Origin: Candidatus Woesearchaeota archaeon
GTDB taxonomy: Archaea; Nanobdellota; Nanobdellia; Pacearchaeales; UBA284
Length of the DNA stretch: 64,000 bases
Reading direction: 5' to 3'
Assembly: GCA_964396475.1 (NCBI GenBank)
Contig: CAYNFE010000002.1
Location: 40,306 to 104,305, forward strand
Notes under the pieces: generated by a model
Told to the model about the DNA's origin: nothing
Database searches by the model: none
What the model saw: only the letters and a program-made list of their open reading frames with translations
In this document: piece after piece, positions 1 through 64,000 of the stretch
Position numbering within the stretch: position 1 is the stretch's first letter
Layout: each line of letters starts with the position of its first letter
Made by a program: the position numbers and the translations under genes

Positions 1-1
1 A

Positions 2-49
2 TCAAAAGAAGATTTGTTGAAAGAACTTAAAGAAGCATATAATTTATAG
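2..49 (+). CDS. 3' end of an upstream CDS (partial, C-terminus only)
   Basis: Open frame from the window edge reading ...SKEDLLKELKEAYNL then TAG at 47-49. There is no start codon in the window. Confidence 0.2.
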   Translation, partial: SKEDLLKELKEAYNL

Positions 50-112
50 CAACGATAGATTTAAATATTTGAAATGAAAAAATAATATATAAATAAGTGA
101 AAAAAAGATAAA

Positions 113-934
113 ATGGGTGAATCAATAGGTATTTTGTCAATAAAAGGTGGTGTAGGAAAGACAACTACAACTGTTTCTTTGGGAGCAGCCTTGGCTCAAC
201 AAGGTAAAAATGTTTTATTGATAGATGGAAATTTTTCTGCTCCAAATCTTGCTTTACATTTAGGTATAGTACAGCCAGAAATCTCTTTGTTTGATGTTTT
301 GAAGGGAAAGGCTAACGCATTAGGAGCTATACAAGAGACTGATTATGGGTTTGATGTTATTGGTGGAAGATTAAACATGAAAAAAGTGTTCTATCCAGAT
401 TATCTAAGATTAAAGCAGAAAATCCAGCATTTGAAGTATCATTATGATGTTATTCTAATAGACAGCTCTCCAACATTAGATCATGAAACTTTATCAGCTA
501 TGATGGCTTCTGATAGACTTTTAATAGTAACTACTCCTGATCATGCAACTCTTTCATGTACTATGCATGCAGTTAATGTAGCTAAAAAAAAGAAAGTTCC
601 TATAGCTGGAATTATCTTAAATAGGGTTTATGGCAAGAAATTTGAATTAAGTTTGGAACAAATAGAAAAGATGACAGGAGTTCCAGTCTTAGCAGTTATT
701 CCTCATGATATTAATATTCTTGAAGCATTATCAGAACTAAAGCCAAGTACTTTCGAAACAAAAGAGAATGAGGCTGTAGTTGAATATAAGAAATTGGCTG
801 CTTTTTTAATTGGGGAGAGTTATGAAGATAAAAGATTCAGTACAAAATTAAGAAGCTTTTTCTCAAAAAAAGTTCCAAAACAAGAAGTCAACAGACAGAC
901 AAGAAATAAAAAACATAGAATCAAACATAAATAA
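113..934 (+). CDS. ParA/MinD-family P-loop ATPase
   Basis: Deviant Walker A KGGVGKTTT near the N-terminus. Length and layout match the MinD/ParA/Mrp family. Confidence 0.85.
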   Translation: MGESIGILSIKGGVGKTTTTVSLGAALAQQGKNVLLIDGNFSAPNLALHLGIVQPEISLFDVLKGKANALGAIQETDYGFDVIGGRLNMKKVFYPDYLRLKQKIQHLKYHYDVILIDSSPTLDHETLSAMMASDRLLIVTTPDHATLSCTMHAVNVAKKKKVPIAGIILNRVYGKKFELSLEQIEKMTGVPVLAVIPHDINILEALSELKPSTFETKENEAVVEYKKLAAFLIGESYEDKRFSTKLRSFFSKKVPKQEVNRQTRNKKHRIKHK

Positions 935-1142
935 TTTCTATAATTTTCTCATGACTTTTCTGGCCTTTTATTATTCTAATTTTTGATTTAGGAATATTAA
1001 AATGTTCAGCAAGAATCTCTATTAATCTTTTATTGGCCTTTCCTTTCTGGGCTGGAGCATCTACTTTAACTTTCAATAAATTTTTTTCTTGGATAACTTC
1101 AGCTTTTTTTGCGTTTGGAATTACCTTGATTTTTATTTTCAT
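921..1142 (-). CDS. DUF167 (YggU-like) small protein
   Basis: 73 aa, with the pattern LKVKVDAPAQKGKANKRLIEILAEHFNIPKSKIRIIKGQKSHEKI. This matches the conserved VKV.APP.DG.AN..L...L......KS...I..G..S..K signature of the YggU family. Confidence 0.65.
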   Translation of the reverse strand: MKIKIKVIPNAKKAEVIQEKNLLKVKVDAPAQKGKANKRLIEILAEHFNIPKSKIRIIKGQKSHEKIIEIIYV

Positions 1143-1158
1143 TTTTTAAAGTAAAGCA

Positions 1159-1231
1159 AGCCGCGGGTGGGAATTGAACCCATAACCTATTGCTTACGAA
1201 GCAATTGCTCTACCAGTTGAGCTACCGCGGC
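1159..1231 (-). tRNA. tRNA-Thr (anticodon CGT)
   Basis: The reverse complement folds as GCCGCGG-TA-GCTC...GAGC-A-ATTGC-TTCGTAA-GCAAT-AGGTT-ATGGG-TTCAATT-CCCAC-CCGCGGC-T. The 7-bp acceptor stem is perfect and the anticodon loop reads U-CGU-AA. Length is 73 nt. Confidence 0.85.
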
Positions 1232-1257
1232 ATAAAATTAATAAATAAGAATAGTTT

Positions 1258-2055
1258 TTATTTTTTCTCTTTCCTTGTTTTCGTCATTCTAAGTTTCTTT
1301 GTAATCAGTTCCTTAATCTTCTCTTTTTTTTCTTTCTCTCTTTTATCTTTTCTTGGTTTCTCTTCTTCAATTTCATAGAAATCACTGGCCTTCAATTTCT
1401 TTTTTATTTTTCTCTTTTTTAAATAGAGTTTAGCAATTATGTAAAAAACAAGACCTATGCTTTTTGAAGATTTATTATTGCAAGGAACTACAAGGTCTAG
1501 ATAGTCTACCATATTGTTTGTATCACATAGACCAATAATAGGAATATGAATCTTAACAGCATCCTTTAAAACATTTTTATCTAGCCAGGGATCTGTTACA
1601 AAAACAACTTCTGGTTCAAAGAAATTTTCTAAATCAGGGTTAGTAATCATTCCAGGGGGATATTTTCTAAAGATTTTTATATTAGTAGCCTCACCGAAAG
1701 CTTCAAGAGCTTTTTGCCCAGCATCTCTTTTACAACATAAAATAATATGCTCTGGCTCATAATTAGCTAGAAAATTAGCTGCTAGAGCAATCTTCTCATC
1801 AATCTTTTTAGTGTTAAGGACAGCAATACCATCAGCTTTTCTTCTGTAAACATACTGGCGCATTCCCGGAGTGACTGCTCGAGTTCCTAGATGAACAGCT
1901 GTTTTAATATAATCTTCTAAAGGAACTAGTAATTCTTCTTTTTCTTTTGTTTTCTTCTTCTCTTCTTTACCTTCTTCTTTATCTTCTTCCTTATCCTTCT
2001 GTCCTTCTTCAGATTCTTCTTTGTGTTTTGTCTCTTCTTTCTTTTTTCTTGGCAT
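1258..2055 (-). CDS. rps2: ribosomal protein uS2 (S2/SA family) with Lys/Glu-rich N- and C-terminal extensions
   Basis: The core LLVPLEDYIKTAVHLGTRAVTPGMRQYVYRRKADGIAVLNTKKIDEKIALAANFL...VFVTDP...IPIIGLCDTN matches archaeal/eukaryotic S2 (SA). The termini are low-complexity K/E-rich. Confidence 0.75.
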   Translation of the reverse strand: MPRKKKEETKHKEESEEGQKDKEEDKEEGKEEKKKTKEKEELLVPLEDYIKTAVHLGTRAVTPGMRQYVYRRKADGIAVLNTKKIDEKIALAANFLANYEPEHIILCCKRDAGQKALEAFGEATNIKIFRKYPPGMITNPDLENFFEPEVVFVTDPWLDKNVLKDAVKIHIPIIGLCDTNNMVDYLDLVVPCNNKSSKSIGLVFYIIAKLYLKKRKIKKKLKASDFYEIEEEKPRKDKREKEKKEKIKELITKKLRMTKTRKEKK

Positions 2056-2094
2056 TTTAATTTAAGATGAAAGCAATTTAAAAAGCTTATGAAA

Positions 2095-2176
2095 CGCCGG
2101 GACTGGGATTCGAACCCAGATATCCTTGCGGAAACAAGGTTAGCAACCTTGCGCCTTACCATTGGGCCATCCCGGC
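2095..2176 (-). tRNA. tRNA-Ser (anticodon GCT)
   Basis: The reverse complement is GCCGGGA-TG-GCC...GGC-CAAGG-TTGCTAA-CCTTG followed by a 15-nt variable arm (TTTCCGCAAGGATAT), then CTGGG-TTCGAAT-CCCAG-TCCCGGC-G. The long variable arm and GCT anticodon indicate Ser. Length is 82 nt. Confidence 0.85.
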
Positions 2177-2209
2177 ATATGATAAAGAAGAAATCAGAAC
2201 TTTTAAACT

Positions 2210-2446
2210 TTATTTTTCTCTTTCAATAATTTTATACTTTCTATCAAATTTTCTCTGTTTGATTAAAGAAATAGCTCCTTCAACAATCAAACCTAAACCA
2301 GCCAAGAACCAAAACCAATCAGAAGAAAAATCATAAATTCCTGTTACTTTAATCAGAGCACTAAAAGCAAGAATAAATCCTACTATAATAAAAATTTCAT
2401 AACGCCAAAAATTATTAATTTTTTTAAGTTTTGTTCTCATAGTCAA
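2210..2446 (-). CDS. small membrane protein (2 predicted TM helices), hypothetical
   Basis: 78 aa with two hydrophobic stretches (IFIIVGFILAFSALI and FWFLAGLGLIVEGAISLI). No family recognised. Confidence 0.4.
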   Translation of the reverse strand: MTMRTKLKKINNFWRYEIFIIVGFILAFSALIKVTGIYDFSSDWFWFLAGLGLIVEGAISLIKQRKFDRKYKIIEREK

Positions 2447-2476
2447 ATAAGAAAAATATTCTTTTTATAAATCTTT

Positions 2477-2719
2477 TTATTTTTTATTTTTTCTTTTCTT
2501 TTCAATTAATCTCTCAGCTCTCTTTATCATATCTTTTTTCAGACCAATAAAGCAACCACCCTCTTTACCAGCACAATATGTTGCTTCACCTGGCTTGATT
2601 ATCTTTGCTATTTCTGGACTCTCTATATCTATATGTGTTATTCTTGCTCTTGCTTTTCCTTTTTCATGCAGATAAACCTTACATTTGATAGGATGCTTAC
2701 CTTCAGCTTTGCCTGTCAT
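2477..2719 (-). CDS. hypothetical small basic protein
   Basis: 80-aa ORF with a Lys-rich C-terminus. No recognisable motif. Confidence 0.35.
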   Translation of the reverse strand: MTGKAEGKHPIKCKVYLHEKGKARARITHIDIESPEIAKIIKPGEATYCAGKEGGCFIGLKKDMIKRAERLIEKKRKNKK

Positions 2720-2769
2720 AAAAAAACTAAGCAGAAAAGATATTTAAAGTTTTCATAATTAAGCTTAAG

Positions 2770-2937
2770 ATGAAAAAAACAAATAAAAATTATGATTTAA
2801 ATCTACCAATTCTTTATCTTATAGATGCAACTAGCATTCGATATGGCTGTAAGAGTGTTGAAGAAACTATTGATAAGATAAAAGAACTGACTGGTTTAAA
2901 AAGTTTAGAAAAAATAAAAAAAGAAATTATGCTTTAA
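2770..2937 (+). CDS. hypothetical small protein (55 aa)
   Basis: Hand-translated ORF MKKTNKNYDLNLPILYLIDATSIRYGCKSVEETIDKIKELTGLKSLEKIKKEIML, lying between a CDS and a tRNA region. It is below the ORF-track length cutoff. Confidence 0.25.
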   Translation: MKKTNKNYDLNLPILYLIDATSIRYGCKSVEETIDKIKELTGLKSLEKIKKEIML

Positions 2938-2949
2938 GACTTTAGATTA

Positions 2950-3025
2950 GGGAGCCATAATGTAGTTTAGCATAGTATTCGTGCTTAGGGCGCATGCGAC
3001 GGGGGTTCAAATCCTTCTAGCCACA
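2950..3025 (+). other. tRNA-like element (canonical T-arm and 3' acceptor strand, but no matching 5' acceptor/D-arm): degenerate, split or non-canonical-intron tRNA candidate
   Basis: GGGGG-TTCAAAT-CCTTC followed by TAGCCAC-A at 3001-3025 forms a tRNA-like T-arm plus acceptor 3' strand. The only upstream partner is GTGCTTA at 2981-2987, pairing 6 of 7 positions, with a 13-nt GC-rich linker containing the palindrome CGCATGCG. The whole span is 76 nt. Confidence 0.3.
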
Positions 3026-3074
3026 TCTAAACACATCATAACATTTAAAAGAATTCTCAGGGTAATATTATTAT

Positions 3075-3150
3075 AGCGGGGTGGAGCAGTCTGGAGTGCT
3101 CGCAGGGCCCATAACCCTGAGGTCGCGTGGTTCAAATCCCGCCCCCGCTA
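3075..3150 (+). tRNA. initiator tRNA-Met (anticodon CAT)
   Basis: AGCGGGG-TG-GAGC..GCTC-G-CAGGG-CCCATAA-CCCTG-AGGTC-GCG(T)GG-TTCAAAT-CCCGC-CCCCGCT-A. The A1:U72 pair and three G:C pairs closing the anticodon stem are archaeal initiator hallmarks. The T-stem appears to carry one bulged U. Confidence 0.8.
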
Positions 3151-3159
3151 TCAATAAAA

Positions 3160-3837
3160 ATGTTCTACATAGGAATAGATGAAGCAGGAAGAGGGCCTGT
3201 TCTCGGACCAATGATTCTTGCTGGTGTATTAGCTGATGAAAGAGAGATAACAAAATTCAAGGAGCTAGATGTAAAAGACTCTAAGATGGTAATTCCTAAA
3301 AGAAGAGAATTTCTGGCAAGAGAGATAAAGAAAATAGCTCTTGGTTATCACATTATAAAAATAAATCCTGAAGAAATAGATGAAAAAATAGATCATAAAG
3401 TTAATTTGAATAAAATTGAGGCACTAAAAGCAGCTGAAATCATAAATATTTTAATGAAAAAGGTTCCTGAAGCTGAAATTATAGTTGATTGTCCCTCTCC
3501 TAACACAAGAGCATGGCAAAATTATCTATATGAACATTTACATGACAAAAACAAGATTAGATTAAAATGCGAGCATAAGGCTGATATTAATTATCTTGTT
3601 GTGAGTGCTGCATCAATTTTAGCAAAAGTCACAAGAGATTATGAGGTTGAAAAGATAAAAAAACAATATGATATTAAGTGTGGAAGTGGTTATCCTTCTG
3701 ATCCTGTATGTCAGAAATTTTTAGAGACAGACAAAGCAAGAGAGATGGCTAAACTAGGTTTGATAAGAAAGTCTTGGGCAACTTGGAAAAATGAAGTGAA
3801 AAAGAAAGGGCAGAGAAAACTTCTAGAATTCAGTTAA
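3160..3837 (+). CDS. rnhB: ribonuclease HII
   Basis: Starts MFYIGIDEAGRGPVLGPMILAGV (DEAGRG active-site motif). About 225 aa, typical for archaeal RNase HII. The start was reassigned from the ORF-track 3127 because that ORF begins inside the tRNA. The chosen ATG lies 10 nt after the tRNA 3' end. Confidence 0.85.
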   Translation: MFYIGIDEAGRGPVLGPMILAGVLADEREITKFKELDVKDSKMVIPKRREFLAREIKKIALGYHIIKINPEEIDEKIDHKVNLNKIEALKAAEIINILMKKVPEAEIIVDCPSPNTRAWQNYLYEHLHDKNKIRLKCEHKADINYLVVSAASILAKVTRDYEVEKIKKQYDIKCGSGYPSDPVCQKFLETDKAREMAKLGLIRKSWATWKNEVKKKGQRKLLEFS

Positions 3838-6291
3838 TTTTTTTTGATCTTTTATGAGTATATCTTCTTTTTTTATGCCAAAGACTTCAAAAATGTTCTC
3901 AACTGCTGGCAAGATTTGATGCTCTAAATAATACTTGATATTATACTCTCCTTTTTCATCAGGAAGTTTTACTTTCTCCCTTACTAAAGATTTTTTTAAT
4001 CTTGTTTCAGCTATAAAATATTCTATTAACATACCCATATCAACAGGAGTTCCGCTCTTTTTCATTTTTTCAGCAGCTATGACATGAGGAGTTCTTGCTT
4101 TGTATTCAGAAAGAGGTTTTTTTAATTGAGTTCTGATAAGTATTTCATCTCTTGAAACTCTTCTTTTCTTTAAATCATCTACTGTTTTTTGTAAAATTTG
4201 AAAGGCTTTTTTTTCATTACCATCTTTAAGTATCCTCTGTAAGATATCATTTTGAAGATTTCTGACTAGATTACACCAATCTCTCCTGACAGTTTCAAAA
4301 CCTCTTATTTTTAACTTACCTCTTTCATTTATAAGAGCATATTTTTTCTTTGCTCCAAAACCTCCTGCCCTTTTAGTCACCCAAATTCCTCTTTTGTAAA
4401 AATCCTCAAGTTCAAGTTCCATTATTCCTGGAAGTTCAGAATTTAATTTTTTAAGAAATTTAAGAGTTTCAGTTCTTTTTTTATTTTTTAATTGAAAAGC
4501 CACACTATCAGTATCACCATAAATAACATTATAACCTGCATTTCTTGTTTTATCTATAGTTTCTTTATTAAATTTTCTAACAAAGGCAAGAATCGAGGCA
4601 GATGATTCAAGAGAGTAGTAGCGGGCCCCAAAAAAACCTATATAACCATGAACTGCAGCTGATAATAGTTTGAATGCATTGCTCCTTGCTTTAGTTATAG
4701 GATTTGGATTTTCTTTGTATTCTCGTTTAACTTTCTTTCTTTTTTCTATGAGTTCTTTAAACATCATAGGGAAAAATCCTGGTTTTTTTGAAAAATAAAA
4801 TCTTGTTTTTTTACCTGCAAATTCAACTTCAGGAGATTCATAAGAGTTTTTCTCTCTCTTCTTTAGTAATGTTGCTTTAGAAATATTAAAAGAAACTATT
4901 ATGCTTGTATGCATGCTTGTAAAATCAAATATAGCAAGATTTTCATATAAACCTGCTTTTGGTTCTAAAACAAAAGCTCCTTCTACTCTTTTTCTTTGTC
5001 TTCTTTCTTTTATTTCATCATGTAGGGGGCGTTTTTCAGCAATTTCATTATAATTATTAAGCTGATGTAAAATATAATCCTCTAATAAATGGGCCATTGA
5101 ACTTCTTGTTATCTCAAAAAGAGGTTCTTGTATGATTCTGCTGAATTCTATCATATCTGGCCAGAATTTTTCTGCTAATTTATATGTCAAAATAGAATCT
5201 TGAAGATTATATTCAAAATAATTCTCCCACTCATGTTCTTTTATTTTAGAAGAGTGTTTATGATTAAATTCTTTTTTTCCTTCTCCTAATAGTTCGTAAG
5301 CCACATCATTCAAACCTAAAGTCTCTGACTGTAAATATTGAGAATAGACTGTCTCTATAAACCTAAATAAGTCAACATGAACTATTCCAGTTATCTTTGC
5401 TTTTGGAATCCTTCCTCTAAAAAAAGATGGCTGACTTTTATCTAAACCTAATGAAAGTTTAATTTTATTTTTCTCAGCTCTGGCTTTTAAATATGGAATA
5501 TCAAAACCATCACTAAAATAACCAACAAGAACATCAGGAGAGATTTTATTCACATAATCAATAAAAGCTTCAAGCATTTCTGCTTCACTCTTAAAATATT
5601 CAACATAAGTGGGCTTCTTTAAACTTTTCTTGCATGTCAGAACTTTTTTAAAATTATCAGATACAAGAGATATCATTAAAATCTCTCCTTTTCCTAATTC
5701 TAATTCATCTGATTCTATATCAAATGCTAAAATTTTAGGTTTGAATTTTTTATTTTCTATTTTTTCTATTTTTTCTACTTTTATACAAGTATCAATATCA
5801 AAAGCTGAATCTATACCACCAAATTCCGAAGAATTATTTAAAATTTCACCAGAGATCTTGCGCCAGGATAAGGGAATAAATTTTTTATCAATTATATATT
5901 TAGTTATCAAAGACATGTCATACTCTCTTCTTGCTTCAATTTCTTTAAAATCAAGTTTATTAGCTACTGGATGAGCATCTTTGTAGTTTGTTATAAAAAT
6001 TTTGAAAGCTTTTACTGATTTTCCTAGAAAATTTTTATCATGAATTTCTGTTTTTTTTACTTTGGTTATTCTTGAAGGAAGCTTAATCTCTATTTTATCT
6101 ATCTTTCTCTGTAATTCTTTGATTCTTCTATCAGAAATACCTTGTTTTAGAACAGCCCAAAGATAAGGTTCAAAATTATCTATTAGACAGACTCTTTTAC
6201 CTCTGTCATCCCTGCCTATAATTCGTACATAATTATGGCCTTGCCAGTCAAAATAGCCATAATCCAAGGGAATAAAATTAATTTGAACCAT
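3823..6291 (-). CDS. polB: family B DNA polymerase (PolB)
   Basis: Exonuclease motif ILAFDIESDE, polymerase motif C YGDTDS (NVIYGDTDSVAF) and a KKKYA-like motif (GAKKKYAL). Length is 822 aa. Confidence 0.9.
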   Translation of the reverse strand: MVQINFIPLDYGYFDWQGHNYVRIIGRDDRGKRVCLIDNFEPYLWAVLKQGISDRRIKELQRKIDKIEIKLPSRITKVKKTEIHDKNFLGKSVKAFKIFITNYKDAHPVANKLDFKEIEARREYDMSLITKYIIDKKFIPLSWRKISGEILNNSSEFGGIDSAFDIDTCIKVEKIEKIENKKFKPKILAFDIESDELELGKGEILMISLVSDNFKKVLTCKKSLKKPTYVEYFKSEAEMLEAFIDYVNKISPDVLVGYFSDGFDIPYLKARAEKNKIKLSLGLDKSQPSFFRGRIPKAKITGIVHVDLFRFIETVYSQYLQSETLGLNDVAYELLGEGKKEFNHKHSSKIKEHEWENYFEYNLQDSILTYKLAEKFWPDMIEFSRIIQEPLFEITRSSMAHLLEDYILHQLNNYNEIAEKRPLHDEIKERRQRKRVEGAFVLEPKAGLYENLAIFDFTSMHTSIIVSFNISKATLLKKREKNSYESPEVEFAGKKTRFYFSKKPGFFPMMFKELIEKRKKVKREYKENPNPITKARSNAFKLLSAAVHGYIGFFGARYYSLESSASILAFVRKFNKETIDKTRNAGYNVIYGDTDSVAFQLKNKKRTETLKFLKKLNSELPGIMELELEDFYKRGIWVTKRAGGFGAKKKYALINERGKLKIRGFETVRRDWCNLVRNLQNDILQRILKDGNEKKAFQILQKTVDDLKKRRVSRDEILIRTQLKKPLSEYKARTPHVIAAEKMKKSGTPVDMGMLIEYFIAETRLKKSLVREKVKLPDEKGEYNIKYYLEHQILPAVENIFEVFGIKKEDILIKDQKKLTEF

Positions 6292-6413
6292 ATAATAATC
6301 AAAACAAAGATACTTTTAAAATTTCTTTATTCAAAAAACGAAACATTTATAAATAAATTATCACTTATTAATAGTAACATAAATATTAAACAAAAAAGGA
6401 AAATAATGATAAA

Positions 6414-6734
6414 ATGAATAAAATAAAAGGATTAGGTGGATTAGCTGCTTTATTGACTTTAGCTATAGGTCTTTCTAGTACAAACTGTGATTTTATTGAT
6501 CCTGGAGTAAAAAGCAGGAGAATAGCAGAAAATCATGACCCTGCTAAAGCTGATACTGTTACAGTTAGAAGATATCAATCTTGGTCTGGTATAGCTAAAA
6601 GTATTTGTCCTGAAGGTGTTCATATAGATGATGTTGGAGCAGAAATGAAAAAATTAAATCCACAAATTAAGAGCATACATATGATTTATCCAGGACAAAA
6701 AATAGCAGTTCCTGATTATAGTACAAGAAAATAA
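6414..6734 (+). CDS. LysM-domain secreted protein or lipoprotein
   Basis: N-terminal signal sequence ending in a Cys (LTLAIGLSSTNC). C-terminal LysM-like block YQSWSGIAKSI...LNPQIKSIHMIYPGQKIAVP. Confidence 0.55.
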   Translation: MNKIKGLGGLAALLTLAIGLSSTNCDFIDPGVKSRRIAENHDPAKADTVTVRRYQSWSGIAKSICPEGVHIDDVGAEMKKLNPQIKSIHMIYPGQKIAVPDYSTRK

Positions 6735-6749
6735 AAATATTGAAATAAA

Positions 6750-7250
6750 ATGACAACAAAAAAACAAAAAAACCAGATGCTGGATTATTTAGTAGATAGA
6801 TTATTAAATTGTGGAAAAGATATTGTGCCTAGAACAAAAGAAATGATTTCTGGTATAGATTCAAATTATATTAAAGTTGGAGATGATGGGATTATTTTGC
6901 TTGTTGACCAGGTTTATCCTAATAATGCTTTAAATAAATTATACAGAAAAGCTAAAAAAGAAAGAGAAAATGTTGGTATGGTTTTATATAAAGATGGAAA
7001 AACTTTTTTTAGAAATGCAGCAGAAAAAAATTATTTTAAAATGAGAGAAGATCTCAGCTTAAGAAAATATAGTAATGATGAAATGCATAGGATGATATCT
7101 TTTAGACCAGAAGAGAATTTTATATATGATAAAAAAGAAAGAAAATTACAATATTTTCAACCAGATTCAGAGAGATTGCCTGAAGGCTTGATTACTTTTG
7201 AATTTAGACCAGTACATTTTGATTATGAACATATTGATCAAAGATTCTAG
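6750..7250 (+). CDS. hypothetical protein
   Basis: 166-aa ORF with good coding appearance. No family recognised. Confidence 0.45.
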   Translation: MTTKKQKNQMLDYLVDRLLNCGKDIVPRTKEMISGIDSNYIKVGDDGIILLVDQVYPNNALNKLYRKAKKERENVGMVLYKDGKTFFRNAAEKNYFKMREDLSLRKYSNDEMHRMISFRPEENFIYDKKERKLQYFQPDSERLPEGLITFEFRPVHFDYEHIDQRF

Positions 7251-7371
7251 TTTAAGCCAGATAATACTGATTCAAAAAGATTACATATTTGGGTGAAAAA
7301 AAACCTAAAGAATGGAAAATTAAGATTAGAAGATAAAGTACCTGACAAAGGAATTCTGAAAGAAAGATAAA

Positions 7372-7380
7372 TTTTTATAT
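7372..7380 (+). promoter_or_regulatory. TATA-like box (TTTTTATAT) 21-29 nt upstream of the fen ATG; leaderless-type promoter
   Basis: The AT-rich TATA-like element sits at the archaeal BRE/TATA distance if transcription starts at or near the ATG. Confidence 0.3.
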
Positions 7381-7400
7381 TTGAATTCTTTCCTGTTTTT

Positions 7401-8447
7401 ATGGGCCTTCAGATAAGTGAATTAGTTCCAAAAAAAGAGATAAAGCTTGAAGAATTGAGAGGAAAGATCATAGCTGTTGATGCTTTCAATATTCTTTATC
7501 AATTCTTAGCTAATATTAGACAAATAGATGGAACCCCTTTGATGGACAAGAAAAAGAGAGTCACTTCTCATCTTTCTGGACTTTTCTATAGAACCACTAA
7601 TCTGATGACTAAAGGTCTTAAATTAGTTTATGCTTTTGACGGTAAGCCTCCTAAGCTAAAAGAGAAAACAACAGAGAAGAGAGCAGAAAGAAAAGAAATA
7701 GCTAGAGAAAGATATGAAAAAGCTAAGGAAAAAGGTTCTGAGGCTGAAATGTTTAAGTGGTCTAGACAAACCCTAAGATTAAATGATGAGATGATTGATG
7801 AGAGTAAAGAATTGTTAAAAACATTAGGCTTGCCAGTTGTTCAAGCGCCTAGTGAAGGAGAAGCCCAATGTTCTCATATGGTTAAATACAAAGATGCTTA
7901 CACTGTTGCAAGCCAGGATTATGACTCTTTGCTTTTCGGAGCCACTAAACTTGTGCAAAATTTAACTCTTGCAAGAAAAAGACGTACATCAAGTGGAGCT
8001 TATGTTTCTATAAGTCCTATAATGATTGAGCTTGACAATGTCCTGAATTTCTTACAGATTAATCATGATCAACTAATCTGTCTTGGCATCTTAGTTGGAA
8101 CAGATTTTAATCCACAAGGAATTAAAAGTATAGGGCCTAAAAGAGCTTTACAGCTTGTCAAGACATATAAGCAGCCAGTCTTACTTTTCCAGGCTCTTGA
8201 TAAATTAGTTAATGAAGGTAAGATTCCAAAGCCAGAATTTGATTGGCAAGAAATTTTTTCTCTGTTTAAAAAACCAGATGTTAAGAAAGAATATAAGATT
8301 GAATTTAAAAAAGTGAATGAAGAAAAAGTTAGAGAATTATTATGTAAAGAACATGATTTTTCTGAAAATAGAGTTAATAATGCTTTGAAAAGAGTTGCAG
8401 ATTATGAAAAAGCTGCTAAACAAAAAGATCTCAAGAGCTTTTTCTAA
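7401..8447 (+). CDS. fen: flap endonuclease 1 (FEN-1)
   Basis: N-terminus MGLQISELVPKKEI...LRGKIIAVDAFNILYQFL, central GLPVVQAPSEGEAQC, and the H3TH region GILVGTDFNP...GIGPKRA all match FEN-1. Confidence 0.9.
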   Translation: MGLQISELVPKKEIKLEELRGKIIAVDAFNILYQFLANIRQIDGTPLMDKKKRVTSHLSGLFYRTTNLMTKGLKLVYAFDGKPPKLKEKTTEKRAERKEIARERYEKAKEKGSEAEMFKWSRQTLRLNDEMIDESKELLKTLGLPVVQAPSEGEAQCSHMVKYKDAYTVASQDYDSLLFGATKLVQNLTLARKRRTSSGAYVSISPIMIELDNVLNFLQINHDQLICLGILVGTDFNPQGIKSIGPKRALQLVKTYKQPVLLFQALDKLVNEGKIPKPEFDWQEIFSLFKKPDVKKEYKIEFKKVNEEKVRELLCKEHDFSENRVNNALKRVADYEKAAKQKDLKSFF

Positions 8448-8632
8448 CCTTTCTTAATCCCAATTATTAATGCTATCGCTCCTAGAATTGCTGTTATCCC
8501 AAAATATACTCTAGGATCTGCTGGAAATCTTGCAATTATTCCTGGTGTGAAATTGAAATTAAATGCCAAGCCTATCAAACTCACTGCTAAAACTATCAGA
8601 CCGAACAAAAATAACATTGGTTTTGGTCTCAT
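8444..8632 (-). CDS. small membrane protein, hypothetical
   Basis: 62 aa with two hydrophobic helices. Confidence 0.3.
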   Translation of the reverse strand: MRPKPMLFLFGLIVLAVSLIGLAFNFNFTPGIIARFPADPRVYFGITAILGAIALIIGIKKG

Positions 8633-8669
8633 TTTTTTATTTTTTTATTTAATTTATTTATTATAATTA

Positions 8670-9722
8670 TTATTTTGTTGTTCTTAATCTTATTCCTTTT
8701 TGTTTTGCTATCTTTTCTACTGCTTTCATTGCTTGTAAGTATCTATGTCTTCTATGACCTTCAGGAGAACTTCCAGAAGGCATACCTCTTCTCAAACCCT
8801 CTCTTCGTGCTTTATCTTGATATCTATTCCATTCTTCTTCATATTTTATCTGATAATGATTCCATTTTGCTTGTAGTTCAGATGCTGATCTTTGTCTTCT
8901 TATAATTTCAGTTCTTTTTTGTTCCTGTCCTCTATTCTCTCTCTCCTTTTTCTCAATCCTTCCTAATTCTTTTTTCCTGCGTTTTTCTCTTTCTCTCATT
9001 TTTCTTTCTTCTTTTATTCTTTGCTTCCCCTCTAACTTTCTTATTCTTTCTTTCTCTTTTCTTCTTTTTTTAGCTTCTTCCTTAAATGCTTTTATCTCTC
9101 CTCTTCTTCTTGCTTCCTCTTCTTTTTCTATTCCTCTTAATTCTTTTTTTCTTGATATTTGTGCACCTAATCTTTCACGCGATCTTGTAATATATTTTGA
9201 TAGAAGTTTGAAAAGAATAACAATAATTATAGCAATTGTTATTACATCTAAAATTATACAAACCATATAAGGAAAAATATAAGGGCAGAATTGTGATCTT
9301 AACCATATAAGCCATAACAAAGCAAGAGCAATTAAGATAATCCAAAATAAAGATCCTTTTTTTCTGAGTTGTTGCCATGAGATTGCAAGAATAACAGCAA
9401 TAAAAAGTCCTACAACCCACCAACCAACTTGAGGAATTATAACACCATAATAATAAATTGTTCCAAAAGAACCCATAAGAGCAAGAACTATGGAAACAAC
9501 AAAAGCAGCACCTTTGCTAGTATGAAAAACTTGCTCTAGAACAAACCAGCATACTGCAAAGATTAATACAAATAACAAGGCTGCATTAACCCATTCGCTC
9601 TGCGCAAGGTCTGAAATAGATGGCATCCCATAATTAGAATAGCCATAGCCATTATAAGCAAGAACTGAACTAGCAATAAGAATAAATGCAAATAAAAATA
9701 CAAAAGCCAGGCCTCTTTTCAT
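8670..9722 (-). CDS. polytopic membrane protein with a long Lys/Arg/Glu-rich cytoplasmic tail
   Basis: The N-terminal ~190 aa contain about 5 TM helices. The C-terminal ~160 aa are low-complexity KR/E-rich coiled-coil (RKKELRGIEKEEEARRRGEIKAFKEEAKKRRKEKERIRKLEGKQRIKEERKMREREKRRK...). Confidence 0.5.
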   Translation of the reverse strand: MKRGLAFVFLFAFILIASSVLAYNGYGYSNYGMPSISDLAQSEWVNAALLFVLIFAVCWFVLEQVFHTSKGAAFVVSIVLALMGSFGTIYYYGVIIPQVGWWVVGLFIAVILAISWQQLRKKGSLFWIILIALALLWLIWLRSQFCPYIFPYMVCIILDVITIAIIIVILFKLLSKYITRSRERLGAQISRKKELRGIEKEEEARRRGEIKAFKEEAKKRRKEKERIRKLEGKQRIKEERKMREREKRRKKELGRIEKKERENRGQEQKRTEIIRRQRSASELQAKWNHYQIKYEEEWNRYQDKARREGLRRGMPSGSSPEGHRRHRYLQAMKAVEKIAKQKGIRLRTTK

Positions 9723-9766
9723 TAGAATATAAGACTAAAGTTATTTAAAAATTTTAGGTTTATGGT

Positions 9767-10492
9767 TTATGGCTTTAATTCAAGAATAAGCTTGTCTTTC
9801 TCAAGATAATAATTTTTTATTGGTAAAGATACAGGAATTAACTTAAAATAAGCTTTATCTTTTGTGAAAGCCTTTATCTCAATGCTGTTTTCTAATTTGT
9901 TTATCATGATTTCTTTCTCATTCTTTACTCCTGGCAAAATAATTTCATAAATAATCTTGTCTGTCAATCTTCTTACTTGAGTCTTAGGTTCTTCTTTTGG
10001 TAACTTGGCTATTTTTGCTTGCTGAGCTTTAGTCAATTTTTTTGTAGGAAGTTTGATTTCTTCTTTTTTAGTAGATTTGTTAGATTTTCCTCCTTGTTTG
10101 ATTTCTTTGATTGGTTGCAATTGGATCTTCTGACCTGGTCCAAATTGTCTTACTTTAATAACTGGTTGGCCATCTGGAGAAGATCCTACTTTAATGCTTA
10201 TACCTTGAGAATGAACAGGTATGTTTGTTCTCTTCATCTTTGCTTCCCCTATATTTTTATCTAATTCTCTAAATTGTTTATCTATATCTCTTATAAGTTT
10301 TTTAAAAGGAAATTTGATGAAGAAAGGCATTTTGAACGCCTCATCAAAACTCTTCTCCATACTCTTCAGTTCTTTTTCATGCTGTTCCTCATAATCCTTT
10401 ACCTCTTTAAGCACTCTGCCACAGAAAGGACAATAGCTAAATTCTGAACTTATTTTCTTTCCACATCTGCACTTGATTTTCTTCTTGAACAT
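9767..10492 (-). CDS. zinc-ribbon protein with a C-terminal Hsp20/alpha-crystallin-like domain (tentative)
   Basis: N-terminal C-x-C...C-x2-C (CRCGKK...YCPFCG). The C-terminal ~70 aa (IYEIILPGVKNEKEIMINKLENSIEIKAF...YFKLIPVSLPIKNYYLEKDKLILELKP) resemble the small-HSP ACD beta-sandwich pattern. Confidence 0.4.
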   Translation of the reverse strand: MFKKKIKCRCGKKISSEFSYCPFCGRVLKEVKDYEEQHEKELKSMEKSFDEAFKMPFFIKFPFKKLIRDIDKQFRELDKNIGEAKMKRTNIPVHSQGISIKVGSSPDGQPVIKVRQFGPGQKIQLQPIKEIKQGGKSNKSTKKEEIKLPTKKLTKAQQAKIAKLPKEEPKTQVRRLTDKIIYEIILPGVKNEKEIMINKLENSIEIKAFTKDKAYFKLIPVSLPIKNYYLEKDKLILELKP

Positions 10493-10624
10493 ACTATTAT
10501 CTCGATATATGTGCTTTTAAATCTTTTTTCTGTATTTCTGTTACCACTCTCTTATGGTGACAGATAGAAAGATTTATAAAGGTCAAAATCTTATGAGTAT
10601 TATAAATTAAATGATATTAAAAAA

Positions 10625-11197
10625 ATGACAAAAGCAAAAAAAGAAGATTTAGAAAAAATAATCGGAGCTTACTTAGATACACATGGTCTTAGAGAAAATG
10701 CTGAAACAGCGCCTTCAAATCCAACTCTTGTAGAAAACTTAGGTATTAGAAGAAAAAATAATCCATTGTGGTACTATGGAGCTACTGATGCAGCAAGAAA
10801 AAAAGCAGCTAGGGAAGAAGAAGAAATATACCAAAATCAATTAATAGAAGGAGTCACATATGATGGATTAATTGATAGTTATAATAACAATGAACTAAAA
10901 GTTCTTTTAACTAGTTTACCTGCTTTAAAAGAGAGCCAGAAATATAGTGAACTAACAAAAATACATCAAATTTATAGGCAAGCACTTCAGGGTTGGAAAG
11001 GAGATCTTGCATTAATGAAGAAAGATGTAGGACAGTTCAAAGATCATGTAGTTAGTGGTCTTGATAACATGGCTGATCAAGCAGATGCTTTTAGCAATGC
11101 TGACCGTGCTTCATTATATGCAAGAGGAACATTATATGAAGCTAAGAGACAACTCTATAAAGCTGTTGACAAGATAAAATCTCCAAACATGAAATAA
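10625..11197 (+). CDS. hypothetical protein
   Basis: 190-aa ORF. No family recognised. Confidence 0.45.
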   Translation: MTKAKKEDLEKIIGAYLDTHGLRENAETAPSNPTLVENLGIRRKNNPLWYYGATDAARKKAAREEEEIYQNQLIEGVTYDGLIDSYNNNELKVLLTSLPALKESQKYSELTKIHQIYRQALQGWKGDLALMKKDVGQFKDHVVSGLDNMADQADAFSNADRASLYARGTLYEAKRQLYKAVDKIKSPNMK

Positions 11198-11200
11198 ATT

Positions 11201-11243
11201 TGATTTTTTTATTTATTTTTATTTTTATTTTTATTTTTTACTG
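11201..11243. terminator. T-rich simple repeat (ATTTTT)n between convergent genes; likely bidirectional archaeal terminator
   Basis: tgattttttt atttattttt atttttattt ttatttttta lies between the stop codons of convergent genes 10625..11197 (+) and 11231..12109 (-). Oligo-T tracts terminate archaeal RNA polymerase. Confidence 0.4.
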
Positions 11244-12109
11244 ATTATTTTGTTTATTATTTTAGCCATTTCTCTTACAAATAGATCTGTCTTACCCTGC
11301 CACTCTTCTACTTTGCTTCCTGAAATTTCTGATCTAGATCCATGAAGAATCTCATGTGCTATCTTATGAAGGTCACGATACCAAGAAACATATTTTGAAT
11401 GTAAAGTTCTGTTTCTTACAAAAGTTTCTTCTAAAAGACCTGCGACATGCTCTGGGCTTGGCGGCATTTTCTTTGCTGCTATTAATGCTGCATGGCTTGC
11501 GTCAACCATTGCCCAATAAAGTCCTTCTATACTATTAAGTAAAGAGGCTTTTGTTCTTGCTAAATGAAAAGGGGCTCTCTGTAAAATAACATAAATAGCC
11601 TCTGGTGTGCTTTTCAACTTACCTTTGGCTAGCAGAACTTTAAGGGGTGTGAAAAAACCGCCAAAATCAATCAATGGCTGGCCCCATCTTATTATATTAA
11701 GGATAACAGGCTCTCCTCTTATCATTTCAGTCCACCAAGTGCTTAGCCTGACAGAATTAATATGCAAGGGTTTTCTATAGGGATTTGCTTTAATCAATTT
11801 GCCTAACTCTTCTCTATACCATGCAATAAGTTCAGCATCCCATAATATAGTGCAATCATCAATCAAAACAATAATATCTATATCACTGCCTCTTTTCATC
11901 TTACCTTTGGCAGCTGAACCAAATAAAATTATTGACTTAATTACCTTACCAAATTTTTCATATGTTTTAACTGCAAAATCATAAGCTATATCATTCTCTT
12001 CTTTAATCCTTAAAGTTGGAAATTCTTTCTCGCTTTTCTTTGTAACTTTTGGCTGTCCTATTTTTGGTACTTTAGGAACTTTAGGACTTTTTACTTTTTT
12101 CTTCCGCAT
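11231..12109 (-). CDS. Pol-beta-superfamily nucleotidyltransferase (MNT-like) fused to a C-terminal HEPN-like domain
   Basis: ILFGSAAKGKMKRGSDIDIIVLIDD is the GS...D.D nucleotidyltransferase motif. The C-terminal region contains an R-x6-H element (RDLHKIAHEILHG) compatible with HEPN. Confidence 0.55.
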   Translation of the reverse strand: MRKKKVKSPKVPKVPKIGQPKVTKKSEKEFPTLRIKEENDIAYDFAVKTYEKFGKVIKSIILFGSAAKGKMKRGSDIDIIVLIDDCTILWDAELIAWYREELGKLIKANPYRKPLHINSVRLSTWWTEMIRGEPVILNIIRWGQPLIDFGGFFTPLKVLLAKGKLKSTPEAIYVILQRAPFHLARTKASLLNSIEGLYWAMVDASHAALIAAKKMPPSPEHVAGLLEETFVRNRTLHSKYVSWYRDLHKIAHEILHGSRSEISGSKVEEWQGKTDLFVREMAKIINKIISKK

Positions 12110-12179
12110 TTTTTACCTCTTTTATTTATTATCTAAATAATTATATTTTTTAAAGTTTCTTATTTTTGTTTTTTTTGAT

Positions 12180-14024
12180 TTACTCCATTGGTGTTCCTGA
12201 GAATCTTTTTCCTTTACCTGGCATCTGTCCACCCAGCTCCATAGGTAAGGAAGCGAAGCCTGCTCCATAAGTACCAACATGTTGTTCTGGAAGCATCATA
12301 CCATATCCAGCTGAATAGCCTCCTGGTATGCCATAAACTCCTCTTACTTGATTCCAGTATGGTTGCATATCCATTCCATATAAAGGGGAACCAAGAGCCT
12401 CAAGAGTAGGAGGCACTGGAGATGTTTTAAATATAACTGGAAGAGCAGCTGCCTCTATAATCTTTTTTCCTGAAAATCCAGCTTTTTCTAATTCTCTTAA
12501 AACCTCTTTAATAGGCATATCTCCCATTCCTGGCGGTAAATGGCTATCTGCAAAACCAAAATTATCTGTCAGATGAGCATGTTTTACAAAAGGAGCTACA
12601 GCTCTAGTTTGAGCAGCTATAATTTTTTTGAATTCTTTTTCATCATATTTGCCTTTCTTTTCTCCAAGACCAAACTTCCTAAGCAGACCTATATGACCTG
12701 TATCCCATGTTGCTCCAATAAGTTTATTTGCTGCCTCTCTTGCTCTAGATTCATTGACTCCTGAATCTCTTGCTTTTTCTATAAATTCCTTGCGGCTGTC
12801 TTTTATTAAGTTAGCAAGTTCTTCTCCCTCACTAAAGATTGTCCCAGCAAAGAAATTTTCCACAGCTATCATAGGGGCTTTTTCCCCGAATTTTTGATAA
12901 CCATGCAGAGCTGTATTTGCAATAGTCTCTTTAGTCTTATCTCTAGAAAATTTATCAGTAGATTGATAAATTTCAGGTGGGTCTTCTTTTATGACATTCT
13001 GAAATCTTCTTATGACTTCATTGTATCTTTTAGTAGCTTCAATAGGATTTGTCTCTGTCAGATTTTCTGTCTGTATTCTATTTAGGTTATTTTTAATTTT
13101 CTCAAGTTCATCTTTATGTTTCTCTCTTGTTTTTTCATCCCAAAGCCTATTAGCATCATTATAAAAGGTCCTTAGGTGCGCGCCAATATCATCATATATT
13201 ACCTGACCCATACTTAATGTATCTAAAGCCCTCCGCTGTTCTGGTAAAAGTTCTTCTGGGTCTATCCTCTTTTCTTTTATATCTTTTAGAACTGGTTGAA
13301 TTATAGGTGCAGTTCCTGAAATTATATCACCTGCTCTATAATTCTCCCAGGCAATTGAGCTGAAAGTCCTGTCCCATACTTTTCTATTCTGCTCTCTAAT
13401 CTGCTCTTCTGGATTAATCCAATAATATCCTTTTTCTGGATCATATCTTCTCTCCCTTCTAATGCCTGTCAGCTGACCAGATTCTCTGCTCACAACATTA
13501 ACCATATCTTCTTCTGTTATTGGAGCTTCTTCAGGTTTTGGAGCTAGCATTGATGGTATTCCAGAAGTTGCATGAATCACAACAGGAATATTTCCGTTTA
13601 TATCTATCTCATGAGCTCTTTCAATATTTTTTTTGAATTGTATTTCAGATTGTTGTCTTACACTTTCACTCCAACCCCTCTCAGTAAAGCCCGCAGGATC
13701 AATAGATGGTGGAACATGTAAGGAAAAAGTTGCCCCAGCAAGTTTTCCAAGCTGTTTGATTTCTGTCCAGTGTTGTTTTGGCATCACCTCAACTCCTGGC
13801 GTACCCATCTCACTGCTGAAAGGCTGAAGTTCAATAGTTTTCATACCCTCGCTTAATCTTGATGAAACCTCAGCTATCTGATTTCCTGTTTTTATTGAAG
13901 TTGGGGATCCTATTTCAGATGTAGGAACTCTGTATCCAATAAATAAAGGACCATAAGTAGGATCAAGAGGACCATAGCTGCCTGTATAAAATGATTCAAG
14001 GGATTTGTATTTTTCTTGTGCCAT
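12180..14024 (-). CDS. large xylose-isomerase-like TIM-barrel (sugar-phosphate isomerase/epimerase / AP-endonuclease-2 fold) protein with a Gly/Tyr/Met-rich C-terminal tail
   Basis: KHAHLTDNFGFADSHLPPGMGDMPIKEVLRELEKAGFSGKKIIE matches the H.H..D...D.HLP.G.G......L...GY.G....E signature of the xylose-isomerase-like TIM barrel. The 614-aa length includes a unique N-terminal region and a low-complexity tail (GYSAGYGMMLPEQHVGTYGAGFASLPMELGGQMPGKG). Confidence 0.5.
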   Translation of the reverse strand: MAQEKYKSLESFYTGSYGPLDPTYGPLFIGYRVPTSEIGSPTSIKTGNQIAEVSSRLSEGMKTIELQPFSSEMGTPGVEVMPKQHWTEIKQLGKLAGATFSLHVPPSIDPAGFTERGWSESVRQQSEIQFKKNIERAHEIDINGNIPVVIHATSGIPSMLAPKPEEAPITEEDMVNVVSRESGQLTGIRRERRYDPEKGYYWINPEEQIREQNRKVWDRTFSSIAWENYRAGDIISGTAPIIQPVLKDIKEKRIDPEELLPEQRRALDTLSMGQVIYDDIGAHLRTFYNDANRLWDEKTREKHKDELEKIKNNLNRIQTENLTETNPIEATKRYNEVIRRFQNVIKEDPPEIYQSTDKFSRDKTKETIANTALHGYQKFGEKAPMIAVENFFAGTIFSEGEELANLIKDSRKEFIEKARDSGVNESRAREAANKLIGATWDTGHIGLLRKFGLGEKKGKYDEKEFKKIIAAQTRAVAPFVKHAHLTDNFGFADSHLPPGMGDMPIKEVLRELEKAGFSGKKIIEAAALPVIFKTSPVPPTLEALGSPLYGMDMQPYWNQVRGVYGIPGGYSAGYGMMLPEQHVGTYGAGFASLPMELGGQMPGKGKRFSGTPME

Positions 14025-14030
14025 ATATAT

Positions 14031-14630
14031 TTAATGTCCTTTATACTTTTTAATTTTTCTTTCTCTTTTACGCCAATCTAATTCCTCTTCAAAGGGCTCT
14101 CTTGTTGCTTTATCATCATACTTGACAAATTCTCGTGTCTCTTCTAGATTTCCTATTTTTTCCCTTCTTTCAGGTTCTTCTCTCTGAATAGGAATAGTCA
14201 TCTCAGGTCTTCTTTTAGGTAAGAATTCTGTAACTCTTTCTATTCTTGGAGTAATTTCTTTCGCTCTTTCTTCTTCTCTTCCCTTTTCTTCAACATATTT
14301 TCTTTCTTCTTCACTTGTACTGGCATAACCAGTATGTGTATCATATCTTCTATCTTCTTTTTTTTCTTTTTTAGTTGGAATTTCAGCTAAAGAATCTTCA
14401 AGTCTTCCAGTTCTAGATTCATCTTTTTCTAGAATAGGTATGATAGGTTTTCTAGACCTAAATTCTTGCACCTGTTCAGAAGGAATTTCTCTTACTTCTT
14501 TTTTTTCTTCTTTCTTCTTTTCCTCTTTTTTTTCTTCTTTTGGCTTATCTTTTTCTTCTTTCTCTTTTTCTTCTTTTTGCTCCTCTTGTTCTTCTGTTTC
14601 CTCATCAGTTTTTTCATTTTCATCTTCCAT
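14031..14630 (-). CDS. Glu/Lys-rich low-complexity protein, hypothetical
   Basis: 199 aa. The N-terminal third is almost pure E/K (EEQEEQKEEKEKEEKDKPKEEKKEEKKKEEKK). It sits between two larger co-oriented genes in the same operon. Confidence 0.4.
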   Translation of the reverse strand: MEDENEKTDEETEEQEEQKEEKEKEEKDKPKEEKKEEKKKEEKKEVREIPSEQVQEFRSRKPIIPILEKDESRTGRLEDSLAEIPTKKEKKEDRRYDTHTGYASTSEEERKYVEEKGREEERAKEITPRIERVTEFLPKRRPEMTIPIQREEPERREKIGNLEETREFVKYDDKATREPFEEELDWRKRERKIKKYKGH

Positions 14631-14649
14631 TTTTATTTAGAATTTTAAA

Positions 14650-16020
14650 TTATTTAGGTTGCCATCTCTCTGGCATTTCAAATTCAGGTGGACCAAAAGA
14701 AGCCATTCCATGACTTTTCTTATAAATATCATAAATCTTATAACATAATTCAGCTGCTGTTCTTTCTGCAAGAGCCCTCACAATAGACTCTTCAAAATTA
14801 TCTTTTTTGATCTTGCCTATCTCAAGCTCTTTCTTTTTTTCTTCCTCTTTTTTAGGCTTTTCCTCTTTCTTTTTATCTTCTCCTATAAAATGCTCTATAT
14901 CCTCAAGCATATGAGAAAGACTTTCTTCTGTAACACTTTCTACTAACCTTAATGCATCTTTGAAATCTTCTTTATCTAATTCTTTATTCATAACTTCAAT
15001 TTCATGATCATTCATGGTATATGCCTTAAAACTTATTTCTGCACGACCACCAAAAACATAATGTCCTTGTGGTGTTCTTGTAGGTGTGCCTCTAAAAACA
15101 AAATCTACAAGAACACAAGAATGATAATCTCTCTTTAATTTTAAATTTCTAAAATTTTTTGGTAAATTTCCAGAATCAACTTCCTTGACTATATTTACAG
15201 TATTCTTACCAAAAAGACATAGCTCTAAAAGGACTATATTAAAAGCCTTAACTAGAGCAGGCTCTCTAGTCTTTTCTTTCATCATAAGTTCGTTGGCAAC
15301 TTTGAGATAGGGTTTTGCCCATCTAGTGTAAATTTTTAAAGTTCCTACTTGATTTTTTACCCATGATTTTTCTACCTCATATCTCTTACGAAGTTCAGAC
15401 TCACTCTTTTCCTTCCATGCTAGAAATTCAGCAACTCTTGGTTTTAGAACCCTTTTTACCCTATCATTTAAATCCATCTTGTCAACCTCTTCTGGAGTTT
15501 TGGCAACCATGAAAGCATCTCTAATAGTGGAAAAACCTAGCTGTGTTGCAAGCGTGTCTATGCTACCTATTCTCTGCTTGTCAACTTTCTCTAGCCATAT
15601 TTGTTTAAGACCAAGAATTCCAACCTCTTGTTCTTTAGGATCTTTACTGCTAGTAAGATCATATTGTTTTAACCTTACTTCAAATTCCCTAAGATCATAA
15701 AGTAAGTTAATCAAACTTCTAATCATAGCCCCAACTGTTCCCATTATTTTCATCCCCTCTTCTTGCATTATTTTTGCTCTTTGACCCATCTCTGCAAAAT
15801 AACCGCTTCCTGGAGAAGCTGCAAAATTATCAATAATCTTCTCTACTTCAAAACCAAGATCTCTCATGAATTCTACGATCCAAAAATAAACAGGTTCAAG
15901 TTGTTCTGCGGGGCTATCATAAACAATTTTGTGTTCCCATACTGGTTGCTCATACTTAGGATTTATTTCAGCTATGATATCAGATGTAGTTTTAAAGCCC
16001 TCTTTTTTCTCTTCTGTCAT
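14650..16020 (-). CDS. hypothetical protein (456 aa), first gene of a three-gene operon
   Basis: Long ORF with good coding appearance. No recognisable catalytic or NTP-binding motifs. Lys/Glu-rich C-terminal segment. Confidence 0.5.
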   Translation of the reverse strand: MTEEKKEGFKTTSDIIAEINPKYEQPVWEHKIVYDSPAEQLEPVYFWIVEFMRDLGFEVEKIIDNFAASPGSGYFAEMGQRAKIMQEEGMKIMGTVGAMIRSLINLLYDLREFEVRLKQYDLTSSKDPKEQEVGILGLKQIWLEKVDKQRIGSIDTLATQLGFSTIRDAFMVAKTPEEVDKMDLNDRVKRVLKPRVAEFLAWKEKSESELRKRYEVEKSWVKNQVGTLKIYTRWAKPYLKVANELMMKEKTREPALVKAFNIVLLELCLFGKNTVNIVKEVDSGNLPKNFRNLKLKRDYHSCVLVDFVFRGTPTRTPQGHYVFGGRAEISFKAYTMNDHEIEVMNKELDKEDFKDALRLVESVTEESLSHMLEDIEHFIGEDKKKEEKPKKEEEKKKELEIGKIKKDNFEESIVRALAERTAAELCYKIYDIYKKSHGMASFGPPEFEMPERWQPK

Positions 16021-16103
16021 GAGAAAATCAAGTAGAGATTATTTTTATTACTTTCGGTGGTAGCAAAACAAAGATTTAAAAAATATTCAGTATTCATAAT
16101 AAC

Positions 16104-16424
16104 ATGGTCTTTGGAAAAATATTCAAAAAAAAGAAACCAAAAAATGAGGCAGTTATTGATTTGGGAAAGCTTAACGAGATACAAAATAGAACAAGAATGC
16201 TACAAGAGGCAACTCAGATCACAGATACAGAAACTGATACTGGTTTTCTTGGGAATTTAGCAAGCGCAGCAAGCACTAGCGACACGAGTCATGTGGCTGT
16301 TTCAGGAATCGATCCAGAAAAAATAGAAAGACTTAACAGAAGAATAGATACCTTGATAGATAGGTTTGAACTTATAGAAAGAAAACTAGAAAGAATCGAG
16401 AGAAGAGTAGACTTAAAATATTAG
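16104..16424 (+). CDS. small coiled-coil protein, hypothetical
   Basis: 106 aa. The C-terminal heptad-like segment is IERLNRRIDTLIDRFELIERKLERIERR. Confidence 0.35.
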   Translation: MVFGKIFKKKKPKNEAVIDLGKLNEIQNRTRMLQEATQITDTETDTGFLGNLASAASTSDTSHVAVSGIDPEKIERLNRRIDTLIDRFELIERKLERIERRVDLKY

Positions 16425-16429
16425 TCAAA

Positions 16430-16909
16430 ATGAAAAAAAAGAAGGTGAGTAAGAATATAATAGAAAGAGAGGGAGGTGAAATAAAACTTTTCTTTTTTAT
16501 AATTATTGTATGTTTTGTTTTTGTAATCGATAGATATACTAAATTATTATCAAATTTTATTAGTGGTTGTTTTATTCTATGTATAAGACAATCAATTAAT
16601 TATGGAGCTGCCTTCAATCTTTTTAGTGTTTTTGGATGGACTAGAGTTCTTTTAATACTTATCGCACTCATAGTATTATTTTTTACTGCATTTTTATATT
16701 TTAGAACAAAAGAATTCAATTATTTTTATATAGGTTTAGTTTTACTCTTTGCCGGAACATTAAGTAATTTATTTGATAGGATTTATTTTGGTTATGTTAC
16801 AGATTTCTTAACTTTTAGTTTTATTCCATTCCCTGCTTTTAATATTGCTGATATTAGTAATCTTATTGGTGTTATAATTCTCATAGTTTTTCTTTTAAAG
16901 AAGAAATAA
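16430..16909 (+). CDS. lspA: lipoprotein signal peptidase II (LspA-like, A8 aspartic peptidase)
   Basis: Four hydrophobic helices plus both LspA signature blocks: SINYGAAFNLF (N.GAAF) and DRIYFGYVTDFLTF...FPAFNIADISNLIGV (catalytic Asp blocks, including FN.AD). Confidence 0.65.
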   Translation: MKKKKVSKNIIEREGGEIKLFFFIIIVCFVFVIDRYTKLLSNFISGCFILCIRQSINYGAAFNLFSVFGWTRVLLILIALIVLFFTAFLYFRTKEFNYFYIGLVLLFAGTLSNLFDRIYFGYVTDFLTFSFIPFPAFNIADISNLIGVIILIVFLLKKK

Positions 16910-16934
16910 AAAAAGGAAAAAGTAAGGAAAAAAT

Positions 16935-17681
16935 TTAAGCTGCTTCAAAAACAACATGAACTGATGCACTTACTGTAACTTTTCCTATCTCTACTGATGT
17001 TGGTGTTTCAATTTCTCCACCTTCACCACCTATTGTCTTTGCCCTATAATCTACTGCATAAATCCAAGGTCTATAATCCCATGTGGTATCTTGAACAGTT
17101 TTTATACCTTTAATTTCTAAGTTTAAACCCTGAGCTATGCTCTCTGCTTTTGTTCTTGCGTTTTCTGAAGCTTTTTTAAGAGCTTCTTCTTTAAGTTCAT
17201 TCATTTCTTCATCTGATAAAGAATATTGAATGTTATCAACAAAATTTGCTCCAGAGCCTACTGCTGCTGTTATGAATTTTCCAATGTTAGTATAATTTTC
17301 AATCTTTATCTTTAATCTGTGGTTAACCCTATACCCTTTAAGATTCCTCGTGCCTTGAAGCCAATCATACTCTGGATATAAATTATAAGAGTCTGTTTCT
17401 ATCTCACTTTCTGAAAGACCCTCATTGACTAAAGCCTTTTTAATTGCTGCAATTGTTTCTGCATTCTCTTGCTCAGCTTCTTGTGCATTTTCATTTGTAT
17501 TTTGATAACCTAAATAAAGGGTTGCTATTTTTGCTTGTCTCTCTAATTCAGCATTTCCATTTACATCAATAGTTCTTCCATCAGAAGGCCATGGTTTGAA
17601 AACAAAAAGCACTGTAACAAATACTGCTACTATCACAAGAATAAGAATTGTCAAAAGAATATTCGTTGTTTTAATTGCCAT
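16935..17681 (-). CDS. SIMPL-domain (DUF541) membrane-anchored protein
   Basis: N-terminal TM anchor followed by the SIMPL-family pattern: ...YRVNHRLKIKIENYTNIGKFITAAVGSGANFVDNIQYSLSDEE...LKEEALKKASENARTKAESIAQGLNL. Confidence 0.65.
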   Translation of the reverse strand: MAIKTTNILLTILILVIVAVFVTVLFVFKPWPSDGRTIDVNGNAELERQAKIATLYLGYQNTNENAQEAEQENAETIAAIKKALVNEGLSESEIETDSYNLYPEYDWLQGTRNLKGYRVNHRLKIKIENYTNIGKFITAAVGSGANFVDNIQYSLSDEEMNELKEEALKKASENARTKAESIAQGLNLEIKGIKTVQDTTWDYRPWIYAVDYRAKTIGGEGGEIETPTSVEIGKVTVSASVHVVFEAA

Positions 17682-17703
17682 ATTTGAATAAAAAGAATAA
17701 TCT

Positions 17704-17710
17704 ATTTAAA
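17704..17710 (+). promoter_or_regulatory. TATA-like box (ATTTAAA) 22-28 nt upstream of the gltX ATG
   Basis: Same spacing as seen upstream of fen, the M23 peptidase gene and rfcS. Consistent with a leaderless transcript. Confidence 0.3.
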
Positions 17711-17731
17711 GCTTTTGAACTTTAAACTAAT

Positions 17732-19405
17732 ATGAAAAAAGAAATAGGTGAAAAGAAGATTCTTGCTTATGCTCTTGCTAATGCAATAACCCATGATGGT
17801 AAAGCACAAGTAGGAGCAGTATTACCAAAATTGTTCCAAGAGGGTTTAAGAAAAGAACAAATAAAATCTATTCTACCAAAAATCCAAAAAATAGTCAAGG
17901 AAGTTAACTCTTTAAACAAAAAAGAGCAAGAAGAAGAATTTCAAGAACTTAACAAACTAGTAAAAAAGAGAAAAGAAAGAGAGGGTCTACCACAATTGCC
18001 TAAAGCAAAAAAAGAAAAAGTGATTATGAGGCTTGCTCCTTATCCATCTGGACCTTTACATATTGGAAATGCTCGTCCTGTAATTCTTAATGATGAGTAT
18101 GTTAAGATGTATGGAGGTAAACTTTTTCTTGTTGTTGATGATACTATAGGAAGTGAAGAAAAAAAGATTGTCAAGGAAGCTTATAGATTAATCCCAGAAG
18201 GGCTTAATTGGTTAGATATTAAGTATAATAAAAAAATAATCTATAAATCAGATAGGTTAAAATTATATTACAAGCATGCTGAAGATTTGATAAAAAAAGA
18301 TAAGGCATATGTCTGTTTCTGTGATGCTGAAACCTTACATAAAAATAGATTTAAGGGAAAAGAGTGTGAACATCGTAAAGTAAGTCCAAAAGAAAACCTA
18401 AAACATTGGAAAGAGATGTTAGAAGGAAAATATAAAGAACATCAAGCCACACTTAGAATAAAGACAAGTATGAAAGATAAGAATCCTGCTTTCAGGGATA
18501 GGGTTCTTTTTAGAATATCAGAGAGAAAACATCCAAAGACGGGAAATAAATATAAAGTTTGGCCTATGCTTGAGATGAGTTGGGCTATAGATGATAAACT
18601 TCTTGGAATAACACATGTTTTGAGAGGAAAGGAATTAATGATTGAAACAGATATGGAAAAATATATCTTTGACATTTTTAAATGGAAATATCCTGAATTT
18701 ATTCACACAGGCCTTTTGCAATTTGAAGGAGCTAAATTAAGTAAGAGCAAATCTCAGAAGGAAATTGCAACAGGAAAATATTTTGGTTGGGATGATCCTA
18801 GAACATGGTCTCTGCAATCTTTAAAAAGAAGAGGTATAAAGAAAGAAGCACTTAGAGTATTCATATTACAATTTGGAATAACTCAGACAGAAATAACTGT
18901 GCCTATAGAAGCCCTCTATAAAGAAAACAAAAAATTTGTCGAATCAAGTGATAGATATTTTTTTATTGCAGATCCTGTAAAGATAAGAATAAAAGATGCT
19001 GAGAAATTAAAAACAAAAATGCATTTACATCCAGATTATTCTAAGAGAGGGGATAGAAATTTTACAACATATCAAGATTTCTATATTTCCAAAGATGACT
19101 ATAAAAAAATTAGTAAGGGAAAAACATATCGTTTTATGAATCTGTTTAATTTTAAGAATTTCAAGTTCGTTTCTAAGGAACATAAACCAGAACTAGGAGC
19201 TAAACTCATTCATTGGCTTCCTATACAAAAAGATTTAGTCAAGACAGAAATATTGATGCCTGATTCAATAGTTATGAAAGGTCTGGCTGAGAATGGAATC
19301 AGGAAATTAAAAGCTGGAGAAATAATACAATTCGAGCGTTTTGGATTTTGTCGTTTTGATAGAAAAGAAAAAGATAAGTTTGTTTTCTGGTTCAGTCATA
19401 GATAA
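17732..19405 (+). CDS. gltX: glutamyl-tRNA synthetase (archaeal-type, probably non-discriminating GluRS)
   Basis: Class I HIGH region PYPSGPLHIGNARP and KMSKS-type motif GAKLSKSKS. Domain order is typical of archaeal Glx-RS. There is a ~90-aa N-terminal extension. Confidence 0.8.
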   Translation: MKKEIGEKKILAYALANAITHDGKAQVGAVLPKLFQEGLRKEQIKSILPKIQKIVKEVNSLNKKEQEEEFQELNKLVKKRKEREGLPQLPKAKKEKVIMRLAPYPSGPLHIGNARPVILNDEYVKMYGGKLFLVVDDTIGSEEKKIVKEAYRLIPEGLNWLDIKYNKKIIYKSDRLKLYYKHAEDLIKKDKAYVCFCDAETLHKNRFKGKECEHRKVSPKENLKHWKEMLEGKYKEHQATLRIKTSMKDKNPAFRDRVLFRISERKHPKTGNKYKVWPMLEMSWAIDDKLLGITHVLRGKELMIETDMEKYIFDIFKWKYPEFIHTGLLQFEGAKLSKSKSQKEIATGKYFGWDDPRTWSLQSLKRRGIKKEALRVFILQFGITQTEITVPIEALYKENKKFVESSDRYFFIADPVKIRIKDAEKLKTKMHLHPDYSKRGDRNFTTYQDFYISKDDYKKISKGKTYRFMNLFNFKNFKFVSKEHKPELGAKLIHWLPIQKDLVKTEILMPDSIVMKGLAENGIRKLKAGEIIQFERFGFCRFDRKEKDKFVFWFSHR

Positions 19406-19454
19406 GATAAAAAAATAGGAAAGTTTTTAATAATCTTACTTTTTCTAACACAAC

Positions 19455-21545
19455 ATGAGTCATATACTAGTAATATGTGAGAAGCCACAAGCAGCCATGA
19501 AAATAGCCTATGCTTTAGCTGAAATTGCTCCTGTAAAAAGAAATATTGCTGGTGTTCCATACTGGGAAGTTAATAGAGGTAAGGAGAAGTTTATTGTTGT
19601 TAGTGCTGTCGGACATTTATTTGGCCTTGTCCAGAAAAACACTAGCAAGGATTGGCCTGTTTTTGATATTGAATGGAAAGCTTATAGTGGTTTTGTAAAA
19701 AAATATATTAATGTTATTTCACACTTTTCCAAAGAAGCATCTGATTTTATAATTGCATGTGATTATGATGTTGAAGGAGAATTAATTGGCTTTAATGCTC
19801 TTAGATTTTTATGTGAGAAAGAAGATGCTAAGAGAATGAAATTTTCAACTCTCACTAAACTAGATCTAATCAAAAGTTATAAAGATATCATGCCACATGT
19901 AGATTTTGGACAGGCTTATGCTGGTGAAACAAGACACCATCTAGACTGGTTCTATGGCATTAATCTTAGCAGGGCATTAATGCAAGCTATGAAAAAAGCT
20001 GGAGCATTTAAGATTCTTAGCATTGGTCGCGTGCAAGGTCCAACTCTTGCATTAATTGTTTCTAAAGAAAAAGAAATCCAGGCATTCAAGTCAGAACCTT
20101 ACTGGAATGTCTTTCTTCTTGTAAAAAACAAACACGAATTAGAAGTAAAATATCCTAAAAATATCACAAAGAAAAAAGAAACTAAAGTTTTTGAAAAATT
20201 AAAAGGAAAAAGTGGGGAAGCAAAAACAGATAAGGAAGAAAAAAATCTATGGCCTTTTCCGCCTTTTGACTTAACTACACTACAAATAGAATCATATAAA
20301 CTCATTGGCCTTACACCTACACAAACTTTGGCTGTAGCACAAAAACTCTATCTAAGAGGTTTAATAAGTTATCCAAGAACTTCTTCTCAGAAGCTACCTT
20401 TTACCATAGGATATAAAAGAATTCTAGATAAATTGGACAGAATCTATCCAAAATTAACTGTTCATGCTAAAAGAAGTAGACCTGTTGAGGGAAGAAAAAT
20501 AGATCCAGCACATCCAGCTATTTATCCAACAGGAGAAAAATTCAAAAAAATAACTCAAACAGAAAAACAGGTTTATAATTTAATTGTTAAGAGATTTATT
20601 TCGTGCTTTAGTGAAGATGCTATCATAGAACATAAGAAGATAACTATAAATATTGATAAATATGAATTTACTGCTCAGGGCAAACAAATTCTGAATAAAG
20701 GCTGGCTTAATATTTACCCAGCAAAAATAGAGACTAAAGAAATTCCTGATATGAATGGAAAGATTAAAGTTAAAGATGTAAGAATAGAGGAAAAAGAGAC
20801 TCAACCTCCAAGACGTTATAGTGCTTCTAGTCTCATTTCAGAATTAGAAAAAAGAGAGTTAGGAACAAAAGCAACTAGAGCTAATATTATTGATACTCTC
20901 TATAAAAGAAATTATATTACAGGCAGGCAGATAGAAGCAACAAAACTTGGAATGAATGTTGCTCTTGCTTTAGAAAAAAACTGTCCATCGATACTTGATG
21001 AAAAGCTTACAAGAAAATTTGAAGAAGAGATGGATAGTATAAGAGGGGGAAAATCAGTAGAGAAAATAAAGAAGAAAGAAAAGAAAATTATTGATGAAGC
21101 TAAACAAATTCTAACAAAAATATCAAAACAATTTAAGGAACATGAAGAGGAGATAGGGAAAGAGCTTCTTTCTGCGCATAAAGAAATCATGAAAGAACAG
21201 AAAAAAGCAAACACATTATTTTTATGTCCTGTATGCAAGAAAGGTAATCTTATTATGTTAAGAAGCAAAAGGGGCAAGAGATTTGCGGGTTGTGATAAGT
21301 ATCCTAAATGTAAAACAACCTTTCCTCTTCCACAGTATGGCTTGATTAAAGTGAGTGATAAAAAATGTAATAATTGTGGTTTCCCACTTCTTATTCTTAT
21401 CAGGAAGGGTAGACCCCCATGGGAATTTTGTTTTAATCCTGCATGTTATAAAACTGCAGATAAGACAGATAAAACAAAAGTAAAAAAAACTAGAAAAAAA
21501 GTTGGAACTAAAAAAAGAAAAAAGAAAAAGAAATCTAAAAAATAA
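19455..21545 (+). CDS. topA: DNA topoisomerase I (type IA) with C-terminal zinc ribbons
   Basis: TOPRIM start MSHILVICEKPQAA. Active-site Tyr region GLISYPRTSSQ. C-terminal Cys4 ribbons (CPVCKKGNL...CDKYPKC; CNNCGFP...CFNPAC). Lys-rich tail. Confidence 0.85.
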   Translation: MSHILVICEKPQAAMKIAYALAEIAPVKRNIAGVPYWEVNRGKEKFIVVSAVGHLFGLVQKNTSKDWPVFDIEWKAYSGFVKKYINVISHFSKEASDFIIACDYDVEGELIGFNALRFLCEKEDAKRMKFSTLTKLDLIKSYKDIMPHVDFGQAYAGETRHHLDWFYGINLSRALMQAMKKAGAFKILSIGRVQGPTLALIVSKEKEIQAFKSEPYWNVFLLVKNKHELEVKYPKNITKKKETKVFEKLKGKSGEAKTDKEEKNLWPFPPFDLTTLQIESYKLIGLTPTQTLAVAQKLYLRGLISYPRTSSQKLPFTIGYKRILDKLDRIYPKLTVHAKRSRPVEGRKIDPAHPAIYPTGEKFKKITQTEKQVYNLIVKRFISCFSEDAIIEHKKITINIDKYEFTAQGKQILNKGWLNIYPAKIETKEIPDMNGKIKVKDVRIEEKETQPPRRYSASSLISELEKRELGTKATRANIIDTLYKRNYITGRQIEATKLGMNVALALEKNCPSILDEKLTRKFEEEMDSIRGGKSVEKIKKKEKKIIDEAKQILTKISKQFKEHEEEIGKELLSAHKEIMKEQKKANTLFLCPVCKKGNLIMLRSKRGKRFAGCDKYPKCKTTFPLPQYGLIKVSDKKCNNCGFPLLILIRKGRPPWEFCFNPACYKTADKTDKTKVKKTRKKVGTKKRKKKKKSKK

Positions 21546-22490
21546 TTATCTTATGATTGTTACTTTCTTTGGCTTTTGTATCTTATATTTATCAGGAACT
21601 ACAAAATAAATTCCTGAAGATATATCTGCTTTTCTTAAGTCTAGTCTATCTGAATTAATGCTTAAGACTTTCTTACCAGAAGCATCATATAAGAAGCCTT
21701 CAATATTCTTTCCAAATGTTAAGTAGTTAGTTGCTGGATTTGGTTTTATGATTAAAGATTCATGTAATTTGTTTTCTAAATTTTCTTTTATCCCTGTTGA
21801 TTGAAACTTTATTGTGTCAGCAACTAATTGTGCTTGCCCAAGAGCTGTATCGACTTCAAAAGTGACTGGAATTATTGTTGAACCTTTTGTGAATTCTGTT
21901 GTGATTGAATCTCCAGGTTCTATATCTAAAGCTCCAATAGGATAAGCATGGAAAAAATGTCCATTCAATGCAGTATCTAATGCTGTAGTACATTGTAATG
22001 CAGGATTGTTATTTTTATAAGATATTGCTAGTATTGGATCTGTTAGACCTGTTTCATCTATAAGTTTTCTTACATTTGGTGCATGCTCTAACAATGTATC
22101 AGACTGATTGTCATAGAATAATTCTAGTCCTTTTGATACATCATCATTTATAATCACCTTACCAAATACCCTGTTATTACCATTCCATGTTTCATTGCTA
22201 ATCGTATCTCCCATATGTGGCCAAGGAGTCCATCCGCCATGGAATGGAAGATAAATCTTTCCCTGCTCATTAGGAGAACCATATGTCTCTCCAGGTAATC
22301 CCTGTCTCCAAGATTTTGTAGTATCTTGTGGAGATGAATCATTTACATATCTAGTAATAGCTGTCACTGCTTCAGAAATTGTTGGTATTAGAATTAAACC
22401 TGCAGCTGTCAAAGCCAAAGCTGTTTTGGTTTTATTTTCCATCAATCTAGTAAAGCCTTTATATTTATAAACATTTCGTTTTGTTGTCAT
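21546..22490 (-). CDS. secreted protein, hypothetical
   Basis: N-terminal signal peptide (KTALALTAAGLILIPTISEAVTA). Possible beta-sandwich C-terminal domain. Confidence 0.45.
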   Translation of the reverse strand: MTTKRNVYKYKGFTRLMENKTKTALALTAAGLILIPTISEAVTAITRYVNDSSPQDTTKSWRQGLPGETYGSPNEQGKIYLPFHGGWTPWPHMGDTISNETWNGNNRVFGKVIINDDVSKGLELFYDNQSDTLLEHAPNVRKLIDETGLTDPILAISYKNNNPALQCTTALDTALNGHFFHAYPIGALDIEPGDSITTEFTKGSTIIPVTFEVDTALGQAQLVADTIKFQSTGIKENLENKLHESLIIKPNPATNYLTFGKNIEGFLYDASGKKVLSINSDRLDLRKADISSGIYFVVPDKYKIQKPKKVTIIR

Positions 22491-22507
22491 TTAAAAGTAA
22501 GTTTAAA

Positions 22508-23242
22508 TCAAAAGAATCTAAAGAATTTACGTTTTTGTTTTTCACTAAAAATTCCTTTATTTATTATCATAAAAATAAGTTCTTTTTCAGGCAAGCTTCT
22601 GTGTTTTTTCAGTATTGCTCTTTTTTTATTCTGACCTAGATTCTGAAGTTCAATAATGCATTTACTCCAGTATTTCATTATATCCCCACCGACCATAGAT
22701 ACTGGTTTTGGTTTTCCAGCTTCAAAATCCTCTCTTGAAATAAATTCACTATATACTTGGTCTGTTATTAAGACAGGTATTTGTTTTTTTCTTGCTATCT
22801 CATTAAGAATTCTCATTTGTCTAGTAAGGCTTCTATTAATGATATTAATCTTTTCCTTGTCTTTTTCTTGATTTGCCTGTCCAAGCTCTAACCTATATAG
22901 CATAACCATACTATCTACAACAATCAAACCAATATCTTCCTTTATCAAGTCTAGAAGTCTATTGAAAGCCTCCCTCTGCTCAGAAAAATTTGTTGCTTTG
23001 AGCAAGAAAATATTTTTCATAATATTTGTTGAAATTAGTTGTTGTAATCTTGAGACAGAGAAACCACCTTCTGTATCAATATATACAACTTTTTTATCTT
23101 GGGCAGCTATGACTGCTGCCGCCATTAAACATAAGTTTGTCTTACCACTTCCTGCTGGCCCATAAAAAGTTGTGATTATATCTTTGTCATATCCACCTAC
23201 AAGCCATTCATCTAAATAATGAGACCCAGTTGAAATCTTCAT
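22508..23242 (-). CDS. radB: RadB (archaeal Rad51/RecA paralog)
   Basis: MKISTGSHYLDEWLVGGYDKDIITTFYGPAGSGKTNLCL...VVYIDTEGGFSVSRL. Walker A and the DTEGGF block match RadB. Length ~240 aa. Confidence 0.8.
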   Translation of the reverse strand: MKISTGSHYLDEWLVGGYDKDIITTFYGPAGSGKTNLCLMAAAVIAAQDKKVVYIDTEGGFSVSRLQQLISTNIMKNIFLLKATNFSEQREAFNRLLDLIKEDIGLIVVDSMVMLYRLELGQANQEKDKEKINIINRSLTRQMRILNEIARKKQIPVLITDQVYSEFISREDFEAGKPKPVSMVGGDIMKYWSKCIIELQNLGQNKKRAILKKHRSLPEKELIFMIINKGIFSEKQKRKFFRFF

Positions 23243-23346
23243 TTTAATCCTAAACTAAACAAGAAAAGTTAAGAAAAGTTAATAAGTTTTGTTATACAGG
23301 AACGTAAGGTTTATAAAAAACAAATTTAATAATAAGATATTGAAAG

Positions 23347-23730
23347 ATGAAAGAAATAATTCCTCCAAAAATTTCAATTGATGAGTTTAGAGTCGAGACT
23401 TTAAATCTTGGCAAGAAAATATTAGATGTTTCTTTTAACTATAATATAACAATAGAAAACTTAAGTGATAATGGAAAAATGTATAGGAGATTTATGCTTG
23501 GAGACAATGTCATAAATTTTATTATTGAAATAATGGGTGATTTGAAAAAAGTGGCAGGAACAAACATTGCTGAGATTAAAGATCATGAAGAGATAAAGGA
23601 AAAATTAGTAAATACTATGGATAGAATACTATTAGAAATTAATGATCTTTCTAAAATAAAAGATCATGAGAAATTTATGAAAGCGTTTAATAGAATTAAT
23701 TGTTATAAGATAGGTTTTGCTGAAGCCTAG
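23347..23730 (+). CDS. hypothetical protein
   Basis: 127-aa ORF. Confidence 0.4.
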   Translation: MKEIIPPKISIDEFRVETLNLGKKILDVSFNYNITIENLSDNGKMYRRFMLGDNVINFIIEIMGDLKKVAGTNIAEIKDHEEIKEKLVNTMDRILLEINDLSKIKDHEKFMKAFNRINCYKIGFAEA

Positions 23731-24317
23731 GTTTTTATTTCAACTTCTTTTTTTGGTTCTTTCTCAGAAAAAATTTGAGCTTGAAATCTGAAAATCTTAG
23801 TTTCTGGTTTAATCCAAGCATCTATAGGCAAGCCAGCTTTGACACACGTTGCTTTCATAAATTCTAAAGTATTCCATTTTTGTTCTACTGGCACTTGAGG
23901 CAATAGTAAGCCAGAAAAATGAAATGTCTGAACAATTAAACCATGTTTTCCTAGCTCAATCTCTTTTAGAATATCTTGACCCTTGGCTTTAATTTGTTTT
24001 GGAACTGTAAGCACAGATATTTCTATTACTATCTTATCAATTTCTTCTTTTTCTAAAGGTATAAATCTTGGGTCAGAAAAAGCAGCTGCTCTTGCTGCCT
24101 CAACAACTGCCTCAGCTAGAGGTTTGATAGGATAAGGAAAACCTATACATCCGCGAAGTTCATGAGAAGGAAATTTATTTAGTGTAACAAAAACACCTTG
24201 ACTCTTTGGGAATTCTTTTTTTTCTTCATCAAAATCTATTTCTTGATCTAAAAAGTAAGATTCTATAGAATTTCTTGCTAAACTTATTAATCTAAAACCT
24301 TGATCTAGAGATAACAT
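23727..24317 (-). CDS. AMMECR1-domain protein
   Basis: VFVTLNKFPSHELRGCIGFPYPIKPLAEAVVEAARAAAFSDPRF contains the RGCIG AMMECR1 signature. The start was moved to the internal Met (MLSLDQ...). The longer ORF-track start (24392) would translate through the tRNA-fragment repeats. Confidence 0.65.
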   Translation of the reverse strand: MLSLDQGFRLISLARNSIESYFLDQEIDFDEEKKEFPKSQGVFVTLNKFPSHELRGCIGFPYPIKPLAEAVVEAARAAAFSDPRFIPLEKEEIDKIVIEISVLTVPKQIKAKGQDILKEIELGKHGLIVQTFHFSGLLLPQVPVEQKWNTLEFMKATCVKAGLPIDAWIKPETKIFRFQAQIFSEKEPKKEVEIKT

Positions 24318-24321
24318 TTTA

Positions 24322-24413
24322 AATGCCCCTGCCGGGGTGGCAAAACCCCAATTTTTTGACAATGCCCATGTGGGGATTCGACTTTGTGGCAATGCCCCAT
24401 GAGAGATTTGACC
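24322..24413. repeat. three tandem tRNA-Glu 3'-end-like fragments (putative att-site remnants)
   Basis: aatgcccctgccggggtggcaaaacccc, caatgcccatgtggggattcgac and caatgccccatgagagatttgacc each resemble the plus-strand image of the acceptor 3' strand plus T-arm of the tRNA-Glu at 26158. That tRNA reads tgcccctaccgggattcgaacc. Confidence 0.5.
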
Positions 24414-24501
24414 TATTGGTTATACTTCAAGCTATTTTCTTGCTTTTACCTCTCTTTTTATTATGTTAATGATAAAAAGATATACTAGTATAAATAATCT
24501 G

Positions 24502-25068
24502 CTATTTTTCCTTACATATTTGATGATCTAATTCGAAGTTAAATAATATTATGTCATATAAAACGCTAGGTGTTAATCCTTCCTCTAGGTATTCATTGTA
24601 ATATAAAATTACCATTGGATCTGGACTTGATTTCTGAAATTCTTTTTTTGCGTGTCCTTCCCATGTCAAAAACTCAATAGAATTCTTTAATTTTTCTTCA
24701 TCATAGTCCTCTCCACTCCACGCACGATATAAATCAATATTCATTCTATATAAACACCTTTTAGTCGGCTCAATAATCATCACACCAAAATTATCAACAT
24801 TTGGACAATATGTATTCAAGGCAATAAACCCAGAATCTACTTGATCCTCTCGATCTCCATAAGTTTCCATTTCTAAATATCCTTCATTAGTAATATCATA
24901 ATCACAAAAAATGCTATTTACCTCATATCCTTGATCTTCTAAGAATTTCTCCTGTCTACTTTTGCCAATATCCATTGGATTATTTATGATAATTAAAGCT
25001 ATTATAACTCCAATTAATATCCACACCCATATTGGAATCTTTTTAACTTTTTCTTTTTTCATATTCAA
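24502..25068 (-). CDS. membrane-anchored protein, hypothetical (inside the putative integrated islet)
   Basis: 188 aa with an N-terminal TM helix (IPIWVWILIGVIIALIII). Acidic, Cys-containing ectodomain. Confidence 0.4.
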   Translation of the reverse strand: MNMKKEKVKKIPIWVWILIGVIIALIIINNPMDIGKSRQEKFLEDQGYEVNSIFCDYDITNEGYLEMETYGDREDQVDSGFIALNTYCPNVDNFGVMIIEPTKRCLYRMNIDLYRAWSGEDYDEEKLKNSIEFLTWEGHAKKEFQKSSPDPMVILYYNEYLEEGLTPSVLYDIILFNFELDHQICKEK

Positions 25069-25130
25069 TCTAATAAAAAGTTGTTTAAATAGTTTACCGA
25101 TGACAGAAAATTCTAAATAATGTTGATCTA

Positions 25131-26036
25131 TTGTTTTTTATGGAAAAAATATGTGCTTTATGTGAAAAAGGAGGAGTTTTGTGTAATAGCCATGTCATAC
25201 CAAAATTTGTAACAGATTGGATAAAGGAAACTTCTGTAACAAAAGGGCTTAGGAATGCTAATGCTCCAAATAAAAGAATTGAAGATGGTGTAAAAGAACA
25301 ATTACTGTGTAAAGACTGCGAAAAATTATTTTCTAAATATGAAACATATTTTGCCAATAAAATATTTCACCCTTTCTTAAATGGCCAGGAGCAATTTACA
25401 TTTAACGAAAATTTAAATAAATTTATTACTTCTATTTCTTGGAGACTTCTTAAAACATCTATGGATTCTTATTGTAAGTCCTTTCCAAAATTCAAAAAGA
25501 GTATAGAACAAGCAGAAAAAAATTGGAGAGAATATCTTTTAGGAAATTCTCAGCTGAAATTCCAAAACCATATGTTTTTCTTTAAGGAAAATAGATTGAA
25601 CTATAAAAAGGTTGATAAGAATTTTCTTTGGTATATGCAGAGAGCAATTGATGGGACTATAGCAACTGGAAATGATGTGCTTTTTGTCTATTTCAAATTT
25701 CCAAATGTTTTCTTTGTATCTACAATAAAACCTTTAGATTTTTTAGGTGGAGGAGAAGCACTAATGGAAGCAGAAAAAGGAGTTTTTATTGTGGGGGGTG
25801 GGAGCAATTTAATAAAGAAAGGAAGGTCTATTAAGGTGAGAAATTTAGCTTTTTATCCATCATTTGAAGACTTTTTATTAAGTAGAGTGAGGGAAGCATT
25901 TTCTAAAAAAATCTCTGAAAAACAAATTAAGAAAATTAGATCCTTACTAGAGAAGAACAATTCTAGAATGTTGGGATCAAAAACATTTACGGCATTTTTG
26001 GATGCAAAAAAAATAGAAGAAGATAAAGAAGGATAG
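25131..26036 (+). CDS. HNH-nuclease-like N-terminal domain protein (inside the putative integrated islet)
   Basis: CALCEKGGVLCNSHVIPKF ... LLCKDCEK fits the HNH pattern C-x2-C...(D/N)H-I-P...L-C-x2-C. A ~200-aa C-terminal domain of unknown function follows. Confidence 0.45.
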   Translation: MFFMEKICALCEKGGVLCNSHVIPKFVTDWIKETSVTKGLRNANAPNKRIEDGVKEQLLCKDCEKLFSKYETYFANKIFHPFLNGQEQFTFNENLNKFITSISWRLLKTSMDSYCKSFPKFKKSIEQAEKNWREYLLGNSQLKFQNHMFFFKENRLNYKKVDKNFLWYMQRAIDGTIATGNDVLFVYFKFPNVFFVSTIKPLDFLGGGEALMEAEKGVFIVGGGSNLIKKGRSIKVRNLAFYPSFEDFLLSRVREAFSKKISEKQIKKIRSLLEKNNSRMLGSKTFTAFLDAKKIEEDKEG

Positions 26037-26066
26037 TTCTTTTTTTTAATTCAAATCCGTATTGGA

Positions 26067-26092
26067 GCATTGAATTTTTATGGATTCAATGC
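26067..26092. terminator. perfect 9-bp inverted repeat hairpin (gcattgaat-N8-attcaatgc) downstream of the HNH-domain gene
   Basis: Read directly from the sequence. The 3' arm overlaps the first tRNA-fragment repeat. Confidence 0.35.
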
Positions 26093-26143
26093 CCCGTCCA
26101 AGATTCGAATTATTTTTTGTTCACCCCATACGGAGATTTGAAC
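26087..26143. repeat. two further tRNA-Glu 3'-end-like fragments immediately upstream (plus-strand) of the intact tRNA-Glu
   Basis: caatgccccgtccaagattcgaat matches the tRNA-Glu 3' end at 16 of 22 positions. tcaccccatacggagatttgaac is a second related copy. Confidence 0.5.
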
Positions 26144-26157
26144 AATTTATGCGTAAA

Positions 26158-26230
26158 TGCCCCTACCGGGATTCGAACCCGGGTCTAAGCCTCGAAAGGG
26201 CTTGATGCTTGGCCTCTACACCATAGGGGC
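26158..26230 (-). tRNA. tRNA-Glu (anticodon TTC)
   Basis: The reverse complement is GCCCCTA-TG-GTG...-AAGCC-CTTTCGA-GGCTT-AGAC-CCGGG-TTCGAAT-CCCGG-TAGGGGC-A. Length 73 nt with a 7-bp acceptor stem. Confidence 0.85.
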
Positions 26231-26233
26231 AAG

Positions 26234-26347
26234 TGGGCCCGCTGGGATTTGAACCCAGGACCCCTGGCTCTCTTAGAGTCATACAACCCTAGAATGGATT
26301 GTGGCCATATAAGACCAGTGCTCTAAACCAGGCTGAGCTACGGGCCC
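26234..26347 (-). tRNA. tRNA-Ile (anticodon TAT) with a ~38-nt intron in the anticodon loop
   Basis: The reverse complement is GGGCCCG-TA-GCTC-AGCCTGGTTTA-GAGC-A-CTGGT-CTTATA, then [TGGCCACAATCCATTCTAGGGTTGTATGACTCTAAGAG], then A-GCCAG-GGGTC-CTGGG-TTCAAAT-CCCAG-CGGGCCC-A. A canonical 37/38 intron position gives the loop CU-UAU-AA. Only 3 nt separate it from tRNA-Glu. Confidence 0.65.
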
Positions 26348-26386
26348 GATATTAAAGAGAACAATTCTTTATTTTTAAACCTTTTT

Positions 26387-27577
26387 TTAAACTTTCTTCT
26401 TCTGGAAAGAGAAAATAATGAGGAGGAAAGAACCAACAACACCAAATATGAGAGCAAGGGAAAGATTAGCTAGGAAAAACAATAAGAACATGAACAAAGC
26501 TGTTGAAATATGAAGAGTAATTTCACGAATTGCTATTACTTCTGCTATATCTTTCCTTTTTGCCATATCATAATTCAAAGCATCAAAGGCTGTTCCTCCT
26601 GCTGAGGCTGGAGCTACTATTCCAAAGAAGATACCTATACCTAAAACTTGCAAAACTGTTGATATAAGAGATCTGATAAACCATCCAAGAGCAGTAAGAG
26701 AAGAACCTATTCTTAATATAATTCCTTCATTATATTTATCTGATAATTTTCCGACAAAATAAGTTGAGGTTATTGCAACAAAAAGACCTACAGATGTAAG
26801 GGCCCCTACACCTAGATAATTTTTTAGAATAAAGAACATGATCAAAACCCAAGCTAATCCTGCACATCCACACAAAGCATAGCCAACAAAGCCAGATAAA
26901 CCTTTAAGACCTACTCTCTTTATTACACTATTCACTCTTCTAAATGAAAAATCTTTAGGAATATACATTTCTTTAGACATGAATAAAGGAATAGTGGAAA
27001 AAAATAAAAGAACAGAAACTAAAACAAATAAAAAATTAAATCCTAACTTAAGAAGTATAAAACCACCAATGATAGGACCAAGAGCAGCTAATACAGAGCA
27101 GAAAATTTGATAACCTGCTACTTGTTCTGCTCTAAATTTTCTTGAACTAAATCTTGCAAAATCTGTATGGAAATTTACCCAGAAAAAAGAGCTATGCAAT
27201 CCAGCTGCTATCGGTGCTAAAAAGAAAATCCAATTTAGTGTATTAGGTATAACAAATTGTAAAAGTAAATAATATGCTATCAGAAAAGGCATTGATAAAA
27301 GCATTCCGTGTTTAATTCCAATTTTTGTCGATATTTTAGCTGAAAGAAATACTGTCAGTGCAAATGCAGCAGAAACAATAGAATAAAAAAGAAATATGTA
27401 CCTAATATCAAAACCCTGCTGGAAAAGATAGATTGGAACAAAAACACCTATTAAAGCTATAGCAAAAGCTCTTCCAGCTACTGTGAGATAGACTTCGCTA
27501 AGTTCCCTATTCAGAAAATAATTAAAAAAATTATGGTGATGATGTATATGTGGCATTTTTCCTCTTTTTGAGAACAA
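26387..27577 (-). CDS. major facilitator superfamily (MFS) transporter
   Basis: 396 aa with about 12 hydrophobic helices and the MFS-like loop motif GKLSDKYNEG. His-rich N-terminus (MPHIHHHH). Confidence 0.65.
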   Translation of the reverse strand: MFSKRGKMPHIHHHHNFFNYFLNRELSEVYLTVAGRAFAIALIGVFVPIYLFQQGFDIRYIFLFYSIVSAAFALTVFLSAKISTKIGIKHGMLLSMPFLIAYYLLLQFVIPNTLNWIFFLAPIAAGLHSSFFWVNFHTDFARFSSRKFRAEQVAGYQIFCSVLAALGPIIGGFILLKLGFNFLFVLVSVLLFFSTIPLFMSKEMYIPKDFSFRRVNSVIKRVGLKGLSGFVGYALCGCAGLAWVLIMFFILKNYLGVGALTSVGLFVAITSTYFVGKLSDKYNEGIILRIGSSLTALGWFIRSLISTVLQVLGIGIFFGIVAPASAGGTAFDALNYDMAKRKDIAEVIAIREITLHISTALFMFLLFFLANLSLALIFGVVGSFLLIIFSFQKKKV

Positions 27578-27617
27578 GAATAATAAGATTTAATAATCTT
27601 TTCTTACTCTTTTCTTT

Positions 27618-28808
27618 ATGTTAATAGGTATAGTCGGAAAGCCCAATGTTGGTAAGAGTACATTTTTCAAAGCTTCTACTCTTGCTGAAGTAGCTATAGC
27701 ATCTTATCCATTCACGACTATTAAAGCTAATGAAGGGGTTGGGTTTGTTAAAGTAAAATGTCCAGAACAAGAGCTCAAGATAAAATGCAAGCCAAATCAT
27801 GGTTTCTGTTTAGAAGGATGGAGGTTTATTCCTGTAAAGCTTCTCGACGTAGCAGGATTAGTTCCAGGAGCTCATAAAGGCAAGGGTCTAGGAAATAAGT
27901 TTTTAGATGATTTAAGACAGGCTGATGCTCTTATTCATGTTATAGATATTAGTGGAACAACAAATGAAGAAGGTAAAAAAACGCAGGGTTATGACCCTTC
28001 TTATGATATAAAATTCCTGGAAGATGAATTAGATCATTGGTTTTATAATATAATTGGTGGAAATTGGGCAAATATAATAAGAAAAATTAAAATAACTGAC
28101 GTCAAACCGATAGAACTTCTTGCAGAAAAATTTTCTGGTTTAAAAATCACAGAAAATATGATTAAAATTGCAATTAAAAATTGCGCTCTGAGTGATGATT
28201 TTCCATCTTGGAGCGATGAACAACTTTTAATTTTTGTAAGACAACTTAGAAAATCAAGCAAACCAATAATCATAGCAGCAAATAAAATAGATAAGTCAGA
28301 TGGATTAAATAATTATAATAAATTAAGGGCAGATTTTCCAAACTATATAATTATTCCATGTTCTGCTGAAAGTGAATTAGCATTAAGAGAGGCTGCTCGA
28401 GATAAAAAAATAGATTATATTCCAGGAAGCATTGAATTTTCAGAAAAAGAAGATAAACTGACAGATAAACAAAAAAAAGCTCTTGAATTTATTAAAGAAA
28501 AAATTCTTAAAAAATTTAGAGAGGGAACAGGAGTTCAAACATGTCTTAATCATGCTATATTTGCTCTTCTTAAACAAATTGTTATTTATCCGGTAGAAAA
28601 TGAAAATCATTTTACAGATTCTAAAAATAATGTTCTTCCAGATGCCTTGCTTCTAAAAGATGGCTCTACAGCTATTGATTTAGCATATGCTGTCCATAGT
28701 GATATAGGAGATGCTTTTATTTCTGCAATAGATGCTCGTACACACAAGAGGCTGGCTAAGGATTATCAATTGAAGGATAATGATATTATAAGAATAATGA
28801 CTAAATAG
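27618..28808 (+). CDS. ychF: YchF/OLA1-family (Obg-like) ATPase/GTPase with C-terminal TGS domain
   Basis: MLIGIVGKPNVGKSTFFKA (G1 motif), SYPFTTIKANEGV (Obg-family PFTT switch) and DVAGLVPGAHKGKGLGNKFL. The C-terminal TGS-like segment ends ...NDIIRIMTK. Confidence 0.75.
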   Translation: MLIGIVGKPNVGKSTFFKASTLAEVAIASYPFTTIKANEGVGFVKVKCPEQELKIKCKPNHGFCLEGWRFIPVKLLDVAGLVPGAHKGKGLGNKFLDDLRQADALIHVIDISGTTNEEGKKTQGYDPSYDIKFLEDELDHWFYNIIGGNWANIIRKIKITDVKPIELLAEKFSGLKITENMIKIAIKNCALSDDFPSWSDEQLLIFVRQLRKSSKPIIIAANKIDKSDGLNNYNKLRADFPNYIIIPCSAESELALREAARDKKIDYIPGSIEFSEKEDKLTDKQKKALEFIKEKILKKFREGTGVQTCLNHAIFALLKQIVIYPVENENHFTDSKNNVLPDALLLKDGSTAIDLAYAVHSDIGDAFISAIDARTHKRLAKDYQLKDNDIIRIMTK

Positions 28809-28852
28809 CATAAAAATTTAAATATCTTCTTTTATCATTTATTTAGTTAAAA

Positions 28853-29263
28853 ATGAATAATACTAATAATAATAAAATTAATAATGAAGGATTAAAATAT
28901 TTATTTTCAAATAATAATCTTGAAAAAGCAAAAGAGAATATAAAAAAAAGATTTGGGGAGAGATGTTTTTGTAACCAGAAAAATAGATTAGATAGATTAT
29001 CCAAAACAGTAAATCTAATTAAACAAGGAAAAAATTTTGGTTTGGATAGTGATAAAAAATTTTATGATTATATAAAAGAAGAGATTGGTTGTAGTTTAGA
29101 AACAGCAAGAGGACTCATTCGAAGGATATTTCTTGAATCAATGACTAAAGAACAAATTATGGATAGAGATTCAACTACTAAATATAGTCATAAAAAAAGT
29201 ATTTATGGCATACCTATTTATAATATAATTAGAAGTAATTATCGTTATGTTAAAGATGCATAA
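28853..29263 (+). CDS. hypothetical protein
   Basis: 136-aa ORF. Asn-rich N-terminus. Confidence 0.35.
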   Translation: MNNTNNNKINNEGLKYLFSNNNLEKAKENIKKRFGERCFCNQKNRLDRLSKTVNLIKQGKNFGLDSDKKFYDYIKEEIGCSLETARGLIRRIFLESMTKEQIMDRDSTTKYSHKKSIYGIPIYNIIRSNYRYVKDA

Positions 29264-29425
29264 AAAGAAAAGCACCCCTTTTTGCCCCCTCCTTTCCCAG
29301 GACAAAAACTGCCTTTTTCTCGGCTAGTCTACTTCTTTATGTTCTGTTTGTATATAAATATAGTTAAGGAAAAATATAATAGACAGAATATAAGCAAAAG
29401 AAAAATAAGCTTTGTAAATTATATT

Positions 29426-29896
29426 TTAGAAAAAATCTTTTAAATTTCTTTGTTTAAGAATTTTCATTAGAAAATCATTAGCTCTTGTAAGTAATTCTTT
29501 AACTCCTTTCACTCTAATTATTTTCATTGCTTCTTCATAAGTGCACCATTTAAAATTCTCATGCTCATGACTTATCCTTACATTCCATGTCTCTGTCTTA
29601 GCAAGCAAGAAAACAGCTTCTTTTCTAACAAGCTGGCCTTTAAGACGATAAAACCACTGCTGCGTCTCTCTAAAATGAGGTATAAAAACCAAATCAGTTA
29701 TCCCTACCTCTTCTAAAGATTCTCGAAAAGCTGTTTGTTCCTCTGTCTCCCCTGGCTCAACCAAACCCTTGACAAGACCCCAGTAAGTAGGATATTTCAC
29801 AAGAAGATAGTTTGGTTGTCCTTTAGAAATATGAAAAATAACAGCTCCACAGCTTAATTCATATTTTGTTTTTCTTCTTTTCCTTTTTCTTTCCAT
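29426..29896 (-). CDS. NUDIX hydrolase
   Basis: Nudix box GLVEPGETEEQTAFRESLEEVGI (G-x5-E-x7-REUxEExGU). Confidence 0.75.
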   Translation of the reverse strand: MERKRKRRKTKYELSCGAVIFHISKGQPNYLLVKYPTYWGLVKGLVEPGETEEQTAFRESLEEVGITDLVFIPHFRETQQWFYRLKGQLVRKEAVFLLAKTETWNVRISHEHENFKWCTYEEAMKIIRVKGVKELLTRANDFLMKILKQRNLKDFF

Positions 29897-29947
29897 TAGA
29901 GGATAGGGGAGAGAAGAGTTTTTAAAGTTTTAAGAATTTAAAAGAAT

Positions 29948-30391
29948 ATGATGAAATACAAGCTGGCAACAGCAAAAGAAGCTTCTGGAATTGCAAAGTT
30001 ACTTCAGAAAAAATATGGTAAAGACTACAAACCAATAAAATTCACATCAAACTTTGTTAGGGAGAGATTGAGAAGAAAAGGTGTCTTCTATGTAGTTGCT
30101 ATTGAGAATAAAAAAATAGTAGGAACAATGAGAGCAACTGTTGTAGATCTTGATTTAGTTGAACTACGCCATGAAGTTTTTTCTGATGAAAAGATTGGCA
30201 AAGGACTAGTTGAAAAGATGCTCTCAACTTTAAAAAAGAAGAGAATGAGAAAAGTTATTGCAAGAACTATATCTACAGACAAACTTAACAATAAAGTATA
30301 CAAGGGATTAAAATTCAGAAAAGAGGGTTTATTCAAAAACCATTATAGAAAAGGAACACACATCATACAGTATGCTAAATTTTTAAGATAA
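29948..30391 (+). CDS. GNAT-family N-acetyltransferase (tentative)
   Basis: ~147 aa with acetyl-CoA-binding-like segment KIGKGLVEKMLSTLKKKRMRKVIA (Q/R-x2-G-x-G/A pattern) and GNAT-like length and organisation. Confidence 0.5.
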   Translation: MMKYKLATAKEASGIAKLLQKKYGKDYKPIKFTSNFVRERLRRKGVFYVVAIENKKIVGTMRATVVDLDLVELRHEVFSDEKIGKGLVEKMLSTLKKKRMRKVIARTISTDKLNNKVYKGLKFRKEGLFKNHYRKGTHIIQYAKFLR

Positions 30392-31366
30392 AAACAAACA
30401 ATCCTTTAAATTCTTGTCAAATCTTAGTCTCATAAAGCTAGCTTCTTCGATGAGTTTATCTTTTGTTAGTTCTTGATATTTTATTTCAGCTATCAACTCT
30501 GGCTTAGTCCATATTACTTTTTCTTTTATCTTACTTTGTATTTTACTTTGCTCTTCTTCATTCAATTCTGATTTTTCTATTGTTAATTTTTTAATTCTTT
30601 TTGTGAGTCTTTTTAACAAGCTTCTGTTGAATCCTGTTTCTACCTTTCCAATAAAAACAAGTTCACCTTTATCTGGAACATGAACAGCCAGAACTAAAGA
30701 ATCAAAATATTTTTCTCTCTCATCTTTTCCTTTAGTGAAACCAACAATAATAGTATCTAAAGTATCTATACTCTTTATCTTGAGCCATGACCAGCTTCTC
30801 TTGTCTTGCTCATATCTACTGCCTAATTCTTTTGCTATCATTCCTTCAATCTCTTGCTCTTGAACTTGTTTCCAGAATTCTCTTCCTTTTGTTGTGTATG
30901 GTGCCAGAGAGATAAAAGGGCTATTCTTTATCATCTCTCTTAGAATTCTTTTCCTATCTCCAAGAGGTTTATTTATTAACTGTTTATTATTTTTTTCCAG
31001 AACATCAAAGACAAATAAAATGGATGGAATTGTCCTGCTTCTTGATTCTATCCCCATCTTATTATCAAGTTGCTCTCTCTGCTGCAATAAATTATAATCT
31101 GGCTTTCCTTTTTTATTAAGAACAACAAGTTCAGCATCTAATACACAAGTTTCACAATTAATATTCCTAGGAATCTCTAAAAGTTCTGGATACTTGAAAG
31201 TTATGTCTTTTCCTCTTCTGTTTATAAGTTCAATATCATTTCCTTCCTTATATATTAAAACTCTGGTGCCATCAAACTTTGGTTCAAAAATATATCCAGC
31301 TAAACTCTTTCTGTTAAGAATATCACTATTCCCTAACTTAGCTAGCATAATTTGATATTTTTCCAT
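30383..31366 (-). CDS. short ATP-dependent DNA (or RNA) ligase, adenylation plus OB domains only
   Basis: Motif I KxDGxR is present as EPKFDGTRVLIY. Size of 327 aa is that of minimal ATP-dependent ligases (LigC/viral-like), not the ~600-aa replicative Lig1. Confidence 0.6.
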   Translation of the reverse strand: MEKYQIMLAKLGNSDILNRKSLAGYIFEPKFDGTRVLIYKEGNDIELINRRGKDITFKYPELLEIPRNINCETCVLDAELVVLNKKGKPDYNLLQQREQLDNKMGIESRSRTIPSILFVFDVLEKNNKQLINKPLGDRKRILREMIKNSPFISLAPYTTKGREFWKQVQEQEIEGMIAKELGSRYEQDKRSWSWLKIKSIDTLDTIIVGFTKGKDEREKYFDSLVLAVHVPDKGELVFIGKVETGFNRSLLKRLTKRIKKLTIEKSELNEEEQSKIQSKIKEKVIWTKPELIAEIKYQELTKDKLIEEASFMRLRFDKNLKDCLFLS

Positions 31367-31616
31367 ATTTTCTTCCTTGATTATTTTTTTTGATGTGTAT
31401 ATTATGAATTTCTTTAAGTATCCCAGTAATAAATTTTTCTATCTCTTTATCATTATCATAATATAAATATACCTCACAAGCGCAGTGTGCTCCATATTCT
31501 AGTTTTGGATCTATCACTCTTTTTTGTTTTAATGAAAATTCTGTGTTTAATCTAGATTTTAATCCTTTATTCTTACATTTATTTATCTTACACTGTATAT
31601 CTATTTTACAAATCAT
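31338..31616 (-). CDS. hypothetical Cys-containing small protein
   Basis: 92-aa ORF overlapping the ligase gene start by 29 nt. Weak evidence. Confidence 0.25.
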   Translation of the reverse strand: MICKIDIQCKINKCKNKGLKSRLNTEFSLKQKRVIDPKLEYGAHCACEVYLYYDNDKEIEKFITGILKEIHNIHIKKNNQGRKYGKISNYAS

Positions 31617-31768
31617 TCTCTCCCTTTTCCTTTTTCTCTTTTTTCCATTTTAACAAAGAAATCTAAATTTAAAAAACTTGTTCTAAGGTGTTATGATTAA
31701 AAATATATTATAAAAAACAATGAATAGATTGGCAAAAGATTTAAATATAATGTGGCTTTGTAAAAAAT

Positions 31769-32044
31769 ATGACTTCAAAAATTTGTCCATGGTGTGGTAG
31801 AGTTCTTGAAATAAAAGCTTTAGATCTAGGTTCAACCATAAAATACGTATGTGGAAGATGTGGTTTTAAGATAAAAGAATTTGATAAACCACAACCACCT
31901 AAAGAAGAACCTAAACCAGAAGTTGTTGAAGTTAAACAGGCTGAAATTCCCGTAACAAAACAAACACCAACATGGCCATTCATTCTTGGGGCTATAGTTT
32001 TGATAATTATAATCATAGCTTTAGTTAAAATATTCTTAGTTTAA
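31769..32044 (+). CDS. zinc-ribbon protein with C-terminal TM anchor, hypothetical
   Basis: CPWCG...CGRCG zinc ribbon, then a Pro/Glu/Lys linker and a TM helix (WPFILGAIVLIIIIIALV). Confidence 0.4.
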   Translation: MTSKICPWCGRVLEIKALDLGSTIKYVCGRCGFKIKEFDKPQPPKEEPKPEVVEVKQAEIPVTKQTPTWPFILGAIVLIIIIIALVKIFLV

Positions 32045-32170
32045 ATAAAAAGTAAGATTTATAGTAGATTTCTATTATTCAAACAAAAAAATCCATTGAG
32101 TATTAAAGAGAGAAAAATCTGGATAAGAAAGAAATTCTTTTATTCTAGAATTAAACTCTTTAAAATTCTC

Positions 32171-32518
32171 TTATTCAACTTTTTCTTCAGTTTTCTCTTC
32201 AGCGGTCTCAGCTTCTTTAGGAGCTTCACCTGCTCCGATAACTTCTATTTTTCCTTGTCTTCCGGTTGTGACTTGTTTTTCTCCCTGAAAGTCCTTACAA
32301 AATCCATCTGTCAACTTAATCTTGTCTCCAACACTGATTTGATCTACTTGTTCATTCCATAGAGACAATTTCACTTTTCCTGTGTCATCCTCGATAGTTG
32401 CTGTTGCTACACGAATAGGCCTACCAAAACGAACAAAGGTCCTGGCTTCTTCTACATCGATAACTTTGGCTTCTTCTAAGTCTGCTTTTTGACCGACTTT
32501 TAAATCCGCAATTTTCAT
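32171..32518 (-). CDS. ssb: single-stranded DNA-binding protein (OB-fold, crenarchaeal-SSB-like) with acidic tail
   Basis: MKIADLKVGQKADLEEAKVIDVEEARTF...IRVATATIEDDTGKVKLSLWNEQVDQISVGDKIKL follows the OB-fold SSB pattern (...GDETG.VKLTLW...). The acidic C-terminus EAETAEEKTEEKVE is typical of SSBs. It lies downstream of rfcS-rfcL. Confidence 0.6.
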   Translation of the reverse strand: MKIADLKVGQKADLEEAKVIDVEEARTFVRFGRPIRVATATIEDDTGKVKLSLWNEQVDQISVGDKIKLTDGFCKDFQGEKQVTTGRQGKIEVIGAGEAPKEAETAEEKTEEKVE

Positions 32519-32565
32519 TTTTCTCTTATATATTTTTATTTAGTATTAAATACAAATTTATATTT

Positions 32566-33714
32566 TTAAAGGTTTGTGATAGGAATATTATTCTGGAAAG
32601 TGATTTCTAAGAAAGGAAGCTCTTTGTATGCTCTTTTTTTTGATGTATGTATTATTTTAGCCAGTTTCTCAGCTATCTCTTTTCTTTTTGCTTGTTTTTG
32701 ATTTGCTATCCATATTTTAAGTATACGAGAAGGCGGCTTATAAGATGTGTAATCTTGCTTAGATTTTTCCTTTGAATTTGAAATGCCTTCTGTGAGAAAG
32801 GCATTTATATATACAAGAAAACGCCAGTGTTGCCATCTTCTAATGCGACCTCTAAAAACATCTGCCTTGCTTAAAGCATCATATGCTTTAACTAACTCTT
32901 TACCTTGATATTCTAAAGGAAGGTTTTCATCTATCCACAAGAATAAATCATTATTATTAATATTCTGTACATTATCAAACGCTTTTAGTACTCCTCCTTT
33001 AGATTTGAATATTCGTCTCAGAGAATTAAAAATATTCTCATCTTTTTCTCTATAACATAAATCTAAAGCATTTTTTTTGGTTATTTCCTTATGTGCAGAA
33101 GAAAGAACTTGTAAATCAGTTATTGCTGCTCTTGCATCACCTTTTACTGTTGATGAAATGCATTCAAGAGCATCATCAGAAATTTTTATCTTCTCTTTTT
33201 TTGCAATCTTTTTCAGTAAAGAAAAAAGAATCTCTTTATCTATTGTTTTAAGTTCAATGAATTGTGTTTTTGATCTTAATGGCCTTAATTTGGATTGCCA
33301 TGCATCATTTGCTACTAAAATTATTGGAAATGTTGTTTCTGATATTAATCTTATAAGTTCTCTCAAGCCCCCTCTGTCCCTTGTTCCAGTTATACCATCA
33401 ACTTCATCTACAAGAATCAGCTTGCCTTTTGAAAATAAGCTCTGTTGTTTTAAAGCCTGTCCTATAACCTCATGAATTTGTTGCTTAGTTCTGAAATCAC
33501 TAGCATTCATCTCAATAATCTCATAATTAAAACCTAGAGCAAGAGTATAGGCTATAGAAGTCTTTCCGCTTCCAGCCGGACCATGAAGCATCACAGCTTT
33601 CTTTCTCTGTCTAGAAAAGTCCTTTATAAAATCAAGAATTTTCTTTTTGGCTTCAAAATTTCCAACTACTTCATTAAGTTTTTTAGGTCTGTATTTTTCT
33701 GCCCAAGGAATCAT
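32566..33714 (-). CDS. rfcL: replication factor C large subunit (short form)
   Basis: MIPWAEKYRPKKLNEVVGN...VMLHGPAGSGKTS (RFC box II/III) and DEVDG (Walker B). It is immediately downstream of rfcS. Confidence 0.8.
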   Translation of the reverse strand: MIPWAEKYRPKKLNEVVGNFEAKKKILDFIKDFSRQRKKAVMLHGPAGSGKTSIAYTLALGFNYEIIEMNASDFRTKQQIHEVIGQALKQQSLFSKGKLILVDEVDGITGTRDRGGLRELIRLISETTFPIILVANDAWQSKLRPLRSKTQFIELKTIDKEILFSLLKKIAKKEKIKISDDALECISSTVKGDARAAITDLQVLSSAHKEITKKNALDLCYREKDENIFNSLRRIFKSKGGVLKAFDNVQNINNNDLFLWIDENLPLEYQGKELVKAYDALSKADVFRGRIRRWQHWRFLVYINAFLTEGISNSKEKSKQDYTSYKPPSRILKIWIANQKQAKRKEIAEKLAKIIHTSKKRAYKELPFLEITFQNNIPITNL

Positions 33715-33740
33715 TTTCCTATTTATTTTTCTTTTTTTAT

Positions 33741-34715
33741 TTATTTTTTAGCAAGAATGAATGATGCAAGAAGAGATTCTAATTGAATAAAATCATCACT
33801 ACCTTCGACTAGTCTAAACTCAGTTTCCCCACATTTCTCTACTAATTTTAATTTTTCTTCTTCTTTTATATTGAGATTCCATATTTCTCTTTGTACTGCT
33901 TTGATTATGTCCAAGCCGCTAAGACCTTGTTTTAACATTACATCAAGAAGTTTATTTCGCGCATCAAGGAAAGAACCTCTCAAAGCAAGTTCAAGAATGC
34001 TCTTTATGTCTGCTGGTTTTGCTTCTGCTATAATTTCATAAATTGTATTTTCATCTATATTTTTAGTAATGCTTGCACTGGCTTGCAATATATTAATGAC
34101 TCTTCTCAAGTCACCATGGCTAACATCACAAAGACTTTCTATAGCTTTATTATTAATTTTAAATTTCTCTTGTTTTGCTATTCTTTCTATAATCTTAGCC
34201 GTATCTTTTTTATCTAACAATTTAAATCTAAATACACTACATCTGCTTTGAATTGGATCAATAATCTTACTGCTAATATTACAACTTAAGATAAAACGAC
34301 ATGTTCCTGTGAAGATTTCCATTGTTCTCCTCAAGGCTTGCTGGGCTTCCTTAGTGAGAGCATCAGATTCATCAAGAAAAATTATTTTGAATGGTCCACT
34401 GAAAGCTTTTGTTCTTGCAAAACTCTTAACCTTGCGTCTTACAACATCTATTCCTCTTTCATCAGAAGCATTAAGCTCTAAAAAATTCTCATTCCAACTA
34501 GGCCCAAAGAATTTTTTTGCTACAATTAATGCTAGGGTTGTTTTTCCACTTCCTGCAGGTCCAGAAAATAACAAATGAGGCATGTTTTGATTCTGCACAA
34601 AAGCCTTGGCTCTTTTCACAATTTCAGGATGACCAAGTACTTCAGAAAATTCTCTAGGACGGTATTTCTCAGTCCAGATCATACTCTCTTCTTTTTGTCC
34701 CTTAACCTTTGCCAT
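33741..34715 (-). CDS. rfcS: replication factor C small subunit
   Basis: WTEKYRP, LLFSGPAGSGKTT, FLDESDALT and the SRC motif (QSRCSVFRF). The start is set at MAKVKGQ (34715) because a TATA-like ATTTATAAAAA lies 21-31 nt upstream on the coding strand. The ORF track extends the frame to 34760. Confidence 0.8.
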   Translation of the reverse strand: MAKVKGQKEESMIWTEKYRPREFSEVLGHPEIVKRAKAFVQNQNMPHLLFSGPAGSGKTTLALIVAKKFFGPSWNENFLELNASDERGIDVVRRKVKSFARTKAFSGPFKIIFLDESDALTKEAQQALRRTMEIFTGTCRFILSCNISSKIIDPIQSRCSVFRFKLLDKKDTAKIIERIAKQEKFKINNKAIESLCDVSHGDLRRVINILQASASITKNIDENTIYEIIAEAKPADIKSILELALRGSFLDARNKLLDVMLKQGLSGLDIIKAVQREIWNLNIKEEEKLKLVEKCGETEFRLVEGSDDFIQLESLLASFILAKK

Positions 34716-34824
34716 TTTAAGAAAAGAGGAGAAGTTTTTATAAATCTTATGTCTCAACATTTATAATCCCTTAAAAGTAAGAACAAGAAAAAGATTTAAA
34801 TATAACCTTCAGTTTTTAATTTTA

Positions 34825-35442
34825 ATGTTACAATTCAAAAAATATTTTAATTTTAATTATTGGACAGCAAAATTAAGAAATTATGATAAGATTGAAAAAC
34901 AGCAAAGAAACATTAATGAATTAAAAACTAAGAAAAACAATTTAGAAAATAAAATATTAGATTTAAAAGAAGAAATAGAAACTCTTGACTCAATGTGTGG
35001 TGAGACAGAAAAAGAAAAATTGAAATTTAAGAAAGAACTTAAAGAAACTGAAGAAAAATTAAGAGGAATATGTGGGGATTCTAAATATAAAGAGAAAATT
35101 CTTCTCTTGCCAAAAAAAGAGATTGAAGTATTGATAAGCTTTATTCCACAAAAGAAATCTAGAAATTATAAACCATATATTAAAATGAGTCATCCTCATG
35201 AAAAATATAAAGCACTTATACGCTTTTTTAAAAAAGTAAATTCTATAGATTATGTTTTAGGAGTAACTTGTGGGGAGTTTAAGAAAGTAAAATTACCACA
35301 AATTAAGAAAATCACTAAAGATGAAATTTTAGGTATTTATCCTGTTGATGGTCTTGGTCATTTCTTTAAAGTTGAAACTACAGCAAAAGATATTAAAGAA
35401 CAAGAATATATCGCAAAATTAATAAAAAACATTTGGTTTTGA
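34825..35442 (+). CDS. coiled-coil protein, hypothetical
   Basis: 205 aa. The N-terminal half is heptad-rich and K/E-rich. Confidence 0.4.
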   Translation: MLQFKKYFNFNYWTAKLRNYDKIEKQQRNINELKTKKNNLENKILDLKEEIETLDSMCGETEKEKLKFKKELKETEEKLRGICGDSKYKEKILLLPKKEIEVLISFIPQKKSRNYKPYIKMSHPHEKYKALIRFFKKVNSIDYVLGVTCGEFKKVKLPQIKKITKDEILGIYPVDGLGHFFKVETTAKDIKEQEYIAKLIKNIWF

Positions 35443-35444
35443 TC

Positions 35445-36308
35445 CTAGGAAATTCTAGAAATAACAAACTTTGATCCGGCAAATGCTGAGATTATTGCTG
35501 TTATTGATAAATTATTAATTTTTGTCTTAAATATAGGTTCAGTTAATGGCTGTTCAGCTCTATCAGCAAATTTCTGAACAATTTCTCTTATCTCATCTTC
35601 AGTTAACTTAATTTTAGTTTCTTTAACAATTTCTTTAGTTATTTTAATTGGAATATTTGCTCCATCACACTGTATAACAGAGATTGTTTTATCTTTAATA
35701 AAAATATTTAATTTTCCTAAATCTAATGTGACTAATGCAATAGATTTTTCTTTAGGTTTTTCTGGAGGAGCAGGAGCTGGATAAACAGGAGCTTCAGGAT
35801 AGGGCATTTCTTCTGTAGGGGGGGCCATAGCCTCTTCTTCAGGCGGTCTTGCTGGAGGTCTTGGTGGAGGTAAGGGCCAGTCTTTTCTAATCTCTGGTTT
35901 TAGTAGGGTTGGTAGAGGTCTTTTGTAAATAGGAGCTTCTTCCATTGCTTCAGGGGTTGGTTTTGGAGCTATTTCAACTCTCTCTATTTTTTCTCTTGGT
36001 TTTTCAATTTTTTCTTCTTCAATCGTCAAAGGTTTAAGTTTCTGTCTCATTTTTTTTCTCCTCATCACGCTTGGCCTTAGTTTTTTTTCAACCATAACTA
36101 TTCTTTTTTCTATCGTTTTTTCTCCTTTCTTAACTTTCCTAGTTTCTTTTTTTTCCTCAGCTTGTTGTTTTTCTTTAGCTAACATCAATTGTTTCATAAA
36201 AGAAATCAAAAATTCTTTTTCTTTACTTGACTTACTTGAGATCTTTGCTTTTTTGACTGCAGATTTTGCAACTTCTATTTCACTCTTTATTTTTGCCTTC
36301 TGTACCAT
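35445..36308 (-). CDS. Pro-rich / Lys-Glu-rich protein, hypothetical
   Basis: Central PPPRPPARPPEEE...PYPEAPVYPAPAPPEKP low-complexity segment. The C-terminal ~100 aa are globular. Confidence 0.4.
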   Translation of the reverse strand: MVQKAKIKSEIEVAKSAVKKAKISSKSSKEKEFLISFMKQLMLAKEKQQAEEKKETRKVKKGEKTIEKRIVMVEKKLRPSVMRRKKMRQKLKPLTIEEEKIEKPREKIERVEIAPKPTPEAMEEAPIYKRPLPTLLKPEIRKDWPLPPPRPPARPPEEEAMAPPTEEMPYPEAPVYPAPAPPEKPKEKSIALVTLDLGKLNIFIKDKTISVIQCDGANIPIKITKEIVKETKIKLTEDEIREIVQKFADRAEQPLTEPIFKTKINNLSITAIISAFAGSKFVISRIS

Positions 36309-36323
36309 TTTAGAAGTTCAATA

Positions 36324-36698
36324 CTAAAAAGTAAATTCTGGTAAGGGTTTTGATTTATATCCTTCTTTAGTTTTTTCTGCTCTAATCACAGTTTTACTCT
36401 CCCTAACTGTTTTCTCCAACAAAAGTAGGCCTCTTGCAATAGTTCTGTTTTGTTTCACAAGTTCATCTATTTTTGTTGACAATTCTTCTGACTCAACTGT
36501 TGGAGCTAAGGCCATCTCTTCAGTCCTAATCTCTTTAAATGACTTACTTGCATCTTCAAATAAATTTAATAGAGAAGAGACTTTTTTGTTAAGTGTCTTA
36601 AGTTCAAAAGCCAAGTTTGTTACTGTCTTTTGTAATGCTATGTTATTTTCCAAAAGTAAATCCATAGTATCCTTACTCATACCTCTTTTTTTTACCAT
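36324..36698 (-). CDS. coiled-coil protein, hypothetical
   Basis: 124-aa ORF. Confidence 0.35.
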   Translation of the reverse strand: MVKKRGMSKDTMDLLLENNIALQKTVTNLAFELKTLNKKVSSLLNLFEDASKSFKEIRTEEMALAPTVESEELSTKIDELVKQNRTIARGLLLLEKTVRESKTVIRAEKTKEGYKSKPLPEFTF

Positions 36699-36774
36699 GA
36701 TATTTGAAAGTTGAGGTAATTTAAAAATTTTTGCTTGATAAAATTTATAAGTCTCTGATATTTTTGTCTATTAT

Positions 36775-36858
36775 GCGGGAGTGTCGGAGTGGTCAAACGA
36801 GCAGGACTTAAGATCCTGTGGCTTAGTGCCTGCGCAGGTCCGAATCCTGTCTCCCGCA
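36775..36858 (+). tRNA. tRNA-Leu (anticodon TAA)
   Basis: GCGGGAG-TG-TCG..CGA-G-CAGGA-CTTAAGA-TCCTG, then a 17-nt variable arm (TGGCTTAGTGCCTGCGC), then (G)CAGG-TCCGAAT-CCTG(T)-CTCCCGC-A. Long variable arm, 3-bp D-stem and perfect acceptor. Length 84 nt. Confidence 0.85.
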
Positions 36859-36896
36859 TTAGTAATGTTTAAAAGTTCTTTATCATTCTTTATGTT

Positions 36897-37159
36897 GGGT
36901 AGGTTAGGCTGGCACGCTAGCCCTGTGCCGTTTGTAAATGGGCTTTATGACAAGCTTAAGAGGAGGCGTTATATGCTTGCTCGAAAGTCCTGGCTTGGAC
37001 GTTGAGGTCTTGTCCTGCTTGATCTTGCCCTAATAAACCGGGTCAGTTCCGGAAGGAGGCAGCCCTAAGTTAGAGTTAAGATGCTTGTAGGGTTGCAAGG
37101 CTGAGGAAGAGTTAGGGTAGCTTTCTTGTTGGTATAAAAGCAAATCCTCGAACCTGCCC
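36897..37159 (+). ncRNA. ffs: signal recognition particle RNA (7S/SRP RNA)
   Basis: ACCGGGTCAGTTCCGGAAGGAGGCAGCC at 37038-37066 matches the universally conserved SRP RNA helix-8 motif with its GGAA tetraloop (compare E. coli 4.5S GGUCAGGUCCGGAAGGAAGCAGCC). The 5' GGGTAGGTT (36897) pairs with the 3' AACCTGCCC (37151-37159), closing the molecule. The region is GC-enriched, has no ORF, and is followed by a T5 tract. Confidence 0.55.
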
Positions 37160-37177
37160 TTTTTATAAAAAATCAAA

Positions 37178-37663
37178 ATGAAACAAGAAAAAAGAGGGCA
37201 ATTTTTCATTATATTTGCGGTAATTCTCGGCATTATCATTCTAGGATTAGCTACAGTGTTCAATACAGCAATAAGAACAGGAAGAGAAGGGATAACAGAA
37301 AAAAAATTCAATACAATGTGTCAGAATTACAAAGAAGAAACATATAGAGTAAGTCAGTATGCAATAAATACAACTAATAAAAGTAATGAGTCTGGCTTAA
37401 TCAAAGACTTTACAATAAAATACCTAAATTATGCTAAAAAAACTGATCCTGCCTTCGGTCTTGTCTATATTTATGGTAATGTTAGTAAAGTAATTATTTT
37501 CAATTCAACAACTACACAAGCCGAAACAATTCTAAATCCTCCAAATCCTTATCCTGTTCAAATAAGCGAAAAAATTAATAAAGAATATGAACTTTCTAAT
37601 GATGAAAGATTTTGGTTTGTTGCTATAACAGAAAAAGATGGTGAAGAATATGTTTGTGAATAA
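37178..37663 (+). CDS. type IV pilin-like protein (archaeal class III signal peptide)
   Basis: N-terminus MKQEKRG|QFFIIFAVILGIIILGLATVF: a short basic leader, KRG, then a hydrophobic helix. This is the prepilin/preflagellin (class III) signal pattern. Confidence 0.6.
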   Translation: MKQEKRGQFFIIFAVILGIIILGLATVFNTAIRTGREGITEKKFNTMCQNYKEETYRVSQYAINTTNKSNESGLIKDFTIKYLNYAKKTDPAFGLVYIYGNVSKVIIFNSTTTQAETILNPPNPYPVQISEKINKEYELSNDERFWFVAITEKDGEEYVCE

Positions 37664-38156
37664 AAATAAAGATAAAAGAGGAGTAAGTATTCTTGTTTCT
37701 TATGTCTTACTTATTACTTTAGCTCTAGCTCTGGCAGCTGGAACATATTATTTCTTAAGAACTTATGCAGAAAAACCTCTTCCAGAAGAAGGATGTCCTG
37801 AAGGAACCAATGTAGTAATTGAAAATTATTCTTGTGAAGATAATATGTTAGACATAACTCTAAAAAACAGAGGACTACATAGTATTACAGGAGTATATAT
37901 TAAAATTGCTAATGAGTCAGAATCAGAGCTTTTGTATGATTTCTGGGAAATTACTTCTCGTTATGATCCTACTTGTATCAAATCTAATAATTGCACTCCT
38001 TGTGAATTATATCCTGGAGGAGAATGTAGTGAAACAGATATTCCTTATAATATTATAAAGAAAATAGTAATAATACCATACAAGGCAGAAGGATCTTACA
38101 CTTCTCTATGTGATAATGCCGTTATTAGCTTAAATGTTGAGTGTCCTCCTATTTAA
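37638..38156 (+). CDS. type IV pilin-like protein (class III signal peptide), Cys-containing
   Basis: N-terminus ...NKDKRG|VSILVSYVLLITLALALAAG. Overlaps the upstream gene by 26 nt (operon). Confidence 0.55.
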   Translation: MVKNMFVNKNKDKRGVSILVSYVLLITLALALAAGTYYFLRTYAEKPLPEEGCPEGTNVVIENYSCEDNMLDITLKNRGLHSITGVYIKIANESESELLYDFWEITSRYDPTCIKSNNCTPCELYPGGECSETDIPYNIIKKIVIIPYKAEGSYTSLCDNAVISLNVECPPI

Positions 38157-38190
38157 TAAAATATATAAATCAGAAAAACAATAAATAACT

Positions 38191-38631
38191 ATGGAAGATA
38201 AAAGAGGAATTTCACCTGTTATTGCGACAGTCTTATTAATTGTTGTAGCAATAGTCCTTTTCTTGCTCATATTTATGTGGATTAGAGGTTTTCAAAAAGA
38301 AGCTATAACAAAGCAAGGAACACCTATAGAGACTATGTGTCTAGAGGTTAATTTTGATTTAGTAAAAAGTGGAAATACACTACAGATAATTAATACAGGA
38401 AATGTTCTGATTTACAATGCAAAGGTCTATGTTACTAACGGTGACACTACACTTATTACAGAAAATACTGGAACCATAGCACAAGGCAGCATCATAAGCG
38501 TTACAAATAATCTGATTGAGTCATGTACTACTGAAAAAATAAAAGTTATTCCTGTCTTACTTGGAACAACTAAAAGTGGAGCTCAGAAAGAGTATGTTTG
38601 TGAGAAACAAGCACAAATAATTCCATGTTAA
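38191..38631 (+). CDS. type IV pilin-like protein (class III signal peptide)
   Basis: MEDKRG|ISPVIATVLLIVVAIVLFLL, the canonical archaeal pilin/archaellin-like KGISPVIATVLLI core. Confidence 0.65.
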   Translation: MEDKRGISPVIATVLLIVVAIVLFLLIFMWIRGFQKEAITKQGTPIETMCLEVNFDLVKSGNTLQIINTGNVLIYNAKVYVTNGDTTLITENTGTIAQGSIISVTNNLIESCTTEKIKVIPVLLGTTKSGAQKEYVCEKQAQIIPC

Positions 38632-38643
38632 ATTCAATTAATC

Positions 38644-39243
38644 ATGCTAAAAGAGGTAAATAAAATAATGAAAAATAAAAAAGGAATTGCTCCAGTGATT
38701 GCCACAGTTTTATTGATAGTGATAGTTATTGTTGCAGTAGCTCTAATTATTGCTTTTATAATACCATTTATGCAACAACAAATGGGAGAAGCAGAGTTAT
38801 GTTATGAGGCCAGAGTTGACATAAAAGAAGCTTGTTACTATGATGAACCTATTCTTAAGGTGCGTATTGGAAGAGGTGCAAAAGAATTTGATCTCACAGG
38901 AATGATGTTACAAGTTTCAACTGCCACAGAAACAAAGACCTATAAGATAACTGATGAATTAAAAGCTTTAGAAGAAAAAACATTTGAGATAAACACAGAA
39001 GCAGAATTTAGCTTTAACAGCACAGATGTTGTTTCAATAGCAATAGCACCAATAGTGAGAAGTGGTGAAACAGAAAAAACTTGTGAAGTTACATCAACAA
39101 AAACTCAGATAATAAAATGCTTATGCAACTGTTTTGATTTAGAATGTGGTGTAGATAGTTGTGGAGAAAATAACGATGCATGTGGAACATGTGGTACTGG
39201 CAAGATATGTGTTAGTGGTGTGTGTACAGATCAATCACTATAA
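38644..39243 (+). CDS. type IV pilin-like protein (class III signal peptide) with Cys-rich C-terminal module
   Basis: MKNKKG|IAPVIATVLLIVIVIVAVALI. The C-terminus is KCLCNCFDLECGVDSCGENNDACGTCGTGKICVSGVCTDQSL (11 Cys in 42 aa). Confidence 0.65.
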   Translation: MLKEVNKIMKNKKGIAPVIATVLLIVIVIVAVALIIAFIIPFMQQQMGEAELCYEARVDIKEACYYDEPILKVRIGRGAKEFDLTGMMLQVSTATETKTYKITDELKALEEKTFEINTEAEFSFNSTDVVSIAIAPIVRSGETEKTCEVTSTKTQIIKCLCNCFDLECGVDSCGENNDACGTCGTGKICVSGVCTDQSL

Positions 39244-39253
39244 TAAATAAAAA

Positions 39254-39769
39254 ATGAAAAAACAAGCAGTAGTCTGGGTTTCTACAGTTCTTTATATCTT
39301 GATTAGCTTGGCTGTTCTTGGTATTGTGCTAGCTGCTGTGCAGCCAAGAATTAATGCAGCCAGAGATAAGGCAGCCATAGATCAGACAATTAATCTTCTT
39401 AATGAACTAGACCAGAAAATAATTGAGGTTGATAATTCTGCAGAAGGAAATGTTCGTTCACTCAACTTGCAAATAAAAAGAGGCATCCTTACAATTGATG
39501 AGGAAAATGATAGAATAAGATGGCAATTAGCAGATTCTTCTTATAAATACAGCGAGTTAAAAAGAATAGTCAAGGTAGGCAGGATTGATGCTTATACACT
39601 AGAGTCTGCTAGTGGTTTCAATGTTACTCTAACATTAAATTATATTGGCACTCTTGACTTAGTTTCTAATCTTCAGCCATTACAATCTGCTGAAATACCT
39701 TATAAACTCTTCATAAAGAATAATGGCTTAGTTAATGAGATTAATGAAATTGAGATTTATTCTTCTTAA
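39254..39769 (+). CDS. signal-anchored or pilin-like protein (atypical: no KG cleavage motif)
   Basis: MKKQAVVWVSTVLYILISLAVLGIVLAAV hydrophobic N-terminus. Last gene of the pilin-like cluster. Confidence 0.45.
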   Translation: MKKQAVVWVSTVLYILISLAVLGIVLAAVQPRINAARDKAAIDQTINLLNELDQKIIEVDNSAEGNVRSLNLQIKRGILTIDEENDRIRWQLADSSYKYSELKRIVKVGRIDAYTLESASGFNVTLTLNYIGTLDLVSNLQPLQSAEIPYKLFIKNNGLVNEINEIEIYSS

Positions 39770-39806
39770 TAAGAAAATTTAAATATACTTTATTACTTTT
39801 TTCCCT

Positions 39807-41102
39807 ATGCTTGATCCAAAGATTATAAGAGAAAAGCCAAAAGAGGTTAAAGAGAGTTTAAGAAGAAGGCAGCTTGATCCTAAACTTGTTGATGCTTTTA
39901 TTACAAAAGATAAGAAATACAGAAAATTAAAAGTAGGAGTTGAAAAATTAAGATATCAACGTAATAAGATTTCTGAAGATATTAACAGATTGAAAAAATT
40001 AAATAAAAGTGCAGAAGTAAGAAAAAAGATAAAAGAGGCTAAAGAAATTCCTGGCAAAATCAGGAAGTTAGAAGAGGAAATAAAGAGACTAGAACCGAAT
40101 ATAAAAAATCTGCTTCTTACAATTCCAAATATACCAGCAAAAGATGTTCCTATAGGTAAGAGTGAGAAAGACAATAAAATTCTAAAAAAAGTTGGAACAA
40201 TACCAAAATTTAAATTCAAATTAAAGGGCCATGAAGAACTGGCTATTGATTTAAATTTATTAGATATTGAGAGAGCTGCTAAAGTTTCAGGAGCTCGTTT
40301 TTATTATCTAAAAAATGAACTTGTTATTCTTAATTACGCTTTACAAAAATTTGCTTTAGATTTCATGAAGAAGAAAGGCCATCAACTTATGGAGCCTCCT
40401 TTTATGTTAAAAAAAAGACCTTATGAAGGTGTTGTTCATCTTGAGCAATTTGAAGAGATGTTGTATAAAATTCATGATGAAGATCTTTACCTGATAGCAA
40501 CAGCAGAACATCCAATGGCAGCTTATTATATGAATGAAATCTTAAATGAGAGAAAATTGCCAATAAAGTTTGCTGGAATAAGCCCTTGTTTTAGGAAAGA
40601 AGCTGGAAGTCACGGCAGAGATACTAAAGGAATCTTCAGAGTTCATCAATTTAATAAGATAGAGCAATTCATATTTTGTAGACCAGAAGAGAGTGAGAAA
40701 TTTCATAAAGAACTTTTAAAGAATACAGAAGAAATTTACAAAGCATTAAAGATTCCATATAGAGTTGTTTTGATGTGCACAAGTGAAACAAATAAACTTG
40801 CTTCAAAACATTATGATATTGATTTGTGGTTCCCTGCTCAAAAAGTTTATAGAGAGATTGCTTCATGTTCTAATTGTACAGATTATCAAGCCAGAAGGTT
40901 GAATATTAGATTCTTTGATAAAAAAGGCCATAGAAAATTTGTGCATACATTAAATTCTACTGCTATACCAACTCAAAGAACTATCGCAGCCATTCTTGAA
41001 AATTATCAACAAAAGGATGGCAGCATTAAGATTCCTAATGTTCTACAAAAATATTGTGGATTCAAAAAAATTGAAAAGATAAAAATCAAGAAAAAAAAGT
41101 GA
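39807..41102 (+). CDS. serS: seryl-tRNA synthetase
   Basis: N-terminal coiled-coil arm, then class II motifs: PFMLKKRPYEGVVHLEQFEE, FRKEAGSHGRDTKGIFRVHQFNKIEQF (motif 2) and the motif 3 region. Length 431 aa. Confidence 0.9.
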   Translation: MLDPKIIREKPKEVKESLRRRQLDPKLVDAFITKDKKYRKLKVGVEKLRYQRNKISEDINRLKKLNKSAEVRKKIKEAKEIPGKIRKLEEEIKRLEPNIKNLLLTIPNIPAKDVPIGKSEKDNKILKKVGTIPKFKFKLKGHEELAIDLNLLDIERAAKVSGARFYYLKNELVILNYALQKFALDFMKKKGHQLMEPPFMLKKRPYEGVVHLEQFEEMLYKIHDEDLYLIATAEHPMAAYYMNEILNERKLPIKFAGISPCFRKEAGSHGRDTKGIFRVHQFNKIEQFIFCRPEESEKFHKELLKNTEEIYKALKIPYRVVLMCTSETNKLASKHYDIDLWFPAQKVYREIASCSNCTDYQARRLNIRFFDKKGHRKFVHTLNSTAIPTQRTIAAILENYQQKDGSIKIPNVLQKYCGFKKIEKIKIKKKK

Positions 41103-41115
41103 AAGGAGGTGTTAA

Positions 41116-41526
41116 ATGAAAAAGTCTACAGCTGAATTGTGGGTAAAAATCATAGCTATTATTGGATTTATTGGAGCAGTATTTGCAGTTATTGGTGGTA
41201 TTGCTATGCTTCTTGGTGGAACTTTTCTTTCAGCAATCATACCATTCATGGAGAATGGAATGTTCCAAGGAGCTTTTGTCGGTGCTTTTTTTATTGTTAC
41301 AGCTATAGTAACTTTAGCCCTAGGTGTATTTATGTTTATAGTGGCTCTAAACTTATGGAAACATCAAAATTGGGCAAGAATCGTTATGATAATTTTCGCA
41401 ATTTTTGGAGTAATATCTAGTCTACCATCTTTATTGATAGGAACAGGAATCATAGGTTTGATAATTAATGGTGGTATTTTCTATCTATTAACATTCCAGA
41501 AAGATATCATAAAGCTCTTTAGATAA
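41116..41526 (+). CDS. small polytopic membrane protein (4 TM), hypothetical
   Basis: 136 aa, four hydrophobic helices. Starts 14 nt after the serS stop. Confidence 0.45.
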   Translation: MKKSTAELWVKIIAIIGFIGAVFAVIGGIAMLLGGTFLSAIIPFMENGMFQGAFVGAFFIVTAIVTLALGVFMFIVALNLWKHQNWARIVMIIFAIFGVISSLPSLLIGTGIIGLIINGGIFYLLTFQKDIIKLFR

Positions 41527-41610
41527 TTTAATTTATTTTTTTTCTTTTTTTATTTTTTATTTTATTACTATTTTATAATGACTAAAATTAGTAAATTTTA
41601 AATAGTTCTT

Positions 41611-41617
41611 TTTATAT
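41611..41617 (+). promoter_or_regulatory. TATA-like box (TTTATAT) 17-23 nt upstream of the M23-peptidase gene ATG
   Basis: Same short spacing pattern as other genes in the window. Suggests a leaderless transcript. Confidence 0.3.
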
Positions 41618-41633
41618 GATTTAATAAGACAAA

Positions 41634-43112
41634 ATGAAAGCAGACTCTGACCTAGACTCAAAACTAAAAAATTTACAAGAATATCCAGACTTAGAAGACT
41701 CACTTAAAAATTTACAAGAGTTATGCATGGATATAGCTACTTTTTATAGTGAAAAGGATATGCAAAAGTACTTTTCACTTTCTTTCATATTAATAGGGCG
41801 CCAAAATAAAAAGGAAAAACTTGTTGAAAAGCTTAAAAATCTTAAGAGTGTTCTTGAAGATCCACAGATTCCAAAAGAAATTGTAGATAAAACTTATGAT
41901 GCATATAAGATATTAACCTCTAACATTCTTGATGAAGAAACAAAACCTATAGGTTCACTTAGAGGATATATATTTGATGAAGTAATCAGGGCAGAAGAAA
42001 TCAAAAGGCCTTCTGAAGAGCAACCAGAAGAAGCCATAAAAGAACAGATACAAGATATAACAAAATATACAAAACCAGAAATAGAAACCCCTATCCAAAA
42101 ACATGAGCCTCCAAAACCTAAGCATGTAATAGAAAAAAAAGAACCTGAGCCTGTAAAAAAACATTATGAAAAAAGGCTTAAACCTATTAAAAAGGAAAAG
42201 AAAGAGAAAGTTAAAAAAGTTAAAGCTAAGAAAAAGAAAACAAGAAAAACAACAAAAAGAATTATGGGTTTAGCTATACCTTTGGGTGTTCTTACTGCAG
42301 GAATTATCACCACAGCTTCTCTTTATTATACTCAAAAAAATAAAATAGATTCAATTAATCAAGAAATAGCAGAAACACAAAAAATATGTCAGTATACTGT
42401 AGAAAAAGGAAAAATTAAAGAGCTTGCTAAAAAACTTTCTGGTCAGACATTATATGCTAAAGATTTAATTGCTATTATTCAAGATAGCACAGATATCAAA
42501 TCAGGAAAATACAAATTAAATGATTTAATATCTTGTGATGATCATTATTTTGAAGAAGATATCAATGAGTATTTTGAAAATACTGAGATTAATGTTAAGA
42601 AAAGAAAGAAACCACTAAATCAACCTTTGGGTGCTCCTGTCATTTTTGCGGCAGGTTATGGTGTAGTTGGCAGAATAATATGGGGGGGTATTGATAATAA
42701 ACCACATGGCGGCATAGATTTTTGTAGCAAGGATCCAAATATTTATGCAGCTGGAGATGGTATTGTAGTTAAAGTAAAAAACAAATATAAGAAGTGGAAA
42801 GGATATGGTAAATTTCTAGATATACGGCATCATTATGGAGATGTAGAATTTATTACAAGATATGGTCATTGCAAAAATATCTCTGTAAGTGTAGGTGATT
42901 CTGTAAACTTAGGTGATAAAATAGCCGAGCTAGGAAGAACCGGAAGAGCAACAGGAGTACATTTACATTTTGAAGTTAGAAAAAAATGGGGACATGTTAA
43001 TCCAGGACCTTATTATGAAAAAATAACAGCTTGTCAAGTTAAGGAAAATAATTCTAATGCATATCAGATCTATAAGAGACTTAATAATGAGCAAGCAACT
43101 GTAAATAAGTAG
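41634..43112 (+). CDS. M23-family (LytM-type) metallopeptidase with N-terminal region and TM anchor
   Basis: C-terminal domain GGIDFCSKDPNIYAAGDGIVVKV...GYGKFLDIRHHYGDVEFITRYGHC...LGRTGRATGVHLHFEV. The HxxxD and HxH (HLHFEV) zinc-binding signatures of M23 are present. A TM helix lies around residue 210. Confidence 0.7.
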   Translation: MKADSDLDSKLKNLQEYPDLEDSLKNLQELCMDIATFYSEKDMQKYFSLSFILIGRQNKKEKLVEKLKNLKSVLEDPQIPKEIVDKTYDAYKILTSNILDEETKPIGSLRGYIFDEVIRAEEIKRPSEEQPEEAIKEQIQDITKYTKPEIETPIQKHEPPKPKHVIEKKEPEPVKKHYEKRLKPIKKEKKEKVKKVKAKKKKTRKTTKRIMGLAIPLGVLTAGIITTASLYYTQKNKIDSINQEIAETQKICQYTVEKGKIKELAKKLSGQTLYAKDLIAIIQDSTDIKSGKYKLNDLISCDDHYFEEDINEYFENTEINVKKRKKPLNQPLGAPVIFAAGYGVVGRIIWGGIDNKPHGGIDFCSKDPNIYAAGDGIVVKVKNKYKKWKGYGKFLDIRHHYGDVEFITRYGHCKNISVSVGDSVNLGDKIAELGRTGRATGVHLHFEVRKKWGHVNPGPYYEKITACQVKENNSNAYQIYKRLNNEQATVNK

Positions 43113-43146
43113 ATAATTTTTTAAATTACTTATTCTTTTTATTAAT

Positions 43147-43833
43147 ATGATTAAAAAATTAAGAAAGAGAAAGAAAACTAAGAAAAAAGCAAAAAAGAAA
43201 TCCAAAAAAGAAAAAGTTAAACATCTTAAGATTTTAGCTATTGGAGACTTGCATGGAGACAGCAGACAAGCTTCAAAATTAGCAAAGAAAGCTAAAAAAG
43301 AGAAAGTTGATCTTGTAATTTTGTCAGGAGACTTAACTTTTGCTGAGTCTAGTATTGATTATCTTGTCGGACCTTTTGCAAAACGTAAACTTGATATCTT
43401 AATTATCCCGGGAAATCATGAAACTCTGGCTACAATAAATTTTCTTGAAAAAATATATAGCCCACAAGTCAAAAATATTCATGGTAAAGGTATCAAAAAA
43501 GCAGATATAGGAATTTTTGGAGCAGGAGGCGCAAACATAGGTTTATTTCAGTTAAGTGAGAAAGAGATTTATGACACTCTGGAAAAAGGATTCAAAAAAA
43601 TAAAAAAAATAAATAAAAAGATCATGATTACTCATGTTCATCCTTCAAAAACCTTAATGGCTAAACTTAGTTCTTTTGTTCCTGGAAGCACTGGTGTCAG
43701 GAGGGCCATTCTAAAATTTAAACCAGATCTGGCTATCTGTAGCCATGTTCATGAAGCTGAAGGAATCGAGGAAAAGATAGGCAATACAAAAGTTATAAAT
43801 GTAGGAAAAAAAGGCAAGATAATTGTTATTTAA
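43147..43833 (+). CDS. calcineurin-like metallophosphoesterase
   Basis: ILAIGDLHGD, DLVILSGDLT and IPGNHE blocks (the D-x-H, GD and GNHE motifs). Confidence 0.7.
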   Translation: MIKKLRKRKKTKKKAKKKSKKEKVKHLKILAIGDLHGDSRQASKLAKKAKKEKVDLVILSGDLTFAESSIDYLVGPFAKRKLDILIIPGNHETLATINFLEKIYSPQVKNIHGKGIKKADIGIFGAGGANIGLFQLSEKEIYDTLEKGFKKIKKINKKIMITHVHPSKTLMAKLSSFVPGSTGVRRAILKFKPDLAICSHVHEAEGIEEKIGNTKVINVGKKGKIIVI

Positions 43834-44287
43834 AATGAAAAATAAAAAAAGAGTATCAAAATCACCAAAACAATTAGGAATAGTAAGAGCTGTAATAGCT
43901 TCTGGTCCTGTGATAATCAAGAATAAAAAAATGCTTGTTGTCCTCGACGATAAAGATCCATTTCTTAAATTTCCAGGTGGTTCAATATTCAAAAATAAAA
44001 CTCTGAAAGAGACATGCAAAATAGAAACAAGACAAGAAATAAAATGTAATATTAAAATTATTAAAGAACTAGAACCAATAATGTTATGGAAAAAACCACA
44101 TACAGGAGAAAAAATTCCCGTTGTTCTTATACACTGGCTTTCAAAATTAAAGAAAGGACAAAAACCAAAGAAAGGTAGACATACAAAAGAGATTTTATGG
44201 ATAGATTCTAAATACAAAGGTTATAAATTAGCACCAAATGTCTGGTATTTTCTAAAAAATCTGAAAAAAGAGAAGAAAATTAATTAA
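43823..44287 (+). CDS. Nudix-fold-like protein (degenerate Nudix box), hypothetical
   Basis: FPGGSIFKNKTLKETCKIETRQEIKCNI loosely fits G-x5-E-x7-RE...E but lacks the full REUxEE. Overlaps the previous gene by 11 nt. Confidence 0.35.
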   Translation: MLFKMKNKKRVSKSPKQLGIVRAVIASGPVIIKNKKMLVVLDDKDPFLKFPGGSIFKNKTLKETCKIETRQEIKCNIKIIKELEPIMLWKKPHTGEKIPVVLIHWLSKLKKGQKPKKGRHTKEILWIDSKYKGYKLAPNVWYFLKNLKKEKKIN

Positions 44288-45632
44288 AATATTTAACCAT
44301 ATAACCTTTTTCTAATTTATAGTTAAGTTTTCTATAATATTCACGAACACCAACTCCGCTAATTATAGATATTTTTTTACATTCACTCTCTAAAGCTACT
44401 TTCTCAGCTTCATTCATCAACCACTTTCCTAAACCAGTGTGTTGAGTTTTTCCCCTCTCTCTCTTACCTATCTCAAGAGTAGGACCATATATATGAAGTT
44501 CTCTAATAATCAATGTTTTGCTCTTATCAGGAATCCTTAATCTTATGAGGCCAAAAATAATATCATCTTCATTAATAACCTCAATAAAAAATTCTTTTCC
44601 TTTTGAAGCATTATATTGAATTTTATTTAATTCAAGATCTTTTTTAATCTCTTTTTTCTCAAGCAAAGCAAAACCAATTTCTCTGCAACGAATACATTTA
44701 CATTTAAGACCTTGTTCTAACATTTTTTCATGAATAACTTTACGTAAGTCAATTCTTATAGTTCCTGCAACAAGAAAATCAGGAGGAATTTCCCTCATAA
44801 TCCTCATAATTCTACAATATTTTGGAACAATTTTCTTAAATTCTATAAGAAGTTTAATCAGCTGTTCTTTTGTATATGGTTTGTATTTTCCTTCTTCGTA
44901 TAGTTTTACAAGTGCGGCTCCTTTAATGACTTGTGTTGGATATATCTTAAGTTGATCTGGCTTGAAATCAGGATTTGAAAATAATTCTTTAAACATCTTG
45001 ATATCTTTTTTAAAATTAGAGCCAGGCAAGCCAGGCATTATATGATAACCTATTTTAAAGCCAGCATTTTTTAATCTTTTTGTAGCATCAATAACATCTT
45101 TAACAGTATGACCTCTACAAACTTTCTTGTAGATTTTATCATCGGGCGCTTGAACACCAATTTCAACTCTTGTACATCCAAATTCTAACATTCTTTCTAT
45201 ATCTTCTTGAGAACAAAAATCAGGACGAGTTTCTATACATAAAGCTATACATCTATGTTTTGCTTTCTCATTTAGTTTTTTAGCTTCTTCAAGATTTTTT
45301 GATTTTTTTCCATTTAAAGCATCAAAACAATTCTTAATGAAATTATATTGATAATCTATTGGATAAGCTGTAAAAGTCCCACCAAGGATTATAAGCTCAA
45401 TTTTATCTGTTGGATGTCCCATAGCTTTAAATGCTTTAAGACGAGCCAGAACTTGTTTGTAAGGATCATAATTTAATGACATAGCGCGCATTATTGCTGG
45501 ACTTTTTGGAGTATAAGATTGAGGAACTGCTAAACTTGGACAATATAAACAAGTTCCATGAGGACATTTTCTTGGTTTGATAACCACTGCTAATGGTGTT
45601 ACTCCGCTTATGGTTTTAGTAGGTTTTCTCAT
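44280..45632 (-). CDS. elp3: Elp3-like tRNA uridine(34) acetyltransferase (radical SAM plus C-terminal GNAT domain)
   Basis: CPHGTCLYC (C-x4-C-x2-C radical-SAM cluster motif typical of Elp3). A large radical-SAM core follows. The C-terminal acetyltransferase block is HTGLGKWLMNEAEKVA. Confidence 0.75.
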   Translation of the reverse strand: MRKPTKTISGVTPLAVVIKPRKCPHGTCLYCPSLAVPQSYTPKSPAIMRAMSLNYDPYKQVLARLKAFKAMGHPTDKIELIILGGTFTAYPIDYQYNFIKNCFDALNGKKSKNLEEAKKLNEKAKHRCIALCIETRPDFCSQEDIERMLEFGCTRVEIGVQAPDDKIYKKVCRGHTVKDVIDATKRLKNAGFKIGYHIMPGLPGSNFKKDIKMFKELFSNPDFKPDQLKIYPTQVIKGAALVKLYEEGKYKPYTKEQLIKLLIEFKKIVPKYCRIMRIMREIPPDFLVAGTIRIDLRKVIHEKMLEQGLKCKCIRCREIGFALLEKKEIKKDLELNKIQYNASKGKEFFIEVINEDDIIFGLIRLRIPDKSKTLIIRELHIYGPTLEIGKRERGKTQHTGLGKWLMNEAEKVALESECKKISIISGVGVREYYRKLNYKLEKGYMVKYFN

Positions 45633-45634
45633 TT

Positions 45635-45967
45635 TTATTTTTTATTACTTAACTCTTTATAAACTACTTCCTTAATAAAATTAGATTCAATATATCTCTT
45701 AATATATCTTGCTTTTGTTAAATCACAAAAAATATCTAAACGTTGAACTCCTTTTGGATGAAAAATTTTTGCTTTAAAAAAACATCTTTTTGCTTGATTA
45801 AACCCATCAATTTTTATATAAGGCGCTCTTACATTTTTTCCACCTTCTATTATACCATAAGCATTAATTTCAACACTTTCATCTAATCTAAGAATTTCTT
45901 CTAACATTGATTTTGTATCTTCGAAAACTCTTGAGTTGCCCCATGAAAGAGTATCTTTATTCTTCAT
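45635..45967 (-). CDS. hypothetical protein
   Basis: 110-aa ORF directly downstream of elp3. Confidence 0.35.
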   Translation of the reverse strand: MKNKDTLSWGNSRVFEDTKSMLEEILRLDESVEINAYGIIEGGKNVRAPYIKIDGFNQAKRCFFKAKIFHPKGVQRLDIFCDLTKARYIKRYIESNFIKEVVYKELSNKK

Positions 45968-46023
45968 TTTTTCTCTTAGCCTTTATTGGAATGTTTTTTA
46001 AATTTAAAAAACTTCTTGAAAAT

Positions 46024-46632
46024 ATGAAACAGGATCAAGAAAAAGTTTGGGATGCTGTTGCAGAAAAATGGCAGGAATATAAAGTTAAACCAACAAAAGA
46101 AGCAGTTGATTTTATTAAAAATAAGAAGGGGAAAATTCTTGATTTAGGTTGTGGCAGTGGAAGAAATTTTACTAAGACTAAAGGAACAATTTATGCAGTT
46201 GATTTTTCTCAGAAAATGCTAAAATATGCTAAAGAATATGCAAAAAATAAAAAATTTAATATTATAACAAAAAAAGCTTTTGCATCTAAACTTCCATTCA
46301 AAGATAATTTTTTTGATAGAGCTATTTTTATTGCTACTTTACATTGCATAGATTCAGAAAAGAAAAGGGAAAAAGTACTCAAAGAACTTTATCGTGTTTT
46401 AAAGCCAAAAGCAGAAGTTATGGTAGCTGTATGGGGCAAAAAACAAAAAAGACTAAAGAATAAGCCAAAAGAATGTATGATTCCTTGGACAATCAATAAT
46501 AAAAAATATTATAGATATACTTATATTTATAATAAACAAGAATTACAAGAAATCTTAGAAAAAGTGGGTTTCAAAGTTCTCAAAGCTAAGGAAGATAAAA
46601 ATATAATTTTTATAGTGAGAAAAATTTTATAA
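46024..46632 (+). CDS. class I SAM-dependent methyltransferase
   Basis: ILDLGCGSGRN (motif I) and an acidic residue after beta2 (AVDFS). The start is set at MKQDQEKVWD (46024) to avoid overlapping the convergent upstream gene. The ORF track starts at 45907. Confidence 0.65.
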   Translation: MKQDQEKVWDAVAEKWQEYKVKPTKEAVDFIKNKKGKILDLGCGSGRNFTKTKGTIYAVDFSQKMLKYAKEYAKNKKFNIITKKAFASKLPFKDNFFDRAIFIATLHCIDSEKKREKVLKELYRVLKPKAEVMVAVWGKKQKRLKNKPKECMIPWTINNKKYYRYTYIYNKQELQEILEKVGFKVLKAKEDKNIIFIVRKIL

Positions 46633-46654
46633 GTCCTATCATCTATTCATTTTT

Positions 46655-48400
46655 ATGGAATCAAAAGAACTGAAAAAGAAGTACATAGAATTTTTTAAGA
46701 AGAAAAATCATAAAGAAATAGTTAATGCTAGTTTGATTCCTGAACATTATCCTTCTGTTCTCTTCACACCAGCAGGAATGCATCCTCTTGTTCCATTCTT
46801 ACTTGGACAGCCACATCCTCAAGGTAAAAGACTTGTGAATGTTCAAAAATGTCTAAGAACAAGAGATATAGATGTAGTTGGTAATAATATACATCTTTCA
46901 TTCTTTGAGATGCTTGGAAACTGGTCATTAGGAGATTATTGGAAAAAAGAAGCAATTGAATATAGTTATGAATTTTTAACAAAAGTATTAAAGATAGATC
47001 CAAAAAAGTTTTATGTGACATGTTTTAAAGGGGACAAGAACGCAGAAAAAGATGAAGAAACAGCAAAAATCTGGTTCTCTATTGGAATTCCTAAAGAAAG
47101 AATCTACTTTTTAAGTAAGGAAGAGAATTGGTGGGGTCCTGCAGGAGAAACTGGGCCTTGCGGGCCTGATACAGAAATGTTTGTTGATACTGGAAAAGAA
47201 AAATGTGGAAAGAATTGTCGTCCAGGCTGCCCATGTGGAAAATATTTTGAAGTATGGAATGATGTTTTCATGCAATATAATAAGACAAAACAAGGAGAAT
47301 ATGAACCACTAAAACAGAAGAATGTTGATACAGGAATGGGAGTTGAAAGAACTGTTGCAATATTACAAGGAAAAAAATCTGTTTATGAAATTGAAACTCT
47401 CAAACCAATAATGGACAAGATCAAGGAGCTAGCGAGAATACAAGAGCCTGATAATAAACAATTAAAGTCAATGAGAATTATTACTGATCATATAAGAGCT
47501 TCTGTATTTATTTTAGGAGATGAAAATCCTGTTGTGCCAAGTAATTTAGATCAGGGCTATATTTTAAGAAGATTTATCAGAAGAGCTATGAGACACGGCA
47601 GATTTTTAAGTCTAAACAAGAATTTTATTCAAGAGCTGGCAAAAATTGTTATAAAAATCAACAAAGACTATGATTTAAAGAAAAAAGAAAAATTTATTCT
47701 AGATGAATTAAAGAAAGAAGAAGGAAAATTTCAAAAAACCTTAGAAAAAGGTCTTAATAAATTCAATAGAATGACTGTAAATAAGAAAATTTCAGGAAAA
47801 GAGGCTTTCTTGCTATTTCAGTCATTTGGTTTTCCTATAGAGATGACAAAAGAATTAGCAGAGGAAAAGAAGATTAAAGTAGATGAAAAAGGTTTCCAAG
47901 AAGAATATAAAAAACATCAAGAAATATCAAGAAAAGGAGCAGAAAAGAAATTCAAAGGAGGCTTATCAGATGCTAGTTATGAAACAACAAAACTTCATAC
48001 AGCTGCACATCTCTTATTGTATGCATTGAGAAAGATTTTGAATCCTAACATTATGCAAAAAGGTTCTAATATAACTCCAGAAAGAATAAGATTTGATTTT
48101 AATTTTGATAGAAAACTAACAGACGAGGAAATAAAAAAAATAGAAAAAATAGTTAATGATAAAATTAAGCAAGGAATTGATGTAGTTAGAAAAGAGATGC
48201 CTGTCAAAGAAGCAAAGAAGTTAGCGAAATCACCTTTTGAATATAGAACAGATACTGTTTCAGTTTACTTTATTGATGACTGCATTGAGATTTGTATGGG
48301 TCCTCATATTAAGAATACAAAAGAGTTAAGCAAGCTCAAGATAACAAAACAAGAATCTGTTGCAGGCGGAGTTAGAAGAATTAGAGCTGTTCTAGAATAA
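46655..48400 (+). CDS. alaS: alanyl-tRNA synthetase, compact bacterial-type (catalytic plus editing domains, no C-Ala domain)
   Basis: N-terminus KKKYIEFFKKKNHKEI...SLIP...VLFTPAGMHP is the bacterial-type AlaRS signature (FF..KGH....SSLVP..DPTLLFTNAGM). The editing-domain motif HTAAHLLLYALR is present. The frame ends at 581 aa, about 300 aa shorter than canonical AlaRS. Confidence 0.75.
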   Translation: MESKELKKKYIEFFKKKNHKEIVNASLIPEHYPSVLFTPAGMHPLVPFLLGQPHPQGKRLVNVQKCLRTRDIDVVGNNIHLSFFEMLGNWSLGDYWKKEAIEYSYEFLTKVLKIDPKKFYVTCFKGDKNAEKDEETAKIWFSIGIPKERIYFLSKEENWWGPAGETGPCGPDTEMFVDTGKEKCGKNCRPGCPCGKYFEVWNDVFMQYNKTKQGEYEPLKQKNVDTGMGVERTVAILQGKKSVYEIETLKPIMDKIKELARIQEPDNKQLKSMRIITDHIRASVFILGDENPVVPSNLDQGYILRRFIRRAMRHGRFLSLNKNFIQELAKIVIKINKDYDLKKKEKFILDELKKEEGKFQKTLEKGLNKFNRMTVNKKISGKEAFLLFQSFGFPIEMTKELAEEKKIKVDEKGFQEEYKKHQEISRKGAEKKFKGGLSDASYETTKLHTAAHLLLYALRKILNPNIMQKGSNITPERIRFDFNFDRKLTDEEIKKIEKIVNDKIKQGIDVVRKEMPVKEAKKLAKSPFEYRTDTVSVYFIDDCIEICMGPHIKNTKELSKLKITKQESVAGGVRRIRAVLE

Positions 48401-48407
48401 GAATAAA

Positions 48408-48638
48408 ATGAAAGAAGAAACTTTTGATGATCTGTTTGGAAAAACCTTAGGAATTAAATTATATGAAAAAGTAGATAATTTTGGCGGGAATCTAATCCAC
48501 AATACATCTTACCGATTACAAACAATTGTATCGATTAGTTATGGTTTTATAATAATACTTCCAACCACAATTTTTACATTAATAGAAGGTTCTTTAGAAG
48601 CTTTAGTAAAAAAATATTATGATAGTTATTCAAATTAA
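48408..48638 (+). CDS. small hypothetical protein
   Basis: 76-aa ORF 8 nt after the alaS stop. Confidence 0.3.
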   Translation: MKEETFDDLFGKTLGIKLYEKVDNFGGNLIHNTSYRLQTIVSISYGFIIILPTTIFTLIEGSLEALVKKYYDSYSN

Positions 48639-49382
48639 ATTCTGTTGATTTAAAAATCCTATGATTGGAACTATAAATCTTGTCCACGCTGCCTGTTTTG
48701 TACTTTGAGCTATCTCTTCTAATAATATCCAACGTGGATTAACTGATACCTTAGTCTCATTCTGCTGTATTGTTAATAATGATTTCTTGTATGGTATTTT
48801 TACAATATTAATATGACCAAGATGATATGGACTTATGCCATCTTTTTCTTCTGGAAGATAAATCCAACCAAGATGTCTTACATATGTAAAATGATTTTGA
48901 ATTTTTACTTCCTCAGCAAGTTCTCTTGTATGAGTATCTTGAATAAGTAAAAAAGGATTGGGTATGGTTCCATTTTTTGTCCATTCGTTATACCTTATAT
49001 CTGAAATGTGTCCACCCCATCCAACATTAATCAAGCCTCCTAATTTTTCAGCTTTAAGAGATTTACCATCTTTAATATCTGAAGCAAAAATATATAATTT
49101 CTGAGCTTCTTTAGTTACAAATATACTATATGTTACTATCTGAAGTAGATGTTCTAGTTTTCCTGAATTTGTGTCAATGATATTTTTATCATAAAATAAA
49201 TTGTTGTTATCTTTTCCCGACTCAAAAGCTAATTTATATCTTTTATACATTTCTTCAAGGGAAATATAGCCTCTGTCTTGTTGAATTGGATTGGCTGGGT
49301 CACTTACAATACCATTAAACATATCTTCTAAATCTGGACCAAAAAGTGCTTTTTTTGGTAATACTAAAATTTGTTCTCCCAT
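48630..49382 (-). CDS. hypothetical protein (possible degenerate Nudix-like REL-AEEV segment)
   Basis: 250-aa ORF. THTRELAEEVKI resembles the REUxEE half of a Nudix box without the G. No confident assignment. Confidence 0.4.
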   Translation of the reverse strand: MGEQILVLPKKALFGPDLEDMFNGIVSDPANPIQQDRGYISLEEMYKRYKLAFESGKDNNNLFYDKNIIDTNSGKLEHLLQIVTYSIFVTKEAQKLYIFASDIKDGKSLKAEKLGGLINVGWGGHISDIRYNEWTKNGTIPNPFLLIQDTHTRELAEEVKIQNHFTYVRHLGWIYLPEEKDGISPYHLGHINIVKIPYKKSLLTIQQNETKVSVNPRWILLEEIAQSTKQAAWTRFIVPIIGFLNQQNLI

Positions 49383-49452
49383 AGCATTTAGAAAAATAAA
49401 AAATATTTTATAAGTTTTATGCCATTTAATTATAACTTTTATAAAATAAGAG

Positions 49453-50019
49453 CTATTTTAGAATAACTTTCAAAAGCTCTGGGAATTCTATTGTACCCAT
49501 ATCATTTTGAGTATAATGACCATGATTTTTTAATTCAATTATTTTACCATCAATTGCTTCATGAAATATTTTAAGACTTTTCTTCCCATCTTCTTCTTCG
49601 TCATCTGCAGTAAACATTATAATTTCTCCTATTCTAGATTTAATAGTTAGATCTATATTGTATTCGTAAAGTGTGCTTCTCGGATCTTTTGCTGTGGGAA
49701 TTTTCCATGGAGCTACAAGAATTAATTTCTTAATTTGTTTTTTAGTTTCTCCAAGCCATCTAACAAGAAATGCACATCCACAACTGTGCCCGATAAGTAT
49801 TGTGTTCTCAGTAACTTTGTTCTTCTCAAATTCTTTTTTCCATTTCTTATATTTTGGTTTCCAAGGAGTAGGCATCAGAGGTGTAAAAATCTTGATTCCT
49901 CTTTTTTCTAATTGCTTCTTAGTCCAAGGAATCCAATGCTTATCATAAGTTCTCGTTCCTGGTAGTCTTGCTTCTTTTTTATTTGAAGGACAACCATGGA
50001 TTATAATACAATTAATCAT
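49453..50019 (-). CDS. alpha/beta-hydrolase-fold serine hydrolase (YdeN/RBBP9-like)
   Basis: IIHGCPSNKKE...ILIGHSCGCAFLVRWL (G-H-S-C-G nucleophile elbow) and C-terminal LKNHGHYTQ. The start was moved to MINCIIIHG to remove a 60-nt overlap with the upstream leuS. Confidence 0.55.
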   Translation of the reverse strand: MINCIIIHGCPSNKKEARLPGTRTYDKHWIPWTKKQLEKRGIKIFTPLMPTPWKPKYKKWKKEFEKNKVTENTILIGHSCGCAFLVRWLGETKKQIKKLILVAPWKIPTAKDPRSTLYEYNIDLTIKSRIGEIIMFTADDEEEDGKKSLKIFHEAIDGKIIELKNHGHYTQNDMGTIEFPELLKVILK

Positions 50020-50020
50020 T

Positions 50021-52483
50021 TTATTCAATATAAATTGCTGGCTTTCCTGGTTTAGCTTTCTTTGCTTTCTTTTTTGGATCATGGGTTATCTTGTTAGTTG
50101 CTTGGAATTTTACATCACAGCCAAATTCTTTTTTAATTGATTGTTTTGTTAGTTCATATACAGAAAGTTCTTTAGGTATGACATAAATATAGATTGCTTT
50201 AGGTTTAGTTCCTGTTATCTTAATAATCTGTCTTATATCTTGTTTTAATTTTTCTTGTATCTCTTCTTCTTTTTCAAACTTTAGATTGATTTTTTTCTCT
50301 TCATGCTTTGGCCAAGATTCCAAGCTGATGAAAGTCTTATTCCATTGATGCCAAAGTTCTTCTGTTATATGCGGGCAGAATATATGTAATAATTTAAGGA
50401 AGGATCCTGCACTTTTCTTATCAATCTGGTTAGTGGAAAAATAATCAAATAATTTTCTGATTTTTATTACAGCAAGATTATATCTGAATTCTTTTATGTC
50501 TTGAGTTACTTCTTTTATTGTCTTATTAACCTTACTCTCTACTCTTAAATCTGATTTTTCAAATTTAAGTTTTATAAAGTAGTCCATAACTCTGTTAATA
50601 AATCTCAAGCTTCCCTCAACCCCTTTATCATCCCATTGAAAACCTTTGTCTGGAGATGCATTAGAGATAAGATAGAGTCTAAGAGAATCTGCTCCAAATT
50701 TTTTGACAGTATCTAAAGGATCAACAACATTTCCCCTAGATTTGGACATTTTCACACCATCTGAACCTAAAACAAGACCCTGATTGAATAAATTAATAGC
50801 AGGTTCACTAAAATCTAACAAACCAAGACTCTGCAAAAATAAAGTATAGAATCTAAAATAAAGAAGATGACTTGAAGCATACTCTGCTCCACCTATGTAC
50901 TGGTCAATAGGCATCCAGTATTTTACTTTTTTCTTATCAAATATCTTGCTCTTGTTTTTTGGATCACAGTATCGCAAGAAATACCATGATGAATTCACAA
51001 AGGTATCCATAGTATCTGTCTCTCTTTTTGCTTTTCCTTTACATTTAGGACAAGTCGTATTGACAAATGATTTATTAGTTTCAAGAGGATTTCCCTTACC
51101 AAATTTAACTTTTTCTGGCAATATTATAGGAAGATCTTTTTCAGGCACTGGAACAATACCACATTTCTCACAATAGACAATAGGAATAGGAGTTCCCCAG
51201 TATCTCTGCCTGCTGATAAGCCAATCTTTAAGCTTGTATTGAATAGTTAGTTTGCCTTTCTTTTTCTGTTCTAAGAATTTTGAAATTTCTTTTATAGATT
51301 TTTCACTGCTTAAGCCATTAAACTTACCTGAATTAACAAGAGTTCCATAATCAATAAATGCCTGTTTCATTGTTTTTTCATCTAGTTTTTTACTTTTCTT
51401 TGGCTGAATAACTACTCTTATAGGAATTTTGTATTTCTTGGCAAATTCAAAATCTCTTTGATCATGAGCAGGAACAGCCATTACCATTCCAGAACCATAT
51501 TCAGCAAGAACAAAATTACCTACATAAACAGGAACCTTTTCATTGTTAATTGGATTGACAGCATATTTTCCTATGAAAACACCCTCTTTATCCATCTTAT
51601 CAATATCTTCTTGTTTTATTCCCCTTAACTTACTAATAAAAGTCATGACTTCTTTCTCTTGTTTGGTTCCTTTGACAAGTTTAGGAAGCTCTGGATGTTG
51701 TGCGCTTATAACCATGAATGTTACACCAAAAATAGTATCTGGGCGAGTTGTGAAGATTGGCCATTTTTTTCCATCTATTATAAAGTCTATTTCTGTACCA
51801 TGACTCTTACCAATCCAATTTTTCTGCATTGTTTTTACTTTTTCATGCCATCCTTCTAACTTATCAATAGAGTCATAAAGTTTAGACGCATAATCTGTAA
51901 TTCTAAAAAACCACTGCTCCAAATGCTTTATCTCAACTTCAGTATCTTTATGACGCCAACACTTACCATCTTGAACTTGTTCGTTTGCCAGAACAGTTTT
52001 ACATCTAGGGCAATAATTAACTGGGGCTTTCTTTCTATAAGCTATGCCTTTCTTAAACATCTGTAAGAATATCCACTGGTCCCATTTGTAATAAGAAGGA
52101 TCATGACTACTAATTATTCTTGACCAATCATAACTTAAACCTAAGGCCTTCTGTTGCTTAATAAAATTAGAAATTGCTTTGTCAGTATATTTTTTTGGAT
52201 GAATGCCTACTTTAATTGCTGCATTTTCTGCAGGCAATCCTAAAGAATCATAACCTACAGGATATAAAACATTAAAGCCAAGCATTCTCATAAATCTTGT
52301 ATAAATATCCCCTATAGAGTATGCAAAAGCATGACCCATATGCAATCCAGTGCCAGAAGGATAAGCAAACATATCTAAAACATAAAATTTCTTCTTTCCC
52401 TTTTTCTCACTAACAACAAATATCTTTTTCTTTTCCCACTCTTTCTGCCACTTTTTTTCTATGGCTTGGAAATTGAATGCCAT
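50021..52483 (-). CDS. leuS: leucyl-tRNA synthetase, bacterial-type
   Basis: YVLDMFAYPSGTGLHMGHAFAYSIGDIYTRFMRMLGFNVLYPVGYDSLGLPAENAA (HMGH and bacterial LeuRS N-terminal block). KMSKS is present as VKMSKSRGN. Length 820 aa. Confidence 0.9.
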   Translation of the reverse strand: MAFNFQAIEKKWQKEWEKKKIFVVSEKKGKKKFYVLDMFAYPSGTGLHMGHAFAYSIGDIYTRFMRMLGFNVLYPVGYDSLGLPAENAAIKVGIHPKKYTDKAISNFIKQQKALGLSYDWSRIISSHDPSYYKWDQWIFLQMFKKGIAYRKKAPVNYCPRCKTVLANEQVQDGKCWRHKDTEVEIKHLEQWFFRITDYASKLYDSIDKLEGWHEKVKTMQKNWIGKSHGTEIDFIIDGKKWPIFTTRPDTIFGVTFMVISAQHPELPKLVKGTKQEKEVMTFISKLRGIKQEDIDKMDKEGVFIGKYAVNPINNEKVPVYVGNFVLAEYGSGMVMAVPAHDQRDFEFAKKYKIPIRVVIQPKKSKKLDEKTMKQAFIDYGTLVNSGKFNGLSSEKSIKEISKFLEQKKKGKLTIQYKLKDWLISRQRYWGTPIPIVYCEKCGIVPVPEKDLPIILPEKVKFGKGNPLETNKSFVNTTCPKCKGKAKRETDTMDTFVNSSWYFLRYCDPKNKSKIFDKKKVKYWMPIDQYIGGAEYASSHLLYFRFYTLFLQSLGLLDFSEPAINLFNQGLVLGSDGVKMSKSRGNVVDPLDTVKKFGADSLRLYLISNASPDKGFQWDDKGVEGSLRFINRVMDYFIKLKFEKSDLRVESKVNKTIKEVTQDIKEFRYNLAVIKIRKLFDYFSTNQIDKKSAGSFLKLLHIFCPHITEELWHQWNKTFISLESWPKHEEKKINLKFEKEEEIQEKLKQDIRQIIKITGTKPKAIYIYVIPKELSVYELTKQSIKKEFGCDVKFQATNKITHDPKKKAKKAKPGKPAIYIE

Positions 52484-52514
52484 GTTAAATTAAAGAATAA
52501 GATATTTTTAAATC

Positions 52515-53486
52515 TTAAGAAGTCACATATAAATCAGAATTTCTATCAATTAAGCTAGCTCCCATGCCTTTTCCAAACAAATAAGAGCGTTGTGACTGCA
52601 TGCTGAACAATAAGTCAAATAAACCTATCTCTCTTTTGTATTCCCTTATATTTGCCTTTATTTCTAATTGTTTTTCTATATAGTTTATTGCCTCTTCTTT
52701 TGTCCCTAACTCATCTACAAGGCCAAGATCTTTAGCTTCTTTTCCGAGATAAAACATTCCATCAGCTAATTCTCTTACTTGTTCTTCTGGCATTTCTCTG
52801 TTCTGAACAATTTCTTTTACAAAGTCTTCATAGATAATATCAAGCTTTTTTAAAATCATGTCTCTCTCTTCTTCTGTAAGCGCTCTAAAAGGACTCATGA
52901 CATCTTTATGTTCTCCTGATGTTAATTTTTCATAAGTAATATTATATTTCTCAAACAATCCAGAAAATTCCAAATATGATGCGATGACTCCAATAGAGCC
53001 TGTAAAACTTAAAGGATGAGCTATAATATGATCACAAGCAGATGCTATCCAGTATGCTCCAGAAGTTCCTTGCTCTCTTATTAATGCTACTGTCAATTTT
53101 TCTTTTCCTGCCTTCTTTACTGCTTCTGCTATTTCACTTGATGCAACAGCACTACCACCTGGACTGTTAATTTCAAAAATTATCGCCTTAATATTATCAT
53201 CTTCTATTGCTTGATCAATATAGGAAACAATTTCATCTGAACTTGCTGTTCTTTGGAACATGAAATCAAAACCTCCAGTTGTTGTGATTGTGCCTTCTAC
53301 AGAAATTAAAGCAACATTTTTCCCAAAATCCTTATTACCAATTAAAAGAGCTATTATTATTACAAAAGCAATGACAGCGATTATTATCCATAGAACAGTC
53401 CATTTATGTCCTATGCTTTTTCCTCTTTTCATAAATGTCTGAAAGAATTTGTTTTTTATAAATTTAATGATTATTTTCCTTAACAA
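52515..53486 (-). CDS. sppA: signal peptide peptidase SppA (S49 family, 36K type), membrane-anchored
   Basis: N-terminal TM helix, then ISVEGTITTTGG, INSPGGSAVASSEIAEAV (catalytic Ser region) and HPLSFTGSIGV blocks. Confidence 0.7.
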   Translation of the reverse strand: MLRKIIIKFIKNKFFQTFMKRGKSIGHKWTVLWIIIAVIAFVIIIALLIGNKDFGKNVALISVEGTITTTGGFDFMFQRTASSDEIVSYIDQAIEDDNIKAIIFEINSPGGSAVASSEIAEAVKKAGKEKLTVALIREQGTSGAYWIASACDHIIAHPLSFTGSIGVIASYLEFSGLFEKYNITYEKLTSGEHKDVMSPFRALTEEERDMILKKLDIIYEDFVKEIVQNREMPEEQVRELADGMFYLGKEAKDLGLVDELGTKEEAINYIEKQLEIKANIREYKREIGLFDLLFSMQSQRSYLFGKGMGASLIDRNSDLYVTS

Positions 53487-53518
53487 TAATATTTATAATA
53501 TATTTTTGACTTGAAATT

Positions 53519-54097
53519 TTGGCTAAGGAGAAAATGGGAAAAACTAGATATATTTCCAAAAATAAGTTAAGAGAAGTTCTTATGGAGCTTTCGCAAATTC
53601 CTATGGCTAATCCTCTTATTGAACTTTTTGCACGTGAAATAGACCCACAAACTACTATGTATAAAGAGGGAAGTACTTATTATACAAATAAACCTGATTA
53701 TAAAGATCATGAAATTTTTGGTAAAGTAAAAGAAAAGAATTTAGGTGTTGAAGTCGCACTAGCTCTTCGTCAACAAAATAACAAATTAAATTTGGATTTT
53801 TATTCTGGAGATATTAAAGAAGTGATGTCTACAGGTGAGAGAAATTCAGTTTTCTGTAATTATTTTTGTTATATTTCAGCTGGTTCTAAAGATACAGGAG
53901 TTTGGGCATATGGAAAAGGAGATCAAAAGACTCTTGGAATCTCAGTTCATTTTTATAGTGATATTAATTTACCTACAAAAAAAGGAAGATGGTTTTTTAA
54001 CCTGATGAAATGGTTTTCTCTAATATCTACTGAATTACATCTTGATATTCATGAACAACCTATTTTTTGGAATGGAGATAAAGAAAATCCCCCTTAA
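53519..54097 (+). CDS. hypothetical protein
   Basis: 192-aa ORF. Confidence 0.4.
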   Translation: MAKEKMGKTRYISKNKLREVLMELSQIPMANPLIELFAREIDPQTTMYKEGSTYYTNKPDYKDHEIFGKVKEKNLGVEVALALRQQNNKLNLDFYSGDIKEVMSTGERNSVFCNYFCYISAGSKDTGVWAYGKGDQKTLGISVHFYSDINLPTKKGRWFFNLMKWFSLISTELHLDIHEQPIFWNGDKENPP

Positions 54098-54310
54098 TTT
54101 CTAAATTATTTTATTTATCGAAACATTTAAAAAGTGTATATTCGTGTGTATACACATAAAGAATACACAAAATTAAAATGTCAAATAAATATAATCTAAA
54201 TTTTGTAGGATATGATCAAACAATTTATAAATCAAAGCTAGATAATTATGATAATTCTTCTGAGGATCATCTAAATCATATAATTAAATGTTATCAAAAA
54301 GGGAATAGTA

Positions 54311-54703
54311 TTGATTATACTCGTGTGTAAAATGATAGACTTATTTGATGAAATTGTAACATGCAGTCAGTGCGGTAAAAAAATGACTAAAAACAAGATA
54401 GTTAAGAATGGTTTTGAGATCAGAGTTCTTGAATGTCCTAAATGTAAGAAAAAGATTTATCATCCTGCTGACATTGAAGAATATAAAAGATTCAGTAGAT
54501 TAAAGCAAAGACCATTTTCTGTCAAATTAAGAATGGTTGGTAATAGTTATACAATAAGTATTCCTAGAGAAATAATTAATTTTCAAAGACAGATGCATAA
54601 AGAAATGGAAAAACATATGGATGACATGAATAAATTTGTAAGATTATGTATGGAAGGTCCTAAAAGAATATCTCTAAGTTTTGATGAAGAGGAGGAAGAA
54701 TAA
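54311..54703 (+). CDS. zinc-ribbon protein, hypothetical (co-oriented, overlapping start of cdc48)
   Basis: CSQCGKK...CPKCKKK C4 ribbon and an acidic C-terminus (DEEEEE). Overlaps cdc48 by 23 nt. Confidence 0.45.
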   Translation: MIILVCKMIDLFDEIVTCSQCGKKMTKNKIVKNGFEIRVLECPKCKKKIYHPADIEEYKRFSRLKQRPFSVKLRMVGNSYTISIPREIINFQRQMHKEMEKHMDDMNKFVRLCMEGPKRISLSFDEEEEE

Positions 54704-57014
54704 GATGATAACAAAAGCTAATGATAAGTTTGTTAAGTTGAAAGTAATGGAAGCGCTTCAAGAAGATGCTTACAAAGGAATTGCAAGAATAGATACTATT
54801 ACTATGAAGCAACTTGGTGTAAGACCAGGAGATGTAATTATTATTTCTGGCTCAAGAGAAACCATTGCTATAGTTGACAGAGCTTATCCTGTAGATGTTG
54901 GTGAGAAAATTATTAGAGTTGATGGTATAATTAGAAGAAATGCTAAGACTGGAATAGGAGAAATTGTAAATGTAATGAAAGCTGATGTTAAAGAAGCTAA
55001 GAAAGTTATCATAGCTCCTGCACGAAAAGGAATAATGATCAGAGCAGGACCAGGAGCAATAGAAAATTTTAAGAGAGGATTGCTTGGAAGAGCAGTTATG
55101 CAAGGCGATCTTGTCGTTATCGGCGGAGCAAAAAGAAGACAAGAATTAATGGCTTCTAGCTTTGAAGACTTGTTTGATATTTTTGGAGAAGCTTTTGGTG
55201 GATCAGGTAATTTTGGATTTCCTGGTTTTGATAATAAATTTGCTGTGGCTAATACCAGTCCTAAACAACCTGTAATAATCACTGAAACAACTGAATTAAT
55301 TCTTAATCCTAAAGCTGTTGATATAATTGAAGAGAGAGATCTTGAAGTAACTTATGAAGATATTGGTGGTTTGAAAGAAGAAGTTGAGAAGATTAGAGAA
55401 ATGGTTGAATTGCCTTTAAAACATCCAGAAATTTTCTCAAGATTAGGAATTGAACCACCTAAGGGTGTGCTATTATTTGGACCTCCTGGTTGTGGTAAAA
55501 CTTTGTTAGCTAAGGCTGTTGCAACTGAAAGTGAGGCAAATTTTATCTTGCTGAATGGGCCAGAGATTATGAGTAAGTTTTATGGAGAGAGTGAGAAGAG
55601 AATCAGAGATTTATTTGATCAGGCTGAAAAAAATGCTCCAAGTATTATTTTTATTGATGAATTAGATGCAATTGCTTCAAAAAGAGATGAAAGTTTTGGA
55701 GAAGTTGAAAGAAGAGTTGTATCCCAACTTCTTACTTGTATGGATGGTCTAAAGACTAGGGGTAAAGTTGTTGTTATTGGAGCCACTAACATACCTAATT
55801 CTATTGATCCTGCATTGCGTAGACCAGGTAGATTTGATAGAGAAGTAGGTATTGGTGTGCCAGACAAGAAAGGTAGGTTAGAGATATTAAAAATTCATAC
55901 TAGAAATATGCCTCTCACAAAAGATGTTGATTTAAAAGAGTTTGCTGGAATAACTCATGGTTTTGTTGGAGCTGATTTATCTGCCCTATGCAAAGAGGCT
56001 GCCATGACTGTACTTAGAAGATTATTACCTAGAATAAAACTTAAAGAAGACGAACCAATTCCAAAAGACCTGCTTGACAAACTTAAAGTTACAAAAAAAG
56101 ATTTTAGAGAGGGATTGAAATTTGTACAGCCTAGTGCTATGAGAGAAGTTTTGGTTGAATCACCTAATGTTAGATGGGAAGATCTTGGTGGTTTAGAGAC
56201 AGCAAAACAAGAATTAAAAGAGGCTATAGAATGGCCATTGAAATATCCTGATTCATTCAAAAAAATTGGAATAAGTCCTCCTCAAGGAATCCTCCTTTAC
56301 GGGCCCCCAGGGACTGGTAAAACTCTCCTTGCGAAAGCAGTAGCTACAGAAAGCGAATCAAATTTCATACAGATAAAGGGCCCTTCACTCCTTAGCATGT
56401 GGGTGGGTAAGAGTGAAGAAGGAGTAAGGAAGATTTTTGAAAGAGCTAAACAGGTTGCTCCATGTATAATCTTTTTCGATGAGATAGATGCACTAGCTGG
56501 CAGAAGAGGAGTGGAGATGGGAACAAGAGTTACTGAGCGAGTTTTAAATCAATTGCTGGCAGAAATGGATGGTATTGAAAATTTACATGATATTGTTGTT
56601 ATTGGCGCAACAAATCGTCCAGACATGTTAGATCCAGCATTATTAAGACCAGGCAGGTTTGATAGGATTATTTATACTAGTGCTCCAAATGCATGGGAAA
56701 GATTAGAAATCTTTAAAGTTCATACAAAAAAAATGCCTCTTACTAGGGATGTTAACCTAAAATTATTAGCACAAAAAGCATCTAGTTATAGTGGGGCTGA
56801 TATTGAAGCAGTTTGCAGAGAGGCTGGAATGTTAGCTTTGAGAGAAAAAATCAATGCTAAAGAAGTAAAGAAGAAACATTTTGAACAGGCTATGAAAAAA
56901 TTTGGTGGCAGTATAACAGAAGAAGTAGTAAAGAGATATAAAGAAATAGAAAGAACTTATCTGAGAAGTGCTGGAGTAAATTTAGAAAAACCTAATCAGA
57001 GATATACTGGTTAA
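54681..57014 (+). CDS. cdc48: Cdc48/VCP-like AAA+ ATPase (N-domain plus two AAA domains)
   Basis: Two Walker A/B sets (GPPGCGKT...FIDELDA and GPPGTGKT...FFDEIDA) plus SRH regions. N-terminal double-psi barrel-type domain ([19 protein letters not shown]). Confidence 0.9.
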
Positions 57015-57152
57015 GTTTATAGTGTGAATTAAATTCTTTTTTAATATCTTCTATGTTGACTTCTTTTTTCTCTGGTTTTTCTTTTCCATAAAAAAGTATG
57101 TATAATCTACATGCCATCTCATCTAACCACTTTGTAAGTCCCATTTTATTTT

Positions 57153-58046
57153 TTATTCTCCTGTCAAAACCTCACAACCATCTTTAGTGATAAGAATAGT
57201 ATGTTCAGCCTGACTTACTGGGGCTTTTGTCTTCTCGATTAATTGATTAAAATGATGTAATGATCCTGATTGTTCTAATAATCTGAGAGAAAAAAGAGCA
57301 CGAGTTCCAAACTTTTTAACTAACCATCGCGAAGAGAAAGGTAATTCTTTATATTCTTCTTCAATAAATTCAAGAATTTTTCTAGCATTCATATCTCTGG
57401 TTGGTTCGTGAGCTGTTAATTTGTAGATTCCACTCTGTCTTCCATCCTGGACTATTCCTTCTCCACTTGTAGCAAATGGTTCTATTGCAAGAAGCATTCC
57501 TTCTTTTAATTTTGTGGTGTTACCATTATCATAATTTGGAATTGTTAAACCAGAATGAAGTTTCCAGGGTTTGAGCTCATGACCACTTAAATTTCTGACA
57601 GAAGCTAAATTATAAGTAGAGATAGTATCCTGAATTATTTTTCCAATCTCCATTAACATAATTCCAGGCCTAATTATTTTAATAGCTTCTTTAAGAGCAT
57701 ATTTAGATGCTAAAATAAGATCTTTGTATTTTTGTTCTGATGTTAAATCTAGAGAACAGGCCATATCTGAAATATAACCATTGATATTGACACCTAAATC
57801 TACTTTTATTAATCCAAAAGCTTTAGTTTCATCATTATGTAAAGGACTTGAGTGAGCCGCAATTTCATTTATACTTAGATTTATTGGAAAAGCATTTGTT
57901 GCCTTGAGATCAGAAATCTTTTTTTCCACTTTTTCTGCTATCTCAAGCAATGGCATTTCTGGCTTGACAATTTTTTTAGCATAAGCCATAACTTCTGCTC
58001 CAAGTTTACCAGCTTTTTTCCACTTTTCTAGTTCACTCTTTTCCAT
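57153..58046 (-). CDS. map: methionine aminopeptidase (type 2, archaeal form)
   Basis: 297 aa, MEKSELEKWKKAGKLGAEVMAYAKK... with the pita-bread metal-ligand pattern (D...D...H...E...E). The size and spacing are typical of archaeal MetAP2. Confidence 0.8.
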   Translation of the reverse strand: MEKSELEKWKKAGKLGAEVMAYAKKIVKPEMPLLEIAEKVEKKISDLKATNAFPINLSINEIAAHSSPLHNDETKAFGLIKVDLGVNINGYISDMACSLDLTSEQKYKDLILASKYALKEAIKIIRPGIMLMEIGKIIQDTISTYNLASVRNLSGHELKPWKLHSGLTIPNYDNGNTTKLKEGMLLAIEPFATSGEGIVQDGRQSGIYKLTAHEPTRDMNARKILEFIEEEYKELPFSSRWLVKKFGTRALFSLRLLEQSGSLHHFNQLIEKTKAPVSQAEHTILITKDGCEVLTGE

Positions 58047-58093
58047 AAATATTAAAGAAATAAAAGATTTATAAAATTATAGAAAATTAGAAA

Positions 58094-59116
58094 TTAAGCA
58101 GTCCAGACTGTATTTCTTCCCATTTCTTTTGCTTTATAAAGAGCAGCATCGATTCTTTTAATAAATTGATCTCTTTTTTCTTTTTTCTTTCTCTTACCAA
58201 CCCCAAATGAAGCTGTAGTTGTTCTTTTTGCCTTCTCTGGATAAAAAGACTCAATTTCTTTTCTCATAGATTCAGCTAATTTTACTGCTTCTGCAAAACT
58301 TGAATTTATAATGATTGCAAATTCCTCTCCACCATAACGGCATGCTTTTGCTTTTTTTGCCTTCTTTTGTAAAGATTTTCCTAAATTAGCCAAAAGCTTG
58401 TCTCCTTCTACATGACCATATGTATCATTATAGCTTTTGAAAAAATCCAAATCAAGAATTATTAAAGATGGATGTTTGTTATTCTCAATTTCTTTTTCTA
58501 GCATTGTTATAAAATATCTTTTATTGTATAATCCTGTAAGTTCATCAACAATTGCTCTCTTAGCTTCTTTTCCATAAAGCTTGCTGTAAAGTTTGACAAT
58601 TTTCCTTTCTTTATCATCTGCTGTTTGCTTAAGTCTAGAATGTTGGATTGCTATAGCTGTCTGGACAGCGATAGCATTTAGAACCTTAAATGTATTAATT
58701 TTAAAATTTCTGTATTGTGCCATTATAATTATTGTTCCTATAGGACCAGAATAAGACATTAGTGGAGCAGAAATCATGCTTATCACTCCAAAATTTCTAA
58801 GTCTTGTATTAGGACGAGTTTGTTTTAGGAAGATTGGTGATGCATTTTTAATAGTATCTTCAGAAATAATTTTTAAAAGTTCTTCAAATTCTGGATGTAG
58901 ATTATCTTTTAAAGGACTTTTAATCTCAATTTTTTCTTTATTTTCAAGAGCCATAAAAACTAAAGCAACTCTTAATTCTTTATTAATAATCCTAACTACT
59001 TTTGTGATAAGTACATCTAAATTATCTGTAGAATTAATAGCTCTAGAGATTGTTTTTAGTATCCTAAGTTCTTTAGTTGTATGAACCAGTTTTCTGACTA
59101 CTTCTTCATTTGCCAT
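58094..59116 (-). CDS. GAF-GGDEF protein (diguanylate cyclase, intact GGEEF active site)
   Basis: The C-terminal domain DELTGLYNKRYF...LDLDFFKSYNDTYGHVEGDKLL...RYGGEEFAII...ASFGV...RIDAALYKAKEMGRNTV is a canonical GGDEF domain. The N-terminal ~170 aa are GAF-like. No RxxD I-site lies just upstream of GGEEF. Confidence 0.75.
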   Translation of the reverse strand: MANEEVVRKLVHTTKELRILKTISRAINSTDNLDVLITKVVRIINKELRVALVFMALENKEKIEIKSPLKDNLHPEFEELLKIISEDTIKNASPIFLKQTRPNTRLRNFGVISMISAPLMSYSGPIGTIIIMAQYRNFKINTFKVLNAIAVQTAIAIQHSRLKQTADDKERKIVKLYSKLYGKEAKRAIVDELTGLYNKRYFITMLEKEIENNKHPSLIILDLDFFKSYNDTYGHVEGDKLLANLGKSLQKKAKKAKACRYGGEEFAIIINSSFAEAVKLAESMRKEIESFYPEKAKRTTTASFGVGKRKKKEKRDQFIKRIDAALYKAKEMGRNTVWTA

Positions 59117-59174
59117 GAAAACTAGAGGAAAAAAGAGTTTTTAAACTTTACGATTTGTCACCATTGTATAGTCA

Positions 59175-59624
59175 TCACAAAATCCTTCTCTCTTTCGGTA
59201 CGAAATTAAGTATCTTTTTTTCAGTAGCCTTACCACATCCAAGAATATCTAAGCCATTTCTAATAATAAAATACCCTCTAAATCCTGTAATTTTATCTAA
59301 ATCTTGGCCTTGAAGCCATTTTCTAGCTTCAGAGACATTCAAATCAATAACATTCTTAGCTTTCTGCCCAAATAAGATAGCAGAATCAAAACTAAGTCTA
59401 AATTCTGGAGTTTTGAAAAAAGCAAAATATAAACCAAAAGTATCTATAGTTAGAATTTTATCCAGAATTTTTAAATCTTGAGCACTAAGATTGCCTGTAA
59501 ACATTCTTATCTTATCTTTTCCTGCTTTGATAAGATGATATTTGAATGGAATTTTTATCCCATAATCTTTCTCAAGTAGATTTTCTATTTCTTTTCTTTT
59601 ATTTCTTTTTAGTATTTCTATCAT
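59175..59624 (-). CDS. hypothetical protein, translationally coupled (4-nt overlap) to the Nop2/Sun methyltransferase
   Basis: 149-aa ORF. Possibly an RNA-binding partner; no motif recognised. Confidence 0.35.
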   Translation of the reverse strand: MIEILKRNKRKEIENLLEKDYGIKIPFKYHLIKAGKDKIRMFTGNLSAQDLKILDKILTIDTFGLYFAFFKTPEFRLSFDSAILFGQKAKNVIDLNVSEARKWLQGQDLDKITGFRGYFIIRNGLDILGCGKATEKKILNFVPKERRIL

Positions 59625-60565
59625 CTTATTTTCCTTAGCTTAGCTATAAAAAAACCTTCTGTGTCATTATCTTGAGGCCAGATTCTATGACAATTTTTTA
59701 TCTGTTCATCAAATTTTTGACCTTGCCATTCTGTAATTCCAGGACGGGTTTTTAGAGGTAATTTAATTTTTTCGATCTTAACATCAAAATTTTTTAGTGC
59801 ATAATCTATTACAGATTCATTTTCTTCTGGTGTAAGTGTACAAGTTGAATAAACTAATGTACCTTGAGGTTTTAGACATTCTATAGCATTTGAAATTAAT
59901 TTTTTTTGCAAAGCGCTTAATCTTTTAATCATATTAATATTCCACATTTTAAGAGTTAAAGGATCATCTCTGATTGTTCCCTCTCCTGAACATGGAGCAT
60001 CAACAAGAATTTTATCAAAAAAGAATCCAGATCTGGCTAGCTTCTTACATAATACAAGAGCATTCATTCTTGTGACTATTGTATTCATGATACCACATCT
60101 CTCAAGATTTGAAACTAAAGCCTTAAGTCTGTCTATTCTAACATCATTTGCTATTATTGTTCCTTGATTTTTCATTAACATGGCCATCTCTGTAGTCTTA
60201 CTCCCCGGAGCAGCACAACAATCAAGCACTATGTCTTGAGATTTAGGATCTAGAGCAAGAGGAGGCATCATACTTGAAAGTTCTTGTACATAATAATAAC
60301 CAAGTTTATGTTCGAGAGATTTTCCTAATTCTCCTGGTAAAAGTTTTGATTTTAAAACTATGGCTTCTGGAAAGTTCTTGCTCTTTAAGGGTTGTTCAAT
60401 CTTCCATCTCTTTTCAAGTCTTTTTTTCAGCTCAATTATAGACAGTTTTATTGTATTTGCACGAATAGAGCGTCGAAGAGGTTTCTTTGTATATTTAAAA
60501 AATAAGTCTGATTCAGAACCAAGCAAAGTCTTAATTCTCTCGGTAAAAAGCTGTTTTGGCTCCAT
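59621..60565 (-). CDS. NOL1/NOP2/Sun-family RNA (cytosine-C5)-methyltransferase
   Basis: DCCAAPGSKTT (SAM motif I), DAPCSGEGT (motif IV with catalytic Cys) and STCT (motif VI Cys). Confidence 0.8.
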   Translation of the reverse strand: MEPKQLFTERIKTLLGSESDLFFKYTKKPLRRSIRANTIKLSIIELKKRLEKRWKIEQPLKSKNFPEAIVLKSKLLPGELGKSLEHKLGYYYVQELSSMMPPLALDPKSQDIVLDCCAAPGSKTTEMAMLMKNQGTIIANDVRIDRLKALVSNLERCGIMNTIVTRMNALVLCKKLARSGFFFDKILVDAPCSGEGTIRDDPLTLKMWNINMIKRLSALQKKLISNAIECLKPQGTLVYSTCTLTPEENESVIDYALKNFDVKIEKIKLPLKTRPGITEWQGQKFDEQIKNCHRIWPQDNDTEGFFIAKLRKIR

Positions 60566-60615
60566 CTTTAGTCAAGGAGGTTAAAATTTATAAACCTTCT
60601 TTTCGTGGTTTATAG

Positions 60616-60849
60616 ATGAGAACAAGAACTTTAAATCAACTCATCGACGGATTGGAGAAGATAGGTGTAAGAGTAAAAAGAATTAACCCAACTCACGTAG
60701 CAGAACTCTATAAAGGAAAAAATTACCTAGGTAAGATTACAAAAAAAAGAGGAGTTCATGCAGTTAATTGGGGTAAAAAAGCCAAAATTTTACCTTACCA
60801 AGATATAGTTAGATTCATTGCTAGAAGTGGTTATGATATAAATTTTTAA
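60616..60849 (+). CDS. small basic hypothetical protein
   Basis: 77-aa ORF. Confidence 0.3.
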   Translation: MRTRTLNQLIDGLEKIGVRVKRINPTHVAELYKGKNYLGKITKKRGVHAVNWGKKAKILPYQDIVRFIARSGYDINF

Positions 60850-61088
60850 TCTTTTATTTTATCTTTTTTTTCTTTTCTTTTAATCTCATTTAGATCTATT
60901 TCAGGAAAAGAATAACCGCGATAGCCACAATCCATACATCTATAAACTGTGGGAAGGCCAAGAGCAGTAAGACCGCTGAGACCCCCTTGATGGCTTATCT
61001 GAACGTTGATACTCTGACATCTAGGACATATCTTTACATATTTTGGGCCTTGTTTCTTAGTCTTATTTTTTTTCTTGAATGGCCACAT
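60846..61088 (-). CDS. zinc-ribbon small protein, hypothetical
   Basis: CPRCQS...CMDCG C4 ribbon. 80 aa. Confidence 0.35.
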   Translation of the reverse strand: MWPFKKKNKTKKQGPKYVKICPRCQSINVQISHQGGLSGLTALGLPTVYRCMDCGYRGYSFPEIDLNEIKRKEKKDKIKD

Positions 61089-61218
61089 GAAAAGATAAGA
61101 GAGAAGAGATTTAATAAATTAACTAAAAACCAGAAGCAAACAGAAAGCCATTTTTTATTAAAAAAATTTAAAAATTTCACTAGCATAATTTTAAAAATTA
61201 TGTCTGCTTTTCCTCAAT

Positions 61219-62721
61219 ATGGGTTTTTTAGATTTTTTTAAAATAAGGGAGAAAGAAGAGAAAGTTGAAAAAATAAAACTAGAGGATTTAGAAGGATGGA
61301 TTCTTGATAAAAAAGAAAAAGTTGAAAATAAAAAAAATATTGTTTCTAATTTAATTAAAGAAAAAATCATCCGGTTAATCCAAGAATTAAGAGAGGAAAT
61401 AGAAACTCTAGAAAAAATAGATTTAAAAGAAATGAAAGTAGAAGAAAAAACAAAATTTATAGTCAAAGAAAATCTAAATAGTTATATTAAATATCTTAGA
61501 GAACTAATAACAAATCTTAAAAACTTAGAAAATCAAAAATTTGATGACTTAATAGAAAAAATAAATTCAACTTTTTTTAATTTTAATAAAAAATCTTCAA
61601 TAAGTTTCCAAAAAGCAACCTTCTTAATAGGGGAAGAATTAGGTATGGTAAAAAAAAGCTTAAATTATTTTTTGAAAAACACTGATAATATCATTAAAAA
61701 AAATAAAAATTTAATTAATCTTTCTAAAACGATAGATTCTGCTGAAAATAATCTCAAAGAAATTAATGAAATCCAAAAATTTAAGTATGGGATTGAAGAC
61801 AATATTAAGGAACTTGAACAAAAAATAAATAATCTAAAAAACAAAACTGAAAAAGTAGAAGAAGAAATTGATAATATCAAACAAAGTAAAGAATATTTGA
61901 AAGAAAAAGAGAAAGAAAAAGAGATTGAGATAAAAAAAGAAGAGTTAAAAAAAAGAATTTTTGAATTAAGAGCGATGATAGATTTTAAATTTTTAGCTAA
62001 TGTTTTTCATAGCAATAAAAAAAAGATGGGTATTATAAAAGAATGCAAAGAAAATTTTCCAGAAAATTTTTTGACGAATCTTCAAAATAAAAAAACAAAA
62101 ATTATTGATTTACTTAAAGAAGCTAAAGCAAAAAATGAAGAAAAAGTGTTAAAAAAAATAAAAGAAATAGCTGAAAAAGAACAAGAGATAAACAAAAGCT
62201 CTTTTAAAAAAAATAAAATCAAAGAAATAAAAAATTTAAATTTTGAAATAAAAAATACAGAATCAAAAATTGAAGAATTAAGTTATAAAATAAATAAAGA
62301 GAAAAAGAAATATGAAAAGATTAAAAATGAAAAAGATATGTTAATAATTCTAATAAAAAACGAGCTTTTAGAAATAGGGATAGAATTAGAAATTGATGAA
62401 CAGCTTTCTTTAAATTCGGAAAATAAAAATTTAATTGAAACTAGAACTATTAAAATATTATTATTCACTTCATCAACTTGCCCACACTGTCCACAAGCAG
62501 AAAATGTTGTAAAAAAAGTTGCCCCTTATTATAAAGATAGATTACAATTTGAAAAGATTAGAATAAGAACTAATAAGGGAAAACAACTCTCTATTGAATT
62601 TAATATAATGTCAACTCCAACAATTTTAATATTAGTTGATGGAATTGAAAAAAAGAGAATTATTGGAGTACCAAGTGAAGATAATTTTAAAAATATGATT
62701 GAAAAAGAATTCTTGTCTTGA
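61219..62721 (+). CDS. long Lys/Glu-rich coiled-coil protein with C-terminal thioredoxin/glutaredoxin-fold domain
   Basis: The first ~400 aa are heptad-rich low complexity. The last ~90 aa are LLFTSSTCPHCPQAENVV...STPTILIL (CPHC redox motif in a thioredoxin-fold context). Confidence 0.55.
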   Translation: MGFLDFFKIREKEEKVEKIKLEDLEGWILDKKEKVENKKNIVSNLIKEKIIRLIQELREEIETLEKIDLKEMKVEEKTKFIVKENLNSYIKYLRELITNLKNLENQKFDDLIEKINSTFFNFNKKSSISFQKATFLIGEELGMVKKSLNYFLKNTDNIIKKNKNLINLSKTIDSAENNLKEINEIQKFKYGIEDNIKELEQKINNLKNKTEKVEEEIDNIKQSKEYLKEKEKEKEIEIKKEELKKRIFELRAMIDFKFLANVFHSNKKKMGIIKECKENFPENFLTNLQNKKTKIIDLLKEAKAKNEEKVLKKIKEIAEKEQEINKSSFKKNKIKEIKNLNFEIKNTESKIEELSYKINKEKKKYEKIKNEKDMLIILIKNELLEIGIELEIDEQLSLNSENKNLIETRTIKILLFTSSTCPHCPQAENVVKKVAPYYKDRLQFEKIRIRTNKGKQLSIEFNIMSTPTILILVDGIEKKRIIGVPSEDNFKNMIEKEFLS

Positions 62722-62859
62722 TAGGGGCACCGCTTAGTAGTAACAAATACAAATATTTATATAGTAAAAAAACATTCAGAGTAAGAGCATATGAGAGAGT
62801 GCTTGTTTTTTAAACATTTCGCTTTTTCTTAATAAGTGCTAATAATGAGGTAGAAATAA

Positions 62860-63999
62860 ATGAATATATTTGAAAAATTCGGATTAAGTAATACATTGCT
62901 TACAGCAATAAAGGGATTAGGAATTATTAAACCAACTCTAATTCAGGAGAAATCAATTCCATCAATTATGAGAGGTGAAGATGTGATAGGAGAATCTGCA
63001 ACTGGTTCAGGAAAAACACTAGCATTTGCCTGTGCTATTGTTGAACAAGTTATTCCAAAAAAAGGTTTACAAGCATTGATATTAACCCCTACTAGAGAGC
63101 TTGCAGAACAAGTAAAAAATGCATTAAAACAGTTTGCATTTCATAAAAATTTAAAGATTATTACTATTTATGGAGGTGTTTCAATTAATCCACAGATTCA
63201 TGGATTAGAATATGCAGATGTGGTTGTTGGAACCCCAGGGAGATTACTGGATCATCTTCAGCGAAGAACAATTAATACTTCAAAAATAAAGATTTTGGTT
63301 TTAGATGAAGCAGATCGTATGTTAGATATGGGATTTATTGATGATGTAGAAAGGATTATTAGGACTTGCCCAACTAAACGACAAACTTTATTTTTCTCAG
63401 CTACAATTTCAACAAGAATAAAGGAGTTAGCTAATAAATATATGAAAAAACCAATTAAAGTTTTAGTCAGAAATCAGGTTGATCCTAGTAAGCTTAAACA
63501 AGTTTATTATGATGTAGAAAAAAATATGAAGTTATCTTTACTTGTGCATTTATTAAAAAAAGAAAGATCAGGGCTGATTATGGTTTTTTGCAATACTAGG
63601 AGAACTACGGAGTTTGTTGTTAGAAATCTTAAAGCAAATAAAATTAGCGCAATTGCTATTCATGGTGGTTTGCCACAGAATAAACGAGCCAGAACAATTG
63701 AAATGTTTAATAACGCTAAAGTAAGAGTGTTAGTATGTACTGATGTTGCTGCACGAGGGCTGCACATTGCCAATGTTTCTCACATATATAATTATGACAT
63801 TCAAAAAGACCCAAAAGATTATATCCACAGGATAGGTAGAACAGCCAGAGCAGGAAAAGAGGGTATAGCAGTTAATCTTTTGTGCAATCATGATTATGAC
63901 AATTTTACACGATTACTTGATAATTATAGTAATTTTACAATCAAAAAAATGGATAAGATTCATGTAGAGAAAATAGTAATGGTCAGAAGTGATAACTGG
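62860..63999 (+). CDS. DEAD-box ATP-dependent RNA helicase (3'-partial; runs off the window)
   Basis: Hand-translated from ATG 62860 with GAGG 8-11 nt upstream. Q-motif region, motif I ESATGSGKT, Ia PTRELA, motif II VLDEADRM, motif III SAT, and motif VI HRIGRTARAG. No stop codon before position 64000. Confidence 0.85.
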   Translation, partial: MNIFEKFGLSNTLLTAIKGLGIIKPTLIQEKSIPSIMRGEDVIGESATGSGKTLAFACAIVEQVIPKKGLQALILTPTRELAEQVKNALKQFAFHKNLKIITIYGGVSINPQIHGLEYADVVVGTPGRLLDHLQRRTINTSKIKILVLDEADRMLDMGFIDDVERIIRTCPTKRQTLFFSATISTRIKELANKYMKKPIKVLVRNQVDPSKLKQVYYDVEKNMKLSLLVHLLKKERSGLIMVFCNTRRTTEFVVRNLKANKISAIAIHGGLPQNKRARTIEMFNNAKVRVLVCTDVAARGLHIANVSHIYNYDIQKDPKDYIHRIGRTARAGKEGIAVNLLCNHDYDNFTRLLDNYSNFTIKKMDKIHVEKIVMVRSDNW

Positions 64000-64000
64000 A

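Follow-up and report, generated by a model that had tools for sequence, protein, structure and literature searches.

A gene at 16430..16909 (+ strand) in a 64-kb stretch of DNA from an archaeal genome (the whole stretch analysed, 64,000 nucleotides, is referred to here as the window) encodes a homolog of the type II (lipoprotein) signal peptidase LspA, which retains the catalytic aspartates and the predicted fold of the bacterial enzymes, belongs to an archaeal clade with a signature of its own, and in sister lineages is accompanied on the same contig by a bacterial-type Lgt. The interpretation that we favour, and consider probable, is that this is an LspA-type peptidase active in Pacearchaeota (DPANN), encoded by a gene that was anciently bacterial and has been inherited vertically since, with Lgt encoded elsewhere in the genome.

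A Type II Signal Peptidase Homolog with Intact Catalytic Residues

The open reading frame starts with ATG and specifies 159 amino acids. Its product matches the Pfam family PF01252 (Peptidase_A8) with 88.3 bits against a gathering score of 25 (E = 6.9e-25), and the match covers nearly the full length of the profile (positions 1-141 of 142). Searched against PDB chains with phmmer, it retrieves only three LspA entries, with the Asp blocks aligned (E = 1e-12 for P. aeruginosa 5DIR/9EMZ and 1e-11 for S. aureus 6RYO); sequence identity to the bacterial LspA enzymes is ~30%. The resemblance to LspA is far beyond chance. Against TIGR00077, the NCBI lspA equivalog model, the product scores 65.9 bits and thereby narrowly misses the cutoff of 73.95, which we read from the sequence as divergence, weakening strict functional equivalence and not family membership. 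Close relatives already carry the NCBI label 'signal peptidase II [Candidatus Pacearchaeota archaeon]', and the sequence family itself is not a discovery, since this pipeline naming predates our work.

We aligned 28 LspA sequences, comprising 13 close archaeal homologs and 15 bacterial proteins. Fourteen columns are invariant in this alignment (D34, K38, N57, G109, N113, D116, R117, V123, D125, F137, N138, A140, D141 and G147), and every one of them is kept in the archaeal product. Of these, the Asp and Lys (D34, K38) belong to TM1, and the Gly, Asn, Asp and Arg (G109, N113, D116, R117) to TM3. The N57-Y-G-A-A-F62 block (16598..16615, + strand) corresponds to the LspA N-x-G-A-A-F motif, with N57 invariant and G59 and F62 nearly so; in the D116-R-I-Y-F-G-Y-V-T-D125-F126 block (16775..16807, + strand), D116, R117, V123 and D125 are invariant, and D125, the first catalytic Asp, is aligned with the Asp of 'VVDF' in P. 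aeruginosa LspA (5DIR/9EMZ); and in the F137-N138-I-A140-D141 block (16838..16852, + strand), D141, the second catalytic Asp, aligns with the Asp of 'FNLAD' in the same structures. The catalytic dyad of 5DIR is Asp124/Asp143 in P. aeruginosa numbering. Furthermore, in an exhaustive profile search of 1.84 billion representatives clustered at 50% identity, both aspartates are retained in all 150 of the best representatives, which were the ones examined.

An AlphaFold2 model built from the 28-sequence alignment (pLDDT 89.1, pTM 0.82) contains four long helices (residues 3-41, 71-92, 98-120 and 139-158) and a short β element after helix 1; the N-terminus is rich in lysine. When the model was compared with the PDB using Foldseek, the only significant matches were the LspA chains 5DIR, 6RYO and 6RYP (TM 0.72-0.78, rmsd 2.5-3.2 Å), the next match having E > 2. 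No frameshifts were seen in the gene, the catalytic and structural invariants are intact, and nothing in the sequence points to a pseudogene. The first-pass annotation of this DNA, made from the letters alone, had described a 159-aa four-helix LspA homolog at this locus carrying both signature blocks. The reading frame is exact, the blocks lie precisely where they had been placed, the Peptidase_A8 search that it proposed is clearly significant, and the catalytic Asp residues, whose lack of conservation it had named as grounds for rejection, are conserved on alignment; family HMM, residue conservation and predicted fold together confirm the identification.

Archaeal Host and Conserved Gene Order

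The window is archaeal in its gene content. It contains an Archaea_SRP RNA (36897..37159, + strand; RF01857, 103.3 bits, above the gathering score of 96.5) and encodes an archaeal-type GluRS (17732..19405, + strand; TIGR00463 gltX_arch, 540.7 bits), an archaeal topoisomerase I (topA_arch), a family B DNA polymerase, FEN1, the small and large subunits of RFC, CDC48 and an Elp3-like protein. A 114-nt tRNA match, uncalled by ARAGORN, is read as an intron-containing tRNA gene. A cluster of small pilin-like genes lies at 37178-39769, one member of which has a sub-threshold match to an archaeal type IV pilin domain. The window has a uniform GC content of ~0.30, and that of the lspA-like gene matches its flanks.

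The lspA-like gene is embedded in a characteristic neighbourhood. A 106-aa ORF (16104..16424, + strand) stops 5 nt short of the start codon of lspA and is probably co-transcribed with this gene; the ORF has no Pfam or NCBIfam match, and a homolog lies directly upstream of LspA in loci L004, L012, L015 and L016 and, as a weak match, in L042. On the other side of this ORF, a divergently oriented gene for a 456-aa protein (14650..16020, − strand), which has neither a Pfam nor a PDB match, provides one synteny anchor, and GluRS, found downstream of LspA in most of the longer archaeal loci examined, provides the other. Between lspA and GluRS, and convergent with lspA, lies a gene for a membrane-anchored SIMPL/DUF541 protein (16935..17681, − strand; PF04402, 159 bits), which is a conserved neighbour in close relatives only.

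The same arrangement is found on the complete 710,724-bp chromosome of Candidatus Pacearchaeota archaeon isolate Pace33H (CP061211.1), where an LspA homolog 72% identical to that of the window shares as neighbours the 456-aa protein, a ~107-aa protein, SIMPL, GluRS and topoisomerase I. This synteny supports the earlier reading of the gene as an LspA within an archaeal genome, as do the SRP RNA, GluRS, PolB, FEN1, RFC, CDC48 and topA_arch of the window. The gene order recurs in one Logan assembly and in many JGI contigs, and a metagenome scan with a profile of the archaeal LspA clade yielded 38 further loci. Homologs of the 456-aa protein (41-67% identical) flank LspA in L012, L015, L016, L022, L024, L029, L036, L042 and L048, and the gene is a flank in L001 and L002 as well; the blastp match to it in L047 covers a 48-residue stretch only, and in L029 this flank is kept with GluRS absent from the stretch fetched. 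Indeed, the two flanks persist in nearly all of the longer loci, even where LspA itself is only 32-40% identical and GluRS 41-56% identical to those of the window (local BLAST), the divergent loci with kept synteny being L022, L024, L036, L042 (an 831-kb contig), L047 and L048. In a neighbour-joining tree, LspA proteins with archaeal synteny form one clade, apart from the bacterial sequences.

A Cysteine Pair Marks the Archaeal Clade

The archaeal proteins differ from their bacterial relatives in the predicted periplasmic segment that follows TM1. In the 28-sequence alignment this segment, which corresponds to the β-cradle region, is ~10 residues shorter than in bacterial LspA, and it carries the sequence G46-C47-F-I-L-C51 (16565..16582, + strand), modelled as a β-hairpin. 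All 13 close archaeal homologs have C51, and conservation of C47 and G46 among them is at least 90%, whereas bacterial LspA proteins have L, M or F and R, H or N, respectively, at the positions of C47 and C51. The pair (GCFxxC) is present in every tabulated LspA with archaeal synteny, and most relatives on short contigs carry it, four being gapped in this region. Of the 150 best representatives from the profile search, 24 have GCFxxC, and 21 of these 24 rank within the top 35. Relatives that lack the motif include a protein of 'Pacearchaeota archaeon ex4484_31', annotated merely as hypothetical.

Since synteny is maintained at low sequence identity, the LspA proteins concerned form one clade, and the clade has a cysteine signature of its own, these observations support one old acquisition followed by vertical descent. 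These comparisons point to a large and old clade that diversified under vertical inheritance, a pattern that does not fit recent transfer.

Candidate Substrates and Signal Peptide Degradation

A LysM protein encoded in the window (6414..6734, + strand; PF01476) had been put forward as a possible substrate on account of a signal peptide ending in Cys. The protein and its signal-peptide-like N-terminus, MNKIKGLGGLAALLTLAIGLSSTN directly followed by Cys25, are real. The residues before Cys25 are S-T-N, which breaks the PS51257-type rule ([AGS] at −1), so that the lipobox is non-canonical; the gene lies 10 kb from the lspA-like gene, and LysM homologs were found in none of the fetched loci. On sequence grounds the LysM protein is therefore a weak substrate candidate. 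The SIMPL neighbour was also considered and set aside, its N-terminal anchor having no Cys.

We scanned ~304 kb of archaeal loci, PROSITE-style, for lipoboxes; a canonical box reads [LVI][ASTVI][GAS]C and follows a signal peptide. Nearly all of the 13 matches fall in antisense or overlapping ORFs, and one is credible: a precursor in a close relative (L017, 12829-13125) that has MNGLRNIILSLVILFGIS directly before CAKKG and is encoded two genes downstream of LspA. Neither a counterpart of this gene nor a protein with a canonical lipobox is present in the window. The search for lipobox proteins suggested by the first-pass annotation has thus yielded one clear precursor in a relative and no canonical case in the 64-kb window. 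SignalP 6 predicts 1-5 lipoproteins per genome in Pacearchaeota and 12-60 in Woesearchaeota (10.1101/2024.08.27.609747); as examples, lipoproteins make up 4 of 23 and 5 of 37 secreted proteins in Pacearchaeota genomes, and 20 of 49 and 60 of 117 in Woesearchaeota genomes (SignalP 6; 10.1101/2024.08.27.609747). With only 1-5 lipoproteins predicted in a whole Pacearchaeota genome, the lack of a lipobox protein in 64 kb is uninformative.

The window further encodes a signal peptide peptidase of the SppA (S49) type (52515..53486, − strand; PF01343, 142 bits; TIGR00706, 206 bits, above the cutoff of 155), which from its context is likely to be a downstream partner that degrades released signal peptides.

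Lipidation Partners

The search for Lgt, another check proposed at the outset, gave a divided answer. Neither the 64-kb window nor ~142 kb of DNA from its own sub-lineage contains an Lgt detectable with E. coli Lgt by phmmer or with an archaeal Lgt HMM, the positive controls being strong, and no LGT or Lnt-type Pfam match was obtained among the multi-TM proteins of the window; Lnt is optional in bacteria. Among the best 120 of 403 and the best 120 of 3100 matches there is no Lgt named as Pacearchaeota and none on CP061211.1 or on the source contig. A 350-aa multi-TM protein of the window (8670-9722) was tried as a divergent Lgt-like enzyme and rejected, with an hhalign probability of 0.6% and only sub-threshold Pfam and NCBIfam matches.

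In sister lineages, Lgt is found on the same contig as LspA. Locus L047 has a full-length Lgt 9 kb upstream of LspA (PF01790, 180.7 bits; TIGR00544, 131.8 bits against a cutoff of 118.9), and in L051 and L052 Lgt lies 8 kb from a Peptidase_A8 gene that itself adjoins archaeal GluRS. Used as a query, the L047 Lgt retrieves a clade of ~30 proteins, in which the NCBI names include 'prolipoprotein diacylglyceryl transferase' from Nanoarchaeota, Woesearchaeota and Nanoarchaeia; a further Lgt is encoded, together with RpoL, on a 364-kb groundwater contig. The archaeal Lgts keep R143 and R239, which are critical in E. coli, as well as G154, Y235 and an acidic residue at 243. By score, this clade is nearest to Lgt proteins of Patescibacteria, Parcubacteria and Uhrbacteria, with which it shares the W26 and N146-to-C substitutions. 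Patescibacterial (CPR) Lgt genes differ in their bacterial context (LigA, GatCA and a bacterial prepilin peptidase), and a borderline Lgt match, P0240, lies in a clearly bacterial context. The sequence affinities suggest CPR-like donors from the same habitats for the archaeal Lgt clade.

The archaeal lipidation enzymes AliA and AliB were assessed with the Pfam DUF63 model and a published table, AliA/AliB being labelled DUF63 in the supplement of the Hong et al. preprint that contains it (10.1101/2024.08.27.609747). No multi-TM ORF of the window, which covers 64 kb of the genome, matches DUF63. In the published data, every Woesearchaeota genome and 24 of the 25 from Pacearchaeota have 0 arCOG02177/02178 (AliA/AliB), and most other DPANN groups have AliA (10.1101/2024.08.27.609747, Suppl. 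Data 1, 3). Because AliA/AliB are absent from these two groups, the bacterial Lgt-LspA pair most likely replaces the native archaeal route in Pacearchaeota and Woesearchaeota. A bacterial-type pair also fits the gap in the published phyletic pattern of AliA, in which lipoproteins are predicted where AliA is lacking.

Discussion

By analogy with solved LspA structures, the archaeal enzyme would reside in the cytoplasmic membrane, the lysine-rich N-terminus facing the cytoplasm and the dyad of D125 and D141 lying at the outer surface of the membrane. A precursor would be exported by Sec and lipidated on the lipobox Cys, after which LspA would cut between residue −1 and the modified Cys; the cleaved protein would stay lipid-anchored on the cell surface, and SppA may then degrade the freed signal peptide. 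The gene would have been acquired from bacteria long ago by an ancestor of Pacearchaeota and Woesearchaeota and handed down vertically beside the same archaeal genes, and in the sister lineages LspA would work with the bacterial-type Lgt encoded 8-9 kb away.

Several other explanations have to be weighed against this one. The family is otherwise bacterial, and DPANN archaea and CPR bacteria occur in common habitats and both have low GC, so that a bacterial gene, for instance from CPR, might have been joined to an archaeal contig by contamination or mis-assembly; this explanation is effectively refuted, and we give it next to no weight, since the gene lies between conserved archaeal genes on a contig that also carries an archaeal SRP RNA, its GC matches that of its flanks, and the identical order recurs in the independently assembled complete chromosome CP061211.1 as well as in a Logan assembly and in numerous contigs from JGI. 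A recent horizontal transfer, or a functionless relic in decay, also appears very improbable, given a synteny that spans lineages whose GluRS is 41-56% identical to that of the window, a single archaeal clade with its own signature comprising at least 24 clusters at 50% identity, and a reading frame with catalytic and structural invariants kept and no frameshifts. What speaks for recent transfer or decay is the mosaic nature of the window, which includes other bacterial-type genes such as a bacterial-type LeuRS (leuS_bact, 894 bits).

A more serious contender, although still unlikely in our estimation, is an active LspA in Pacearchaeota proper that have no Lgt, having lost it or never had it, so that Cys-containing signal peptides are cleaved unlipidated or after lipidation by another enzyme, or the protein serves a different membrane-peptidase role. 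Some Gram-positive Lsp enzymes do process unlipidated precursors in lgt mutants. The lack of Lgt in the window and the ~142 kb of sub-lineage DNA, and of a Pacearchaeota-named Lgt among the matches listed, would be as expected, and so would the 1-5 predicted lipoproteins per Pacearchaeota genome, far below the 12-60 of Woesearchaeota, and the non-canonical box of the sole Cys-bearing signal peptide in the window. However, the DNA searched amounts to a fraction of any genome of the sub-lineage, and the Lgt matches listed are the best 120; in sister lineages, whose LspA belongs to the same clade, the enzyme is accompanied by Lgt, a canonical lipoprotein precursor is encoded in the close relative L017, and the conserved residues that face lipid and substrate are all kept. 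We thus prefer an LspA that acts together with an Lgt encoded elsewhere in the genome.

The archaeal protein has the Pfam family, four-TM fold and Asp dyad of bacterial LspA (SPase II, MEROPS A8), as well as shared conserved Asp, Lys, Asn, Gly, Arg, Val, Phe and Ala positions, and is set apart from it by its archaeal host, by the β-cradle shorter by ~10 residues and by GCFxxC, which is absent from the bacterial homologs examined. Like AliA/AliB of Haloferax volcanii (HVO_2859/HVO_2611), it would take part in maturing lipobox proteins at the cell surface of archaea, but AliA/AliB act in lipidation and the archaeal LspA in cleavage, and the sequences are unrelated. To our knowledge, no peptidase has been assigned to the cleavage step after AliA in other archaea. 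The archaeal class III (prepilin) signal peptidase PibD/FlaK (Peptidase A24) is likewise an aspartyl protease with several membrane spans, and it too takes off N-terminal signal peptides; it belongs to another family with another fold and cuts before the hydrophobic segment of pilins, with no requirement for a Cys or a lipid. The lspA-like ORF has no A24 match, and the pilin-like cluster at 37178-39769 is likely to supply PibD/FlaK substrates.

The premise on which the gene had first attracted attention, that archaea are thought to lack Lgt and Lsp, matches the literature up to 2026, in which archaea are stated to have no homologs of either (PMC12462473, PMC13631571, PMC13251419, PMC7613921). 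Reviews of 2018 and 2022 agree on this point, a 2026 JBC follow-up to Hong et al. repeats the statement (PMC13631571), and an mBio 2026 phylogenomic study based on RefSeq describes Lgt as 'absent from archaea' (PMC13251419). Our literature search, which included the supplements of Castelle 2021, found no prior report of LspA or Lgt in DPANN archaea. New here are a large and, from the comparisons above, old and vertically inherited archaeal LspA clade that is paired with Lgt in sister lineages and contradicts current statements, and its coincidence with the AliA-less DPANN groups. With this locus and its relatives, the no-homolog statement does not hold for an archaeal group that is both large and widespread. 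They also give a concrete way to account for the predicted lipoproteins of Pacearchaeota and Woesearchaeota, which have no AliA, and they supply experimenters with a candidate for lipoprotein processing in archaea that is small and tractable. The enzyme family as such is well known, and the finding is silent on the still-missing peptidase of Euryarchaeota.

The locus also raises the question of which lipids are used by host-dependent archaea and adds to the evidence for bacterial association of some of them. On a bolder reading, which we hold only tentatively and think rather less likely to be right than wrong by a wide measure, Pacearchaeota and Woesearchaeota (the Nanoarchaeia branch of DPANN) exchanged AliA/AliB for a full CPR-derived Lgt-LspA pathway together with bacterial-type membrane glycerophospholipids. 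The lipid donor of Lgt is phosphatidylglycerol, and because Lgt needs it, a full Lgt-LspA pathway hints at bacterial-type lipids in archaeal membranes. Small Pacearchaeota and Woesearchaeota have been proposed as possible episymbionts of bacteria, and some Woesearchaeota carry a bacterial G3P dehydrogenase and fatty-acid genes (Castelle et al., 2021; PMC8204110). The window itself encodes peptidoglycan-directed LysM and M23 proteins besides the bacterial-type LeuRS. If this bolder reading is true, such lipids would be either self-made or scavenged from bacterial hosts, the shortened β-cradle, putatively stapled by its cysteines, may be an adaptation of LspA to a hybrid membrane, and the lipoprotein machinery would mark, at the genome level, those DPANN archaea that live on bacteria.

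Asp-to-Asn change and lipobox-like site in archaeal LspA

The Asp of the N-L-x-D-R motif, D116 in the window LspA (16430-16909, + strand) and otherwise invariant, is replaced by Asn in the LspA of three archaeal loci, L022, L047 and L051. These three sequences are divergent, and both Lgt-carrying lineages are among them. The window LspA also contains a lipobox-like site, I44-S-G-C47 (window 16559-16570), immediately past TM1, in which G46-C47 is at least 90% conserved within the close archaeal clade. Cleavage at this site is unlikely, because the distance from the N-terminus to the Cys exceeds what a standard signal peptide would span, and because TM1 itself holds conserved residues; lipidation of C47, or a disulfide between C47 and C51, is conceivable.

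Gene neighborhoods of Lgt and LspA

In the archaeal loci that carry Lgt (neighborhoods at L047 671-1222, L049 10809-11300 and L051 10732-11226), a small MarR/DUF7343-like winged-helix gene always comes after Lgt. A Peptidase_U32 gene is next after the winged-helix gene in L047, L051 and L052, and DsbD-like/heavy-metal-associated genes lie close by in L047, L049 and L050. Together, Lgt and its neighbors may form a conserved Lgt operon in Nanoarchaeota.

LspA in the window is flanked by four genes on the − strand (window 11231-16020), and every one of the divergent archaeal lineages that were compared keeps this block beside LspA, with identities of 38-81%. Its members encode a 292-aa protein (11231-12109), a 614-aa protein with a weak match to AP_endonuc_2 only (12180-14024), an acidic, K-rich 199-aa protein (14031-14630) and a 456-aa protein for which no match was found in Pfam, NCBIfam or PDB (14650-16020). 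The block may represent a lineage-specific core module.

tRNA and pilin-like genes

Rfam places a tRNA with a 114-nt span at 26234-26347 (− strand), adjoining tRNA-Glu; it is absent from the ARAGORN calls. An archaeal tRNA with an intron is the probable identity. The SRP RNA (36897-37159, + strand) is followed immediately downstream by five successive small genes (37178-39769, + strand; 146-199 aa), each encoding a short charged N-terminus followed by a single hydrophobic helix, and one of the five weakly matches the archaeal type IV pilin N-terminal domain. The five resemble a pilin cluster, whose products a class III signal peptidase would process.

Bacterial features of the window

LeuRS (50021-52483, − strand) is clearly of the bacterial type, scoring 894 bits with TIGR00396 versus 237 with the archaeal model. 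AlaRS (46655-48400, + strand), a short 581-aa form, scores above the cutoffs of PRK01584 and of the general alaS model TIGR00344, and far under the cutoff of the archaeal model. GluRS (17732-19405, + strand) and Topo I in the window are archaeal. The genome is a bacterial/archaeal mosaic.

A secreted-looking 314-aa protein (21546-22490, − strand) matches Por_Secre_tail, the C-terminal sorting domain of the bacterial T9SS, but below threshold (22 bits, E 2e-4). Such a match is unexpected for an archaeon and may have arisen by chance. Two further proteins are peptidoglycan directed, namely a LysM protein (6414-6734) and a 492-aa, murein endopeptidase-like Peptidase_M23 protein with one TM segment (41634-43112). 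Their presence in an archaeon fits a proposal in the literature, according to which small Pacearchaeota live attached to bacterial hosts.

Follow-up and report, generated by a model that had tools for sequence, protein, structure and literature searches.

A 1.8-kb, two-gene insert without an integrase in the 3' end of a tRNA-Glu gene of a small DPANN archaeon

The small DPANN archaeon (Pacearchaeota) studied here carries 1.8 kb of foreign DNA, with two genes, inserted in the 3' end of a tRNA-Glu gene. Positions 24337-26153 of the window (the whole 64-kb stretch of DNA that was analysed) are probably a mosaic, integrase-less islet that entered by site-specific recombination at this 3' end, a recurrent hotspot. 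Gene acquisition by DPANN archaea, whose genomes are tiny, is little understood, and the locus provides a clean tRNA-anchored hotspot with empty sites as controls.

Results

A displaced tRNA-Glu 3' end and an intact tRNA-Glu gene bracket the insert

The features of the locus are listed below. F1-F5 and Finv are images of the tRNA-Glu 3' end, an image being the 27 nt from the T-loop through the acceptor strand plus the trailer; fractions over 27 are identities to it in ungapped comparison.

23727-24317, minus strand: AMMECR1, 196 aa, conserved right flank (Pfam PF01871, 1.2e-52; start from homologues)
24320-24346, minus strand: F1, displaced ancestral tRNA-Glu 3' end, attR-like (20/27; 17-bp repeat at 24320-24336)
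24359-24385, minus strand: F2, tRNA-Glu 3'-end image (17/27)
24389-24415, minus strand: F3, tRNA-Glu 3'-end image (16/27; local-alignment score below 9)
24418-25095, minus strand: module shared with another tRNA-Glu islet, L062, including cargo gene 2
25140-26036, plus strand: cargo gene 1, 298 aa, phrog_26326 member of unknown function (homologue and motif searches)
26047-26073, plus strand: Finv, inverted tRNA-Glu 3'-end image (17/27 on the opposite strand)
26086-26112, minus strand: F4, tRNA-Glu 3'-end image (19/27)
26117-26152, minus strand: F5, image plus linker, left end of the inserted DNA (image about 26117-26145, 15/27, local-alignment score 11)
26154-26170, minus strand: tRNA-proximal copy of the 17-bp repeat, attL-like core (16/17 with 24320-24336)
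26158-26230, minus strand: tRNA-Glu(UUC), intact, the integration target (Rfam tRNA, ARAGORN and allele comparison)
26234-26347, minus strand: tRNA-Ile(UAU) with a 39-nt intron, conserved left flank (Rfam, 57.2 bits; same adjacency in L011)

One boundary of the islet is an intact tRNA-Glu gene with all stems paired (60.3 bits, Rfam), and the tRNA-Ile(UAU) gene lies 3 nt upstream of it. The order GTPase-MFS-tRNAs-(variable region)-AMMECR1-127-aa protein-RadB is conserved among relatives. The first 17 nt of F1 (TAAATGCCCCTGCCGGG) match positions 26154-26170, which comprise the last 13 nt of tRNA-Glu and the 4-nt trailer TTTA, at 16 of 17 positions, and this direct repeat brackets 1,817 bp. In the allele comparison, the present 3' end of tRNA-Glu (..CCCGGTAGGGGCA) differs from the displaced ancestral end at position 66, which pairs with position 7 (A7-T66).

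The closest relatives compared, with AMMECR1 proteins 61-76% identical to this one, contain empty sites. In L009/L010 (AMMECR1 76% identical) and L011/L012 (73%) tRNA-Glu abuts AMMECR1, and in the P0033 genome (61%) an over-called ORF runs through the whole tRNA-Glu, which is likewise an empty site; in P0012 (72%) the ORF takes in at least the T-arm and the acceptor end of the tRNA, just upstream of AMMECR1. Because tRNA-Glu and AMMECR1 are adjacent in these empty sites, the 1.8 kb between F1 and tRNA-Glu is inserted DNA. F1 preserves the ancestral junction from ...CGGCAGGGGCATTTAAAATG to AMMECR1: the start of AMMECR1 follows directly after F1, as it follows the tRNA in empty sites, and the junction matches that of L011. 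In addition, F1 agrees at 16 of 16 positions with the tRNA-Glu 3' end of L062. The direct repeat and the empty sites support the proposal in the initial annotation of integration into the 3' end of tRNA-Glu. At 29.9% GC the islet is close to the host (30.9%), and its composition therefore does not in itself point to a foreign origin.

The repeats also affect gene calling. The public AMMECR1 call (P0009) has 221 aa, starting from a TTG at 24392, and is wrongly extended through F1-F3; its homologues start at the ATG of position 24317, for a protein of 196 aa, so that the public call is 25 codons too long, and the initial annotation was right that this ORF reads through the first repeat set. When the over-called 221-aa protein was used as a query, the sole match was this same locus in a 2-kb Logan sequence, and an AMMECR1 search of the genome contigs collection returned two bacterial homologues and no others. 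Integration scars can thus inflate gene calls, as they do for AMMECR1 here and for the ORFs that run through whole tRNAs in other genomes.

Images of the tRNA-Glu 3' end cluster at both ends of the insert

Five co-oriented images of the tRNA-Glu 3' end occupy two zones, 24320-24415 and 26086-26145, within 1-3 nt of the coordinates first given for them (24322-24413 and 26087-26143). Each is identical to the tRNA at 15-20 of 27 positions. When both strands of the whole window were compared with Markov shuffles, the expectation by chance was about 1 hit of at least 17/27 and 0.2 hits of at least 18/27. A local-alignment scan of both strands (score of at least 9) gave 5 peaks inside the two zones versus 4 non-tRNA peaks outside them, and the clustering of the fragments has a Poisson P of 4.7e-12. 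Searching the window for additional copies yielded one that had been overlooked, the inverted image Finv, 11 nt past the stop codon of the 298-aa gene. Fragments with no cargo between them are spaced 30-39 nt apart.

Taken one at a time, F2, F3, and F5 agree with the tRNA end at no more than 15-17 of 27 positions, as might result from chance similarity or from local replication slippage without integration. This explanation has almost no probability in our judgment and is refuted by the clustering statistic, by the empty sites, which place 1.8 kb of inserted DNA between F1 and the tRNA, by the same repeat core at other inserts, and by the 611-bp polymorphism described below. Split or permuted tRNA halves were also considered and rejected: each piece measures only some 25 nt, 5' halves are absent, and the empty sites account for the pieces.

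The two zones differ in predicted folding. Finv and F4 together form a 66-nt imperfect hairpin with a perfect 9-8-9 core (GCATTGAAT/ATTCAATGC), and in F5 the linker motif GCATAAATTGTTCAAATC (26135-26152) is followed by a hairpin with a 7-bp stem (TTGTTCA..TGAACAA). The 131-nt stretch that contains both hairpins (26030-26160) folds at -21.2 kcal/mol (z = -4.4), whereas the F1-F3 zone has no excess stability versus shuffles (z = +0.27). An Rfam search of the fragment zones found no RNA family.

The insert is mosaic

As described in the initial annotation, the islet contains two ORFs, one for a membrane-anchored protein (24502-25062) and a second at 25140-26036, and no integrase. The former, cargo gene 2, lies on the minus strand and encodes 186 aa with an N-terminal membrane anchor, as read from its sequence. 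The module to which it belongs includes some 30 nt ahead of the gene and, after a stretch of about 50 unaligned nt on its downstream side, a block of 35 nt; this module recurs in the tRNA-Glu islet of L062 (74% DNA identity over 597 nt; 86% in the 35-nt block). The 186-aa protein is 71% identical to its homologue in that islet (P0130) and has no homology to the cargo of the L014/L015 locus. The module shared with L062 ends 2 nt short of F3, which therefore marks the boundary of the module.

The second ORF had been described as an HNH-domain protein, a label that our searches did not sustain. Searches of Pfam, NCBIfam, and PADLOC, PDB searches by sequence and by profile, and Foldseek searches of PDB and BFVD gave no match for the 298-aa protein, and neither an HNH profile nor a beta-beta-alpha-metal fold was found; the recognisable features of the protein are an invariant CxxC..SH.IP..D..K..LCxxCE pattern and membership in phrog_26326. 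This pattern recalls a zinc-bound HNH finger and the family occurs in phages, so the protein could be viewed as a free-standing HNH-type homing endonuclease that inserted itself and its neighbour beside the tRNA by double-strand-break repair. We regard this reading as disfavoured and very improbable, given that the sequence, profile, and fold searches gave no HNH match, that the islets of L014 and L062 have the same att-type repeat without the 298-aa gene, that a 13-17-bp target duplication is not a product of homing, and that homologues of the protein are found in defence islands, away from any tRNA.

The same site carries other inserts in related genomes

Other Pacearchaeota have different cargo here. 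Across 10.8 kb, L014 and L015 agree at 99.95-99.98% of positions, and their sole difference is a 611-bp, single-gene insert in L014, directly after tRNA-Glu and flanked by a perfect 13-bp repeat, CGGCAGGGGCATT. The L015 state could stem from deletion between the 13-bp repeats, without recombinase action. In L062, copies of the same 13-bp repeat lie 3,150 bp apart with four genes between them; this genome also has a second, 23-nt copy of the tRNA-Ile 3' end, perfect and located 67 nt downstream, with no gene in the gap. A scan of 241 M metagenome records for the tRNA-Glu plus fragment pattern found one related locus, L061, in which the acceptor variant of F4 (GGACGGGGCA) is the real tRNA-Glu 3' end, that is, an allele.

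The window, L062, and L061 all have the left-end motif GCATAAATTGTTCAAATC after tRNA-Glu and equally far from it, and in the latter two it stands with F5 next to other tRNA alleles and other flanks. F5 is absent from the relatives of the window that have empty sites. As it is present after tRNA-Glu in L061 and L062 and missing from empty-site relatives, F5 was imported with the inserted DNA. It had been argued that several fragment copies imply repeated events; because at least F5 arrived inside inserted DNA, the number of fragments is not a tally of local events.

These comparisons raise a further possibility, a tRNA-anchored and integron-like cassette system, in which each cassette would carry its own tRNA-Glu-3'-like site 3' of its gene and a recombinase acting in trans would insert, excise, and occasionally invert cassettes at tRNA-Glu and apparently at tRNA-Ile 3' ends of Pacearchaeota. 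In all four cases (4/4), reading in the direction of the cargo gene, a tRNA-like site comes after it: F3 lies 87 nt after the 186-aa gene, Finv 11 nt after the 298-aa gene, and the repeat core 64 nt after the L014 gene and 85 nt after the HEPN gene of L062. The position of F3 exactly at the boundary of the L062-shared module, the presence or absence of a single gene in the 611-bp polymorphism, the attC-like Finv/F4 hairpin in a stretch of z = -4.4, and the geneless tRNA-Ile 3'-end duplicate of L062 fit this proposal as well. Closely spaced fragments with no gene between them would then be empty cassettes, or footprints of cassette traffic. On the other side, only a handful of loci are available and no recombinase is known for them, no site was seen at the junction of the 182-aa gene and the TA pair inside the L062 islet, the pattern used found the single related array of L061 in the 241 M metagenome records, and neither IntI nor an attC consensus was found. 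We consider such cassette exchange rather improbable.

No integrase accompanies the islets

None of the islet ORFs had a Pfam match, and a recombinase domain was absent from these and from the other window ORFs scanned (39 in all, in the 64 kb), in agreement with the original reading. The 298-aa protein did not match any recombinase, and its C-terminal part lacks a conserved catalytic motif. With regard to an SSV-type split integrase, only ORFs of 41 and 48 aa cross the fragments. No integrase or recognisable integrase fragment was found in the islets of L014 (611 bp) or L062 (3.15 kb). When IMG/VR was queried with the present tRNA 3' end, tandem-fragment patterns, the conserved left-end motif, and the L014 attL junction, we found no free or circular form, no integrase-bearing parent, and nothing related; all matches to the tandem-fragment patterns were chance hits in coding DNA. 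The sequences CCCGGYAGGGGCATT and CGGCAGGGGCATT are markers by which an integrase-bearing parent element could be recognised. A casposon or a transposon target-site duplication was rejected because terminal inverted repeats are absent at the islet ends (by eye) and no Cas1 or transposase gene is present.

The islet might instead be the decayed remnant of one complete provirus or plasmid that later lost its own integrase, the extra fragments being scars of other decayed elements. The attL/attR-like repeat and the empty sites would be expected of such a remnant, in tycheposon islands successive integrations have left degraded elements, and partial tRNAs are dispersed among them (bioRxiv 10.1101/2020.12.28.424599), and the one mismatch in the repeat, apparently compensated at tRNA position 7, suggests some age. 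We judge this history unlikely. None of three independent islets (611 bp, 1.8 kb, and 3.15 kb) retains an integrase or a recognisable fragment of one, the 611-bp insert, whose repeats are perfect, is a polymorphism of recent origin, F5 came in from outside and did not form on the spot, and repeated deletion of whole elements that spared each 25-nt scar with at most 10 nt on either side is improbable. A decayed element, as initially suggested, is possible for this window, but mobilisation in trans is at least as likely, because the 611-bp integrase-less insert is polymorphic between populations that are 99.95% identical.

Discussion

Site-specific recombination at a recurrent hotspot thus remains the explanation that we prefer. 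Crossover would have occurred inside the last 11-13 nt of tRNA-Glu and 2-4 nt of its trailer. The incoming DNA would have brought a new tRNA-Glu 3' end, and the gene therefore stays intact, while the old end (F1) would have been displaced by 1.83 kb, still adjoining AMMECR1. The site would be a recurrent Pacearchaeota hotspot at which lineages gain, lose, and shuffle short, native-like cassettes, each with one gene or a few. F2-F5 and Finv may be attachment-site copies from earlier recombination events, at least some of which probably move with mobile DNA and are not records of events in this genome. The recombinase is presumably of the tyrosine-integrase type, acting in trans from a gene in another part of the genome or on a virus or plasmid, and the co-oriented distal cargo gene probably maintains transcription of AMMECR1. 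Two points count against this explanation: a geneless spacing of 30-39 nt is not the product of simple integration and excision, and no recombinase was found within the 64 kb of genome examined.

At this site, small surface-protein genes and phage- or defence-associated genes are exchanged between lineages without a resident integrase. The 611-bp difference between L014 and L015 is a natural presence/absence polymorphism that can be traced in read data.

Among known systems, integron cassettes are a possible analogue only. There too, units of one gene each enter on the promoter-proximal side, have behind the gene a site that is variable and in part palindromic, and build up arrays at one chromosomal anchor. 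The islet does not belong to this class: neither IntI, attI, nor an attC R/L-box consensus was found, and its anchor is a tRNA gene; when the fragments were examined for attC-like properties, they contained one imperfect hairpin (Finv/F4) and no GTTRRRY boxes (by eye).

The CIMEs related to the ICESt elements of Streptococcus are att-flanked bacterial elements that have no integrase and are presumed to rely on a related integrase-bearing element at the same site. The islet resembles them in having att-type repeats at both ends and no recombination module. It differs in that CIMEs belong to bacteria, lie at sites other than tRNA genes, and come from a known parent ICE, whereas no parent element is known for the islet.

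Tycheposon-shaped islands of Prochlorococcus are tRNA-adjacent hotspots in a streamlined genome, with their own recombinase and replication modules (bioRxiv 10.1101/2020.12.28.424599). No such modules were found in the islet, and its units are single genes. As at the site described here, successive integrations into those islands push older DNA inward, leave scattered partial tRNAs, and bring in niche or defence cargo.

The closest parallel is with tRNA-targeted tyrosine-integrase islands (Islander-type; in archaea SSV-, pNOB8-, and pT26-2-type). Archaeal integrases are reported to prefer tRNA 3' ends, with variable 5' limits and sometimes only the acceptor end (PMC8371274), and in archaea tRNA-Glu is often targeted (PMC8371274, PMC4383910). 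In those islands and in the islet alike, the target is the 3' end of a tRNA gene, the tRNA is restored by the incoming DNA, and an intact tRNA at one end faces a displaced 3' direct repeat at the other. The islet departs from them in lacking an integrase within or beside it, where one usually lies next to the tRNA, and in its very small size (0.6-3 kb for the islets at this site), native-like composition, and extra fragments 30-39 nt apart. It is an integration scar of an ordinary, known kind, unusual only in having no integrase and in occupying a site with varying small cassettes.

tRNA-Glu 3'-end fragments cluster at both ends of a two-gene islet

The variable stretch downstream of tRNA-Glu contains images of the 3' end of this tRNA that start at the T-loop, span the acceptor strand, and continue into the trailer. 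The features of this region are listed below, with fragment identities given as ungapped matches against a 27-nt tRNA image.

26234-26347, minus strand: tRNA-Ile(UAU) with a 39-nt intron (Rfam, 57.2 bits)
26158-26230, minus strand: tRNA-Glu(UUC) (Rfam, 60.3 bits)
~26117-26145, minus strand (as tRNA-Glu): fragment F5, 15/27, the lowest
26086-26112, minus strand (as tRNA-Glu): fragment F4, 19/27
26047-26073, opposite to tRNA-Glu: inverted tRNA-Glu 3'-end copy, absent from the initial annotation
25140-26036, plus strand: cargo gene, 298 aa
24502-25062, minus strand: cargo gene, 186 aa
24389-24415, minus strand (as tRNA-Glu): fragment F3, tRNA-Glu 3'-end image
24359-24385, minus strand (as tRNA-Glu): fragment F2, tRNA-Glu 3'-end image
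24320-24346, minus strand (as tRNA-Glu): fragment F1, 20/27, the highest
23727-24317, minus strand: AMMECR1 gene

Shuffles of the window, scored on both strands, yield ∼1 match at ≥17/27 and 0.2 at ≥18/27. In a local-alignment scan, five non-tRNA peaks with a score of at least 9 fell inside two ∼110-nt zones and four fell outside (Poisson probability of this clustering, 4.7e-12). Based on these two controls, the two clusters of fragments reported in the initial annotation are real. Paired with the inverted copy, F4 makes an imperfect hairpin of 66 nt whose 9-8-9 core is perfect, and the 131-nt stretch that contains this hairpin has a folding z of -4.4; folding of the F1-F3 zone revealed no excess structure.

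An outer direct repeat and a displaced tRNA end

The sequences at 24320-24336 (TAAATGCCCCTGCCGGG) and 26154-26170 (TAAATGCCCCTACCGGG) are identical at 16 of 17 positions and constitute an att-type direct repeat. This 17-bp repeat comprises the last 13 nt of tRNA-Glu plus 4 trailer bases, and its copies are spaced 1,834 bp apart and enclose 1,817 bp.

The relatives used for synteny were loci reached via AMMECR1 homologues, the nearest of which carry the name Candidatus Pacearchaeota. The order GTPase, MFS transporter, tRNAs, variable stretch, AMMECR1, 127-aa gene, and RadB is conserved. tRNA-Glu directly meets the AMMECR1 start codon in L009/L010 (CP061211.1; AMMECR1 76% identical) and in L011/L012 (73%), an over-called ORF in a third genome (P0033, 61%) spans the whole of the tRNA-Glu that lies just upstream of AMMECR1, and at least the T-arm and acceptor end of tRNA-Glu are read through upstream of AMMECR1 on a fourth contig (P0012, 72%). 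The proposed integration at tRNA-Glu is thus borne out by empty sites in relatives, at least for the T-arm and acceptor end in the last of these.

F1 is the ancestral tRNA-Glu 3' end, displaced by the insertion, since it keeps exactly the empty-site junction with AMMECR1 (...CCCCGGCAGGGGCATTTAAAATG-AMMECR1 in the window, ...CTCGGCAGGGGCATTTAAGTTAAAATG in L011) and is identical at 16/16 positions to the 3' end of the tRNA-Glu allele of L062, a filled site. In the live tRNA-Glu, T66 pairs with A7; in F1 and in most relatives position 66 is C, with G7. The inserted DNA now provides the 3' end of the live tRNA-Glu.

In L009 (7995-8010) and L011 (490-510), the AMMECR1 start codon overlaps the tRNA-Glu end or lies within 10 nt of it. 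Because AMMECR1 starts at, or a few bases from, the tRNA end, AMMECR1 and the tRNAs probably share a transcript in relatives, and tRNA processing would release AMMECR1 mRNA in empty-site genomes. At all filled sites the adjacent cargo gene is oriented toward AMMECR1, an orientation that would keep AMMECR1 expressed.

Other inserts at the same site

The tRNA-Glu 3' end is a recurrent insertion hotspot. Between tRNA-Glu and AMMECR1, L015 has a single unrelated gene of 181 aa whose product is membrane-anchored. L014 is 99.95-99.98% identical to L015 across 10.8 kb but carries an extra 611-bp insert directly 3' of tRNA-Glu. The insert is bounded by a perfect 13-bp repeat (CGGCAGGGGCATT), and its one gene, which is lipoprotein-like, has a TATA-like box of its own. 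In L013, a MAG from NCBI that represents the same population, a 100-N gap (7307-7406) lies exactly between the 13-bp repeat copies, as expected if the population were mixed for the insert and the assembly broke there.

In L062, whose genomic neighbourhood differs from that of the other sites, the 13-nt core recurs 3,150 bp after tRNA-Glu, and the islet contains genes of 380 and 182 aa and a nucleotidyltransferase/HEPN pair. The 182-aa gene is homologous to the 186-aa cargo gene of the window (71% in protein, 74% in DNA over 597 nt), and a 35-nt block downstream of it is likewise common to both; in the window, this common module stops 2 nt short of F3.

The sequence GCATAAATTGTTCAAATC, in the F5 region, directly follows tRNA-Glu in the window, L062, and L061; these have three different tRNA-Glu alleles and differing downstream genes, yet share the motif. 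It is absent from the empty-site genomes closest to that of the window, so it arrived with the insert. L061 resembles L062 with two post-tRNA fragments collapsed into one, and the F4 acceptor variant GGACGGGGCA is the actual tRNA-Glu end of L061. Since the F5 motif was imported and the F4 variant matches another allele, fragment number does not tally integration events in this genome, contrary to the earlier proposal that several copies imply repeated events.

L062 (7572-7881) also has a perfect 23-nt copy of the 3' end of its tRNA-Ile 67 nt downstream of that gene and a second, degenerate copy ∼110 nt further, with no gene between them, so closely spaced gene-less fragments are a recurring, sometimes recent, product of a process acting here. 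Such fragments do not result from simple integration and excision; footprints, empty units, and accessory sites are possibilities. A 37-nt GC-rich spacer with the hairpin CGTGGA-AGCG-TCCACG is found in the same tRNA-Ile region.

Cargo proteins

The 186-aa protein, judged by its sequence, has an N-terminal membrane anchor, and it has no family match in any database searched. The 298-aa protein had been called an HNH-domain protein, an assignment we regard as an unverified guess because searches of Pfam, PADLOC, NCBIfam, and PDB sequences and profiles returned no match, nor did Foldseek against PDB or BFVD with its AlphaFold model (pLDDT 69.7). It matches phrog_26326 (2e-59; function unknown), with the invariant residues CxxC..SH.IP..D..K..LCxxCE. 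Homologues (L002, 1-10858; L004, 536-7855) border a type I restriction-modification/NYN island and neighbour AbiJ-, Ymh-, and FRG-domain genes; no tRNA is close to the homologues in these defence-type neighbourhoods. Genomic context suggests an association of phrog_26326 with defence islands, and a role of the 298-aa protein in defence would be a lead only.

Host and neighbouring tRNA genes

The window, from a Pacearchaeota (DPANN) genome, is AT-rich (30.9% GC). tRNA-Ile and tRNA-Glu are 3 nt apart; default ARAGORN calls tRNA-Glu and misses tRNA-Ile, and with introns it miscalls the tRNA-Ile orthologue of L013-L015 as tRNA-Ser. An HD or GAF-HD domain gene separates the two tRNAs in L009 (6564-8001) and L013-L015, and they abut without it in the window (26158-26347) and L011, so a second variable site may lie at the 3' end of tRNA-Ile.

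Elsewhere in the window, an orphan tRNA 3'-like piece (GGGGGTTCAAATCCTTCTAGCCACA; 3003-3030, plus strand) precedes tRNA-Met (3075-3150) by ∼45 nt. This piece lacks a 5' acceptor strand to match, is not found by the Rfam tRNA model at E≤1, and may be a further scar or a tRNA pseudogene. An archaeal SRP RNA (36897-37159, plus strand; 103 bits) directly follows tRNA-Leu (36775-36858), and a 340-aa protein (58094-59116, minus strand) contains a strong diguanylate cyclase (GGDEF) domain (1.3e-35), which is uncommon in archaea.

Comparison with known integration systems

The islet has the anatomy of site-specific integration at the 3' end of a tRNA gene. This position is reportedly favoured by archaeal tyrosine integrases, sometimes with only the acceptor end as attachment site (PMC8371274). 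An integrase search found none in the islets of the window, L014, or L062 or among 39 window ORFs scanned, in agreement with the initial annotation, which proposed a decayed element or cargo from an element that had lost its integrase. Compared with textbook tRNA integration, this site has very small units, lacks any integrase, and includes a very recent 611-bp polymorphism, and for these reasons mobilisation in trans is at least as likely as decay of an element that was once complete.

Islet GC (29.9%) matches that of the host, consistent with exchange among related Pacearchaeota. We conclude that the islet is a true and well-controlled case of integration, of a kind already known, which adds an instance in DPANN archaea; a system of cassette-like exchange with tRNA genes as its anchors is a possibility and, if true, the more interesting option. 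In being a hotspot where partial tRNAs remain, the tRNA-Glu site is like tycheposon islands, in which successive integrations leave partial tRNAs (bioRxiv 10.1101/2020.12.28.424599).
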